Assembly: GCA_950097015.1 (NCBI GenBank)
Contig: CATNEN010000012.1
Span: 372,001 to 436,000, forward strand
Length of the DNA: 64,000 bases
Direction: 5' to 3'
Source: Macrostomum hystrix
Taxonomy: Eukaryota; Animalia; Platyhelminthes
Shown here: positions 1 to 64,000 of the stretch, in pieces
Position numbering within the stretch: position 1 is the first letter of the stretch
Layout: each line of letters opens with the position of its first letter
Program-made: the position numbers and the translations under genes
The notes under the pieces: generated by a model
The model's database searches: none
Seen by the model: the letters and a program-made list of their open reading frames with translations, nothing else
What the model was told of the DNA's origin: nothing

Positions 1-1031
1 GAAAATTGACGGCCTTTAAGAATAAGTTAATCCCTTTTTTAAAGCTATCTTGAGGATCAAAAGTATCCGACCCCAAAGTAAGCAATTTATTTTTGAAAAT
101 ACATACTGTTTATAGTTAAGGCAACTCAGCTAAGGTTAGATGTCTGAGTGCGACGTACGAGTGAGAGAGACAATCAGTTAATGCACAGTCTTGCGATGTA
201 CACTGTTAGTGAGCATAGCGAAAGTAAAGTGAGTACGCGATACACAACACTATACGTATAGTCGTAATGTACGACATTCGCAGCTCACACGATTTCAGTG
301 TTGCATGTGCTGAGGCAGCGTTGCCAAATGAAAATACGGAGCAGTAATAAGTGAGAAGATGAAAAGTAACGCGAGGCATAAAAAGGCCCACGCGCACTAT
401 CATATATTTAGACTGTCAACAAGGCTGTCACGTCAACAACCAACCCCCACCCCGGCCTAAGCCGGTCTGGGACAGACAGTAAAACCCCAGTCAATCACAA
501 CGCGCCACGTGCGCTTGCACTCTAGGCGACATGCAAGCTGCATACACAGCACTCAGATGTAACGTTCAGCTAGCTGCCTGTGTGCTAATGTAAAAGGGAA
601 ATAAGGGTGTACAATATATTGTCTAATATAGGGGTTAAATTATGCATGTCTATGTGCTTAGAGAGGTGTATATTTACCGTCGTAATACGATGGCTGCATT
701 AGGGTTCCATAGAAATCAATGATTGCGCTTGTAGATAGTTAGACAGCCACTTTTGTCACTTTCTCTTTTAAGTCTTTTTAATTATATCCTCTTTAGCACA
801 ATAATTAGCCATTGCATTTAATTAATTGATCACGATTCCAAACCCAACACACTCAGATCACATTACTAAGCGCAAGCAAGTATTTGTATAAATAAAATTT
901 TTCTAATTTGGTTAAAATACGCTGTGACGGAGAGCTATGACGCATTTTTTGTTTTACTTTCTACGTAATAATTTTTGCCATTTTTCTGCGACATCCTTTC
1001 CGCGATTCGCAGGGGCTCCGTCTGTCCTTCG

Positions 1032-3129
1032 GGGTGTGTATAAAGCCAGGGCTCGGCTGGAGGTCAGTGGCATTAAAACAAAGTTTAAAGAATAGTCGGG
1101 CAGATAAGTCGAAACATGAAGAATAAAATAAATTCATATGCGTGTATAAATTATGATTGTTTCTATAAATTTTTTATTTATCTTTACATCACGAAGTTAG
1201 TTACATAGAATTTTTTTAATTTCTTTTTTACCGGCGGTAATTACGTCAAATATTAAGTCATATATTAATATTAATAAATTTAAGTCAAATAGAGGCTATT
1301 CGAATTTTAAAACGGCGAAAGCTTTCGTATAAATATATTATCGTAGGGGCTTATAAACCGCTCATAAGCCCGTTATAAGCCGAAGTTTATTTTGAACGAC
1401 CAGACCAAGTTATAAGTAACATCGCTGCTTGAAGCAGTTAGTGGCGAATAAGAGTTACATCAAGATCTAGTTGAAAAGTAGTTTTTCATTTGTGGCGAAC
1501 GAGTTTAAAAAAAGTGGGTTTATAGCGAGTCGCTAGTGAAACGGGAGTGTAATCTTATCTAATCTTTCGCTTCCGCTTGAAATAATACGAAAGAGCCTTA
1601 GCAATACCAATGCTCGATTGTACACGCAATATTTTCTCAATATGCCTTTTCGTAATTCAATATCGAGAATCTTATTGCAAAACGATATTCTCAAAATTAC
1701 ATATTATAAAATTCAAAATGAAAAGAATTAAAAAATAAATGCCTTGATCAAGCCTTGTTTTGCAATAACATGGTGTTAAATTCTAGCAATTTTCGCAGTC
1801 TATAACTTCAACTGTGTATCTTAAAGATTTAAACTTAAAATGCAGCTGAAAGTAAAGTGTTAAAGCAGTTATAGTGACGTCCAGCTCGTTAATTTCCGAT
1901 GGCCTTTTGTCTAAGACGCTTGATCGTCTAGGACGCGTACACGACATTTTGGTTCGAATCTGACGGCAATACATTTTTGTCCGAGAGTGTTTTCGATCAA
2001 AGTTTTACACTGACCAACTGCAATGGTCTAACAACACCAATAGATGTTTTTTATATAACTTCTAACCATTTCTCTAAATAATTGAACTTTTTATACTCGT
2101 ACTTATTAGCGTATGCTGTCTGAATTTATCACGGAAAAGGTATCCGATATGTTTAGAAAAACTGAAAATAAAATTTTAGGATCTTTGACATATGCGTCGA
2201 TGGAATTTATTCTGATTGGATAGGTCAGCAAAGTTATAACAAAAAAAGCATTTGCTTTGGTAATAAATTATTATTTGCAAACCTCAATATGTTAATATGG
2301 CTCGGAAATTAACGAGCTGGACGTCACTATAACTGCTTTAACACTTTACTTTCAGCTGCATTTTAGGTTTAAATCTTTAAGATACACAGTTGAAGTTATA
2401 GACTGCGAAAATTGCTAGAATTTAACACCATGTTATTGCAAAGCAAGGCTTGATCAAGGCATTTATTTTTTAATTCTTTTTATTTTGTATTTTATAATAT
2501 GTAATTTTGAAAATATCGTTTTGCAACTTTGCAAGTTTGCAACTTTTCAACTAGATCTTGATGTAACTCTTATTCGCCACTAATTGCTTCAAGCAGCGAT
2601 GTTACTTATAACTTGGTCTGGTCGTTCAAAATAAACTTCGGCTTATAACGGGTTTATGAGCGGTTTATAAGCCCCTACGATAATATATTTATACGAAAGC
2701 TTTCGCCGCTTTAAAATTCGAATATAGCCTCTATTGGACTTAATATTAATATTAATATATTATTAATATTAATAATATTAACGGTATATTATATTATTAT
2801 ATACCTTGATTGATACCTATTATACCTATTATATCTTGATACCTATATTATATCTTGATACCTTGATACCTATTATATACCTTTATATACCTTGAATAAT
2901 ATGACTTAATATTTGACGTAATTACGGCCGGAAAAAAGGAAATTAAAAAATTCTATGTAACTAACTTCGTGATGTAAAGAAAAATTAAAAATTTATAAAA
3001 ACAATCATAATTAATACACGCATACGAATTTCTTTTATTCTTCATTTTTCGTCTTATCTGCCCGACTATTCTTTAAACTTTGTTTTAATGCCACTGACCT
3101 CCAGCCGAGCCCTGGCTTTATACACACCC
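1032..3129. mobile_element. Non-autonomous Mutator/Foldback-like DNA transposon (almost entirely inverted repeat)
   Basis: The ends GGGTGTGTATAAAGCC (1032) and GGCTTTATACACACCC (3129) are exact reverse complements. Identical 9-bp direct repeat TGTCCTTCG at 1023-1031 and 3130-3138. Arm 1032-1478 pairs with 2543-3129, arm 1675-1898 pairs with 2301-2526, leaving a ~400-bp loop. No transposase ORF. A 9-bp TSD with long TIRs is typical of the MULE superfamily. Confidence 0.85.
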
Positions 3130-4549
3130 TGTCCTTCGCACCCGCACGCTGACTGTCCTTCTCGCTGTGTGGCCGTGTACTTTAACTGTTAGATGACTGA
3201 GCAACTTAGGTCAACTATAGGACACAACGAAATTTGCTATGTATGGCACTTTAAATGAACGAGGCCTGACGTTCGCTATTTCCATCTGTGAAAGTTAAAT
3301 CTATAATTTAACTAGTAGCTAATTATTCAGGAAGGCCCCTATATCACTATATCACTATAGGCCTATATAGCTTATTATTTATGTAGGCCCCTATAACTAT
3401 ACCACTACACCCGACGACAGACTCAAGCTCAGCGAGTCCACGTCCACCTTGTGCTTCATTTGCCCTAATTCCCTATGTTAAGTTCTATCTGATCAATAAG
3501 ATAATGAAATTTAGTGCTCGCTAGGGACCTATCTAGACAGAGCATTGCTATTTAAACCAGAGCATGACACTGCATAAGCATTTTATATTGAGTAGGCCTA
3601 ACTAACTCATTTAGCAGTTCGGGTGAGAGGAAAGCTGAGAAGGGATGTATGCATACACAAAAGATACATGCAGTTTCGTACTTTCAGCTTTAAGCTAAGC
3701 CTAGTCTAGGCTAAGGCAATCAATGACTATACAGTAGAAGTAGGGCATATACTGGCTGTAGTTGTAGAATTTCAAGACAAGTAGGCCCCATAGAAATATT
3801 ACAGCATGACTAGTTGGATCAAATGCAGACTCTATGTGATGTTTTTTCATGTTTTTCAAACAATGTTTTTTCAAACAAAAAATAATTATGCAAAACAAAC
3901 TGAAATATTGCCCCTAGGGGCCTACTTGTCTCATCTAAGGAAACCAAGGTTAAAAGGGATGAGCAGAAAAGTGGAGTGGCAACTTTTTGTTACAAGCTAC
4001 AAACTTTTAACTTGATGCTTATCAATTAAATATTTTTGCCAAACAAGATTGGTTAGTAAAATTGTCTGAACTTTAAATTTGAAACTTTGAAATTGCTGTT
4101 TTTAGGCTCAACTCTTTATCACACATTCAGTACCCATAGTCAGTTTAGTTAAGTCAACCTTGCTAAAACTAAAATAATCATTTTTATATAAAGCCTTGTC
4201 TTTATAGTAGTTATAGACTTATAGATTATTATTCATATTAGAAAACATATTACCAAACAAAAAGTTACAAATTGAAACATAGGGCCTAGCATCAACTTTG
4301 TAATTAGTTAACATTTTTAATAGTTAGTAGCCACACAACCATAATTATGGATCTATCAACTGGTATAATATAAATAAATTGTGTGGTATATCAATAGTTA
4401 AAAATATCCTAACTCTATCTCAGATCCCAATCCTAAATATTTGATTGTGTCTAGTCTGTGATCCTGATCTATAAATAGGTAGTGCTACAGGCTAATCTTA
4501 ACTGTTATATTATTTAAAGTATATTATTTAATTATATCTGATCTCCAGG

Positions 4550-4966
4550 ATTCCAACTGTACTGTGCAGGCTCTCTTGCACAACTACACAATGTCTCATA
4601 AATGCAAGTCAAAAAAGTATTACTGGATGCCAGGTCAGTGGCTACCAAGGCAAGATCATGGTTGACATTAGCCAGTTCAACATGGTTGAAATGCACTTAG
4701 TCCCATTATGTCAGGTGTTGCTCGAGAATTTTTTACCTGCTCTGTTGCTGACAGTTCTGCTTCTTGTACTGCTTCTGCTGACTATCTACTATCTGTTCGG
4801 CATGGTTAAAAAAGATATGACTAATAGAAACAGGCGAATGAAGGACAATGACATCAGCGACCATCATGCTTTGGGTGGCTTGGCAACCAAGCGCTTGTTT
4901 TCTCCAATGTTAATGCTAATGCTGCCCTGCATGCACAAAGCTGCGCCGCAGATGTATTATGTCTGA
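4550..4966 (+). other. Possible terminal coding exon or small ORF with one hydrophobic segment (unassigned)
   Basis: The frame of ORF 4658-4966 is open from just after the acceptor-like ctccag at ~4549. It contains FLPALLLTVLLLVLLLLTIYYLFGMV followed by KK. No recognisable family. Confidence 0.2.
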
Positions 4967-5744
4967 CCTTGAATTGCTCATAGCATGCAGGACAGGACTG
5001 CCAGACAAACCTGAGTCAAGTCTAGAATGGCTAAAAGAGGGTATTCTAAAAAAACCTATTCCATTTTCAGTAGTCTTCTGTTGGTCCACTGCTGTAAGCT
5101 GACTTTGTTTTCATGCTCTCTGTGCGATGTCTCTCCATCTAGTGGTTGTTTAGTTACTTTGTTCAGTTTTTGTTGCCTTTTTGCCTTCTTACTTCTACTT
5201 ATCATTTACAAGTTTGGAATTCAAGAAAGGACATTGTAGCCCAGTAATTATATCTTCGGATTTCTCACCGAGAGGTTTGGAGTTCGAATTTCATCTCATA
5301 GGCTCATAGTTAGCATTTTGTGTCATTACCAGTAGAACTACCAAAGGTGGGAACTTCTTCCCCCAGACAATTTTTTGTGCTGCACCCGAAAGGAGAAACG
5401 CAAGCAGACGGTTAAGAACACAGGCCAACTTTTTGTTGCGCATCTTCTGAAACAAGAATCAAGTCGCCACCTCTTCAGACCGTAGAGATATTCAATGTTT
5501 CTGGCCAAAGGTCAGATTTTTACCATAAGCGCTCGTATATTTCATACGCCCCTATACACGAATTAGCACTGTGCCTCAATGCGGCCTTGTCAGGCCTTCA
5601 AAATTTATCAGCATGTCACCCGAGTGTGCCTGCATCATCTACGTCTTCGGTGGTCACCTACCTTTATCTAGACGGGTTTGCTAAGTGCATTAGTTCACCC
5701 CCAGTTGTACAATGACATCTACTGGGGTAAAAATTTGGGAGAGT

Positions 5745-6150
5745 GTGGCGGCCTCCCCAGTCCACTGACAGCTAGATTGTGGCGGCCTCCCCAGTCCACT
5801 GACAGCTAGATTGTGGCGGCCTCCCCAGTCCACAGACAGCTAGATTGTGGCGGCCTCCCCAGTCCACTGACAGCTAGATTGTGGCGATCTCCCCAGTCCA
5901 CTGACAGCTAGATTGTGTCGGCCTGCCCAGTCCACTGACAGCTAGATTGTGGCGATCTCCCCAGTCCACAGACAGCTAGATTGTGGCGGCCTCCCCAGTC
6001 CACTGACAGCTAGATTGTGGCGATCTCCCCAGTCCACTGTCAGCTAGATTGTGGCGATCTCCCCAGTCCACAGACAGCTAGATTGTGGCGGCCTCCCCAG
6101 TCCACTGACAGCTAGACTGTGGCGGCCTCCCCAGTCCACTGACAGCTAGA
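5745..6150. repeat. 34-bp minisatellite, ~12 copies
   Basis: Unit GTGGCGGCCTCCCCAGTCCACTGACAGCTAGATT; period 34 measured at 5745/5779. Confidence 0.95.
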
Positions 6151-6821
6151 TGTACGCAGCCGTTAGCCGAGCAATAGCTGCTGTTGTGTGCCATTGGCTG
6201 TGCATCTTGACCAACTCTATCTTATCCGTCTTTTCAGTTTGTTACTAGTCTGTGCTGGTAACATTTTTTCGCCTTAAGACAAGTTGATTTAATCAAAATG
6301 GTAACTAGCGGCAGTTTTTTGTGCTATTGTTCTATCACGTTTTTCCAAAAATGATTTTCTTATATTTGTTTAACTTTTTTAATCGCCATCCGTCTGTAAA
6401 CAGCTTGTGCAATTCTGCTTCAAGGACTCGTGGGTAGAAGTGGGGAATGAAGGACTCGGGGGTAAAACTGTGAGTTAGCTTAGGCAAACATATTTCTCTA
6501 GTTAATATTATTATTCTCTCGGTAACTGGACTATGTAATGTCCATATCGCTTTTGTTGCTGTGTTCCGTAGGCAATGTTTTGGAAGGCCTAATTAATCCG
6601 AGTTTAATTGCAGCTCTATGCAGATCCAGTAAAATACTTTTTTTCGCATTTTTTGTTTTGAAAGTTTTAATTAAAAAAGTCCATATATACCCAGATAGTT
6701 TGATTTATTTAAAATAATTGATAGTTGCAGTCCATGTTGTAGTTTGTCTCTTACATAGCAAGAAATGTTTTTAATATTCGAATTTAAACTAAGATTATTC
6801 ACACCAGTATTCAAGTCTGTC

Positions 6822-7132
6822 CACTGTCCACTCAGACTATTCACTGTCCACTCAGACTATTCACTGTCCACTCAGACTATTCACTGTCCACTCAGACTAT
6901 TCACTGTCCACTCAGACTATTCACTGTCCACTCAGACTATTCACTGTCCACTCAGACTATTCACTGTCCACTCAGACTATTCACTGTCCACTCAGACTAT
7001 TCACTGTCCACTCAGACTATTCACTGTCCACTCAGACTATTCACTGTCCACTCAGACTATTCACTGTCCACTCAGACTATTCACTGTCCACTCAGACTAT
7101 TCACTGTCCACTCAGATTATTCACTGTCCACT
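6822..7132. repeat. 20-bp minisatellite, ~15 copies
   Basis: Unit CACTGTCCACTCAGACTATT, near-perfect; ends ~45 nt before the NOP53 exon acceptor. Confidence 0.97.
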
Positions 7133-7175
7133 AAGAGGCCTCACTAGTGGTGCTATATTCTAAACGAATTTCCAG

Positions 7176-9340
7176 GCGGACCCAGCGGAGCCTACAAAGA
7201 AGCGGCTGCGTCTGTCCAGGAACAAGAAGAAGACCTGGCGAAAGCTGTCTAGAGATGTTGACAATCTGCTGCCACAGCAAACCACGGCCGATCTGGTCAG
7301 GTGTGTACTTCTAGCGCTCACTCGAAATCAGTCATTTGATTTCACAACTTTTCACTATTGCTTACTTACTTGTTACTATTGATGAGTGACGTCATTTGTC
7401 ACTGCTGTTATTGATAGAGTGACGTCATTTGACACTGCAGTCATTGATAGAGTGACGTCATTTGACACTGCAGTCATTGATAGAGTGACGTCATTTGACA
7501 CTGCAGTCATTGATAGAGTGACGTCATTTGACACTGCAGTCATTGATAGAGTGACGTCATTTGACACTGCAGTCATTGATAGAGTGACGTCATTTGACAC
7601 TGCGGTCATTGATAGAGTGACGTCATTTGACACTGCAGTCATTGATAGAGTGACGTCATTTGACACTGCAGTCATTGATAGAGTGACGTCATTTGACACT
7701 AGCTCGGAAGCAAGTGTTCTCAATTTACAAAATAGTTCGAAGTAGTTCAGCATCTTTCGCTCTTTATACCAATTTTAAGGCGACGAAGCGGTGGCTTCTA
7801 CATCGACGTTGGCGAGCCCGGACAGCGTCGGCGCCAGAGCAAGCAGCAGCAGCGGGGGGCACAGGCCGGCTCAGCCACCTCTCGAATCCTGTCTGGCCTC
7901 CGCTGCCACGAGTCGCTGACTGCAGCAACAGCTGTCGAATCTGTCGAGTCGAAGCGTCAGCAGCGATTCAACACCCGACCGTTGGATCGTCGGGTCAAAC
8001 AACTGGCAGCCGCTGATGCCGGTGCTAAAACTGGCGCCCACTCCGCTGGGGCCCCGGCTAAAGCGACTGCCGATCCTCAGACGGACCTATGGGCCGACCA
8101 GCCTGCCAACAGATCTGACGATAAAGTGCCGGAGCTGCAGCAGCTGCTGCAGCATCACATGCGCTGCACTAAGCGGGCACCGGTTAAGCGCAGATTTCGC
8201 GGCGCTGCCGGCTCCGCGCCCGCCTGCCAGGTGCCGCAGTCGGGCGCCTCCTACAATCCGTCACTGGCCGATCATCAGGCCCTGCTGGCCTCAGCTACTC
8301 AGGCCGAGCTGGATAAGGAGGCCAAAACCCAGCGGCTTCATCGTCAGCTGGAGTGGCATTTTCCTAGCACGGCCAGCGCTGCCGCCGAACTGATCGCCGC
8401 CAGCAACGAGGAGATGGCCGCCGGACTGTTCGAGAGCGACAGCGAAGACGAGCAGCCAAACGGAGGCGACAAGGATGATGTCAGCGAAGCTGCCGCAACA
8501 ACCGCGTTGCCCGCCAAGAAGGTACGGCTTGATAATAAGAATTGCAGGATGCTGGGGGCTATGGCCCACATCATTTGGTGACAGTAGACCTGCAGCCAGC
8601 GAGGAGGAAGTTTTGCCCTGACTTTCTCATCGTCAGGCAGTGTACACTCTCACTGCGCTTGGAGGTTGGCCCACAAGCCCCCAAACTCTCTTTCTGCGAC
8701 TGCGCCCTTTATGAATGTGGCCTCGCCGCGAAATCGAGCTCTGGGTCTTATGCGTGATCGGCAAACGCGTTAGGAATAGGAATACTGGATTCCTGCAGAT
8801 TCCTATTCATACAGAATCGTAGATTACTATGGATACCTCTAGATTTCTTTATTTCATCTTTCTTCAACCGAATCATTGCTTCAGCCGGCAGCCGGTCGCT
8901 CGAGTCGCAAACAGAACGCCGAGGTTCGTCGTCAGCGCGCCCTAGCCGCCGAAGCCAAGCGCCTGAAGCGTCAATCCGCAGAGTTGGACCGGCTACCCGC
9001 CCTTAGCCGCCAGGTTGGGCGCCAGTTGGCCGCCAGCGATCGGCTCAAAGCGGCCCGCCTGGCCAAACGACGCCATCTGGCCCAGACCAGTACTAAACGC
9101 CTGGGCCGACAGAAGTTTGAAGAGCCCGAGGCCGAGTTCAAGCTAGCCGAGGAGCTGGCGCCGAGTCTGCGACAGTTGCGTCCAGAGGGCGATTTGTTTG
9201 TTGACGCAGTGAAGAGCTTCCAGAGGCGCAGCATGCTGGAGCCAAGGACGCGCGCCGCGTGGCGCCACAAGCATCCGTACAAGCGCTACAGAAAGAAGGG
9301 CCAGGAACTGGAAATACCGCCTGGGGATAAGCAGAAATAA
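7176..9340 (+). CDS. NOP53: Ribosome biogenesis protein NOP53/GLTSCR2 (start codon not located)
   Basis: Exons 7176-7300, 7780-8521, 8885-9340 join in phase (440 aa). N-terminal SRNKKKTWRK, FYIDVG, and the C-terminal block KRLGRQKFEEPEAEFKLAEELAPSLRQLRPEGDLFVDAVKSFQRRSMLEPR are characteristic of NOP53. Confidence 0.88.
7382..7700. repeat. 33-bp intronic minisatellite, ~9.5 copies
   Basis: Unit GAGTGACGTCATTTGACACTGCAGTCATTGATA, in a NOP53 intron. Confidence 0.97.
8613..8772 (-). mobile_element. tRNA-derived SINE-like repeat, copy 1 (NOP53 intron)
   Basis: The minus strand reads TAACGCGTTTGCCGATCACGCATAAGACCCAGAGCTCGATTTCGCGGCGAGGC, a tRNA-Val-like head with a degenerate B box. The body, including TACACTGCCTGACGATGAGAAAGTCAGGGCA, is shared with 27932-28078. 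Confidence 0.6.
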
Positions 9341-9584
9341 CTGTGGCTGGATTGTATGTATTTGATATACTCAATCTGAGTTTTAATTTCCAGGACCTCC
9401 TTATTCAACCATTTTTACTCATGTCAAATTGGTCCTGTCTAAATTAGTTCGAACTTTTGTCATGCTGTTTCGACGATTAACGTCTTTAAGCTTCAGCTAA
9501 ATGATCTTGTTGTTTTAAAAAAATACACTGGTGGCTATTTCCCAGTTCAGTAAAAAAGCATTTTGTATCTTCTTCAGTCTGCTT

Positions 9585-9860
9585 TCGCTGATCTTTTGAA
9601 TTAAGTTTTCTGCCGAATTGCCTTCGTTTTTTCGTCTAAATTTTTCGTCAGCTCCATGCTAAAAGCTGCATATAAATCTGATACCTAATTTGTGAGTTTC
9701 TCAGTCACTGATTTTTCCTTTACCTTTTCCTAGCCCTCTGATTGGTCCTTTACATTTTCCTAGCCCTCTGATTGGTCCGCCACCCTCCTACTCCTCTGAT
9801 TGGTCTGTCACCCTCTCCTTGTACTCTGATTGGTCCGCCTTCCTCTGCTACTCCTCTAAT
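9585..9860. promoter_or_regulatory. Cluster of CTGATTGG (CCAAT-box) repeats upstream of SDR42E1
   Basis: Four CTCTGATTGGTC motifs at ~9737-9840. They are preceded by GCTGATC..GAATTAAGTTTTCTGCCGA (9587), which recurs at 11791 ahead of the intronic CCAAT array. Confidence 0.45.
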
Positions 9861-9995
9861 TTGCCCGTCGCTCTCGTATTACAGTCGTCTCTTTACTATA
9901 ACACACTCAGATTGATTTGGATAAATCGAATATAATCTTTCAGCAGGGTCGTTTGAAATTGTATCTAAGTGACTTATAAAATTACAAAATCTCAT

Positions 9996-12900
9996 ATGCC
10001 AACCGACTCGCGTAGCAACGCCCTTGGCGACGGGGATTTAAAGACGCCTCGCCGCTGCCTTATCACCGGCGGCGGCGGCTACGTTGGGCGAAGCATCGCC
10101 CGGGCTTTGACAGCTCGCGGTGACGTCGTGACCCTCGCTGACGTGCACTTTGGCGCGGCCCAGATTGACGAAAAAGTCGACGGCGTCTGCACCCGCGTCC
10201 GTGTTGACGTCGCTAATGCGCCCGATGTCGACCGCGCCTTGTCAGGCGGCTTCGACTGCGTGTTTCATGTTGCCTCGTTCGGCATGTCCGGCGGGGACAT
10301 GGTGAGGTGCCGGTCGCCTGCTCCGCTTTTCTTTTTTCCTTCGATTTTCACTAATTCCAAGCTGATTTGCTCCCTATGCGAAATTAAAGTGCAAATGGAA
10401 CTGACTAATTCCTAAAAAAAGTTTTCTATTGCAGCTAAACAAAGAAAAGATCCACGCTGTTAACGTGACGGGAACTAAGAATGTGATTGCAGGTTCGGCA
10501 AAAAAATTTACTGCGGTTTCAAAGTATTATTGTATGGCGAAGTCTTAAGGACTCAAATAGGCGCTTTTTAATGATTGAAGAGAGAATAGCTTGAGATGGG
10601 AAAAGTGGAGCGAATGCAGAAGGAACGATAGTAGAGAACGGAGGGAAAGATGAGAGAGAGCCGAGGGAAAGACGAGACAGAGTGGAAGGGAAAGATGAGA
10701 CAGCGGAAGGGAAAGATGGGCGAGAGCGGAGGGACAAATGGGAGAGAGCGGAGGGAAAGATAAGAGAGAGAGCGGAAGGGAAAGATGGGCGAGAGCGGAG
10801 GGACAAATGGGAGAGAGCGGAGGGAAAGATAAGAGAGAGAGCGGAGGGACAAATGGGAGAGAGCGGAGGGAAAGATAAGAGAGAGAGCGGAGGGACAAAT
10901 GGGAGAGAGCGGAGGGAAAGATGAGAGAGCGGAGGGAAAGATGGGAGAGAGCGGAAGGGAAAGATGAGAGAGAGCGGAGGGAAAGATAAGAGAGAGCGGA
11001 GGGAAAGATGTTAGAGAGCGGAGGGAAAGATGGGCGAGAGCGGAAGGGAAAGATGAGAGAGAGCGGAGGGAAAGATGAGAGAGAGCGGAGGGAAAGATGA
11101 GAGAGAGCGGAGGGAAAGATGAGAGAGAGCGGAGGGAAAGATGAAAGAACGAAGGGAAACATCGGAGAGACAAGGATTTAAGAAGTTAATTTATTTTTTC
11201 TTGGCGCTAACTAGAGAATTATGTAGCGAAAACAAAATGTACACTGCAGCCTGCCAGAAGTACAGCGTAAAAGCCTTGGTATACACAAGCACTTACAATG
11301 TAGTGTTCGGCGGTCAGGAAATACTTAACGGAGACGAATCGCTACCCTACCTGGCCATGGATAAGGTAGACGAGCTGCCTAGCCTTGCCTATTTACCTAC
11401 TGTCTGAATGACAATCGTTAGACACCTCAACGTAAATAACTTATTATTAACCTTATTAACTTTGAGCACGTCGATGAGTACAGCCGCTCCAAGAGTGTGG
11501 CGGAGCAGCTGGTGCTGGCTGCCAATAGTCCAGCCGGACTGCTCACCTGTGCGCTCCGTCTGGCAGGTGTCTACGGGCCCGGCGAGCAGCGCCATCTGCC
11601 ACGCGCCGTCGCCTTCATGGCCGCCGGCGCATTCCGAGTGCGCTGGGGCCTGCGCCAGGCCGATGTTGACTTCCTGCATATTGACAACCTGGTGCAGGTG
11701 AGGCGAACGGCGGCTGCTCATGTCATTATAAGAATTTTCACATAGAGGCTTTCTTTACGGTTTTAAAAAATGTTTGATCTCGCAGCACACGCTGATCTGT
11801 GAATTAAGTTTTCTGCCGACTTTTTCTACTTTTTTCGCTGCTCTATGCCAAGAGCTGTGGACGAATCTGATGCCCAGTTTGTGCGTTCTTCAGCCACTGA
11901 TTGGTCTTTTTACACTTACGTAGCGATCTGATTGGCCCTTGACCCTCTCTTTGTTCTCTGGTTGGTCTGTCACACTCTCTTACTCCCCTGATTGGTCCGC
12001 CACACTCACGTAGTCCTCTGGTTGTCCCTTTACCCTCCTGCTCTTCTGATTGGTCCGCCAAACTCTCCTGCTCTTCTGATTGGTCCGCCACACTCTCCTG
12101 ATCTTCTGATTGGTCCGCCACACTCTACTGCTCTTCTGATTGGTCCGCCAAACTCTCCTGCTCTTCTGATTGGTCCGCCACACTCTACTGCTCTTCTGAT
12201 TGGTCCGCCAAACTCTCCTGCTCTTCTGATTGGTCCGCCACACTCTCCTGCTCTTCTAATTGGTACGCCAAACTCTCCTGCTCTTCTGATTGGTCCGCCA
12301 CACTCTCCTGCTCTTCTGATTGGTCCGCCACACTCTCCTGCTCTTCTGATTGGTCCGCCACACTCACGTAGTCCACTGATTGTCCCTTTACCCTCCTGCT
12401 CTTCTGATTGGTCCGCCACACTCCTGCTATTCTGATTAGTCCACCGGACTCTCCAGCTCTTCTGATTGGTCCGCCACAATCTCGTTGTTCTCTGGTTGGT
12501 CCGTCACCCTCTCCAATTCCTTTGATTGGTTGGCACCCTCATACTCCTCTGATTGGTCCGCCAACCTCCCTACTCCTCGTACTTCAGATTTTTCAGCTAA
12601 TAATTGACATGTTATTATAAGAAAGTAGGATTCAATATTATCAGGGTTCCGAAAAATAGAATTAGTTGCTTCGTACATTTACGAAACAAACGTTATAATG
12701 AAGTAAGATTAAAAGATTTTATCATAAGAGTGTCTTCACCAATGGAATCTCAATGGATTCCTAGAAAGCCATCGATAACTGCAGCTGAAATCTCGCCAAC
12801 CTGTCCAGGCTCACGTCAAAGCCGGTGACCGTCTCCTTGTCGGCGACAGTCGCGTAGCCGGCCGCGCCTTCTTCCTATCGGACGGTGCTCCGACGCCAAA

Positions 12901-13300
12901 CTTCGACTTCTTCGCCAAACTGGCCAGCGGCCTCGGCTACCCGACGCCCTGCCTGGCCATGCCCTACCACCTCATCTACGCCCTGGCCTACCTGACTGAG
13001 CTGGCCCACGCAGCCGCCGTCAGGCTGCGGCTGCCGGCCTTCGAGCCGCCTCTAACCAGGGCCGAGGTTTGCAAAACCGGCGTCACTCATCACTTCAGCG
13101 TGGCCGGCGCTGCCGACGCGTTCGGCTACTCGCCAACCGTCTGCAACGATTTGGACGCGTGCGTTGATTGGTTCCGACAGCACGGCTGGGGCCGCCGGCC
13201 CCCGGCTCCGTCTGGCGGCCTGCTGAGGCTCCTGCTGCGACTGGCATGCCTGGCCTGCCTGTGCGCCCTGATCGCCTCCCTGCTGCCTACGGCTGAGTGA
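9996..13300 (+). CDS. SDR42E1: Extended SDR, 3-beta-HSD family, SDR42E1-like (400 aa)
   Basis: Exons 9996-10301, 10435-10492, 11250-11365, 11467-11697, 12809-13300, all in phase. Motifs: TGGGGYVG Rossmann fold, VFHVASFGMSG, YTSTYNVVFGG, catalytic YSRSK, GVYGPGE, C-terminal hydrophobic segment. Confidence 0.88.
10630..11150. repeat. ~22-bp purine-rich intronic minisatellite
   Basis: GAGAGAGAGCGGAGGGAAAGAT and variants, SDR42E1 intron 2. Confidence 0.92.
11920..12570. repeat. 30-bp CCAAT-containing intronic minisatellite
   Basis: Unit CTCTTCTGATTGGTCCGCCACACTCTCCTG, SDR42E1 intron 4. Confidence 0.93.
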
Positions 13301-13506
13301 CGCGTGGGCACCTCCCGGCCTGCTCGCCGCTATAACAGTAGAATAGAAATAGTCGGGCCATGTCTAGAGCTAGGCTGGTATAAGAAGGTTTTAGAATATG
13401 TAAGGAAATACGAGTGACGTCGTATTTTGCTAATTATAAAAAACAAATTGCCTGAGGATTGCCTTGCAGCCAGCGATAATCGGAGTAAAACGGTGCCGTG
13501 ACAAGG

Positions 13507-13970
13507 CGACTCAAACGCTTCTCTAACGACTCAAACGCTTCTCTAACGACTCAAACGCTTCTCTAACGACTCAAACGCTTCTCTAACGACTCAAACGCTT
13601 CTCTAACGACTCAAACGCTTCTCTAACGACTCAAAGGGCTTCTCTAACGACTCAAACGCTTCTCTAACGACTCAAACGCTTCTCTAACTACTCAAATGCA
13701 TCTCTTACTACTCAAACGCATCTCTTACTACTCAAACGCATCTCTTACTACTCAAACGCATCTCTTACTACTCAAACGCATCTCTTACTACTCAAACGCA
13801 TCTCTTACTACTCAAACGCATCTCTTACTACTCAAACGCATCTCTTACTACTCAAACGCATCTCTTACTACTCAAACGCATCTCTAACGACTCAAACGCT
13901 TCTCAAACGACTCAAACGTTCTTCAAATTAGTCAAACGCTTCTCTAACAACTCAAACGCTTCTCTGACGA
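13507..13970. repeat. 20-bp minisatellite with two subtype blocks
   Basis: A CGACTCAAACGCTTCTCTAA block, then a TACTCAAACGCATCTCTTAC block, then a return to the first type. Confidence 0.95.
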
Positions 13971-14599
13971 CTAAACTTCTGATATCAACTTAGAAAATAG
14001 TTGGGTGCCTGTTGCAAGGTGATGCACTTGCTCCCGCTGTCGACCAATCTGTACTCCTGTCCCTACTGTCTTCCGCCTGCCAATGCCAGTTTTTGAAATA
14101 TTTTAATTGCTTCTTTACCGTATTGCACTATGTAAGCAATGGAAAAAGCAATTGTTGTTGTTAACATTTGATTGTTATGTTATAATTGTTGGTTAAGTAC
14201 TCGTACTTTTAATATATTATTTTACTTACAAAGTTTTAATAGCTGCATCTGTTACTTATCAAGTAACGAGTGTGGCCATGAAAAAATGCTATTCCCCCGA
14301 GTGCGCTGACCGTATTTTTTTCCTAAAAGCCGCAACTGCCTTATGCACTTTTTATGGAGAAATATATACATATATATTAGTTTTACGAAATAGCTTGGAA
14401 TTGATGTTTGAAATTTAGTACTTTTATTTACTATTGTCTTTGTTTTTTCAAACCCTGAGTTTGACAAAAAAGACGTCGAAATTCAAATGACGCAAAACAT
14501 ACCGTATTATAACAAACCATGTCTTTCGAGTTCTGAGAAAGTGTGTTTTAACAGGATTCCAAGGAAACCTGCTGGAGTAGGATCGTAAAAGCGATCTTA

Positions 14600-14970
14600 A
14601 GAGGATTTCTGCATTACCTGTGAGAATGGGATTCTAAGCAAGCATCGCTTATGAAATTCACAAAAAATGTGAAAATGGATTCTAAGAAAGATATCTTAAT
14701 GATGGTCTCTCACAACCTGTGAAAATGGGAATCTAAGAAAGAGGTCTCAATGTGATTCTTTCACAACTTGTCAAAATGGAATTCTAAGAATGAGGTCTCA
14801 ATGAGATTCTGTTACAACCTGTAAAAAAGGGATTCTAAGAAATAGGTCTCAATGAGGTTCTCTCACAACCTGTGAAAATGGGATTCTAAGAAAGAGGTCT
14901 CATTGAGATTCTCTCACAACCTGTGAAAATGGGATTCTAAGAAATAGGTCTCAATCAGATTCTCACAAAA
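14600..14970. repeat. 51-bp minisatellite, ~7 diverged copies
   Basis: CCTGTGAAAATGGGATTCTAAGAAAGAGGTCTCAATGAGATTCTCTCACAA; unit starts at 14716, 14767, 14818, 14869, 14920. Confidence 0.9.
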
Positions 14971-15710
14971 TATGTGAGAACGATTGAAAGTTGCGCTGAC
15001 GGGAGCGCCTCCCGCCGTATTTAGTCTGGTTGTGGTGTTAAGGTAGCTTAAATTGACCTCCCTCGGTATGGGCTGCTCCCAGCTGTTGTAACTACGGCTC
15101 GTTATTAAATTCTTCAATTAAATTCAGTGGAAATCACGAGGAGCTTCTCAAATAGAACTTCTCAAAGATTAGACTGCTCATAAAAGTGCATCCGATTCTG
15201 AAGCTTCCCACCCCAAACTGTACTACAGCAACAAGCTGCGCGGCAGAGACAAATAAACTTGGGAAAAGCCTTCGCAATGATATCGATTGTTGAACCCTCA
15301 GCAAGTCGCGATGGCGTGAGTGCAGTGCTCTGAAAAGCCTGAGCGCTGCAGCTGCCGAGACTGGGTTGTTGAGCTCAATGCGATTGTCTCGCGCAACCCC
15401 AGCAGCCGTAAAAGACGCGAGAACAGAAAAAAAAATCCTTCTGCTCAAGTGGTCCGTGAAGTCACCTCCGCTTTGACTTTACTAACCTGAGAGGCGAACC
15501 TAAAATGCTCTCTCAACGGTGTGCCAGCAGTTTCCGCTCCAGCATTGCCACCTTTGTTTACAGCTGGTTGCTGGCCAAACTGACGCTCTCCCGAGACGCC
15601 AACCAGTCGCTCCTAAAGTATAAACTGCAGAGCAAGCTCAGCGAACTGCTTTAGCAAGTGCTAGTTCTAGGCTAAACTTCTAGGTCCTGTAATATTGTGG
15701 CAAGCCCGAC

Positions 15711-18700
15711 ATGTCTGATGAGCACACGGTCAGCCTCGTCATGTCCGAGCTTAACTGCAGCGACTCCAGCCTGAAGCTGCGAGATCTGGAACTCTGCGGC
15801 AATAGTCCGCCTGCTGGCGACCTACTCGACGCTGTCAGAGCGGTCGAATCCGAAGAGCTCAGCGCCGAAGCGTTTGCAGCTGCAACTGGCGACTATCTTG
15901 ACGCGTCATTCAACTATTCGTCCGGGCAAATTCGGGTGAGTTGACTTCGGCTTTGAATGCCTCCAAGATGCTGTTGAGTTGTGTCTCCAAGATGCAGTGG
16001 AGTTGTCTCCAAGATGCTGTGGAGTTGTGTCTCCAAGATGCTGTGGAGTTGTGTCTCCAAGATGCAGTGGAGTTGTGTCTCCAAGATGCTGTGGAGTTGT
16101 GTCTCCAAGATGCTGTGGAGTTGTGTCTCCAAGATGCTGTGGAGTTGTGTCTCCAAGATGCTGTGGAGTTGTGTCTCCAAGATGCTGTGGAGTTGTGTCT
16201 CCAAGATGCTGTGGAGTTGTGTCTCCAAGATGCTGTTGAGTTGAGTCCAAGATGCTGTGGAGTTGTGTCTCCAAGATGCTGTGGAGTTGTGTCTCCAAGA
16301 TGCTGTGGAGTTGTGTCTCCAAGATGCTGTGGAGTTGTGTCTCCAAGATGCAGTGGAGTTGTGTCTCCAAGATGCTGTGGAGTTGTCTCCAAGATGCTGT
16401 GGAGTTGTGTCTCCAAGATGCTGTGGAGTTGTGTCTCCAAGATGCTGTGGAGTTGTGTCTCCAAGATGCAGTGGAGTTGTGTCTCCAAGATGCTGTGGAG
16501 TTGTGTCTCCAAGATGCTGTGGAGTTGTGTCTCCAAGATGCTGTGGAGTTGTGTCTCCAAGATGCAGTGGAGTTGTGTCTCCAAGATGCTGTGGAGTTGT
16601 GTCTCCAAGATGCTGTGGAGTTGTGTCTCCAAGATGCTGTTGAGTTGTGTCTCCAAGATGATGTTGAGTTGTGTCTCCAAGATTCAGTGGAGTTGTGTCT
16701 CCAAGATGCAGTGGAGTTGTGTCTCCAAGATGCTGTGGAGTTGTGTCTCGAATATAACTGCTATTTTTACCTGCATCCTCCAGCTACCGGACCGGGCCGT
16801 CATCAACTGCTGCTCGCTGCTTCACCAGGCCGTGGCCATAGACAATCCTGGCGCTCTGGCCCGCCTCCTGGATCGCTGGCGGCCCGCTGAGCTGGCCCCG
16901 CTGACCGCTGTGAGAATCGATAGCATCGATTTCCCAATAATCCCCATTGATTTTAACTTTCCGCTTTTTAATTATTTGCCGAAAATTACAGGAGGGCGAG
17001 ACTCCGCTCCATCTGGCCTGCCAGCTGGGGAATCCCTTCCTGGTGCGCCTGCTGGCCCGCCGGATTCCCCGACAGGTGGAAATAGCCGATTGCCATGGCA
17101 ACACGCCTTGCCACCTCGCGGCAGCGGCCGGGCCAGTTTGCGTGGCCCAGCTGTGCCTGGTGGACCGGCTGGACTGGACTGTGCGCAATCGGGTGAGCTG
17201 GCTAACTGATTTGTACTTTAAAGTGTACTTTAAACTTTAAAGCTATCTTAAAGTACTGGTGCAGTTTTGGTCCGTCTTAAAATGTACTGTTATGAATTTG
17301 TCGCCTCATGTTACAGCTGTTTCAACTGAAGCACTAGGAAATAAAGGGTATTCTTCAGGACATCATTTTCTTTGTCTTAGGTCGGGAATCGAACTCCCGA
17401 CCACTCGATCAGAACTTTAAAGCTCTAACGTTTGGGCAACTATATGTACCAGTACTAGAAGTACCATTAAAGTACAAAAAATTAGCGCAAGAAATGAGTT
17501 AGAATAGGGGTAGGCAAACTTATTTTCTGGCGGGCCAAAGAGAGAACCTAACAGACGACAGCGGGCCGCATTGACTGTATAAATATGAGATAGGGGAGAG
17601 ATGAGACACGGGAGAGATGAGACACAGGAGAGATGAGACACGGGAGAGATTAGACACGGGAGAGATGAGATACAGAAAGATGATACACGAGAGAGATGAG
17701 ACACGGGAGAGATTTAACAGGGGAGAGATTAGACACGGGAGAGATTAGACACGGGAGAGATTAGACATGGGAGAGATAAGACACGGGAGAGATTAGACAC
17801 GGGAGAGATTAGACACGGGAGAGATTAGACACGGGAGAGATTGGACACGGGAGAGATTAGACACGGGAGAGATTAGACACGGGAGAGATTAGACACGGGA
17901 GAGATTGGACACGGGAGAGATTAGACACGGGAGAGATTAGACACGGGAGAGATAAGACACGGGAGAGATTAGACACGGGAGAGATAAGACACGGGAGAGA
18001 TTAGACACGGGAGAGATTAGACACGGGAGAGATAAGACACGGGAGAGATAAGACACGGGAGAGATGAGACACGAGAGAGATGAAACAGGACGCTGTAGAT
18101 GTCAGAAGGGGCAACGGGCCGGATTTGGGAGCTTCGAGGGCCGCATCTGGCCCGCGGGCCGGAGTTTGCCGACCCCTGAGTTAGATTAATCTACGAACCT
18201 TGACTACTAGACTTGCAGCCTCTCTTGTTTTCTCTTGCGTGAAAGAGAATTTTCGCACTTGAGTGCTGAAATCCAGAGTTACAGGTACAGGCCCTTTCTC
18301 TTTAATTAAAAGTCTCCTTCACTGTCTTTCACACTCCGTCGTGTCATTCTCCCTGGCTCGCAGAATGGCAAAACTCCAGCCGACCTGGCTGAGAAGCGCA
18401 GCGAAGTTCAACAGCTAATTAGCATGTACCAAAATGTGAGCCAACATGCCTACTATGACTAGTAGAGAAGCTTTTAATGGCAGAATTACAATTTTATTTA
18501 TCTTTTTTCGTCTTGCATCACAGAAAAGCAGCGCATTTTACAAGCATCGCTGCCTAGAAGTAAAGGAGTGCTGCCGGTTTGTGGAAAAGTGAGTGGGGCC
18601 TGATGACTGTGCGAATGAAAACTTACTGGACACATGTGCGTGTGCTCAGTGTGACACCTGTCCTATTCCCCCCGCAGAGCTGAAGGCCTGTGCCATTGCG

Positions 18701-21700
18701 GACTGACAGCAGAGGAGCACCTGCACACTCAGCAGCAGCTAATAACTGTCACATTGGGCAGAAACGACAGCATCAGCAGCAGCAGCAAATGGACGGCGTC
18801 AACACACCTGATGCCAATTGTCACCGATGCGTTCGGTTGCCTAAAGATGTCTGACTATTTTTCTGCGAATGTAAGTGTATTATTTTGCTTTCAGCCTTGC
18901 TTCCGCTTTTCTTCGGTACTTAGTTTTTTTTCATTTTTTGCTTCAATTCCAAGATTTTTCTGAATTTTTATAATTTTCTCTCTTTTTATGGAATTCTCCT
19001 TTGATCGGAATTCCCCTATGATTGGAATTCCCCTTTGCTTAGAATTCCCCTATGATTGGAATTCCATGTGCTTAGAATTCATGATCGGGGAATTTAGACT
19101 TTGACTTACAATTCCCCTATTTGAAATTCCCATGCATTTATTTGTAATTTTCAGATCCTTGGTAATCCCATTTAGTTAGAATTCCCTATTACCTACAATT
19201 TCCATATCATTGGAAGTCCCAAATACTTTGACTTTCCCTTTTCGTCTAATCCCGCACGGGTGCCTCTAAACCAGGAAATCCCAATCAACAACATTCCCAC
19301 CTGTCGTTCCCGAAAGTTTGTCCGCATCTGCAGCTCCACCGAGGACGCCCAGCTCCAGTGGCTGCTGCATCAGGTGTGGCGCATTCGGCAGCCGTCCATG
19401 CTGGTGACGGTACTCGGCGGCCAGACGACCCGGACCGATTTCAGCAAAGTCTTCATGAAGGGCTTCTGGAAGGCGGCGGGCAGCTCCAGTGAGTGGCTGG
19501 TTGCAAGTTCTATTTTTAGAAGAAAAAAGCGGGAAAACCCCTCAGTAAATGACCTCAAGCGCGTGTCTGACTGACCTTGAGCAGCCAATAAAATTATTCG
19601 ATTACAGACTCTCTGGTCGTGACCGACGGTCTCAGCAAGGGCATTGTGAAGCTGGCTGGCAAAGCAGTCAGAGACTACAATGACGCCTACGGCCAGGAGC
19701 GGATTAGCTTGCTGGCTGTGTTGCCATGGAAACTGCTGCCTTATAGATCTCAGCTTTTATGTCGAGACTACAAGGTTGGAAAAAGATAATATAATTGGAA
19801 AAGCAATATTGTCTTCAGGAAGCCCATAAAAAATTAGTTTCAATATTTTATAAATCTCAGCCGTTTGCCGCAATCCTCACTCTCACAGAGCGTGTCGCGC
19901 GCGCCCCCGCCAGCGCCACCCGGCGCGTCGCCGGGCCTGGATCCCAATCACAGCTTCTTCCTATTGGTGGACGATTGCGGAGAGAATTCTGCTAATATTG
20001 CCGAGTTTAGAGCCAGAGTTGAGACTCTGCTCACCCATCTAGACGATTCTATGCCTCAGGCGCCGGCCTGCAGCATCTTGGCCAACGGAACATTAAGGGA
20101 TTTACCCAGCCTGCACAGGTTTGGAATTCCCTTTGAGCTAAAAATAGCTATGAGCTCTCTATTGGGCGTTTTCTGATTGGACGGTTGGCGTTCAGCCAAT
20201 GCTTAACGAGTCTCTTAACAGTAAAAATAACTCGGGCTATTTTGAATACCCACATTTTTCTTTTTTTCTGTATCTCCTAAAAGATTCAACCAATGGCCAT
20301 GAAAATGTAGAACACGGGCTAGAATTTTCCGCTATATTCGATGAAACACCTTCCAGAATCTCAAAACATCAGCATCGTCGAGATATTCAACAATTCTCGT
20401 CTGTATCTGGCGGCAAAATACAAATGTAGGAAAAAAGCGTTGTCTTTCTACTCACTGAGGTGTGAGTCGGGGGCTTGATATTCTTATTATCAGGTAGACC
20501 CACATGCGCTCCATTTTGCTCTGATTGGCTAAACGACTAGCGTCCAATCAGAAAGCAGCCAATTATTTAGAGTAGATATAAAAAGCCTCTCTCGCCAAAC
20601 ACTAGATGCCTCGTCCTCCGTCACTGCTCAGCGGTGCTGGTCCGGGGCTCCGGCGGCCTCGCCGACGCCGTCTGCCACCTGCTGGATCTGCAGAGCGGTG
20701 AGGTTCGCATTGAAAACGCCGCCATGCGATCGGCCGGGCTCGAAGCTCTGGCCGGCTTGACGCTGCAGAAATGGCTCTGCGCTGATCATCCGCCGGATGG
20801 GGCGGATGTCCGGATGCTGGCCGAGATCTCAGCTGCTCAGCACCTTATTGAAGTGTTCTCAGTTGAGGACGACATGGCCTCCGATTTCGACGCAAAAATT
20901 CTCGCCTCGCTGCTCGGAATATCAGCGGCGGACGGTGGCGGCGGCGCAGGCGGAAGCGGCGGCGACGCCGAAGGCGAGGACTCGGACGCCTTGAACATCG
21001 ACCAGCTGCGAGTCGCAATGTCCATTGACAGATGCGACATTGCCAGGACCAAGATCTTCACTGATGCCAAAAAGTGGATAGTGAGTTTAATATTAAAATG
21101 AGGACTTAAGACGACGATTGGCGATCGAAGGAAATGTAAGGGGATTTCTCTGAGGATATTAGGATTTCTGGAATAGAATGGATTCGACAAGAGGACAGGA
21201 ATTCAATACAGAGGATAGAGAATTAGGGAGTATAATTTGGATTCTGTTATTAGAACGGGGACTCGGGGAGGAGAATGGGGACTCGGGGAGTGGAATGGGG
21301 ACTCGGGGAGTGGAATGGGGACTCGGGGAGAGTAATGGGGATTCAGGACTCATTCAAAACTAGCAGCACTCCTCCAATCGCCTCCGAAACCCCCAGCAAA
21401 GCGACCTGGAGCCGCTGATGCTGCAGGCCCTGAGAGACAATCAGCTCGAGTTCGCAGAGCTCATGGTGGAGCAGGGCTTCAGTTTGAACAACTTCGTGAC
21501 GGACGCGATGATGCTTGAGCTGTACAGCAGGGCGCTGACTGAGCAGTCGGTAAATTGAACACTTTAAAGAACAGCGCATCGCTGGGTCTCCGAGAGACAA
21601 GCCTCGGTGCAATTAGCCTACAGTATCTACCCAATTAGCCTACAGTATCTACCCAATTAGCCTACAGTATCTACCCAATTAGCCTACAGTATCTACCCAA

Positions 21701-24700
21701 TTAGCCTACAGTATCTACCCAATTAGCCTACAGTATCTACCCAATTAGCCTACAGTATCTACCCAATTAGCCTACAGTATCTACCCAATCTCCCCTTCAC
21801 ATCCGCACAGCAGAGCAGCAGCATCTTCAGGCGTCTGGCTTCGAAGCGCTCGGCTGATACTGGCGGCGCCCGACTGCTCAGCCAGTCGGATGTTCAGGCG
21901 GCGGTGCACCAGCTGAGCCCGCCAGGCGATCTCAGAGAGTCGGCCCTCTCAGGCGGTCTGCGCGCAATCGTCTGGTGCCTGCTGACTGGCCGGTTCGGCC
22001 TGGCGCGGGCATTCTGCCTGCAGCAGCGCGAGGTCATCTCGACGTCATTATTCGCAGCCCTGCTGCTCCGGCGGGCGCGCGCATCCTGCGACAGTGTTCA
22101 GCTGCGCTCGGAGCTCGACGCGCAGGCGGCCGGATTCGAACTGCTGGCTGTTGACGTGCTCAACGACTGCTGGTCCGAGGATTCCAATCAGGCCTCTATG
22201 ACAGTTGTTCGACGTCTGCAGGCGTACGACGGCGCCACCTCCTTTGAGTTGGCAGCCGAGGGCCAGTCTCTGAGCTTCATCGCGCACCCCAGCTGCCAGA
22301 ATCTGCTGGACCTCATGTGGCGCGGCCGCATCGTCGGCCACCTCAGCGGCCTGCAGTTCCTGCTGGCTTGTCTTGTCGGCTGCGCTGCTCCCTGGCTAAT
22401 CGGCCCGCTGCTGCTGCTGCTGCTGCGTGGGACCAGGCGATTGCGCGGAGACGCGGAGGAACAGGTGGATTTCGGTTGGGATTTTCCTGAGAAAGTTTTA
22501 GGAAGATAGGAAGAGTTGAAATGGGAAGATAAGGAAGACTAGATATGGGAAGATGAGGAAGACTAGATATGGGAAGATGAGGAAGAGTAGATTGGGAAGA
22601 TGAGGAAGAGTAGATATGGGAAGATGAGGAAGAGTAGATATGGGAAGATAGGAAGAGTTGAAATGGGAAGATGAGGAAGAGTAGATATGGGAAGATAGGA
22701 AGAGTAGATATGGGAAGATCGGAAGAGTAGATATGGGAAGATAGGAAGAGTAGATATGGGAAGATAGGAAGAGTAGATATGGGAAGATAGGAAGAGTAGA
22801 TATGGGAAGATGAGGAAGAGTAGATATGGGAAGATAGGAAGAGTAGATATGGGAAGATAGGAAGAGTAGATATGGGAAGATAGGAAGAGTAGATATGGGA
22901 AGATAGGAAGAGTAGATATGGGAAGATAGGAAGAGTAGATATGGGAAGATAGGAAGAGTAGATATGGGAAGATAGGAAGAGTAGATATGGGAAGATGAGG
23001 AAGAGTAGATATGGGAAGATAGGAAGAGTAGATATGGGAAGATAGGAAGAGTTGAAATAGGAAGATAGGAAGAGTAGATATGGGAAGATAGGAAGAGTAG
23101 ATATGGGAAGATAGGAAGAGTAAATATGGGAAGATGAGGAAGAGTAGATATGGGAAGATAGGAAGAGTAAATATGGGAAGATGAGGAAGAGTAGATATGG
23201 GAAGATAGGAAGAGTAGATATGGGAAGATAGGAAGAGTAGATATGGGAAGATGAGGAAGAGTAGATATGGGAAGATGAGGAAGAGTAGATATGGGAAGAT
23301 AGGAAGAGTTGAAATGGGAAGATAGGAAGAGTAGATATGGGAAGATAGGAAGAGTTGAAATGGGAAGATAGGAAGAGTAGATATGGGAAGATAGGAAGAG
23401 TAGATATGGGAAGATAGGAAGAGTTGAAATGGGAAGATAGGAAGAGTAGATATGGGAAGATAGGAAGAGTAGATATGGGAAGATAGGAAGAGTAGATATG
23501 GGAAGATAGGAAGAGTAGATATGGGAAGATAGGAAGAGTAGATATGGGAAGATAGGAAGAGTAGATATGGGAAGATGAGGAAGAGTAGATATGGGAAGAT
23601 AGGAAGAGTAGATATGGGAAGATCGGAAGAGTAGATATGGGAAGATAGGAAGAGTAGATATGGGAAGATAGGAAGAGTAGATATGGGAAGATAGGAAGAG
23701 TAGATATGGGAAGATAGGAAGAGTAGATATGGGAAGATAGGAAGAGTAGATATGGGAAGATAGGAAGAGTAGATATGGGAAGATAGGAAGAGTAGAAATG
23801 GGAAGATAGGAAGAGTAGATATGGGAAGATAGGAAGAGTAGATATGGGAAGATGAGGAAGAGTAGATATGGGAAGATAGGAAGAGTAGATATGGGAAGAT
23901 GAGGAAGAGTAGATATGGGAAGATAGGAAGAGTAGAAATGGGAAGATAGGAAGAGTAGATATGGGAAGATAGGAAGAGTAGATATGGGAAGATGAGGAAG
24001 AGTAGATATGGGAAGATGAGGAAGAGTAGATATGGGAAGATAGGAAGAGTAGATATGGGAAGATAGGAAGAGTAGATATGGGAAGATGAGGAAGAGTAGA
24101 TATGGGAAGATGAGGAAGAGTAGATATGGGAAGATGAGGAAGAGTAGATATGGGAAGATAGGAAGAGTAGATATGGGAAGATGAGGAAGAGTAGATATGG
24201 GAAGATAGGAAGAGTTGAAATGGGAAGATAGGAAGAGTAGATATGGGAAGATAGGAAGAGTAGATATGGGAAGATAGGAAGAGTAGATATGGGAAGATAG
24301 GAAGAGTAGATATGGGAAGATAGGAAGAGTAGATATGGGAAGATAGGAAGAGTAGATATGGGAAGATAGGAAGAGTAGATATGGGAAGATAGGAAGAGTA
24401 GATATGGGAAGATAGGAAGAGTTGAAATGGGAAGATAGGAAGAGTTGAAATGGGAAGATAGGAAGAGTAGATATGGGAAGATAGGAAGAGTAGATATGGG
24501 AAGATAGGAAGAGTAGATATGGGAAGATAGGAAGAGTAGATATGGGAAGATAGGAAGAGTAGATATGGGAAGATAGGAAGAGTAGATATGGGAAGATAGG
24601 AAGAGTAGATATGGGAAGATAGGAAGAGTAGATATGGGAAGATAGGAAGAGTAGATATGGGAAGATAGGAAGAGTAGATATGGGAAGATAGGAAGAGTAG

Positions 24701-27700
24701 ATATGGGAAGATAGGAAGAGTAGATATGGGAAGATAGGAAGAGTAGATATGGGAAGATAGGAAGAGTAGATATGGGAAGATAGGAAGAGTAGATATGGGA
24801 AGATAGGAAGAGTAGATATGGGAAGATAGGAAGAGTAGATATGGGAAGATAGGAAGAGTTGAAATGGGAAGATAGGAAGAGTAGATATGGGAAGATAGGA
24901 AGAGTAGATATGGGAAGATAGGAAGAGTAGATATGGGAAGATAGGAAGAGTAGATATGGGAAGATAGGAAGAGTAGATATGGGAAGATAGGAAGAGTAGA
25001 TATGGGAAGATAGGAAGAGTAGATATGGGAAGATAGGAAGAGTAGATATGGGAAGATAGGAAGAGTAGATATGGGAAGATAGGAAGAGTAGATATGGGAA
25101 GATAGGAAGAGTAGATATGGGAAGATAGGAAGAGTAGATATGGGAAGATAGGAAGAGTAGATATGGGAAGATAGGAAGAGTTAGATATGGGAAGATAGGA
25201 AGAGTAGATATGGGAAGATAGGAAGAGTAGATATGGGAAGATAGGAAGAGTAGATATGGGAAGATAGGAAGAGTTGAAATGGGAAGATTAGGAAGAGTAG
25301 ATATGGGAAGATAGGAAGAGTAGATATGGGAAGATAGGAAGAGTTGAAATGGGAAGATGAGGAAGAGTAGATATGGGAAGATAGGAAGAGTCGAAATGGG
25401 AAGATTAGGAAGAGTAGATATGGGAAGATAGGAAGAGTTGAAATGGGAAGATTAGGAAGAGTAGATATGGGAAGATAGGAAGAGTTGAAATGGGAAGATG
25501 AGGAAGAGTAGATATGGGAAGATAGGAAGAGTTGAAATGGGAAGATGAGGAAGAGTAGATATGGGAAGATAGGAAGAGTAGATATGGGAAGATAGGAAAA
25601 GTAGATATGGGAAGATAGGAAGAGTAGATATGGGAAGATAGGAAGAGTAGATATGGGAAGATAGGAAGAGTAGAAATGGGAAGATAGGAAGAGTAGATAT
25701 GGGAAGATGAGGAAGAGTAGATATGGGAAGATAGGAAGAGTAGATATGGGAAGATAGGAAGAGTAGAAATGGGAAGATAGGAAGAGTAGATATGGGAAGA
25801 TAGGAAGAGTAGATATGGGAAGATAGGAAGAGTAGATATGGGAGATAGGAAGAGTAGATATGGGAAGATAGGAAGAGTAGATATGAGAAGATGAGGAAGA
25901 GTAGATATGGGAAGATAGGAAGAGTAGATATGGGAAGATAGGAAGAGTAGATATGGGAAGATGAGGAAGAGTAGATATGGGAAGATAGGAAGAGTAGATA
26001 TGGGAAGATGAGGAAGAGTAGATATGGGAAGATAGGAAGAGTAGATATGGGAAGATGAGGAAGAGTAGATATGGGAAGATAGGAAGAGTAGATATGGGAA
26101 TATCGGAAGAGTAGATATGGGAAGATAGGAAGAGTAGATATGGGAAGATAGGAAGAGTAGATATGGGAAGATAGGAAGAGTAGATATGGGAAGATGAGGA
26201 AGAGTAGATATGGGAAGATGAGGAAGAGTAGATATGGGAAGATAGGAAGAGTAGATATGGGAAGATAGGAAGAGTAGATATGGGAAGATAGGAAGAGTAG
26301 ATATGGGAAGATAGGAAGAGTAGATATGGGAAGATAGGAAGAGTAGATATGGGAAGATGAGGAAGAGTAGATATGGGAAGATGAGGAAGAGTAGATATGG
26401 GAAGATAGGAAGAGTAGATATGGGAAGATAGGAAGAGTAGATATGGGAAGATGAGGAAGAGTAGATATGGGAAGATAGGAAGAGTAGATATGGGAAGATA
26501 GGAAGAGTAGATATGGGAAGATGAGGAAGAGTAGATATGGGAAGATAGGAAGAGTAGAAATGGGAAGATAGGAAGAGTAGATATGGGAAGATAGGAAGAG
26601 TAGATATGGGAAGATGAGGAAGAGTAGATATGGGAAGATGAGGAAGAGTAGATATGGGAAGATAGGAAGAGTAGATATGGGAAGATAGGAAGAGTAGATA
26701 TGGGAAGATAGGAAGAGTAGATATGGGAAGATAGGAAGAGTATTGATTATAAGTCAAGATCTATAAAAGAGAGGAGAGATGGTAAGTTAAGTTTCTGAAA
26801 AATTCATTCATACCGGCAGGAGACAGCGTCTGATGAGCCACCCGAGGAGTCTAAATTGGCTGACACATTCTCGGACACTTCCGCTGCAACGGCGGACCAC
26901 AAACTTCCGACAAAGTATGCCAGACTGAAGTCGACACGGCGAAGCCGAGACCTCTGCGCTCGGCTGATTTGCGACACCTACGACTTTTATGCCACGCCTA
27001 TGATTCGCTTTTTGTATACCTCGGTGCGTGGGTGGGCAAATTTAGCTGACCCAATCTGCATCGGGTCTGGGGATAGGAGTTTTTGGTCTGAGCCAATCAG
27101 CATTGGATACCGGTGAAGGGGTTGTTGGTGTGGACCAATTAGCATAGGATCCCGGGAAGGGGTTGTTAGTCAGGACCAATTAGCATCGGATCCCAGGAAG
27201 GGGTTGTTAGTCAGGACCAATTAGCATCGGATCCCGGGAAGGGGTTGTTAGTCAGGACCAATTAGCATCGGATCCCGGGAAGGGGTTGTTAGTCAGGACC
27301 AATCAGCATCGGCCTGTTATTGAGTAAAAGTTCACCGGCTAGCCCAATCCTGGCTCAGGTGGCGTACGTGGGTTTCCTGTGTCTGTACTCCTACGTGCTG
27401 CTGTTTAACATGGGCAACACCACGGACTCGTGGAATATGGCGCACCTCCTGCTAGCGGTGTTTGTCCTCTCCTTTATGGCCGAGTCTATCAAGCAGCTGC
27501 TAGTTAGCGGAGACTCTATCGTCGGCCACCTCGGCAAAGGCTGGAACATGATGGACGCCGCCTGCATGGCCATCTTCGCCCTGGCCTCCATCATCTTCGG
27601 CCTGAGGTTTGCACCCGGCTTGCCGGACGCATTGTTCGGCGTGGACAGCTCCGGCACCGGGCTGGACACTGGCAGCGTCAAGATGATGCGCATCTGCCGC

Positions 27701-30700
27701 CTCCTGCTCGGATTGGCTCTGTTCTTTTACTTCTGCCGCCTGCTGCAGAACTTCTCCGTGCATGTCAACCTGGGCCCGAAGGTTGTCATGATTCAGACAA
27801 TGGTGAGTGGGGCTCATGATTCAGACAATGGTGAGTGGTGCTCATGATTCAGACAATGGTGAGTGAGGCTCATGATTCAGACAATGGTGAGTGGGGCTCA
27901 TGATTCAGACAATGGTGAGTGAGGCTCATGATTCGATTCCGCGGCGAGGCCACATTCATTTAGGGCGCAGCCGTGGAGAGAAGGCTTGGGGGCTTGTCGT
28001 GCAATCTGCGTCCTTGAGGGCCAACCTCCAAGGCATCGGGAAAGTTTACACTGCCTGACGATGAGAAAGTCAGGGCAGATGTACCTACCTGTGTGAGTGT
28101 GTGCACTGGAGTCAGCGGAACGGGCAGAATGCCCACAGGCCACCTGAAATGATCATTTATTCTAATTTTTGAGGCTTGTAATTCACTCAATAGTTCGTCA
28201 TTCACCAAAAACAATCAGATCATCGAGGACCTCATTCCGTTCATGGTCATCTTTCTGGTCTTCGTTCTTGGCTACGGAGTCTTTGTTTGGAGCACCATCT
28301 TCCCAATGTCCTCGTTAGACATCGGCGACTCGATGGACGCGGTGATGAGCCTGCTCAAGCTGGCCTACTTTGAGTCGTTCGGCGAGCTGCAGGTCGGCTT
28401 CATCAGCGGCGACGGTCAGAAAGGCTTTCAACAGTCTCATTTTAACAAATTCGAAAACTACTAATATTTTTTTAAGCTATATTTGTATCCCTGACCAATT
28501 TACAGTCACGACGCTAAGTGAGTCAAGGAATCGCGAATGTTTGACACGATCTGACATCCCACTGACATAATCTGACATCCCACTACTGGATCTGACATCC
28601 CACTACTGGATCTGACATCCCACTACAGGATCTGACATCCCACTGACAAAATCTGACATCCCACTGACACGACCTGACATCCCACTGACAGAATCTGACA
28701 TCCCACTGACAGAATCTGACATCCCACTGACATAATCTGACATACCACTGACGCAATCTGACACCCCACTGACACAATCTGACATCCCACTGACACAATC
28801 TGACATCCCACTGACACAATCTGACATCCCACTGACACAATCTGACATCCCACTGACACAATCTGACATCCCACTACCCGATCTGACAACTGCGACCCCT
28901 CAGCCGACTCGTGCAAGCTGAACATGACCAGCTGCCCGGACTCCTGGGGTCGCTACATTGCGCCAGTGCTGCTAGGATTTTACATCGTGTTTACCAATGT
29001 GCTGCTGCTCAACCTGCTAATCGCCATGTTCGCGTGAGCACACTAATCCTATAATTGCGCTCCCTTCTCGACGTTTATTCAATGGATTATAGAATTGAAT
29101 GATAGAATATAATAGAATAGAATTAGTTATAGAATAGAATTAAAGTTTATAGAATGGATTGCTAATCTATCCCATTGATGAAGGAATAGAATGGATTGCT
29201 AATCTATCCCATTGATGAAGGAATAGAATGGATTGCTAATCTATCCCATGGATGAAGGAATAGAATGGGTTGCTAATCTATCCCATTGATGAAGGAATAG
29301 AATGGATTGCTAATCTATCCCATGGATGAAGGAATAGAATGGATTGCTAATCTATCCCATTGATGAAGGAATAGAATGGATTGCTAATCTATCCCATAGA
29401 TGAAGGAATAGAATGGATTGCTAATCTATCCCATGGATGAAGGAATAGAATGGATTGCTAATCTATCCCATGGATGAAGGAATAGAATGGATTGCTAATC
29501 TATCCCATGGATGAAGGAATAGAATGGATTGCTAATCTATCCCATGGATGAAGGAATAGAATGGATTGCTAATCTATCCCATTGATGAAGGAATAGAATG
29601 GATTGCTAATCTATCCCATGGATGAAGGAATAGAATAGATTGCTAATCTATCCCCTGGATAAAGGAATAGAATGGATTGCTAATCTATCCCATGGATGAA
29701 GGAATAGAATAGATTGCTAATCTATCCCATTGATGAAGGAATAGAATGGATTGCTAATCTATCCCATGGATGAAGGAATAGAATGGATTGCTAATCTATC
29801 CCATGGATGAAGGAATAGAATGGATTGCTAATCTATCCCATGGATGAAGGAATAGAATAGATTGCTAATCTATCCCCTGGATAAAGGAATAGAATGGATT
29901 GCTAATCTATCCCATGGATGAAGGAATAGAATAGATTGCTAATCTATCCCATTGATGAAGGAATAGAATGGATTGCTAATCTATCCCATTGATAAAGGAA
30001 TAGAATGGATTGCTAATCTATCCCATGGATGAAGGAATAGAATGGATTGCTAATCTATCCCATTGATAAAGGAATAGAATGGATTGCTAATCTATCCCCT
30101 GGATAAAGGAATAGAATGGATTGCTAATCTATCCCATTGATAAAGGAATAGAATGGATTGCTAATCTTTCCCATGGATGAAGGAATAGAATAGATTGCAA
30201 ATCTATCCCATGGATGAAGGAATAGAATAGATTGCTAATCTATCCCCTGGATAAAGGAATAGAATGGATTGCTAATCTATCCCATGGATGAAGGAATAGA
30301 ATGGATTGCTAATCTATCCCATGGATGAAGGAATAGAATGGATTGCTAATCTATCCCATTGATAAAGGAATAGAATGGATTGCTAATCTTTCCCATGGAT
30401 GAAGGAATAGAATAGATTGCTAATCTATCCCATGGATGAAGGAATAGAATAGATTGCTAATCTATCCCCTGGATAAAGGAATAGAATGGATTGCTAATCT
30501 ATCCCATGGATGAAGGAATAGAATGGATTGCTAATCTATCCCATGGATGAAGGAATAGAATGGATTGCTAATCTTTCCCATTGATGAAGGAAAAGAATGG
30601 ATTGCTAATCTATCCCATGGATGAAGGAATAGAATGGATTGCTAATCTATCCCATGGATGAAGGAATAGAATGGATTGCTAATCTATCCCATGGATGAAG

Positions 30701-33700
30701 GAATAGAATAGATTGCTAATCTATCCCATGGATAAAGGAATAGAATGGATTGCTAATCTATCCCATGGATGAAGGAATAGAATAGATTGCTAATCTATCC
30801 CATTGATGAAGGAATAGAATGGATTGCTAATCTATCCCATTGATAAAGGAATAGAATGGATTGCTAATCTATCCCATGGATGAAGGAAAAGAATGGATTG
30901 CTAATCTATCCCATGGATGAAGGAATAGAATGGATTGCTAATCTATCCCATGGATGAAGGAATAGAATGGATTGCTAATCTATCCCATGGATGAAGGAAT
31001 AGAATAGATTGCTAATCTATCCCCTGGATAAAGGAGTAGAATGGATTGCTAATCTTTCCCATGGATGAAGGAATAGAATAGATTGCTAATCTATCCCATT
31101 GATGAAGGAATAGAATGGATTGCTAATCTATCCCATTGATAAAGGAATAGAATGGATTGCTAATCTATCCCATGGATGAAGGAATAGAATGGATTGCTAA
31201 TCTATCCCATTGATAAAGGAATAGAATGGATTGCTAATCTATCCCATGGATGAAGGAATAGAATGGATTGCTAATCTATCCCATTGATAAAGGAATAGAA
31301 TGGATTGCTAATCTTTCCCATGGATGAAGGAATAGAATAGATTGCTAATCTATCCCATGGATGAAGGAATAGAATAGATTGCTAATCTATCCCCTGGATA
31401 AAGGAATAGAATGGATTGCTAATCTATCCCATGGATGAAGGAATAGAATGGATTGCTAATCTATCCCATGGATGAAGGAATAGAATGGATTGCTAATCTT
31501 TCCCATTGATGAAGGAAAAGAATGGATTGCTAATCTATCCCATGGATGAAGGAATAGAATGGATTGCTAATCTATCCCATGGATGAAGGAATAGAATGGA
31601 TTGCTAATCTATCCCATGGATGAAGGAATAGAATAGATTGCTAATCTATCCCCTGGATAAAGGAATAGAATGGATTGCTAATCTATCCCATGGATGAAGG
31701 AATAGAATAGATTGCTAATCTATCCCATTGATGAAGGAATAGAATGGATTGCTAATCTATCCCATTGATAAAGGAATAGAATGGATTGCTAATCTATCCC
31801 ATGGATGAAGGAATAGAATGGATTGCTAATCTATCCCATTGATAAAGGAATAGAATGGATTGCTAATCTATCCCATGGATGAAGGAATAGAATGGATTGC
31901 TAATCTATCCCATTGATAAAGGAATAGAATGGATTGCTAATCTTTCCCATGGATGAAGGAATAGAATAGATTGCTAATCTATCCCATGGATGAAGGAATA
32001 GAATAGATTGCTAATCTATCCCCTGGATAAAGGAATAGAATGGATTGCTAATCTATCCCATGGATGAAGGAATAGAATGGATTGCTAATCTATCCCATTG
32101 ATAAAGGAATAGAATGGATTGCTAATCTATCCCATGGATGAAGGAATAGAATGGATTGCTAATCTATCCCATTGATAAAGGAATAGAATGGATTGCTAAT
32201 CTATCCCATGGATGAAGGAATAGAATGGATTGCTAATCTATCCCATTGATAAAGGAATAGAATGGATTGCTAATCTTTCCCATGGATGAAGGAAAAGAAT
32301 GGATTGCTAATCTTTCCCATTGATGAAGGAAAAGAATGGATTGCTAATCTATCCCATGGATGAAGGAATAGAATGGATTGCTAATCTATCCCATTGATAA
32401 AGGAATAGAATGGATTGCTAATCTTTCCCATGGATGAAGGAATAGAATAGATTGCTAATCTATCCCATTGATGAAGGAATAGAATGGATTGCTAATCTAT
32501 CCCATTGATAAAGGAATTGAATGGATTGCTAATCTATCCCATGGATGAAGGAATAGAATGGATTGCTAATCTATCCCATTGATAAAGGAATAGAATGGAT
32601 TGCTAATCTATCCCATGGATGAAGGAATAGAATAGATTGCTAATCTATCCCATGGATGAAGGAATAGAATAGATTGCTAATCTATCCCCTGGATAAAGGA
32701 ATAGAATGGATTGCTAATCTATCCCATGGATGAAGGAATAGAATGGATTGCTAATCTATCCCATTGATAAAGGAATAGAATGGATTGCTAATCTTTCCCA
32801 TGGATGAAGGAATAGAATAGATTGCTAATCTATGCCTCATGGCCTTCAACCCGCTCGGCCAGCAACACTTACGAGCGAATCCAGAGCTCCTCGGTGCAGT
32901 ACTGGACCCTGCAGCGCTACCTCATTATGCGCGAGTACACGGAGCGAAGCATCTTCCCGCCGCCCCTGTCGCTGTTGTGGAATCTGACCCTGCTGATCTA
33001 CCTGGCGATGCGCGGTAGGCGCATCTCGTTTGAGACTGACGCGCTGATGTGTCGAGTCAGTGAGTCCGGGCTATTGGACCTGTGCACAGAAATAAAACGC
33101 TTTTAAGCTACTTTTTAGCGTATCTGTAAAATTTTTCTCAAAAAATTATTTAGCATGAATGCTTTTCTCGGGTCTGCTATCGGTAATATCTGCAAATAAT
33201 TGTATTTGAAGTAGCACAATCATGCAGTTATCAAATGACAATATAGTATATCAACATTATAACAATAGCGTACAGTAATAACAAAATCTTCACTTTCAAA
33301 TTTCAGACTTCAGAGGATTTTTACGTAAGTTAAAGTAGGTTTCTGTATGTCTGTTAATCTAGCTGCGTCTTTTATATTGAACCCAAAAAAGCAAAATACT
33401 TTGATGACAGATAAATTATGACAAAATCGAAGCACTTAGATTTGATAGTGTAAGTACGCTCGCAGTTTGGTTCGAAAAAATATGCCAAGATTGATATACG
33501 AGAGTATGCCCGTAGAAAACATTGGGACCTAGCCAGCCAATCCGCGAGCAGGACTCGGGTAGACCTTGGCCCATACCCCGTGAGCGGATTTGCCAAGGGG
33601 GCGAGAGCTACGCAGGAAGGGAGAGAAGGGATAGAGGGGGAGCGAAATCGGAGCCAATAGGCGCAGACCATGGGCAAGCAAGAAAGGGGTGGGCTCAGCC

Positions 33701-36700
33701 GCAGGCCAGACAGGCCAATCAGCACTTTGCGTAATTGAACAGTGCTCTATTATCACACGTTCCCCGATACCGAATTCAAAGGCTGCATCGTTGGCGACTC
33801 CGCTGTCAGCGATGACCAGCTGGCTAAGTGGGAGGGCCTGCGCACCCAGGAGTTCCTTCGCAGGCGCCAGGAAGCCGCCAGGCAGCAGCGGAAATCACCA
33901 GGCGATCCGTCAGCCAGACGCTCCGTCCATCTGCAGCAGCTGCCGGTAGCTGGTAGCGGCTCAGACACGACAGCCTCGATGGCGGCAGCGGTGGCTGCGG
34001 CGGCTGCAGCCGCAGCTGCTACAGCCCAGCAAGTTGACTGGGACACAATGCACTCAGTGGTTCGAGTGCGCCTGCGTGAAGGCCTGCGCGACACCGAGAA
34101 GCAGCTGCGCCGGCTTGACGATGTCGACGAGAGATGCGTTGGACTGACCGAGCGAGTCGACTGCCTGCAGGAGGAGGTGCGAAGGCTCGGCTTGCGGCTG
34201 GAGCATCAGCAGGCCGCCTGTCTGGACTCGCTGAAACAGCTGCTACAGCAGACCAGGTTGGCAACACAGTCGAGCCTTTCTGCTTTAGCTTTGGAAGCTC
34301 CTTATCCTACCTGTACCTCTTTCGACCATCCTGTACCTCTATTGACCATCCTGTACCTCTATTGACCATCCTGTACCTCAATTTACCATCCTTTACCTAT
34401 ATCCTATGACTATCCAATACCTCATTTGTCTATCCCGTACATATTTAAGTATTCCGTAACGTCTGGTAAATGGTATGGACTACCTGAAGTTCATTAACTG
34501 CCAGAAATACGCTAGTATGTGTTAACACTATCAGAGACCAAACAATGCTCAAATTTACACGCGCAGCCCTCGCTCCGGCTCAACAATGATCACTACTACA
34601 GCCACCAGTTTCCGACCAACCGTGTCGCCGTCTCAGCCGCCGCCACCTCCACCGGCTTCAAGGGACAACCGGCAGACGTTAAGATACCCAGCGGCTGTCC
34701 ATCACAACAGACTGTGCGTCAGAGACTTCATATTCAGAGCTTAGATTCAGTGACGCCATCTTAAAGTTCAGTGGTGTCCTCAGGCAAGTTTAATTTTTCT
34801 CTTTCAGGGAGGTTTCGGATCCCAAGAATGCTTCCGAAGCTGCGCCCAGACTTCCGACTGCAGCCGCCGTAGCCGCCACACAAAGCGTTCGACATTCGCC
34901 GATGCGGTCACAGGCGTCGCCGCGGGAGGCCCGGCAACCGCTTCAAGATTCGAGATCTGGTGGCGCTGCTGAAAGCAGGAGGTGACCAACTGAGCCTCAC
35001 AATATTGCGTTCGCTCTCCTTTCTTTAACCTTCCTTCCTTCATTTGTGTTGTTGCTCTGGAAGATACCCGGAACCAAATTGAATTGCAGCAATTCGGTGC
35101 ATCTCTCCGAAATTGACGTCAGAAGCGCTGGCCCTAGCAGTCGCCTCTCCTCCGTGGGCGATGCTTTGCTGACTTGGACGACGCTGACCCTCATGGAGCA
35201 CCGGCTGCTGCGGTCGAGACCATTCCGCTCGGTGACAGACTCGCTGACGAACCCTGTGAGTAGCTTGAGCACGGGATTTAAAACTTTCATTCGTAGTATA
35301 CCTGGGATTTAGGATCTTGTACTTGGATCTTGGACTTGGGATCCTGGACTTGGGATCCTGGACTTGGGATCTTGGACTTGGGATCTTGGACTTGGGATCT
35401 TGGACTTAAGATCTTGGACTTGGGATCTTGGACTTGGGATCTTGGACTTGGGATCTTGGACTTGGGATCTTGGACTTGGGATCCTGGACTTGGGATCTTG
35501 GACTTGGGATCTTGGACTTGGGATCTTGGACTTGGGATCTTGGACTTGGGAGTTGCTAATAATCTGGTGTTTCGGTTGACTGGGATTTTTTTCCTCTCCA
35601 CACAGCCATCCGCAGCCGACGACCCAGCCTGGCGGGACTGGCAGCGGGACGAGCTAGGCCTAGAAGACGGCACGGCAGACGATCGCCGACTCATATTCAA
35701 CACCTTCGACTCGGCGCGGGCCCTGAACCGGCGCTCTCTGCTGAACTCCGGCATCGGCGGCTACCAGCTGAGCGCCGACGGTTGGCCGCTGCCACCATCG
35801 TCGACGACGTCAACTAGACCTGCCGAGGCGGCGCCTGGCCGAGGCCCGCTGCCACTGTGGGGCCCGAACCACTGCCTGGCTGTGCTCATCACCCGATGGA
35901 AGAGGGACGAGAGGCACAACTTAGTGAAGAAGGGCAGCCAGAAGGTGCTGCAGTACGTCAGCGTGGCTGATCACCAAGTGCCCTGGGTGAGCGACTGCCT
36001 CGTTCAATCCACGAGTTCAAAGCTTCCCCGTGACCAGGCGGCATTGTGCCTGCCTTCCTCAGAGAGGCAGTTATATGTCCCGGTTTCCATAGGAACCTCT
36101 GCATCATACTCGGGATTAGTATCTGAGTCATTGGGATTAGTGTCCGGGAGAGATTGGGATTAGTGTCCGGGAGAGATTGGGATTAGTGTCCGAGAAAGAT
36201 TGGGATTAGTATCTGAGTCATTGGGATTAGTGTCCGAGAGAGATTGGGATTAGTGTCCGAGAGAGATTGGGATTAGTATCCGAGAGAGATTGGGATAAGT
36301 GTCCGAGAGAGATTGGGATGAGTGTCCGAGAGAGATTGGGATGAGTGTCCGAGAGAGATTGGGATAAGTGTCCGAGAGAGATTGGGATAAGTGTCCGAGA
36401 GAGATTGGGATGAGTGTCTGAGAGATTGGGATTAGTGTCCGAGAGAGATTGGGATGAGTGTCTGAGAGATTGGGATTAGTGTCCGAGAGAGATTGGGATT
36501 AGTGTCTGAGAGAGATTGGGATTAGTGTCCGAGAGAGATTGGGATTAGTGTCAGAGAGATTGGGATTAGTGTCAGAGAGATTGGGATTAGTGTCAGAGAG
36601 ATTGGGATTAGTATCCGAGAGAGATTGGGATAAGTGTCCGAGAGAGATTGGGATGAGTGTCCGAGAGAGATTGGGATAAGTGTCCGAGAGAGATTGGGAT

Positions 36701-38743
36701 AAGTGTCCGAGAGAGATTGGGATGAGTGTCTGAGAGATTGGGATTAGTGTCCGAGAGAGATTGGGATGAGTGTCTGAGAGATTGGGATTAGTGTCCGAGA
36801 GAGATTGGGATTAGTGTCTGAGAGAGATTGGGATTAGTGTCCGAGAGAGATTGGGATTAGTGTCAGAGAGATTGGGATTAGTGTCAGAGAGATTGGGATT
36901 AGTGTCAGAGAGATTGGGATTAGTGTCTGAGAGAGATTGGGATGAGTGTCCGAGAGAGATTGGGATTAGTGTCTGAGAGAGATTGGGATTAGTGTCCGAG
37001 AGAGATTGGGATTAGTGTCTGAGAGAGATTGGGATTAGTGTCCGAGAGAGATTGGGATTAGTGTCCGAGAGAGATTGGGATGAGTGTCCGAGAGAGATTG
37101 GGATTAGTATCTGAGAGATTGGGATTAGTGTCCGAGAGAGATTGGGATTAGTGTCTGAGAGAGATTGGGATTAGTGTCCGAGAGAGATTGGGATTAGTGT
37201 CCGAGAGAGATTGGGATTAGTGTCTGAGAGAGATTGGGATTAGTGTCCGAGAGAGATTGGGATTAGTGTCCGAGAGAGATTGGGATTAGTGTCCGAGAGA
37301 GATTGGGATTAGTGTCCGAGAGAGATTGGGATTAGTGTCCGAGAGAGATTGGGATTAGTGTCTGAGAGAGATTGGGATTAGTATCTGAGAGATTGGGATT
37401 AGTGTCCGAGAGAGATTGGGATTAGTGTCTGAGAGAGATTGGGATTAGTGTCCGAGAGAGATTGGGATTAGTGTCCGAGAGAGATTGGGATTAGTGTCTG
37501 AGAGAGATTGGGATTAGTGTCCGAGACAGATTGGGATTAGTGTCCGAGAGAGATTGGGATGAGTGTCCGAGAGAGATTGGGATGAGTGTCTGAGAGAGAT
37601 TGGGATGAGTGTCTGAGAGAGATTGGGATTAGTGTCCGAGAGAGATTGGGATTAGTGTTAAGGAGATATTGGGTTTGAGTCCGTGTGTCCAATGCTCAGC
37701 TAAGCACAAGAAGAGACTAATACCTGAACAAAATGGCAATCAATCAAACTTTCACTTTGTTTAAGTTTCTGGTGAAGCACCCGGAGCTCTGCGGCCTGAC
37801 CGGGTGCCCAACTGCAGCATCGGCAGCACCCACCGCCTGTCACGAGGAGCTCACACTGAGCTGGCTGCAGGAGTCGATAATTGAAGAGGCCAGAGCCCGC
37901 CCCGACTCCCGTCGCCAACTGGAGCGCGCACTGACCAGTCTGCGGCAGGCTACCACCAGGACAGTACGTCCGTCAGCACTTTCAATTTCGGCATTTTCTC
38001 CGCTGTCTCATCTCTCCACTGTCTCATCTCTCCACTGTCTTATCACTCCACTGTCTCATCTCTCCATTGTCTCATCTCTCCACTGTCTCATCTCTTCACT
38101 GTCTCATCTCTCCACTGTCTTATCTCTCCACTGTCTTATCTCTCCACTGTCTTATCTCTCCACTGTCTTATCTCTCCACTGTCTTATCTCTCCACTGTCT
38201 TATCTCTCCACTGTCTTATCTCTCCACTGTCTTATCTCTCCACTGTCTTATCTCTCCACTGTCTTATCTCTCCACTGTCTTATCTCTCCACTGTCTTATC
38301 TCTCCACTGTCTTATCTCTCCACTGTCTTATCTCTCCACTGTCTTATCTCTCCACTGTCTTATCTCTCCACTGTCTTATCTCTCCACTGTCTTATCTCTC
38401 CACTGTCTTATCTCTCCACTGTCTCATTTCTCCGCAGTCTCATCTCCCCGCTGTCTTATCTCTACCCGTCAATCTAGCCCGCCCCTGATCGAACATTTTC
38501 ATCCAGTTGTACATCGGAGCTCCGTCATTGTCATCCGCCACCAACGCCTGGTTAGAGCTGGTCTGCGTCAATGTCCACGAGAACTACACCTCCGGCATTG
38601 GCGACCAGCTTCTGGCCGCTGCCTCAGCTCTCGGCGACCTTGATAGGCCTGGGTGGGCCGACCTGGCTAACAGAAGAATTCTGGGCCCTGTTGAGCGAAT
38701 GCTCTTCAGATTGGCTGCTCAGCAACACGGGGCCGCGTTCTGA
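15711..38743 (+). CDS. TRPM: TRPM-family cation channel with N-terminal ankyrin repeats and C-terminal NUDT9H (TRPM2-like), ~1,906 aa
   Basis: 24 exons in phase: 15711-15935, 16784-16909, 16992-17192, 18364-18435, 18524-18588, 18678-18870, 19317-19488, 19608-19774, 19889-20118, 20606-21080, 21397-21549, 21811-22464, 26820-27023, 27359-27802, 28219-28414, 28904-29033, 32863-33059, 33743-34256, 34567-34713, 34808-34981, 35090-35255, 35606-35986, 37766-37963, 38507-38743, plus an optional 28506-28517. Motifs: ankyrin GETPLHLA, GNTPCHLA, GKTPADLA; CHCG..TDAFG; SLOG LVTVLGG; LDPNHSFFLLVDD; GSGGLAD; FYATP; LGPKVVMI; pore YFESFGEL; S6 NVLLLNLLIAMF; TRP box WTLQRY; NUDT9H WGPNH..ITRW and TNAWLE. Confidence 0.88.
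15961..16748. repeat. 24-bp intronic minisatellite, ~33 copies
   Basis: CCAAGATGCTGTGGAGTTGTGTCT, TRPM intron 1. Confidence 0.97.
17381..17442 (-). mobile_element. tRNA-like SINE head fragment
   Basis: The minus strand reads TAGTTGCCCAAACGTTAGAGC...GTCGGGAGTTCGATTCCCGAC: an A-box-like segment plus a T-arm hairpin with B box. No intact cloverleaf. Confidence 0.4.
17505..18178. mobile_element. hAT-superfamily MITE (674 bp) carrying an internal minisatellite
   Basis: TIRs TAGGGGTAGGCAAACT and AGTTTGCCGACCCCTG. 8-bp TSD AGTTAGAA (17497-17504) / AGTTAGAT (18179-18186) with central TA. Subterminal GGCCCGCGGGCC as in Charlie/Buster-type hATs. Confidence 0.85.
17590..18090. repeat. 16-bp minisatellite inside the hAT MITE
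   Basis: GGGAGAGATTAGACAC and the GATAAG/GATGAG variants. Confidence 0.95.
20230..20460 (+). mobile_element. Dispersed intronic repeat, family B (TRPM intron 9)
   Basis: CCACATTTTTCTTTTTTCTGTATCTCCTAAAA.ATTCAACCAATGG..CCATGAAAATG.AGAACACGGGCTA is shared with 58200-58275. Confidence 0.7.
21256..21340. repeat. 20-bp short array
   Basis: GGGGACTCGGGGAGTGGAAT, ~4 copies. Confidence 0.85.
21610..21789. repeat. 22-bp intronic minisatellite, ~8 copies
   Basis: CCCAATTAGCCTACAGTATCTA; fills most of TRPM intron 11. Confidence 0.96.
22503..26742. repeat. 23-bp purine-rich satellite, ~4.2 kb (~185 copies)
   Basis: GGAAGAGTAGATATGGGAAGATA with GATGAGGAAG and GTTGAAATGG variants; fills TRPM intron 12. 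Confidence 0.98.
27115..27310. repeat. 41-bp intronic minisatellite, ~4.5 copies
   Basis: GGAAGGGGTTGTTAGTCAGGACCAATTAGCATCGGATCCCG. Confidence 0.93.
27788..27935. repeat. 28-bp tandem duplication of an exon end plus 5' splice site (5 copies)
   Basis: CATGATTCAGACAATG|GTGAGTGGGGCT repeated; the first copy is the true end of TRPM exon 14 (27802). Confidence 0.95.
27932..28078 (+). mobile_element. tRNA-derived SINE-like repeat, copy 2 (5'-truncated)
   Basis: Begins at the B-box-like TTCGATTCCGCGGCGAGGC; reverse-complement homology to 8613-8750. Confidence 0.65.
28548..28888. repeat. 21-bp intronic minisatellite, ~16 copies
   Basis: ATCTGACATCCCACTGACACA. Confidence 0.96.
29150..32832. repeat. 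37-bp satellite, ~3.7 kb (~100 copies)
   Basis: GATTGCTAATCTATCCCATGGATGAAGGAATAGAATG; fills the intron between the S6 exon and the TRP-box exon. Confidence 0.98.
34310..34395. repeat. 20-bp short array
   Basis: ACCATCCTGTACCTCTATTG, ~4 copies. Confidence 0.85.
35310..35550. repeat. 14-bp intronic minisatellite
   Basis: TGGACTTGGGATCT. Confidence 0.96.
36110..37658. repeat. 23-bp (and 21-bp variant) intronic minisatellite, ~1.55 kb
   Basis: GAGAGAGATTGGGATTAGTGTCC. Confidence 0.97.
37995..38462. repeat. 16-bp pyrimidine-rich intronic minisatellite
   Basis: CTGTCTTATCTCTCCA; last TRPM intron. Confidence 0.96.
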
Positions 38744-39996
38744 ATTGTCTCTCCGGCCTTTCCGACTGACACTTTCGACGTCAATTCTATTAGTTTAAAA
38801 ATATATCTCGATATTGGTCCGGTTCATGGTTATTTTATTTTTTAAATTAATATTTTCTTTCGCGACATCAGCTGGCCGTAGATTAAACTTTCATGATTCG
38901 TGATTTTTTTTAAATCACCCCACAAGTTTCTTGCAGTCTTATGCTTATTTTTTATTTAATATATAACTGGGTGAAGAATTTGATGCCATTTTAATTTTTT
39001 ACGTGTGACAAAAGCGTTTTTTGCGAAAAATTATATACAACATTCGTTACAACTTTAACTGCCGAGTAGAAATTAATGTACTTTTAATTCGCAAACTACT
39101 TTTACTAGTGATCTTTCCATTTATTTTCGCTCAGCTGATAATTAAAATCTATAAACGCCTTTAAATTGTTCAGTTTAATAAATATTGGCTTTATAAATAT
39201 AGCTTAATTATAAATATTAAAATAAAGTTTATATTTTACTAATCCTTTATAAAAAAATTGTAGTATCAGAACTTTCAGTCAAAATATAAAATTAAAAATT
39301 AAACTGCATGTTTATGTGTGCAAGGCTCAAAGTGTTAGACTGTGGTAAAAATTTCAAACTTGAAAGAATAAATTCAAAATTCAAGTATAAAAAATACGAG
39401 ATCAATGAATGTAGAGCGAGTTAGTTAATATATACGAGTGATTTACAGCATTGAGGGTAAATACTTGCTACTGAAAATCAATATCATTGATAAAAAATAT
39501 AACCGCTCTGCCATGTGAAAACTTTTTTAATTCCTTTAATTATTGTCTTATAAAAAATATAACAAACTGCAAGTTCTGTTTTAAAAGAAAAGTTAATGCG
39601 TTTCGAAATATAATACTATCATACTATCCGTAATAAAAATGCTTTTCGACATCATTAAGAAATTTAATTACTTATTTAATTGAAGATTTGCACCTGATAC
39701 ACAAAACTTTTTTGTTTTATAGTAGACCATATAGCTTCCGCGGCAAAAATTTAAAAGCATTTGCATGCCTCGTTGGTGAACGATCTATTGTCGGCAAAAG
39801 TTGTGACATCGCGTGAACCTGTCGCAGCTTTCAGTTTTAGTTAAATACGAAATAATAAAATTTTATACCATAAAAATTTTGAATCCGTTGATCACTCTTT
39901 CGTACTTTTAGACTCCTGCACTTTATTCAGTAAAATACAAATGAGCAACATTTTCTATCCACGCTATAGAAAGCCCCCTTTGTAAATCATTTGGCT

Positions 39997-42900
39997 ATGA
40001 CACACGAGTGCTCCGCTCTAACTAATGGCTCTGGAGACAAGTCTATTACAGCAGCTGCAACAGCTGATGTGGAGGAGACCTGCAAACTCTCGGCTGTCAT
40101 CAATGACGGCTGCGACGATGAGTCGGTGAGTGAGAATATCTGAGAGAATAACTGAGAGCAAGGGAACGAAACTGGGAATGAGGAACTTTTTAGGTAATAA
40201 GCAGCCAAGTTGACTATTTTAGAGTGATTATTAGTTGCTTGAGTAAATGCTTTAAAAGCTGCTTCCATTTCAATCTGTTCCAATCAGACAATCATCGGTT
40301 TCATCCGTTGCCCTTGGCGTTGCCTCCTGGCCTGGGCCGGCTGCCTCATGACAGCCTTCGCTCTGCGTCTCGTATTGTACTGGCGACCCGACTGGCGCGT
40401 GAAGTGCACGCATCGGCCCTGCCACCTGCGACTGGCCCAGGCCGTGCTGGTCAAGGTGAACGGTGGCTTTGGATGGGGTGTGGGATTCTTTATCGGACGG
40501 AGTATGGGATTCGGTGTTCGGTTCAGTGTGGTACGGAGTGTTTGATTCGGAGAAAGATACAGTGTGGGATTTAGTGTGTGATTCAGTGTGGGATTCAGTG
40601 TGGGATTATGTGTGGGATTCAGTGTGGGATTTAGTGTGTGATTCAGTGTGGGATTTAGTGTGGGATTCAGTGTGGGATTCAGTGTGGAATTCAGTGTGGG
40701 ATTCAGTGTGGGATTCAGTTTGGGATTCAGTGTAAGATTCAGTGTAAGATTCAGTGTGGGATTTAGTGTGTGATTCAGTGTGGAATTCAGTGTGGGATTA
40801 TGTGTGGGATTCAGTGTGGGATTTAGTGTGTGATTCAGTGTGGGATTCAGTGTGGGATTCAGTGTGGGATTCAGTGTAGAATTCAATGTGGGATTCAGTG
40901 TGGGATTCAGTGTAGAATTCAATGTGGGATTCAGTGTGGAATTCAGTGTGGGATGAAGTGTGGTACGGAGTGTTGGATTCGGAGTAAGATTCAGTGTGGG
41001 ATGAAGTGTGGTACGGAGTGTTGGATTCGGAGTAAGATTCAGTGTGGGATGAAGTGTGGTACGGAGTGTTGGATTCGGAGTAAGATTCAGTGTGGGATGA
41101 AGTGTAGTACGGAGTGTTGGATTCGGAGTAAGATTCAGTGTGGGATGAAGTGTGGTACGGAGTGTTGGATTCGGAGTAAGATTCAGTGTGGGATGAAGTG
41201 TGGTACGGAGTGTTGGATTCGGAGTAAGATTCAGTGTGGGATGAAGTGTGGTACGGAGTGTTGGATTCGGAGTAAGATTCAGTGTGGGATGAAGTGTGGT
41301 ACGGAGTGTTGGATTCGGAGTAAGATTCAGTGTGGGATGAAGTGTGGTACGGAGTGTTGGATTCGGAGTAAGATTCAGTGTGGGATGAAGTGTGGTACGG
41401 AGTACAGGATGTAGTCGTCGAAGGATCCGTGTCGAAGAAAAATGAAAAACTTGTTTATTAACCTGAAAATTATTTTCAGGACCAATATAACCAGATCTTC
41501 GTGCACAAGGTACACCTGGCAACTGAAGCTGGACTCAGGTGAGAATTTGATCATTGAGACCCAAGTACAGAAGGTTTAACAAATCCAAATTCTCATCACT
41601 ATCTCAAACCGCACGAGCTATTTCCGGATTAATCCGGCCAAGCTTTAAAAATAGACTCCTTAGAGGGGTAGGACTGAAGCCAGCAACCATTTGTTGAGTG
41701 CATTAATTTAAATCTAGCTTGTGCTCACTAAATTACTGGAGAAAGAAGTATTTCTACACCGCCACAACTGCCGGGGTTTAACTTTTGTTTACACGAGTGC
41801 GCGGGGTGCTAACAATCTGCGGCAAGGCGCTGTATAGCTCTATCTAATATAAGCTGAAAATACTAAATTATCAGGAAATACACATGGCTCATAGATGTAC
41901 CCAAGCCGAGCACGAATGTCTCTTTTGTCTCTTTTGTCTGAGTCGTAGAAAAAACGAGAGGACTACCGTTGACACGTTGATTAAAGGAATTGAATAGAAC
42001 TCCCCAAAGAGATCTAATACTGACTTAACTACTCCCCATAGACACCTACTCCCATAGACAGCTACTCCCATAGACAGCTACTCCCATAGACACCTACTCC
42101 CCATAGAAACCTAGTTCCCATGGACAGCTACTCCCCATAGACAACTACTCCCATAGACAACTACTCCCATAGACAACTACTCCCCACAGACAACTACTCC
42201 CCACAGACAACTACTCCCATAGACAACTACTCCCATAGACAACTACTCCCCACAGACAACTACTCCCCACAGACAACTACTCCCATAGACAACTACTCCC
42301 ATAGACAACTACTCCCATAGACAACTACTCCCCACAGACAACTACTCCCCACAGACAACTACTCCCATAGACAACTACTCCCATAGACAACTACTCCCCA
42401 CAGACAACTACTCCCATAGACAACTACTCCCCATAGACAACTACTCCCATAGACAGCTACTCCCATAGACAACTACTCCCCATAGACAACTACTCCCATA
42501 GACAGCTACTCCCATAGACAACTACTCCCATAGACAACTACTCCCATAGACAACTACTCCCATAGACAACTACTCCCCACAGACAACTACTCCCATAGAC
42601 AACTACTCCCCATAGACAACTACTCCCATAGACAGCTACTCCCATAGACAACTACTCCCCATAGACAACTACTCCCATAGACAGCTACTCCCATAGACAA
42701 CTACTCCCCATAGACAACTACTCCCTTAGGCAACTACTCCCATAGACAACTACTCCCATAGACAACTACTCCCATAGACAACTACTCCCATAGGCAACTA
42801 CTCCCATAGACAACTACTCCCCATAGACAAGTACTCCCATAGACAACTACTCCCATAGACAACTACTCCCATAGACAGCTACTCCCATAGACAACTACTC

Positions 42901-45900
42901 CCATAGACAACTACTCCCTAGACAACTACTCCCCATAGACAACTACTCCCCATAGACAACTACTCCCATAGGCAACTACTCCCATAGACAACTACTCCCC
43001 ATAGACAAGTACTCCCATAGACAACTACTCCCATAGACAACTACTCCCATAGACAACTACTCCCATAGACAGCTACTCCCATAGACAACTACTCCCATAG
43101 ACAACTACTCCCTAGACAACTACTCCCCATAGACAACTACTCCCATAGACAACTACTCCCATAGACAACTACTCCCATAGACAACTACTCCCCATAGACA
43201 ACTACTCCCATAGACAGCTACTCCCATAGACAACTACTCCCCATAGACAAGTACTCCCATAGACAACTACTCCCATAGACAACTACTCCCATAGACAGCT
43301 ACTCCCATAGACAACTACTCCCATAGACAACTACTCCCTAGACAACTACTCCCCATAGACAACTACTCCCATAGACAACTACTCCCATAGACAACTACTC
43401 CCATAGGCAACTACTCCCATAGACAACTACTCCCCATAGACAACTACTCCCATAGGCAACTACTCCCATAGACAACTACTCCCCATAGACAAGTACTCCC
43501 ATAGACAACTACTCCCATAGACAACTACTCCCATAGACAGCTACTCCCATAGACAGCTACTCCCATAGACAACTACTCCCATAGGCAACTACTCCCATAG
43601 ACAACTACTCCCCATAGACAACTACTCCCCATAGACAACTACTCCCATAGACACCTACAACTCTCCAGTGACATCCAACCAACTGCAGGGTGCGGCCGGT
43701 CGAAACGCCGAGGGCCGGCGGCGGTTTCGGTCGCTTTCTGGCCAGTGCGCGAAACCGGAGCGAACACGAGGTTGACGATGAGTCAGCAGAAGTCGACCAA
43801 CTGGCGGCCTGCGAGGTCAGGTGTTACGTTCCCTATGAAACATACATTCCACATTAGGCACTTAAAATGTGGCTTCAAAAGAAGATCACTGTGTGCCCAA
43901 TATTCTGAAACAAGAAACCTGTAAGAAATGGCAGTGCGCGCAAATGTACATTATTTGTGCTGAAATGAAGCACAAAAGACCGAAAACAATTCAACTGTAA
44001 TGGCCACCAGTCAAAGAAATAGTTATTCAAATGCCTTTCTCACTGACTAAGAAACTAAGATGAATGCCAGCCAGCTAGACTCAGATGCATTCATTTTCTC
44101 GCATTCGGCATTTCTTATTCACAGCTTCGGATTGAAATAAAAAGTCTTTCAAGATCACTGTACACTACTCACGACGGGAAAGTAGTGCGCCATGCATTTT
44201 ACAGGTATTTTGCAACTCTATAGTTTTAAGAATTCGCTAATTTAAATTGCAGGACGCCGGCTTGATTCGCTACTTCTTTCACAAGAAAGTGAAGTACATC
44301 TGGGATTCGGATTCGGAGAGGTTTGCTAAAATTGAGTAAGTCAGCGTTGGGCAGCTTGCCTGCACCTTATAAGTAGCTGGTTTGAGTGGAACGCTTTGCG
44401 TCCGCGTTTCAGAGTTTTCGCCAGCACCCCCTGCTCGCTGCTGCATCAGGCCAGGGGCCTCTCCAACCAGGAGGCCGCAGTCAGACGAGCTCGATTTGGC
44501 CGAAACCGAGTCTTCATACCGCTGACCCCGCTGTGGCGCCTGTTTGTGCTCAAGGTCTGAGTCCGGAGTGGGTCAGGAGTGGGTCAGGAGTGGGTCAGGA
44601 CTTGGTCAGGACTTGGTCAGGACTGGATCTGTGGGTCAGGAATTCATCAGGAGTTCATTAGGAACAGGTCAAGATTTCATCAGGATTGGGTCGGGATTTC
44701 ATCAGGAGTGGGTCAGGATTAGGTCAGGATTTCATCAGAATTAGGTCAGGATTTCAGCAGGATTGGGTCAGGATTTCATCAGGAGTTCATCAGGATTTTA
44801 TCAGGAGTGGATCAGGAGTTCATCAGGAGTTAATCAGGAATTGTTCAGGATTTCATCAGGAGTGGGTCAGGATTTCATCAGGATTGGGTCAGGAGTTCAT
44901 CAGGAGTTCATCAAGAATTGGTCATAAATCCTTGATTAAGGATTTAATCAGAAGTGGGTCAGGAGTGTGTCAGGAGTTGATCAAAAGTGGGTCAGGACTT
45001 CAGCAGGAGTGGGTCAGGAGTTCATTAGGAATTGGTCAAGATTTCATCAGGAGTGGGTCAGGAGTTCATTAGGAATTGGTCAAGATTTCAGCAGGAGTGG
45101 GTCAGGAGTTCATTAGGAATTGGTCAAGATTTCATCAGGAGTGGGTCAGGAGTTCATTAGGAATTGGTCAAGATTTCATCAGGAGTGAGTCAGGAGTTCA
45201 TTAGGAATTGGTCAAGATTTCATCAGGAGTGGGTAAGGATTTCATTAGGAATTGGTCAAGATTTCATCAGGAGTGGGTCAGGAGTTCATTAGGAATTGGT
45301 CAAGATTTCATCAGGAGTGGGTCAGGAGTTCATTAGGAATTGGTCAAGATTTCATCAGGAGTGGGTAAGGATTTCATTAGGAATTGGTCAAGATTTCATC
45401 AGGGGTGGGTCAGGAGTTCATTAGGAATTGGTCAAGATTTCATCAGGAGTGAGTCAGGAGTGTGTCAGGAGTACGTCAGGAGTGGGTCAGGAGATTATCA
45501 GGAGTGCGTCAGGATTTCATTAGGGTTTTGAACACGAGAAAGAACTCAAAGAGTAGCTCTTTCAAAAGTTATAGGTGTTTCGAGGCCTTGAGGTTAAATG
45601 GAGAGCTTTAAGTTCACCGCTTGCATTTTAGTTTCTGCACCCGTTCTACATCTTCCTTCTGTTCAGTGTGTGCCTGTGGTTCTTCCAGGGCTACTGGATG
45701 TACGCCACCTGCATTATCATGTTATCTTTGTTATCTCTAGCTCTGGCTGTATCGGAGACCGCCCGGGTAAGAGGCTACTGAAATTTAGTTTACCACCAAG
45801 CCACTGATTGGCTGATGAAAATTAGTTTACCACCAAGGTCACTGATTGGCTGATGAAAATTAGTTTACCACCAAGGCCACTGATTGGCTGATGAAAATTA

Positions 45901-48013
45901 GTTTACCACCAAGGCCACTGATTGGCTGTTGAAATTTAGTTTACCACCAAGGCCACTGATTGGCTGATGAAAATTAGTTTACCACCGAGGCCACTGATTG
46001 GCTGGTGAATTTTTTTACTATTGAGGCCTTTGGTTGGCTGTTTCACTTTTTGTTTTTACTTTCTGATAACTTTGCGTTGCCAGAATGAGAGGAACCTGCG
46101 CAAGACACTTGTGTCATCTGACAAAGTCACCGTCACTAGAAATTTTGAAGGTATGTGAGCTCTTTCATGTGAATTAAGATCATTTTCCATATTTATGCCA
46201 TCTCAAACACATCTCAAACCGCTCATCTTTTCTCAGACTTTTCTCTGGTAGACTCGGATCTGCTAGTGCCCGGAGACGTCCTTGAGATACCGCGCTCCGG
46301 CTGCGTGATGCACTGCGACGCTGTGCTACTGTCCGGCAATTGCATAATGAACGAGAGCATGCTCACGGGCGAGAGTGTGCCCGTGCTCAAGACGCCGCTA
46401 CCGAACCCGAGCAGCGATGGCAGTCAGCTGGGCAAGCGACGGGCAGCGGCCGAGCCCATGTTCAGCATCAAAGAGCACGCCAGGTGCGCGCCAGAATGGG
46501 GATCAGGAATGGGATCTGAATAAGGATCTGGAATAGGATCTGAATGAGGATCAGAAATGGGATCTGAATGGGGATCAGGAATGGGATCTGAATGGGATCT
46601 GAAAAGGGTTGAATGAGGATCAGGAATGAGATATGAATGAGGATCAGGAATGTGATCAGAATGAGGATCAGGTATGGGATCTGAATGGGATCTGAATGGG
46701 ATCTGAAAGGGGTTGAATGAGGATCAGGAAAGGGATTTGAATGGGGATCAGGAATGGGATCTGAATGGGGATCAGGAATGGGATCTGAATGAGCATCAGG
46801 AACGGGATCAGAATGATGATAAGGAATGGTTCTGAATGAGAATCAGGAATGGTTCTGAATCAGGATCTGGAATCTATTGCAGCTCTTTGCTCCTCTCTCG
46901 CAGGCACGTGTTGTACTGCGGCACCCAGGTGATCCAGACTCGCTACATCGACAGCGATCGAGTTCGCGCTGTTGTGGTCCGCAGCGGCTTCGCCACAGCG
47001 AAAGGCGAACTGGTCCGCGCTATTCTATTCCCTAAGCCGGCCCAGTTTCGCTTCGACAGGGACATTGCTCGCTACCTGCTGGTTCTGGGTCTCTTCGCCG
47101 CGGCTGGTTTCGCCTACACCGTGGCGATCCTGTCCCAGCGAGGCGAGGCGCTGAGCACCATTCTCATGCGCGCTTTGGACATGATCGTCATTGTCGTGCC
47201 ACCAGCCCTGCCATCAGCCATGACCGTGAGTCAAGGCCTTTGATTGGTTTGCAGAGTTTTGATTGGTTTGCAGGGTTTTGATTGGTTTGCAGGGTTTTGA
47301 TTGGTTTGCAGGGTTTTGATTGGTTTGCAGGGTTTTGATTGGTTTGCAGGGTTTTGATTGGTTTGCAGGGTTTTGATTGGTTTGCAGGGTTTTGATTGGT
47401 TTGCAGAGTTTTGATTGGTTTGCAGGGTTTTGATTGGTTTGCCGAGTTTTGATTGGTTTGAAAGGATTTAAATTGGGTAAGATATTACTGATCAGGTAAA
47501 ACGTATTTTCTTCGCTTTAGATGAGTTTTGATTGGTTAAGGACAGTTGGCTAGTAAAGATGGCCAAGTGTTTTGATTGGATGTTCAAACCCTAGCCTCTC
47601 TACCCTGCGTAGGTGGGCATCGTGTTCGCGCAGAGCCGGCTCCGCAAGTCGGGCATCTTCTGCATCTCGTCCAATCAGATCAACGTATCTGGCACCCTCG
47701 ACCTGGTCTGCTTCGACAAGACCGGCACGCTGACCGAGGACGGCCTTGACCTCTGGGGCGGCCTGCCCGCCGTGCTCGACGATGGAGCCAGATTCGCGCC
47801 GGTTGTTCGCTGCCCGCGCTCCGAGCTGCCCGCCGACTCCGGCCTCCTGGCCGCCATGGCCGCCTGCCACTCGCTGACCCGCATCGACGGCCGCCTCTCC
47901 GGCGATCCGCTGGACCTGAAGATGTTCGAAGCCACCGGCTGGGAGCTGGAGGAGCCGGAGCCGGTTGACTACCGCAAATTCGACCAGCTGGTGTCAGCCA
48001 TTGTCCGGCCCCC

Positions 48014-48050
<37 letters not shown>

Positions 48051-51000
48051 CAGGATGGCCAGTTGGGCATTGTGCGCCAGTTTGCCTTTAGCTCCAGTCT
48101 TCAGAGAATGTCTGTCATCGCCAGGCAGCTGGGAGCCGATCATTTCACAGTGTACACCAAGGGTGAGTGCTGGCTTTCTTAGAAATTCGATATCAAATGA
48201 TGAGAAATAGGATCAATAGAATGATAGGAAATGGGATCGATAGAATGATGGGAAATGGGATCAATTGAATGATGGGAAATGGGATCAATAAAATGATGGG
48301 AAATGGGATCAATAAAATGATAGGAAATGGGATCGATAGAATGATGGGAAATGGGATCAATTGAATGATGGGAAATGTGACTGGGTGGGGAATCGGATCA
48401 AAGACATCGACCGGGATCTGTGTGGCCATCCCACTGCAGGCTCCCCGGAAGTCGTGCGATCACTCTGCCGACCAGAGACCGTGCCAGCGGACTTCCACGA
48501 CAGCCTGGCGCAGTTCACCCGTCAGGGCTACCGAGTGATCGGGCTGGCCGGCCGGCCGCTGCGGGTCTCCTATCTGAAGGCGCAGAAGCTGAGTCGCGAC
48601 GCTGCGGAGCGCGACCTCGGCTTCCTGGGCCTGCTGGTGATGGAGAACCGGCTGAAACCGGAAACTGGCCCGGCCATCGGCAGCCTGCTGGCTGCCCGCA
48701 TCCGCCTGGTGATGGTCACCGGCGACAACCTGCTGACTGCGCTCAGTGTTGCCAGGTGCGAAAATACTGATTCCTTGCTTGCTTCTTAGCAAATCAGTTT
48801 ATCTAATTGACATGAAGCTAAATTGACACGATGGTAAATTGACACGATGGTAAATTGACACGATGGTAAATTGACACGATAGTAAATTGACACGATGGTA
48901 AATTGACCCGAAGGTAAATTGGCACGGAGTTAAATTGATATGAAGGTAAATTGACACGATGGTAAATTGACCCGAAGGTAAATTGACCCGAAGGTAAATT
49001 GGCACGGAGTTAAATTGATATGAAGGTAAATTGATATGAAGGTAAATTGATATGAAGGTAAATTGACCCGAAGCTAAATTGAGACGAAGCTAAATTGACC
49101 CGAAGGTAAATTGACACGAAGGTAAATTGACCCGAAGCTAAATTGAGACGAAGCTAAATTGAGACGAAGCTAAATTGACCCGATGGTAAATTGAAACCGG
49201 AATTGACCCGAAGCTAAATTGACCCGATGGTAAATTGACCCGAAGCTAAATTGAGACGAAGCTAAATTGACCCGAAGCTAAATTGACCCGAAGGTAAATT
49301 GGCACGGAGTTAAATTGATATGAAGGTAAATTGATATGAAGGTAAATTGATATGAAGGTAAACTGACACGAAGGTTAATTGGCACGGAGTTAAATTGATA
49401 TGAAGGTAAATTGATATGAAGGTAAATTGATATGAAGGTAAACTGACACGAAGGTTAATTGACCCGAAAGTAAATTATAAATTGAACAAATTGGTAATTT
49501 CGCAAGATTGGCTATTCCAATGCAGGAATACATTTGTGACAATATAGTACCGTTTGTACTACTTAACTACTCGCAAATGAGTAATATTAAAAAAACCTAT
49601 GTTTCACCAGAGACTGCGGCATGATAGCCGACCGGGACTCAGTCATTTTGGTCCAGGGCACGCCGGAGCAGCCGCCCTTCAAAGCCCAGGTCGACTTTCA
49701 CTACGCTGGTGACTTGAGAAAAAAGGTAGGTCCTCCACTCTACCGCCCTTCAATCCTCCTATCTACCAATCCTCCATCCTCTAATCCTCCACTCTACCGC
49801 CTCTTCCATCCTCCAATCTACCAATCCTCCATCCTCTAATCCTCCACTCTACCGCCCTTCAATCCTCCTATCAACCAATCTTCCATCCTCCAATCTACGT
49901 CTCTCCCATCCTCCACTCTACCGCCTCTTCCATCCTCCAATCTACCAATCCTCCATCCTCTAATCCTCCACTCTACCGCCCTTCAATCCTCCTATCAACC
50001 AATCTTCCATCCTCCAATCTACGTCTCTCCCATCCTCCACTCTACCGCCCTTCAATCCTCCTATCTACCAATCCTCCATCCTCTAATACTCCACTCTACC
50101 GCCCTTCAATCCTCCTATCAACCAATCTTCCATCCTCCTATCTACCACTCTCCCATCCTCCTATCTACCACTCTCCCATCCTTCTATCTACCACTCTCCC
50201 ATCCTTCTATCTACCACTCTCCCATCCTCCAATCTACCACTCTTCCATCCTCCAATCTACCACTCTTCCATCCTCCTATCTACCACCCTTCCATCCTCCT
50301 ATCTACCACTCTCCCATCCTCCTATCTACCACTCTCCCATCCTCCTATCTACCACTCTCCCATCCTTCTATCTACCACTCTCCCATCCTTCTATCTACCA
50401 CTCTCCCATCCTCCAATCTACCACTCTTCCATCCTCTAATCTACCACTCTTCCATCCTCCTATCTACCACCCTCCCATCCTCTAATCTACCACTCTTCCA
50501 TCCTCCAATCTACCACTCTCCCATCCTCCTATCTACCACTCTTCCCACCTCCAATTTCCCCCATTCTCAGGTGAGCACAATGTCAGTCCTTTCCGATCGC
50601 GACCTCGACGCCGATATCCGGTCAGGTCGCTACCACCTGGCCATGACTGGGCGGTCCTGGGACATTGTCCGGGCCGGATTTCCCCAGCTGCTGCCCCGGC
50701 TTCTGGTGAAGGGCACGGTGTTTGCCAGGTTCTCGCCGGATCAGAAGGCACAGCTGGTTGAGGCTCTGCAGAAGGTGCGGATTTAGCAATTCCTCAAGCT
50801 AACACTTAACGGTTTGCTGAACACCTCATTAACCTATCTGAACACCTCATTAGCCTACCTGAACACCTCATTAGCCTACCTGAACACCTCATTAACCTAC
50901 CTGAACACCTCATTAGCCTACCTGAACACCTCATTAGCCTACCTGAACACTTCATTAGCCTACCTGAACACCTCATTAACCTACCTGAACACCTCATTAG

Positions 51001-54000
51001 CCTACCTGAACACCTCATTAGCCTACCTGAACACCTCATTAACCTACCTGAACACCTCATTAGCCTACCTGAACACCTCATTAGCCTACCTGAACACCTC
51101 ATTAGCCTACCTGAACACCTCAATAGCCTACCTGAACACCTCATTAACCTACCTGAACACCTCATTAACCTACCTGAACACCTCATTAGCCTACCTGAAC
51201 ACCTCATTAACCTACCTGAACACCTCATTAGCCTACCTGAACACCTCATTAGCCTACCTGAACACCTCATTAACCTACCTGAACACCTCATTAGCCTACC
51301 TGAACACCTCATTAACCTATCTGAACACCTCATTAGCCTACCTGAACACCTCATTAGCCTACCTGAACACCTCATTAACCCACCTGAACACCTCATTAAC
51401 CTATCTGAACATCCAATTAACCCACCTGAACACCTCATTAACCTCCTGAACACTTTATTAACCCACCTGAACACCTCATTAACCTCCTGAACACTTTATT
51501 AACCCACCTGAACACCTCATTAACCTACCTGAACACCTCATTAACCTACCTGAACACTTCATTAACCTACCTGAACACCTCATTAACCTACCTGAACACT
51601 TCATTAACCTACCTGAACACCTCATTAACCTACCTGAACACCTCATTAATCCACCTGAACACCTCATTAACCCACCTGAACACCTCATTAACCTACCTGA
51701 ACACCTCATTAACCTAATTATATTGTCTTTTTTCCTTCTGGAAACAATATGGATTCGCCATAGAAGTTTATACGGAGCAATGTTAGCTGTCCTTGTCACC
51801 AGGGTCTCCAAAAAGAATTTCTGAAAATCTCGACGATGCTGATTTGGACGGCTTTGAAAGTCAGCTCATCGTTTAAAGGGGCATGAAAATCGGTCATTGG
51901 TTTGTGAGCTGTCAGGAAGTAGGCAGAGGGTAGTTCAAATATCCCCGTGGTCCTTCCCCAGGGGGGAAATAGCTGGTCTTTCTACTGATAAACGATGTCG
52001 ACTTCACACACTCACATTACTACTGTGAGTAAGCGATCTCTTGCTAAAATGCCAAAGCCTGAAATCGAAACCAGGTTGGCTACACCGTCGGCATGTGCGG
52101 CGACGGCGCCAACGACTGCGGCGCCCTGAAGGCCGCCGACTCCGGCATCGCCCTCAGCGAAGCCGAAGCCTCCGTGGCGTCGCCTTTCACCTCGCGCCGG
52201 CAGAACATCGCCTGCGTGCCGACCCTAATCAGGGAAGGCCGCTGCGCCCTGGTGACGTCATTCGGCATCTTCAAATTCATGGCCGCCTACTCGCTGGCCC
52301 AGTTCGCCTCCTGCCTGATCCTCAACTACGCGGGCAGCAACCTGACAGACTCCCAGTTCCTCTACATCGACCTGTTCCTCATCACCAGCCTCAGCGTAAC
52401 ATTCGGCCGCTCGGAGGCCTTCAAAAGATTATCGAAGCGATCGCCGTCAATCAATTTGATGTCGGCTGCGACCGTGGCGTCCATCGCCGTCCTGGCAGTC
52501 AACAATGTGGCCTTTCAAGCCATCGCCCTGATGTACACCAGGGTCCAGCCTTGGTTCTACGCCAAGTCTGACGGCTACCCTGGCTACGAGAACACGGCGG
52601 TGTTTCTGGTGTCCTCCAGCCAGTACATCAGCACCGCTGTGGTTCTGGCCAAGTCAGCGCCATACAGACAGCGCTTGATCAGAAATTGTGAGCTGCTCTT
52701 TTGAGACAAGATCCCAATGTTGACAAGATCCCAATGTTGACAAGATCCCAATGTTGACAAGATCCCAATGTTGACAAGATCCCAATGTTGACAAGATCCC
52801 AATGTTGACAAGATCCCAATGTTGACAAGATCCCAATGTTGACAAGATCCCAATGTTGACAAGATCCCAATGTTGACAAGATCCCAATGTTGACAAGATC
52901 CCAATGTTGACAAGATCCCAATGTTGACAAGATCCCAATGTTGACAAGATCCCAATGTTGACAAGATCCCAATGTTGACAAGAACCCAATGTTGACAAGA
53001 TCCCAATGTTGACAAGATCCCAATGTTGACAAGATCCCAACGTAGGAAATATCGAGAAGATTCTAATCCGAACTTATATCAATGTAAATTATACCTGAAA
53101 TTAACCCAAAACAGACCAGATCTCAAATTTTGAGGTGTTAAATTTATTATTTAACGCCGCCCTCTTAAACGCAGACCTGCTGTTGGCGAATGTTCTCATT
53201 ACTCTGGCGGTCAACACCTGTATCATGTTCACGGGCATTCCGTGGATTAACAAGCAACTGGAGGTGAGTAGGGAATAACGCAGACTAATTACCCACCTGG
53301 ATCAATCAGCTTGGCTAATTACCCACCTGGATCAATCAGCTTGGCTAATTACCCACCTGGATCAATCAGCTTGGCTAATTACCCACCTGGAACAATCAGC
53401 TTGGCTAATTACCCACTCCTCAGCTCTGGCAGACGCCGCGCGACAACCCCAGCCAGGCCTACCGCTTACTCCTAGCGGGCGCGGCCCTGATGAACTTTCT
53501 GCTGGCCTACCTGGCCGAACAGCTGATCGACAGTCAGCCGCTGCGTCGATCTTTAGATCGTCTCGGTCACCGAATTCGAGTCCTCGTCGGCCGCGGCGGC
53601 GGCGATGTGAAAGAGTTCGAGCGGGTGCGCGCACAGCTGGCCTCGGCGTCGAAAAATGTTGGAGCGAAGGGCGACTCGAACTCGGAGGCGTGGCCGCCGA
53701 TAACCCGCGTCAGCAGCTGCCAGGACACGGCACTGATGTGCGGCGACCTGCCAGTCGCCGCCTCCGGTGGCGTCATTGATGACGGCGTCGGCGAAGTCGA
53801 CGATCTGGGACGCCGTTCGCGCCGACGTCCACCCAGGCGCTCGCTGCGCCGGTCGTGCAGCGCAAGCGGGCAGCTGAGCTCGGATTTCGGTAACAACGAG
53901 GATCCAGAGGCTGAGGGGATAGAATACAATGACGAGGACGAAGGCATCGAAGGCGGCGAGACGGCGACAGAGGAAGCGGGCAATGTAGACATTGACGAGA

Positions 54001-54032
54001 ACTCACCGATGCTGCCTGAGCGAAGTGAATAA
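39997..54032 (+). CDS. ATP13A: P5B-type P-type ATPase (ATP13A2/3-like polyamine transporter family), ~1,324 aa
   Basis: 17 exons in phase: 39997-40125, 40288-40455, 41480-41538, 43689-43815, 44253-44335, 44413-44554, 45632-45766, 46084-46150, 46237-46483, 46904-47225, 47613-48162, 48440-48755, 49611-49725, 50571-50774, 52075-52687, 53175-53263, 53424-54032. Motifs: [19 protein letters not shown] (M4), [43 protein letters not shown]. Vertebrate paralog not assignable. Confidence 0.93.
40560..41405. repeat. 12-bp minisatellite grading into a 48-bp higher-order repeat
   Basis: GTGTGGGATTCA monomers, then GTGTGGGATGAAGTGTGGTACGGAGTGTTGGATTCGGAGTAAGATTCA, ~10 copies. Confidence 0.95.
42030..43655. 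repeat. 16/17-bp minisatellite, ~1.6 kb
   Basis: GACAACTACTCCC(C)ATA. Confidence 0.97.
44560..45525. repeat. 11-bp-based array with a 44-bp higher-order unit
   Basis: GGGTCAGGAGT-type monomers, then CATCAGGAGTGGGTCAGGAGTTCATTAGGAATTGGTCAAGATTT repeated at ~45000-45450. Confidence 0.92.
45781..46005. repeat. 38-bp intronic minisatellite, ~6 copies
   Basis: AAATTAGTTTACCACCAAGGCCACTGATTGGCTGATGA. Confidence 0.94.
46495..46872. repeat. ~12-bp degenerate intronic array
   Basis: GAATGGGATCTG / GAATGAGGATCAG. Confidence 0.9.
47242..47460. repeat. 19-bp intronic minisatellite, ~11 copies
   Basis: TTTTGATTGGTTTGCAGGG. Confidence 0.96.
48200..48378. repeat. 24-bp intronic minisatellite
   Basis: ATAGAATGATGGGAAATGGGATCA. 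Confidence 0.93.
48815..49475. repeat. 16-bp intronic minisatellite with variants
   Basis: GACACGATGGTAAATT / GACCCGAAGCTAAATT / GATATGAAGGTAAATT. Confidence 0.94.
49732..50550. repeat. ~23-bp pyrimidine-rich intronic array
   Basis: CCATCCTCCTATCTACCACTCTC; runs from just after the donor (49726) to the polypyrimidine tract of the 50570 acceptor. Confidence 0.94.
50812..51715. repeat. 21-bp intronic minisatellite, ~43 copies
   Basis: CTGAACACCTCATTAGCCTAC / ...TTAACCTAC. Confidence 0.97.
51880..51995 (+). mobile_element. Dispersed intronic repeat, family B (ATP13A intron 14)
   Basis: GAAAATCGGTCATT.GTTT..GAGCTGTC...GTAGGCAG.GGGTA...AAAT.TCCC.GTGGTC...GTCTTTCTACT matches 58305-58413. Confidence 0.7.
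52706..53040. repeat. 17-bp intronic minisatellite, ~20 copies
   Basis: GACAAGATCCCAATGTT. Confidence 0.97.
53284..53416. repeat. 30-bp intronic minisatellite, ~4.5 copies
   Basis: CTAATTACCCACCTGGATCAATCAGCTTGG; the last copy runs into the acceptor CTCCTCAG (53423). Confidence 0.95.
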
Positions 54033-54637
54033 GTTAGAGTCAGTGCACAACCAAAGCTTGAACTGAATATTATCTAACTCGCATTCTTATTGGCTCAGTC
54101 AAGCCAGCCAATGAGAGCCGAGTTGCGCCAACTCAGTCAAGCCAGCCAATCAGAGCTGAGTGCGCCGATAATTCGCAGTGATACTGCTTCCAGGCTATAT
54201 GTCACTGCGTAATGTTTTTAGTGTAGCGAAAAACTTTGCCTAAGCTTGACATTTGCTTTACCTTACTCTACTTATGCTTTATAATACTCGTAGTACTAAA
54301 AGATTATGAAACTAAACATAATAAAAAAGAGTTAGATCATTTTCAGTCATCCAAAGAACAATTAGCTGATTATTTGATTTTACTTTGAAAGTTTCAATTC
54401 GGTCTTATTAATTTTCTCAGTCCTTTCAACCGAAATCCCACCACCTTCACTCAAACCCTTCCACACTAAAAGCTTCTCACACAAACGACGAGTATGAAGC
54501 GGAGTTACGCACTATACTACTAATCAGAGAAGTAACTACTTTAGCTTCTACGGCAGTCCAGGGGAATGAAACGTATAAATATCAGTTGGAGTGAGAAGAA
54601 TGTGCTCCCTTCACTGTCCACTCAGCCAGTCTGCGCC

Positions 54638-57600
54638 ATGCCTCGGTGGCTGCCGTGGTGGCTCTTTCCCAGCCTGCTAGCGGTCTCCTCAGCGCAGGAG
54701 CCGAACTCCACAGCGCTGACAGCCGCCTTCTTGACAAGCGATGGCGGCTCGACCACCAATTTGAACCTGCGTCAGGGCGCCACTGTACAGTTCTTCTGCA
54801 ACATCTCCGCTAACAGCTGGGCATTCTCAGTTCAACTCTACTGCCCAGCAGCCTCAGCAGCACTTCCATGCTTTGAGAACTGTCAGCGAGTGTGCTCAGA
54901 TCCTGAGCTAGCCTGCCAGGAGAGACCAGGCCTGCTGCAGCTGTACTGCAGGCGGGCTGGCAACGGCCGCTTCCTGTACACCCTGACCGAAGCCGCCGAA
55001 GCAGTCTCCGGCTCCTGGAGCTGCCGATCTGGCGGCCTCGCCAGCCAACCGGCCGCCAGCCTCAGAGTCCTGCCCGACCCGGCCGTCCGACTGGCGAGAT
55101 TCGAGCCGCCGGTTGCCATGGAGACGGGCTCCGCCGTAGGCATCTGCGCCGCCTTCCCAGCCGGAAGCGGAAGCAACCTCAGCTTCGCCTGGCGGCGAGT
55201 CGACGGGCTTCCGCTGCCCTCTGGCGCCGTAGCTCTATCGGCAGCCAATGGCACCGAGTCTCACCTGTTGCTAAGCAACCTGAGCCGAGCTGACGCAGGC
55301 AGTTACATCTGCACGGTGGCCAACGCGGCGGGAGGAGTCGGCGTCGGCGTCGCCAATCTTGAAGTCGCCCATCCGCCAGCGGAAGTTCGCGTGCTGGTCA
55401 GCCTGCCGAACAGAACGGCGGTGGCTGGCGAAGTGGCTGCATTTGATTGTCAGGCAGCTGGCGGCTGGCCCGAGCCTCGGATGACCTTGATTATTAGACG
55501 GCTTGGACAGGTGCGATAATTGGATTAGTTCTAGTTGCGGTCTGGGACAAATTGCTATTTGTTTTAGATAGGGATCAGACTAAAGTTGGGATCTAATTTA
55601 GGTTGGGATCTGGTTTAGGTTGGGATCTGGTTTAGGTTGGGATCTGGTTTAGGCTGGGATCTGGTTTAGGTTGGGATCTGGTTTAGGTTGGGATCTGGTT
55701 TAGGCTGGGATCTGGTTTAGGTTGGGATCTGGTTTAGGTTGGGATCTGGTTTAGGTTGGGATCTGGTTTAGGCTGGGATCTGGTTTAGGTTGGGATCTGG
55801 TTTAGGTTGGGATCTGGTTTAGGTTGGGATCTGGTTTTGTTGAGATCTGGTTATCTTCATGTGACTGTATTATCTTCCCTCGCCAGGCAGTCAGCACGGA
55901 GCTGCAGCCGGGAAAGTCACTGACTATCTCGCCCGCCGACAATCTGGCCTCAGTCTGGTGCATCGCCGAGACGCCATCGCCGACGGGGCAGCCGCTGCCT
56001 GTCGTATCCAGTGTGGCGCAACAGCTTGACGTCCGATTTGCACCAGCAGGTGGGCTCCGCATCAGCCTCGGGTCGGAGGGGTCGGTGGCGACTTCGACGA
56101 TTGGATGGGCGGGTGCCGTTCAGCAAGTCGACTGCTCAGCTGTTGGAGCCAGCAGTCCGGACAGCGACATCGTCTGGCTTCTACCGTCTGGATCATCGGG
56201 ATCATCAGGATCATCGGGATCATCAGGATCATCGGGATCATCAGGATCATCGGGATCATCAGGATCATCGGGATCATCAGGATCATCGGGATCATCAGGA
56301 TCATCGGGACCATCAGGATCACCAGGATCGTCGGGATCAACAAGGACTTCAAAATTATCGATTTTGGCTCTGCCAGGCTGGGCCAACAGCTCGGCGGTGT
56401 CGGCGGGCCAGACCGTGGTAACAACGCCGTCATTCGTGGGGAGGTCGGCCTGGTCCCGACTGCAAATGAGCCTGAGACCGGAGATAAACGGTCAGATTGT
56501 GGCCTGCAGTTTGCGGTACCTCGGCGCGGAGACGGACAGGCGGACCTTCAGTGTAGATGTGGGACCCATTGAATTGTATTTGCATAGCGCATGTTTGCTG
56601 TCAGAGTGCACCATGGTCGGAACCGCCGCCACTTTCTCAGGTTCGATTCCCGCCACCAGACATCGAGCTGACTGGCCAGAGTGCCGAGGCCGCGTTAGTA
56701 CAGGAAGGCGGCTCCCTGGAGCTTCAATGCCGCACCGGCTCGGCCAATCCGGCAGCTGTCATCGACTGGCAACTTGACGCCGCCGCTGCTGCCAACCTCG
56801 CCGACCAGTTAGCGATGACAAACTGGACAGAGTTGGGCGACTTCGGTGGCTCCAGGGCGGCCAGCCGACTTCGCCTCGGCCGCGTCGACCGAACGCTCAA
56901 CGGCGCCAACGTCAGCTGCAGGGCGAACCACATGGGAACGACTCTGATGAACCTTAGCCAAACCCTGACAATCAACGTTCTTTATCCCCCGTCGGCAGTC
57001 GCCTACGTCGCAGAATGGTCTGCAGTCGGCATTGCAGGCGGCGGTGGAACCCATGGAAACAGCTGCTGTCCTCTCGGCAGCCGGATTCTCCTGGCCTGCC
57101 GACCAGTGGGAGGAAATCCACCAATCGCCGACGCTGCAGACGTCGCCGACTTCGCCTGGCAGTGGCAAGCGTCGGGATCAGCGCCGGCTAACTGGGCCCC
57201 GGCTGGCTCCGGCCGCACCCTGACGGTCGATTCGCTGAAGTCTTCGTCAGCTGGTCGATACCGCTGCCAGGTAGCTAGCAGCGGCGGAGAATTCGGCGAA
57301 GCCTCCGGGTCGTTGTTGCTGACCCCTCTGTCGCCGCCTCGTCTGCTGACGGCTTTAAGCCGGACGGCCGCCTGGGCGCAGTCGGGACAGCCGGCTGAGT
57401 TTGTCCTGTCGTTGAGCGCCAGCCCCGCGCCGAGCGAAGCCGCCTGGTATCGCGTCGACGGCATCGGCGGAGTCGCTAACAGAACGCCGGTCGACCTGAA
57501 GCGTCTACGTGTTTTTAACCATCCTCTGAACCTCACCTACTTGCTGTTGTTCGGCTCAGTTGACTCCGAGGACTTCGGCGACTACAGCGCATTTGTTGTC

Positions 57601-59442
57601 AACGCCGCCGGCGTCGCCGAGTTCGCCCCGTTCAGTCTGGCGCCACCGGGGCCACCGGAGCCTCCGGCTGGCGGGCCCTGGCCTGCCAACACCACCGCCG
57701 TGTCCGGTCGAGTCGCCTGGCTGCCGGGAGCCGACCGCGGTGCCGTTCAAACCTTCCGGCTCGGCTGGCGTCGCCTGAACTCCACCGGCAGCTGGTCCGA
57801 GACAGTCGGCCTGGCGGATCCTGGCCGCGGCTCCGGGCAGCTCGGCTGGGCGACGCTGACCGACCTGGCCTTCGACGCCGCATACGAGCTGCGCCTTCGA
57901 GCGGAGAACTCGCTCGGCGTCAGCGACTTCGTTGAAGGCTCAGCGGCGCTCGTTACTCGCCGTCTGCCGGCCATTGCGGATGCCTCCATTGCGGCTGTAG
58001 CGACAGCGTCCACCGTCGAGCTGGCATTCCAGCCGCCAGCGTCGAATGCCTTCAGCCGGGTGGAGGCGCGAATCTGTGGCATCGGCGGCGTCTGCGTTTT
58101 GCGGCGACTGCTGGACTCGGAGGTCAGGGAAAAGTTCCTGAGCTGACATCAATGTGACAATTGTAACTCAGTAGAAAGACACGTTGGTATTTCAAATATC
58201 CACATTTTTCTTTTTTCTGTATCTCCTAAAATATTCAACCAATGGCAAAGCCATGAAAATGCAGAACACGGGCTAAAATTTTGATTTAGATGGTGGACTT
58301 TCACGAAAATCGGTCATTCGGTTTGGGAGCTGTCGTGACGTAGGCAGTGGGTATCTGAAATGTCCCTGTGGTCTTTCACAAGGGGGAAATTCTAGTAGCC
58401 CTGTCTTTCTACTGTTAAGAGGATACAGCATTTCACTTGTGCAACAGTAGCCACAAGTCATCACAGTAAGCACAGACCACTTTCAGAACTTTTTGAGCAC
58501 ACCTTCTAAAAAACGAATTTCATTGCCTGCTCACCCACTGGAAGGTCTGGGCTGGCAGGGCCAGCATTCCGATGGCAAACGCGGCTGCGGAAGCCTTCAG
58601 CGTTGTCTCCCTGGTGGTCATGGACGGAGACGTCCGCGTATTCGAGACCACGTCGATATCACTGGCCAATTCTGCCGCATCGCCAGTCTCCACGGCAGCT
58701 CTGGGTGGCAGCGTGGCTGTGGCATTGTCCACAGTCGCAATTCTTCTGCTTGCTGTCGCAATCATCGCCGTTGCGTCGTTCAGGCGAGCCCGAAGCCATC
58801 CATCGATGCTGCGCCTGGTCAGCAGCAGCTCGGCGGCCACATCGTCGGACACCGTGGCGACGGTCTCGACTGCGACAACAGCGGGTCGGCAGATCTCAGT
58901 GGAATCGCGGCATCAGCAGCTCGAGGATGCCGACGATGCAGAGGTTGACGGCCTGGCTGGACTGAACGGGTGATTAATGTGCACTCAATGAGTGGCATGC
59001 GGTACTTAAATCATCGTACAGGTCCTTGCCCACTCCTAGTCACGCTAGAGGTCATTGCCCTCGCCTAGTCACCCTAGAGGTCGTTGCCCACTCCTAGGCA
59101 GAGGTCATTGCCTCTCCTAGTCACTCTAGAGGTCTTTGCCATCTCCTAGTCACTCTAGAGGTCATTGCACCCTTCTAGTCACTCTAGAGGTCTTTGATTT
59201 AATTAATGTGCTTTAAGAGTGATAGGTGGTGCTTTAAACTGTAGGAATACTCAAACAATCGTTTTCAACCGAATTCATTCAGCTGGGAGCAGCCACAGCG
59301 CCCGCCACCGCTGCCACCGCCGCGGCGTCATCACCGCAGGCCACCTCCGTCGAGTCTGTCAGCATCCAAGCTGCTCAGACGGCAGGTGTCAGCGAAGCTG
59401 GAACAGCGACCGCCGTTGCCACTGCCGCGTTGGTCAGTTCAG

Positions 59443-59485
<43 letters not shown>

Positions 59486-59517
59486 TGAATCCTGACTTTA
59501 TTGAACACTATGTTTAG
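54638..59517 (+). CDS. Type I Ig-superfamily adhesion protein (signal peptide, ~7 Ig, FN3, TM, C-terminal PDZ-type motif; echinoid/nephrin/sidestep-like), ~1,228 aa
   Basis: Exons 54638-55510, 55887-56558, 56641-58122, 58545-58969, 59283-59517, all in phase. Signal MPRWLPWWLFPSLLAVSSA; Ig cysteine pairs with DAGSYIC, NGANVSC and SAGRYRC; FN3 with TFRLGW and YELRLRAENSLG; TM VAVALSTVAILLLAVAIIAVASF; ends FIEHYV*. The last exon is less certain. Confidence 0.8.
55590..55835. repeat. 17-bp intronic minisatellite, ~14 copies
   Basis: GGGATCTGGTTTAGGTT. Confidence 0.96.
56190..56338 (+). repeat. Coding 9/18-bp minisatellite encoding (GSS)13-GPS-GSP-GSS
   Basis: Alternating GGATCATCG/GGATCATCA in frame within exon 2 of the Ig gene. 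Confidence 0.93.
58187..58425 (+). mobile_element. Dispersed intronic repeat, family B (Ig-gene intron 3), longest copy
   Basis: Left part matches 20250-20320 and right part matches 51885-51990. Internal inverted match ATTTCAAATATCCAC (~58189) / GTGGGTATCTGAAAT (~58348). Confidence 0.7.
59030..59195. repeat. ~28-bp short array
   Basis: CTAGTCACTCTAGAGGTCATTGCCTCTC, ~6 copies. Confidence 0.88.
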
Positions 59518-59694
59518 CAGCTTTATCTAATTAACATTAATTATTTTTCAGTCCATGGACTGGTGGTGACACCCATTAAAGTCGAAATTGAATTTGAATT
59601 TGAACTGAAGCAATTGGGAATTAAGTGCCTTGGTCTTTATGGGAACAAGAAAATATTCAGAAACACTGAGCAAAAACTAACAACTTTAAGGAAA

Positions 59695-61072
59695 TTTTGA
59701 AGGGAGGAAGGCAGGTTCGAAGGGAAATAAGAAGGATTGAAGGGAAGTAGGAAGGTTTGAAGGAGGAAGGTTTGAAGGGAAGTAGAAAGGTTTGAAGGGA
59801 GGAAGGTATGAAGGGAAGTAGGAAGGGTTGAAGGGAGGAAGGCAGGTTTGAAGGGAGGAAGGTTTGAAGGGAAGTAGGAAGGTTTGAAGGGAAGTACGTA
59901 GAAAGGTTTGAAGGGAGGAAGGTTTGAAGGGAGGAAGGTTTGAAGGGAAGTAGAAAGGTTTGAAGGGAGGAAGGTTTGAAGGGAAGTAGAAAGGTTTGAA
60001 GCGAGGAAGGTTTGAAGGGAGGAAGGCAGGTTTGAAGGGAGGAAGGTTCGAAGGGAATTAGGAAGGTTTGAAGCGAGGAAGGTTTGAAGGGAATTAGGAA
60101 GGTTCGAAGGGAATTAGGAAGGTTTGAAGGGAATTAGGAAGGTTTGAAGCGAAGAAGGTTTGAAGGGAATTAGGAAGGTTTGAAGCGAGGAAGGTTTGAA
60201 GGGAATTAGGAAGGTTCGAAGGGAATTAGGAAGGTTCGAAGGGAATTAGGAAGGTTTGAAGCGAGGAAGGTTTGAAGGGAATTAGGAAGGTTTGAAGCGA
60301 GGAAGGTTTGAAGGGAGGAAGGCAGGTTTGAAGGGAGGAAGGTTCGAAGGGAATTAGGAAGGTTTGAAGCGAGGAAGGTTTGAAGGGAATTAGGAAGGTT
60401 CGAAGGGAATTAGGAAGGTTCGAAGGGAATTAGGAAGGTTTGAAGCGAGGAAGGTTTGAAGGGAATTAGGAAGGTTTGAAGCGAGGAAGGTTTGAAGGGA
60501 ATTAGGAAGGTTTGAAGGGACGTAGGAATGCTTTCAATTGAGGAAGGTTCGAAGGGAATTAGGAAGGTTTGAAGGGAATTAGGAAGGTTTGAAGGGAATA
60601 AGGAAGGTTTGAAGCGAGGAAGGTTTGAAGGGAAGTAGGAATGCTTTCAATGGAGGAAGGTTCGAAGGGAATTAGGAAGGTTTGAAGGGAATAAGGAAGG
60701 TTTGAAGCGAGGAAGGTTTGAAGGGAAGTAGGAATGCTTTCAATGGAGGAAGGTTCGAAGGGAATTAGGAAGGTTTGAAGGGAATTAGGAAGGTTTGAAG
60801 CGAGGAAGGTTTGAAGGGAAGTAGGAATGCTTTCAATGGAGGAAGGTTCGAAGGGAATTAGGAAGGTTTGAAGAAAGGAAGGTTCGAAGGGAATTAGGAA
60901 GGTTTGAAGGGAGGAAGGTTCGAAGGGAATTAGGAAGGTTTGAAGGGAAGTAGAAATGCTTTCAATGGAGGAAGGTTCGAAGGGAATTAGGAAGGTTTGA
61001 AGGGAGAAGGTTCGAAGGGAATTAGGAAGGTTTGAAGGGAAGTAGGAATGCTTTCAATGGAGGAAGGCTCGA
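59695..61072. repeat. Modular purine-rich satellite, ~1.4 kb
   Basis: GGAAGGTTTGAAGGGAATTA / GGAAGGTTTGAAGCGA modules between the convergent 3' ends of the Ig gene and NACA. Confidence 0.95.
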
Positions 61073-62252
61073 AGGGGTCACACTATTTAGGAGAACTCTC
61101 CAACATGGCTTAAACATTGCTTCCTAGAATGTAAAGCGCCATTTACACGCACGAATTGGCTCATTCCACAATAATTATCGCGTGCCACAATCAACTCCGG
61201 GAACTCAAGATCTACTCAAATTGATTTTAGAAACAGGTATAGGTCGCTGGAGCGTGTATTCTGATAAGTGGAATCGTTTTCGGCCGCACTAATTTTACCT
61301 CTTGTAAATTGCAATAACTCAATAATTAAATATATATTATTTGCATGCGCCTATTGAAGAATGTAAATTATGAAATTCGTCGGCTTTTTTGTACTTTCAG
61401 TACTACTTTTAGTAGACTGTAACTATAGAAATACTGTAGTTTTTTAAACAAAAATAACGACAATAACAAGAGAATGGTCCATTTGAAATTTCATCATGGC
61501 GAAAAGCTTTTATTTGCTCATATCCACACAACTGTGGCCGTCTATGCTTAATGAGCCAGTCATTTATTTCTCGAAAATTGCTCTCACGGCGGTAGAAAAT
61601 CCATCTCGCATCACCAGCTCGCAGTAGGGCTGTAACATGCGCTATTTAACCAGTTCGCTATCATTATATTTCAGAAAAATTTCACTGAACTACGGGGTGA
61701 ACAATGGTACAAAAATTATTGATCATTTAAACCCTAAACCTGAAGCAAGCTGCAGCAATTTTATCCAACCCTGATTCAATCTCAGCTAAGGCACATTCCC
61801 CTGCATAGCAACGACTTTCATCATTTAACTAAGGTATAAATAAAATATTAGACTTCCCTTAAATAATAATTCTGGGATTCCCCTTAGATAAGATGTCTGG
61901 GATCTAAGATAAGTTTATCAGAATACCTTTAGAGCCTTGTGATTTCCCTAATATAAGAATGTTGGGATTTCTATAAATACTGTATCCTTTGTATTTTGTA
62001 GATTAGAAATTAGGCAGTAAAATGGGCTAAAAATCCACTGTCGCTATGCCAGACTGAGAATGCAGCCCTGTGACAAGCGGCAACCGTCTGCAACCTGTAG
62101 ACCAGTAGCAGCAGCAGCAGCAGCAGCTGTTTTGTTCAAGTCTGTCTGTCTAACTGCCCATGCAATCTTGAGTGCTCGCTTTCATTAACAACTGTGTGAC
62201 ACATTGAGAAGGGGGAGAAACAGAGAGTCGTCAGCCAGTCCGGTCAGCGACC

Positions 62253-63664
<1,412 letters not shown>

Positions 63665-63849
63665 TCAGTCCTCTTAAAGCTGTACTTTTAGTATGAACTG
63701 TTGTCATCTGCATTGCTCCGAGGATATTGTTTAGTAGTTATTGATAGTTGGCTTTACCTGTTTAGGGATTTTCTTTAGGAATCTATATTGGAGCTTTACT
63801 CGAATATGTTTTTTCGGACTTCTCCGTTTGGTGGATATTAAGGCTGCCC

Positions 63850-63985
63850 TTGGATACTGGCTCCTAGGATTTCCCGAGGATACCGGCTCCTAGGATTTCC
63901 CTTGGATACCGGCTCCTAGGATTTCCCTAGGATACCGGCTCCTAGGATTTCCCTAGGATACCGGCTCCTAGGATTTCCCAGGGAT
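63850..63985. repeat. 26-bp minisatellite upstream of NACA
   Basis: GGATACCGGCTCCTAGGATTTCCCTA; period 26 at 63904/63930. Confidence 0.92.
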
Positions 63986-64000
63986 ATGGGATACAGGATT

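What the first reader, a model, noticed from the sequence alone, without database searches (positions are those of the whole stretch)
15711..18870. TRPM channel with true ankyrin repeats fused in frame to its N-terminus
Seen: exons 1-4 (15711-18435) encode SLLHQAVA, GETPLHLACQLG, GNTPCHLAAAAG and GKTPADLA, i.e. about 3-4 ankyrin repeats. All are phase 0, with no stop before exon 5 (KSSAFYKHRCLEVKECCRFVE) and exon 6 (LCHCGLTAEEH...TDAFG), the usual TRPM start. Known: canonical ankyrin arrays define TRPC, TRPV, TRPA and TRPN, whereas vertebrate TRPM begins with MHR/SLOG domains. Inference: an ANK-SLOG/MHR-TM-NUDT9H chimera, potentially a new gating module. I cannot exclude that lophotrochozoan TRPM/TRPS surveys already report it.
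Basis: partly seen in the sequence, partly recalled or inferred. Interest (0 to 1): 0.8.

Follow-up and report, generated by a model that had tools for sequence, protein, structure and literature searches.

The report
Flatworm TRPM2-like channel with ankyrin head
This Macrostomum flatworm gene most likely encodes a TRPM2-type ion channel with a small ankyrin-repeat domain in front of the usual TRPM sensor; the layout contradicts the textbook rule but already sits, unremarked, in public flatworm protein sets, schistosomes included.

Summary
Exons 1-4 (15711-18435) are all phase 0 with GT/AG borders. Exon 3 is a significant Pfam ankyrin match, and exons 5-6 carry the Cys-rich TRPM start. A SLOG domain, MHR4, the channel core and a NUDT9-like end follow.

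The fusion rests on comparative evidence:
- Three RNA-built Macrostomum lignano gene models align with this gene end to end and carry Ank_2 before the SLOG domain.
- In all three, the last ankyrin repeat and the pre-SLOG segment lie in one continuous exon.
- The same Ank-SLOG-channel-NUDT9H order occurs in Schistosoma (several species). Ank before SLOG also occurs in Trichobilharzia and Mesocestoides.
- The Schistosoma haematobium gene has a matching exon layout, with a phase-0 intron where this gene has intron 4.

The fusion is therefore very probably real. It is one more member of an old flatworm subfamily, not a new chimera. It also differs from TRPM_MCLZ, where ankyrin repeats replace the SLOG domain.

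The main rival is a separate ankyrin gene followed by a spliced-leader-started TRPM. It is not excluded, at least as a second isoform. The scan had already found this layout in a paralogue elsewhere in this genome (s1-316752).

The parts
15711..15935 (+). Proposed exon 1: ATG plus 75 codons, with a CGG|GTGAGT donor. It is the non-repeat N-terminal leader.
   Evidence: Read from the sequence. No Pfam match and no significant similarity to the closest relative P0002. This exon is inferred only.
15961..16749 (.). 24-nt minisatellite, about 33 copies, filling intron 1.
   Evidence: Tandem Repeats Finder.
16784..16909 (+). Exon 2: ankyrin repeat 1 (..CCSLLHQAVAIDN..), phase 0.
   Evidence: Translation. 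Aligns with repeat 1 of P0022, P0006 and P0026 in alignment A1. Not significant alone in Pfam.
16992..17192 (+). Exon 3: ankyrin repeats 2 and 3, phase 0.
   Evidence: Pfam Ank E 1.1e-10 (41.5 bits against a cut-off of 21.1), plus Ank_2 and Ank_3. 48% identical to P0022 residues 140-197, E 1e-11. The intron before EG-TPLH sits at the same place as in the M. lignano paralogues and in S. haematobium.
17594..18081 (.). 16-nt minisatellite, about 31 copies, inside intron 3.
   Evidence: Tandem Repeats Finder. No inverted repeat and no tRNA were found around it.
18364..18435 (+). Exon 4: capping ankyrin half-repeat (NGKTPADLA..), phase 0, followed by a GTGAGC donor.
   Evidence: Translation. It corresponds to the SGRSALDCA, EGKTILNYL and KFQTPVHYA cap of relatives.
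18436..18523 (+). Intron 4, 88 nt: the ankyrin/TRPM boundary. If left unspliced, the ankyrin frame stops at 18460-18462. There are in-frame ATGs for exon 5 at 18446 and 18455.
   Evidence: Sequence and frame scan. The donor fits the M. lignano cis consensus GT[G/A]AG. The acceptor TCACAG does not fit the trans-splice motif [T/C]TNCAG. By eye there is no AATAAA or ATTAAA. A phase-0 intron at the corresponding place exists in S. haematobium and is absent in three M. lignano paralogues.
18524..18588 (+). Exon 5: pre-MHR segment (KSSAFYKHRCLEVKECCRFVE), with no ATG of its own.
   Evidence: Translation. A homologous separate exon exists in S. haematobium (KNLSLTWIPLNIKTPVC...).
18678..18870 (+). 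Exon 6: Cys-rich CxCG..H motif and the ..TDAFG motif that precedes the SLOG domain.
   Evidence: Translation. Aligns with the same motifs in P0022, P0026, P0027, P0030 and P0002.
19317..20118 (+). Exons 7-9 (19317 or 19275 to 19488; 19608-19774; 19889-20118): the SLOG/MHR1-2 domain.
   Evidence: Pfam LSDAT_euk profile positions 2-186 across the three exons. In all relatives this exon starts at F/Y-x-R-V, which favours 19317.
20606..22464 (+). Exons 10-12 (20606-21080; 21397-21549; 21811-22464): MHR2-4 and pre-S1.
   Evidence: PF25508 TRPM2-like domain, E 9e-10 and 5e-16. Best solved relative is Nematostella TRPM2, 6co7, E 4e-16.
26943..33037 (+). Transmembrane core exons (about 26943-27023, 27347-27805, 28210-28413, 28903-29094, 32861-33037).
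   Evidence: tblastn of P0022, P0006 and P0008. Ion_trans E 2.9e-4 on 28867-29034.
35546..38740 (+). NUDT9-homology C-terminus (exons about 35546-36127, one near 37800-37950, and 38516-38740; stop at 38741-38743).
   Evidence: phmmer against solved structures: NUDT9 1q33 at 4.8e-6 and the TRPM2 chanzyme at 2.6e-5. tblastn of P0022 and P0006. By eye the Nudix box looks degenerate.

Best explanation
The window holds one gene, about 15.7-38.7 kb on the + strand, for a flatworm TRPM2-like ('nudix subclade') channel subunit.

Its first coding exons (2-4) build a small ankyrin domain of three repeats plus a capping half-repeat. An ordinary 88-nt phase-0 cis-intron (18436-18523) most likely joins that domain to the complete canonical TRPM protein: the Cys-rich pre-MHR motif, SLOG/MHR1-2, MHR3-4, six transmembrane helices and a C-terminal NUDT9-homology domain.

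The ankyrin domain is added to the SLOG domain and does not replace it. The layout is inherited: it is shared with paralogues in Macrostomum lignano and with relatives in trematodes and a cestode, so it predates the split of macrostomids from the parasitic flatworms.

Inferred, not shown: the ankyrin head hangs on a long, poorly conserved linker at the periphery of the cytoplasmic ring. It probably serves as a docking or anchoring module for partner proteins, or for a neighbouring cytoplasmic domain. It is less likely to be a rigid part of the gate. The NUDT9H Nudix box looks degenerate, so that domain more likely binds ligand than hydrolyses it.
For: Shown for this locus:
- Exon borders, phases and peptides.
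- Exon 3 is a Pfam Ank match at 1e-10.
- SLOG, TRPM2-like and Ion_trans domains lie downstream, and a NUDT9 match at 5e-6.

Shown in relatives:
- M. lignano GenBank models P0006 (Mlig003066g1), P0020 (Mlig009389g3) and P0022 (Mlig025325g2) align with the window gene from the ankyrin exon onward; P0006 and P0022 reach the last exon.
- These models show Ank_2 followed by LSDAT_euk, TRPM2 and Ion_trans.
- They come from an RNA-seq-built annotation whose transcripts were cut at experimentally mapped spliced-leader and poly(A) sites (PMC5730564).
- In P0006 and P0020 one AG...GT-flanked exon (L001:4771-5022 and L003:7451-7702) runs from the ankyrin cap to the FG motif just before the SLOG domain. 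In P0022 one exon (L002:4996-5196) holds the cap plus the pre-MHR segment.
- Ank_2 lies N-terminal to LSDAT_euk by about 130 residues in Schistosoma rodhaini P0026, Trichobilharzia regenti P0027 and Mesocestoides corti P0030. P0026 stands for a cluster of 26 sequences from several Schistosoma species, including S. haematobium XP_035590190.1.
- P0026 ends in a NUDT9-like domain, E 7e-15.
- The S. haematobium exon order (cap | phase-0 intron | pre-MHR exon | CxC exon | SLOG exon) mirrors window exons 4-7.

Splice signals:
- The donor GTGAG at 18436 fits the cis consensus.
- The acceptor has an upstream cis donor, which disfavours trans-splicing.
- The acceptor does not fit the trans-acceptor motif (PMC8629364).
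- Intron 4 (88 nt) is the same size class as introns 2 (82 nt) and 5 (89 nt).

Structure: an AlphaFold model of P0022:100-600 gives confident ankyrin helix pairs and a confident SLOG fold that matches TRPM MHR1/2 structures at E 1e-16. About 100 low-confidence residues lie between them.
Against:
- No public protein is the product of this gene. The closest, P0002, is about 70% identical and comes from an old, error-rich assembly. Its model skips exon 4.
- Exon 5 opens in phase 0 right at an acceptor and has no ATG. That is also what a spliced-leader-started gene looks like in this genus.
- The unspliced ankyrin frame reaches a stop 25 nt into intron 4.
- Exon-level trees do not firmly place the window gene inside the ankyrin-bearing clade.
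- The functional role of the ankyrin head is pure inference.
Confidence: 0.78

Rival explanations
1. There are two genes in an operon-like pair. Exons 1-4 would make a small stand-alone ankyrin protein that reads into intron 4 and stops at 18460-18462. The TRPM mRNA would then be trans-spliced at the 18523/18524 acceptor and start at the AUG that ends the Macrostomum spliced leader (M + KSSAFYK...). A weaker form of this rival: such a short isoform exists beside the fused one.
For: - The M. lignano spliced leader is 35 nt and ends in ATG. About 30% of genes are trans-spliced, and intergenic distances within operons peak near 100 bp (PMC8629364).
- The gap from stop to acceptor here would be 61 nt.
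- Exon 5 starts in phase 0 at an acceptor and lacks an ATG.
- Earlier scan notes report leader-donated start codons elsewhere in this genome (leads only).
Against: - The acceptor has a consensus cis donor 88 nt upstream. By the rule quoted in PMC8629364, that favours cis-splicing.
- The acceptor TCACAG does not fit the enriched trans motif [T/C]TNCAG.
- There is no AATAAA or ATTAAA between 18436 and 18523 (by eye).
- In three paralogues the same boundary lies inside one exon, and their RNA-built models were not cut there by spliced-leader evidence.
- A capping half-repeat ending in a nine-residue read-through tail is conserved nowhere.
Confidence: 0.1
2. An internal promoter or alternative first exon is used. 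The main TRPM transcript would start inside intron 3 or 4 and be translated from the in-frame ATG at 18446 or 18455. The ankyrin exons would then be used rarely or not at all.
For: The frame of exon 5 is open from 18440 and holds two ATGs (ANMPTMTS...). TRPM genes of flatworms are reported to have many possible splice forms (PMC11731825).
Against: - The extra 26-residue leader (MPTMTSREAFNGRITILFIFFRLASQ) is pyrimidine-tract translation with no counterpart in any relative.
- The ankyrin exons are intact, in frame and 48% identical to a paralogue's, which argues that they are used.
Confidence: 0.06
3. This is a decaying duplicate. The locus would be a non-functional paralogue whose exons still look intact, so the fusion would be historical only.
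For: - The genus has recent genome duplication and many near-copies (PMC5730564).
- No public protein equals this gene.
- Introns are swollen with minisatellites.
- The window exon has an unusual amino-acid make-up in the MHR4 tree.
Against: No stop or frameshift was seen in any of the exons mapped. All splice sites checked are canonical. Conserved motifs are kept (CxCG..H, FG, the SLOG core, WGPNH in NUDT9H).
Confidence: 0.05

Closest known systems
Schistosome 'nudix subclade' TRPM paralogue (S. haematobium XP_035590190.1, 1760 aa; the P0026 cluster) and M. lignano BOX15_Mlig025325g2, Mlig003066g1 and Mlig009389g3
   Same: - Same order of parts: 3-4 N-terminal ankyrin repeats, linker with a CxC..H motif, SLOG, MHR4, 6TM. 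A NUDT9-like end was tested for P0026; the window's last exons align with the C-termini of P0022 and P0006.
- The ankyrin exons are homologous and share intron positions.
   Different: - Only about 30-50% identical.
- The window gene keeps an intron at the ankyrin/TRPM boundary that the three M. lignano paralogues lack.
- None of these is its orthologue.
- The subfamily is annotated in databases, but I found no paper that discusses the ankyrin head.
TRPM2 of Nematostella, choanoflagellate and vertebrates (solved structures 6co7, 8sr7, 6pus)
   Same: SLOG/MHR1-2, MHR3-4, the TRPM channel core and a C-terminal NUDT9-homology domain. These are the best solved-structure matches.
   Different: - These proteins start with the Cys-rich segment and have no N-terminal ankyrin domain.
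- The window's Nudix box looks degenerate, so chanzyme activity is doubtful (by eye).
TRPM_MCLZ (Smp_333650), the schistosome meclonazepam target, and its many Macrostomum relatives
   Same: It is a flatworm TRPM-type channel with N-terminal ankyrin repeats (PMC11731825, PMC12861061).
   Different: In TRPM_MCLZ the ankyrin repeats stand in place of the SLOG/MHR1-2 domain and there is no NUDT9H. Here both the SLOG domain and NUDT9H are present.
TRPM_PZQ (Smp_246790), the praziquantel target
   Same: It is a flatworm TRPM with SLOG and NUDT9H (PMC11731825).
   Different: - The probable PZQ-type protein in my set (P0019, 2242 aa; identification by size and source only) has LSDAT_euk from residue 50 and no ankyrin match.
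- It forms a separate clade, support 99/100, in the MHR4 exon tree.

Membership tests
TRPM channel | N-terminal SLOG / MHR1-2 domain | tested here: met
   Pfam LSDAT_euk on exons 7, 8 and 9 covers profile positions 2-186. Exon 7 alone reaches the gathering score, 25.9 against 25.7.
TRPM channel | MHR3-4 / TRPM2-like domain before the pore | tested here: met
   PF25508, E 8.7e-10 and 4.7e-16. 62 solved TRPM chains matched.
TRPM channel | Six-helix cation channel core with a TRP helix | tested here: inconclusive
   Ion_trans reaches only 20.5 bits on one exon, below the cut-off of 25. The TM exons align at 40-50% with the Ion_trans regions of P0006 and P0022. The TRP helix and coiled coil were not examined.
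TRPM2-like / nudix subclade | C-terminal NUDT9-homology domain | tested here: met
   window:35552-36160 matches NUDT9 (1q33) at 4.8e-6 and the NUDT9H of TRPM2 chains.
TRPM2-like / nudix subclade | Intact Nudix box (catalytic REFxEE) | tested here: inconclusive
   By eye only. The candidate exon near 37800-37950 reads ..LSWLQESIIEEA.., and relatives are similarly degenerate.
Ankyrin-repeat domain | Repeats that pass the curated profile thresholds | tested here: met
   Exon 3: Ank 41.5 bits (cut-off 21.1), Ank_3 34.8 (22.3), Ank_2 35.4 (27.3). The model of paralogue P0022 shows three helix pairs at pLDDT about 80, plus a cap helix.
Flatworm ANK-SLOG TRPM subfamily | The ankyrin domain is homologous to that of the subfamily and shares its intron positions | tested here: met
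   48% identity to P0022, E 1e-11. The intron before EG-TPLH and the intron before F-x-R-V are shared with M. lignano and S. haematobium genes.
Flatworm ANK-SLOG TRPM subfamily | Ankyrin and TRPM parts lie on one mRNA and one polypeptide at this locus | not testable with these tools
Only indirect support exists: the boundary lies inside one exon in three paralogues, and the splice signals fit cis-splicing.
TRPM_MCLZ-type channel | Ankyrin repeats in place of SLOG/MHR1-2, and no NUDT9H | tested here: not met
   Both the SLOG domain and NUDT9H are present.
Spliced-leader operon pair | A downstream acceptor with no cis donor upstream, plus a poly(A) site for the upstream gene | tested here: not met
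   A consensus donor lies 88 nt upstream. No canonical poly(A) signal lies in between. The acceptor does not fit [T/C]TNCAG. Leader-bearing reads could not be looked for.

The most novel reading that the evidence does not exclude
Flatworms as a whole, from Macrostomum to schistosomes and a tapeworm, keep an undescribed TRPM2-like subfamily. In it a true ankyrin domain was added in front of the SLOG domain. That contradicts the repeated statement that TRPM is the one group-1 TRP family without ankyrin repeats. In this reading the ankyrin head is a regulatory input to gating, for example by docking on MHR or NUDT9H or on a partner protein. That would make the subfamily a distinct, possibly druggable, channel class in parasites.
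Probability: 0.3. Interest if true: 0.6.

Novelty: new member of a known kind. Interest (0 to 1): 0.4.

Why it matters
TRP reviews and surveys state that TRPM lacks ankyrin repeats (PMC7306681, PMC12980990). They reconstruct an ankyrin-free TRPM/TRPS ancestor.

This gene and its relatives show that one flatworm lineage of TRPM2-like channels carries a real ankyrin domain in addition to the SLOG domain and NUDT9H. The same lineage exists in schistosomes, where two other TRPM channels are the targets of praziquantel and meclonazepam.

A free-living, transgenesis-ready Macrostomum species offers a way to ask what the ankyrin head does.

For this window alone the gain is modest. It is one more paralogue, and its transcript structure is still unverified.

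Tried and rejected
- Word search with exon 6, for short spliced fragments of 35-112 aa: no candidate.
- Word search with P0006 as a whole: only one further ankyrin-bearing model and one distant protein, swamped by common words.
- Big profile-free search with exon 10: only 19 hits, because that exon is poorly conserved (no Pfam match). It still delivered the key paralogues.
- ESM Atlas search with P0022:90-620: only generic ankyrin clusters below 0.9, no use.
- P0002, the closest relative: no contig on record, so its gene structure could not be read.
- Exon 1 against P0002: no significant similarity.
- Exon-level trees (MHR4 exon and TM exon, built separately): the window groups with noisy old-assembly models. 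Its place relative to the ankyrin clade is unresolved. Rows that gave no hit: Adineta in the MHR4 tree; P0014 and P0001 in the TM tree.
- Foldback or MITE reading of intron 3: no inverted repeat and no tRNA.
- TRPM_MCLZ membership, suggested by earlier scan notes on other loci: rejected here because SLOG and NUDT9H are present.
All searches were exon by exon, by reference. The 1,906-aa model length is therefore unchecked.

Full report
**What is in the sequence**

- Exon 1 (15711-15935) starts with ATG and has 75 codons.
- Exon 2 (16784-16909) has 42 codons, exon 3 (16992-17192) has 67, and exon 4 (18364-18435) has 24.
- All four are multiples of three and are flanked by GT...AG.
- Exon 5 (18524-18588, 65 nt) gives KSSAFYKHRCLEVKECCRFVE.
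- Exon 6 (18678-18870) gives the CxCG..H and TDAFG motifs.

Introns 1 and 3 are swollen by a 24-nt and a 16-nt minisatellite. Introns 2, 4 and 5 are 82, 88 and 89 nt.

**Domains**

- Exon 3 alone passes the Pfam thresholds for Ank, Ank_2 and Ank_3 (E 1e-10).
- Exons 2 and 4 are too short to score. They align with repeat 1 and the capping repeat of relatives.
- Exons 7-9 cover positions 2-186 of LSDAT_euk, the TRPM SLOG domain.
- Exons 11-12 match the TRPM2-like domain PF25508, and a pore exon gives a weak Ion_trans match.
- The C-terminal exons match NUDT9 and the NUDT9H of TRPM2 chains.
- The best solved relative of the MHR4 exon is Nematostella TRPM2.

The gene ends at about 38740. A P5-type ATPase gene starts near 40243. 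So this is a complete TRPM2-type gene, and the ankyrin exons would be added to the SLOG domain, not put in its place.

**The open question and its rival**

Earlier scan notes place the genome in Macrostomum. In M. lignano:
- about 30% of genes receive a 35-nt spliced leader that ends in ATG;
- intergenic gaps within operons peak near 100 bp (PMC8629364).

Exon 5 opens in phase 0 at an acceptor and has no ATG. If intron 4 is not removed, the ankyrin frame stops at 18460-18462, 61 nt before that acceptor. The same DNA could therefore encode a small ankyrin protein plus a leader-started TRPM.

The direct test is RNA reads across 18435/18524. 

**Comparative evidence**

I searched exon by exon, by reference, and never joined the exons. 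The joined model and its 1,906-aa length are therefore unchecked.

*The hits.* The library-wide search with exon 10 and the follow-up word searches gave three M. lignano GenBank models:
- P0006, Mlig003066g1, 1781 aa;
- P0020, Mlig009389g3, 1457 aa;
- P0022, Mlig025325g2, 1889 aa.

P0022 and P0006 align with the window gene from the ankyrin exon 3 to the last NUDT9H exon; P0020 aligns from exon 3 through the channel core. All three show Ank_2, then LSDAT_euk, TRPM2 and Ion_trans.

*How the models were built.* That annotation was built from RNA-seq. Its transcripts were cut wherever leader-bearing or poly(A) reads mapped (PMC5730564). These are therefore single mRNAs.

*Shared exons.* Exact mapping of the proteins on their loci shows:
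- In P0006 and P0020 one exon (L001:4771-5022; L003:7451-7702) runs from the ankyrin cap (SGRSALDCAREAG...) to the FG motif directly before the SLOG domain.
- In P0022 one exon (L002:4996-5196) holds the cap and the pre-MHR segment.

In these paralogues the fusion needs no splice at all.

*Beyond Macrostomum.* The same order of parts is found in:
- Schistosoma rodhaini P0026, a cluster of 26 sequences from several Schistosoma species, including S. haematobium XP_035590190.1;
- Trichobilharzia regenti P0027;
- Mesocestoides corti P0030.

In each, Ank_2 lies about 130 residues before LSDAT_euk. P0026 ends in a NUDT9-like domain, E 7e-15.

*Gene structure.* The 98-kb S. haematobium gene has these exons in order: ankyrin repeat 2, repeat 3, the cap, a phase-0 intron, a pre-MHR exon, a CxC exon, and a SLOG exon starting at FIRV. 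This mirrors window exons 3-7, including an intron where the window has intron 4.

The intron before EG-TPLH is shared by all. The SLOG exon starts at F/Y-x-R-V in all relatives, which suggests that the window's exon 7 starts at 19317 and not at 19275.

**Splice signals**

- The donor at 18436 (GTGAG) fits the M. lignano cis consensus GT[G/A]AG.
- The acceptor TCACAG does not fit the trans-acceptor motif [T/C]TNCAG.
- The acceptor has a cis donor upstream. By the rule quoted in PMC8629364, that favours cis-splicing.
- I see no AATAAA or ATTAAA in the 88 nt.

**Weighing**

The fusion at this locus is very probable (about 0.78) but inferred. A leader-started short isoform beside it cannot be excluded. 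Further weak points:
- Exon 1 has no homology support.
- No public protein is this gene's product.
- The nearest protein, P0002, comes from an old, error-rich assembly, is about 70% identical, and skips exon 4.
- Exon-level trees leave the gene's exact place unresolved. They do separate a no-ankyrin clade of flukes that I take, by size and source only, for the praziquantel-target type.

**Mechanism**

An AlphaFold model of P0022:100-600, built on seven sequences (mean pLDDT 62), gives:
- confident ankyrin helix pairs;
- a confident SLOG fold that matches TRPM MHR1/2 structures at E 1e-16;
- about 100 low-confidence residues, including the Cys-rich motif, between the two.

I read the ankyrin head as a flexibly tethered docking module at the rim of the cytoplasmic ring. 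This is inference only. By eye, the Nudix box is degenerate in the window and in relatives.

**Comparison with what is known**

- TRPM_MCLZ has ankyrin repeats instead of SLOG and has no NUDT9H (PMC11731825, PMC12861061). This gene is not of that type.
- Surveys state that TRPM lacks ankyrin repeats (PMC7306681; PMC12980990).
- A 2026 study of TRPM domain gains and losses does not mention flatworms.
- A 2024 review draws domain cartoons of the other schistosome TRPM paralogues, with an ankyrin colour in the legend, but does not discuss an ANK+SLOG member.

The layout therefore sits annotated in databases without comment. An earlier report of this scan reached the same verdict on a paralogue elsewhere in this genome (s1-316752).

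**Verdict**

The architecture is supported by homology but not yet by RNA. The gene is a new member of an existing, little-noticed flatworm subfamily, and the interest is moderate.

Noticed in passing
window 15961-16749 and 17594-18081: Two long, very regular minisatellites fill introns 1 and 3 of the TRPM gene. The first has a 24-nt unit in about 33 copies, and the second a 16-nt unit in about 31 copies. The 24-nt array is open in all three + frames, so ORF lists show long false 'proteins' there.
   Followed up: partly
window 18440-18523: Intron 4 is open in the frame of exon 5 and holds two in-frame ATGs (18446 and 18455). An unspliced or internally started transcript could therefore still make an ankyrin-less channel.
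   Followed up: no
window 19275-19317: There are two possible phase-0 acceptors for exon 7. All relatives start this exon at F/Y-x-R-V, which favours 19317 and would drop 14 residues (EIPINNIPTCRSRK) from a model that uses 19275.
   Followed up: partly
window 35900-38740: The NUDT9H Nudix box looks degenerate. The window reads ..LSWLQESIIEEA.. where NUDT9 has the REFxEE motif, and the M. lignano and schistosome relatives look similar. The domain may bind ligand but not hydrolyse it. Large repeat arrays interrupt its exons.
   Followed up: no
window 40243-54000: A P5-type cation-transporting ATPase gene lies on the + strand directly downstream (P5-ATPase domain E 2e-14 at 40243-40542). Its introns also hold long coding-looking tandem arrays.
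   Followed up: no
window 22500-26800: The large intron between the MHR4 exon and the first TM exon has extreme G over C skew, up to 0.997 in 24001-26000. This suggests a long purine-rich simple repeat.
   Followed up: no
P0005 (NCBI MGH0117658.1, Acipenser sinensis, flagged UNVERIFIED_CONTAM): This is a 2355-aa model with 7-9 tandem SLOG/TRPM2-domain matches and no channel. It looks like a mis-joined array of TRPM gene fragments in a contaminant contig.
   Followed up: no
P0003 and P0008 (M. lignano, old assembly): UniProt names these TRPM fragments 'ANK_REP_REGION domain-containing'. P0003 covers only MHR2-3, which corresponds to window exons 10-11. The PROSITE ankyrin profile seems to fire on the divergent ankyrin-like MHR3 region there, so that label alone does not prove an N-terminal ankyrin head.
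   Followed up: no
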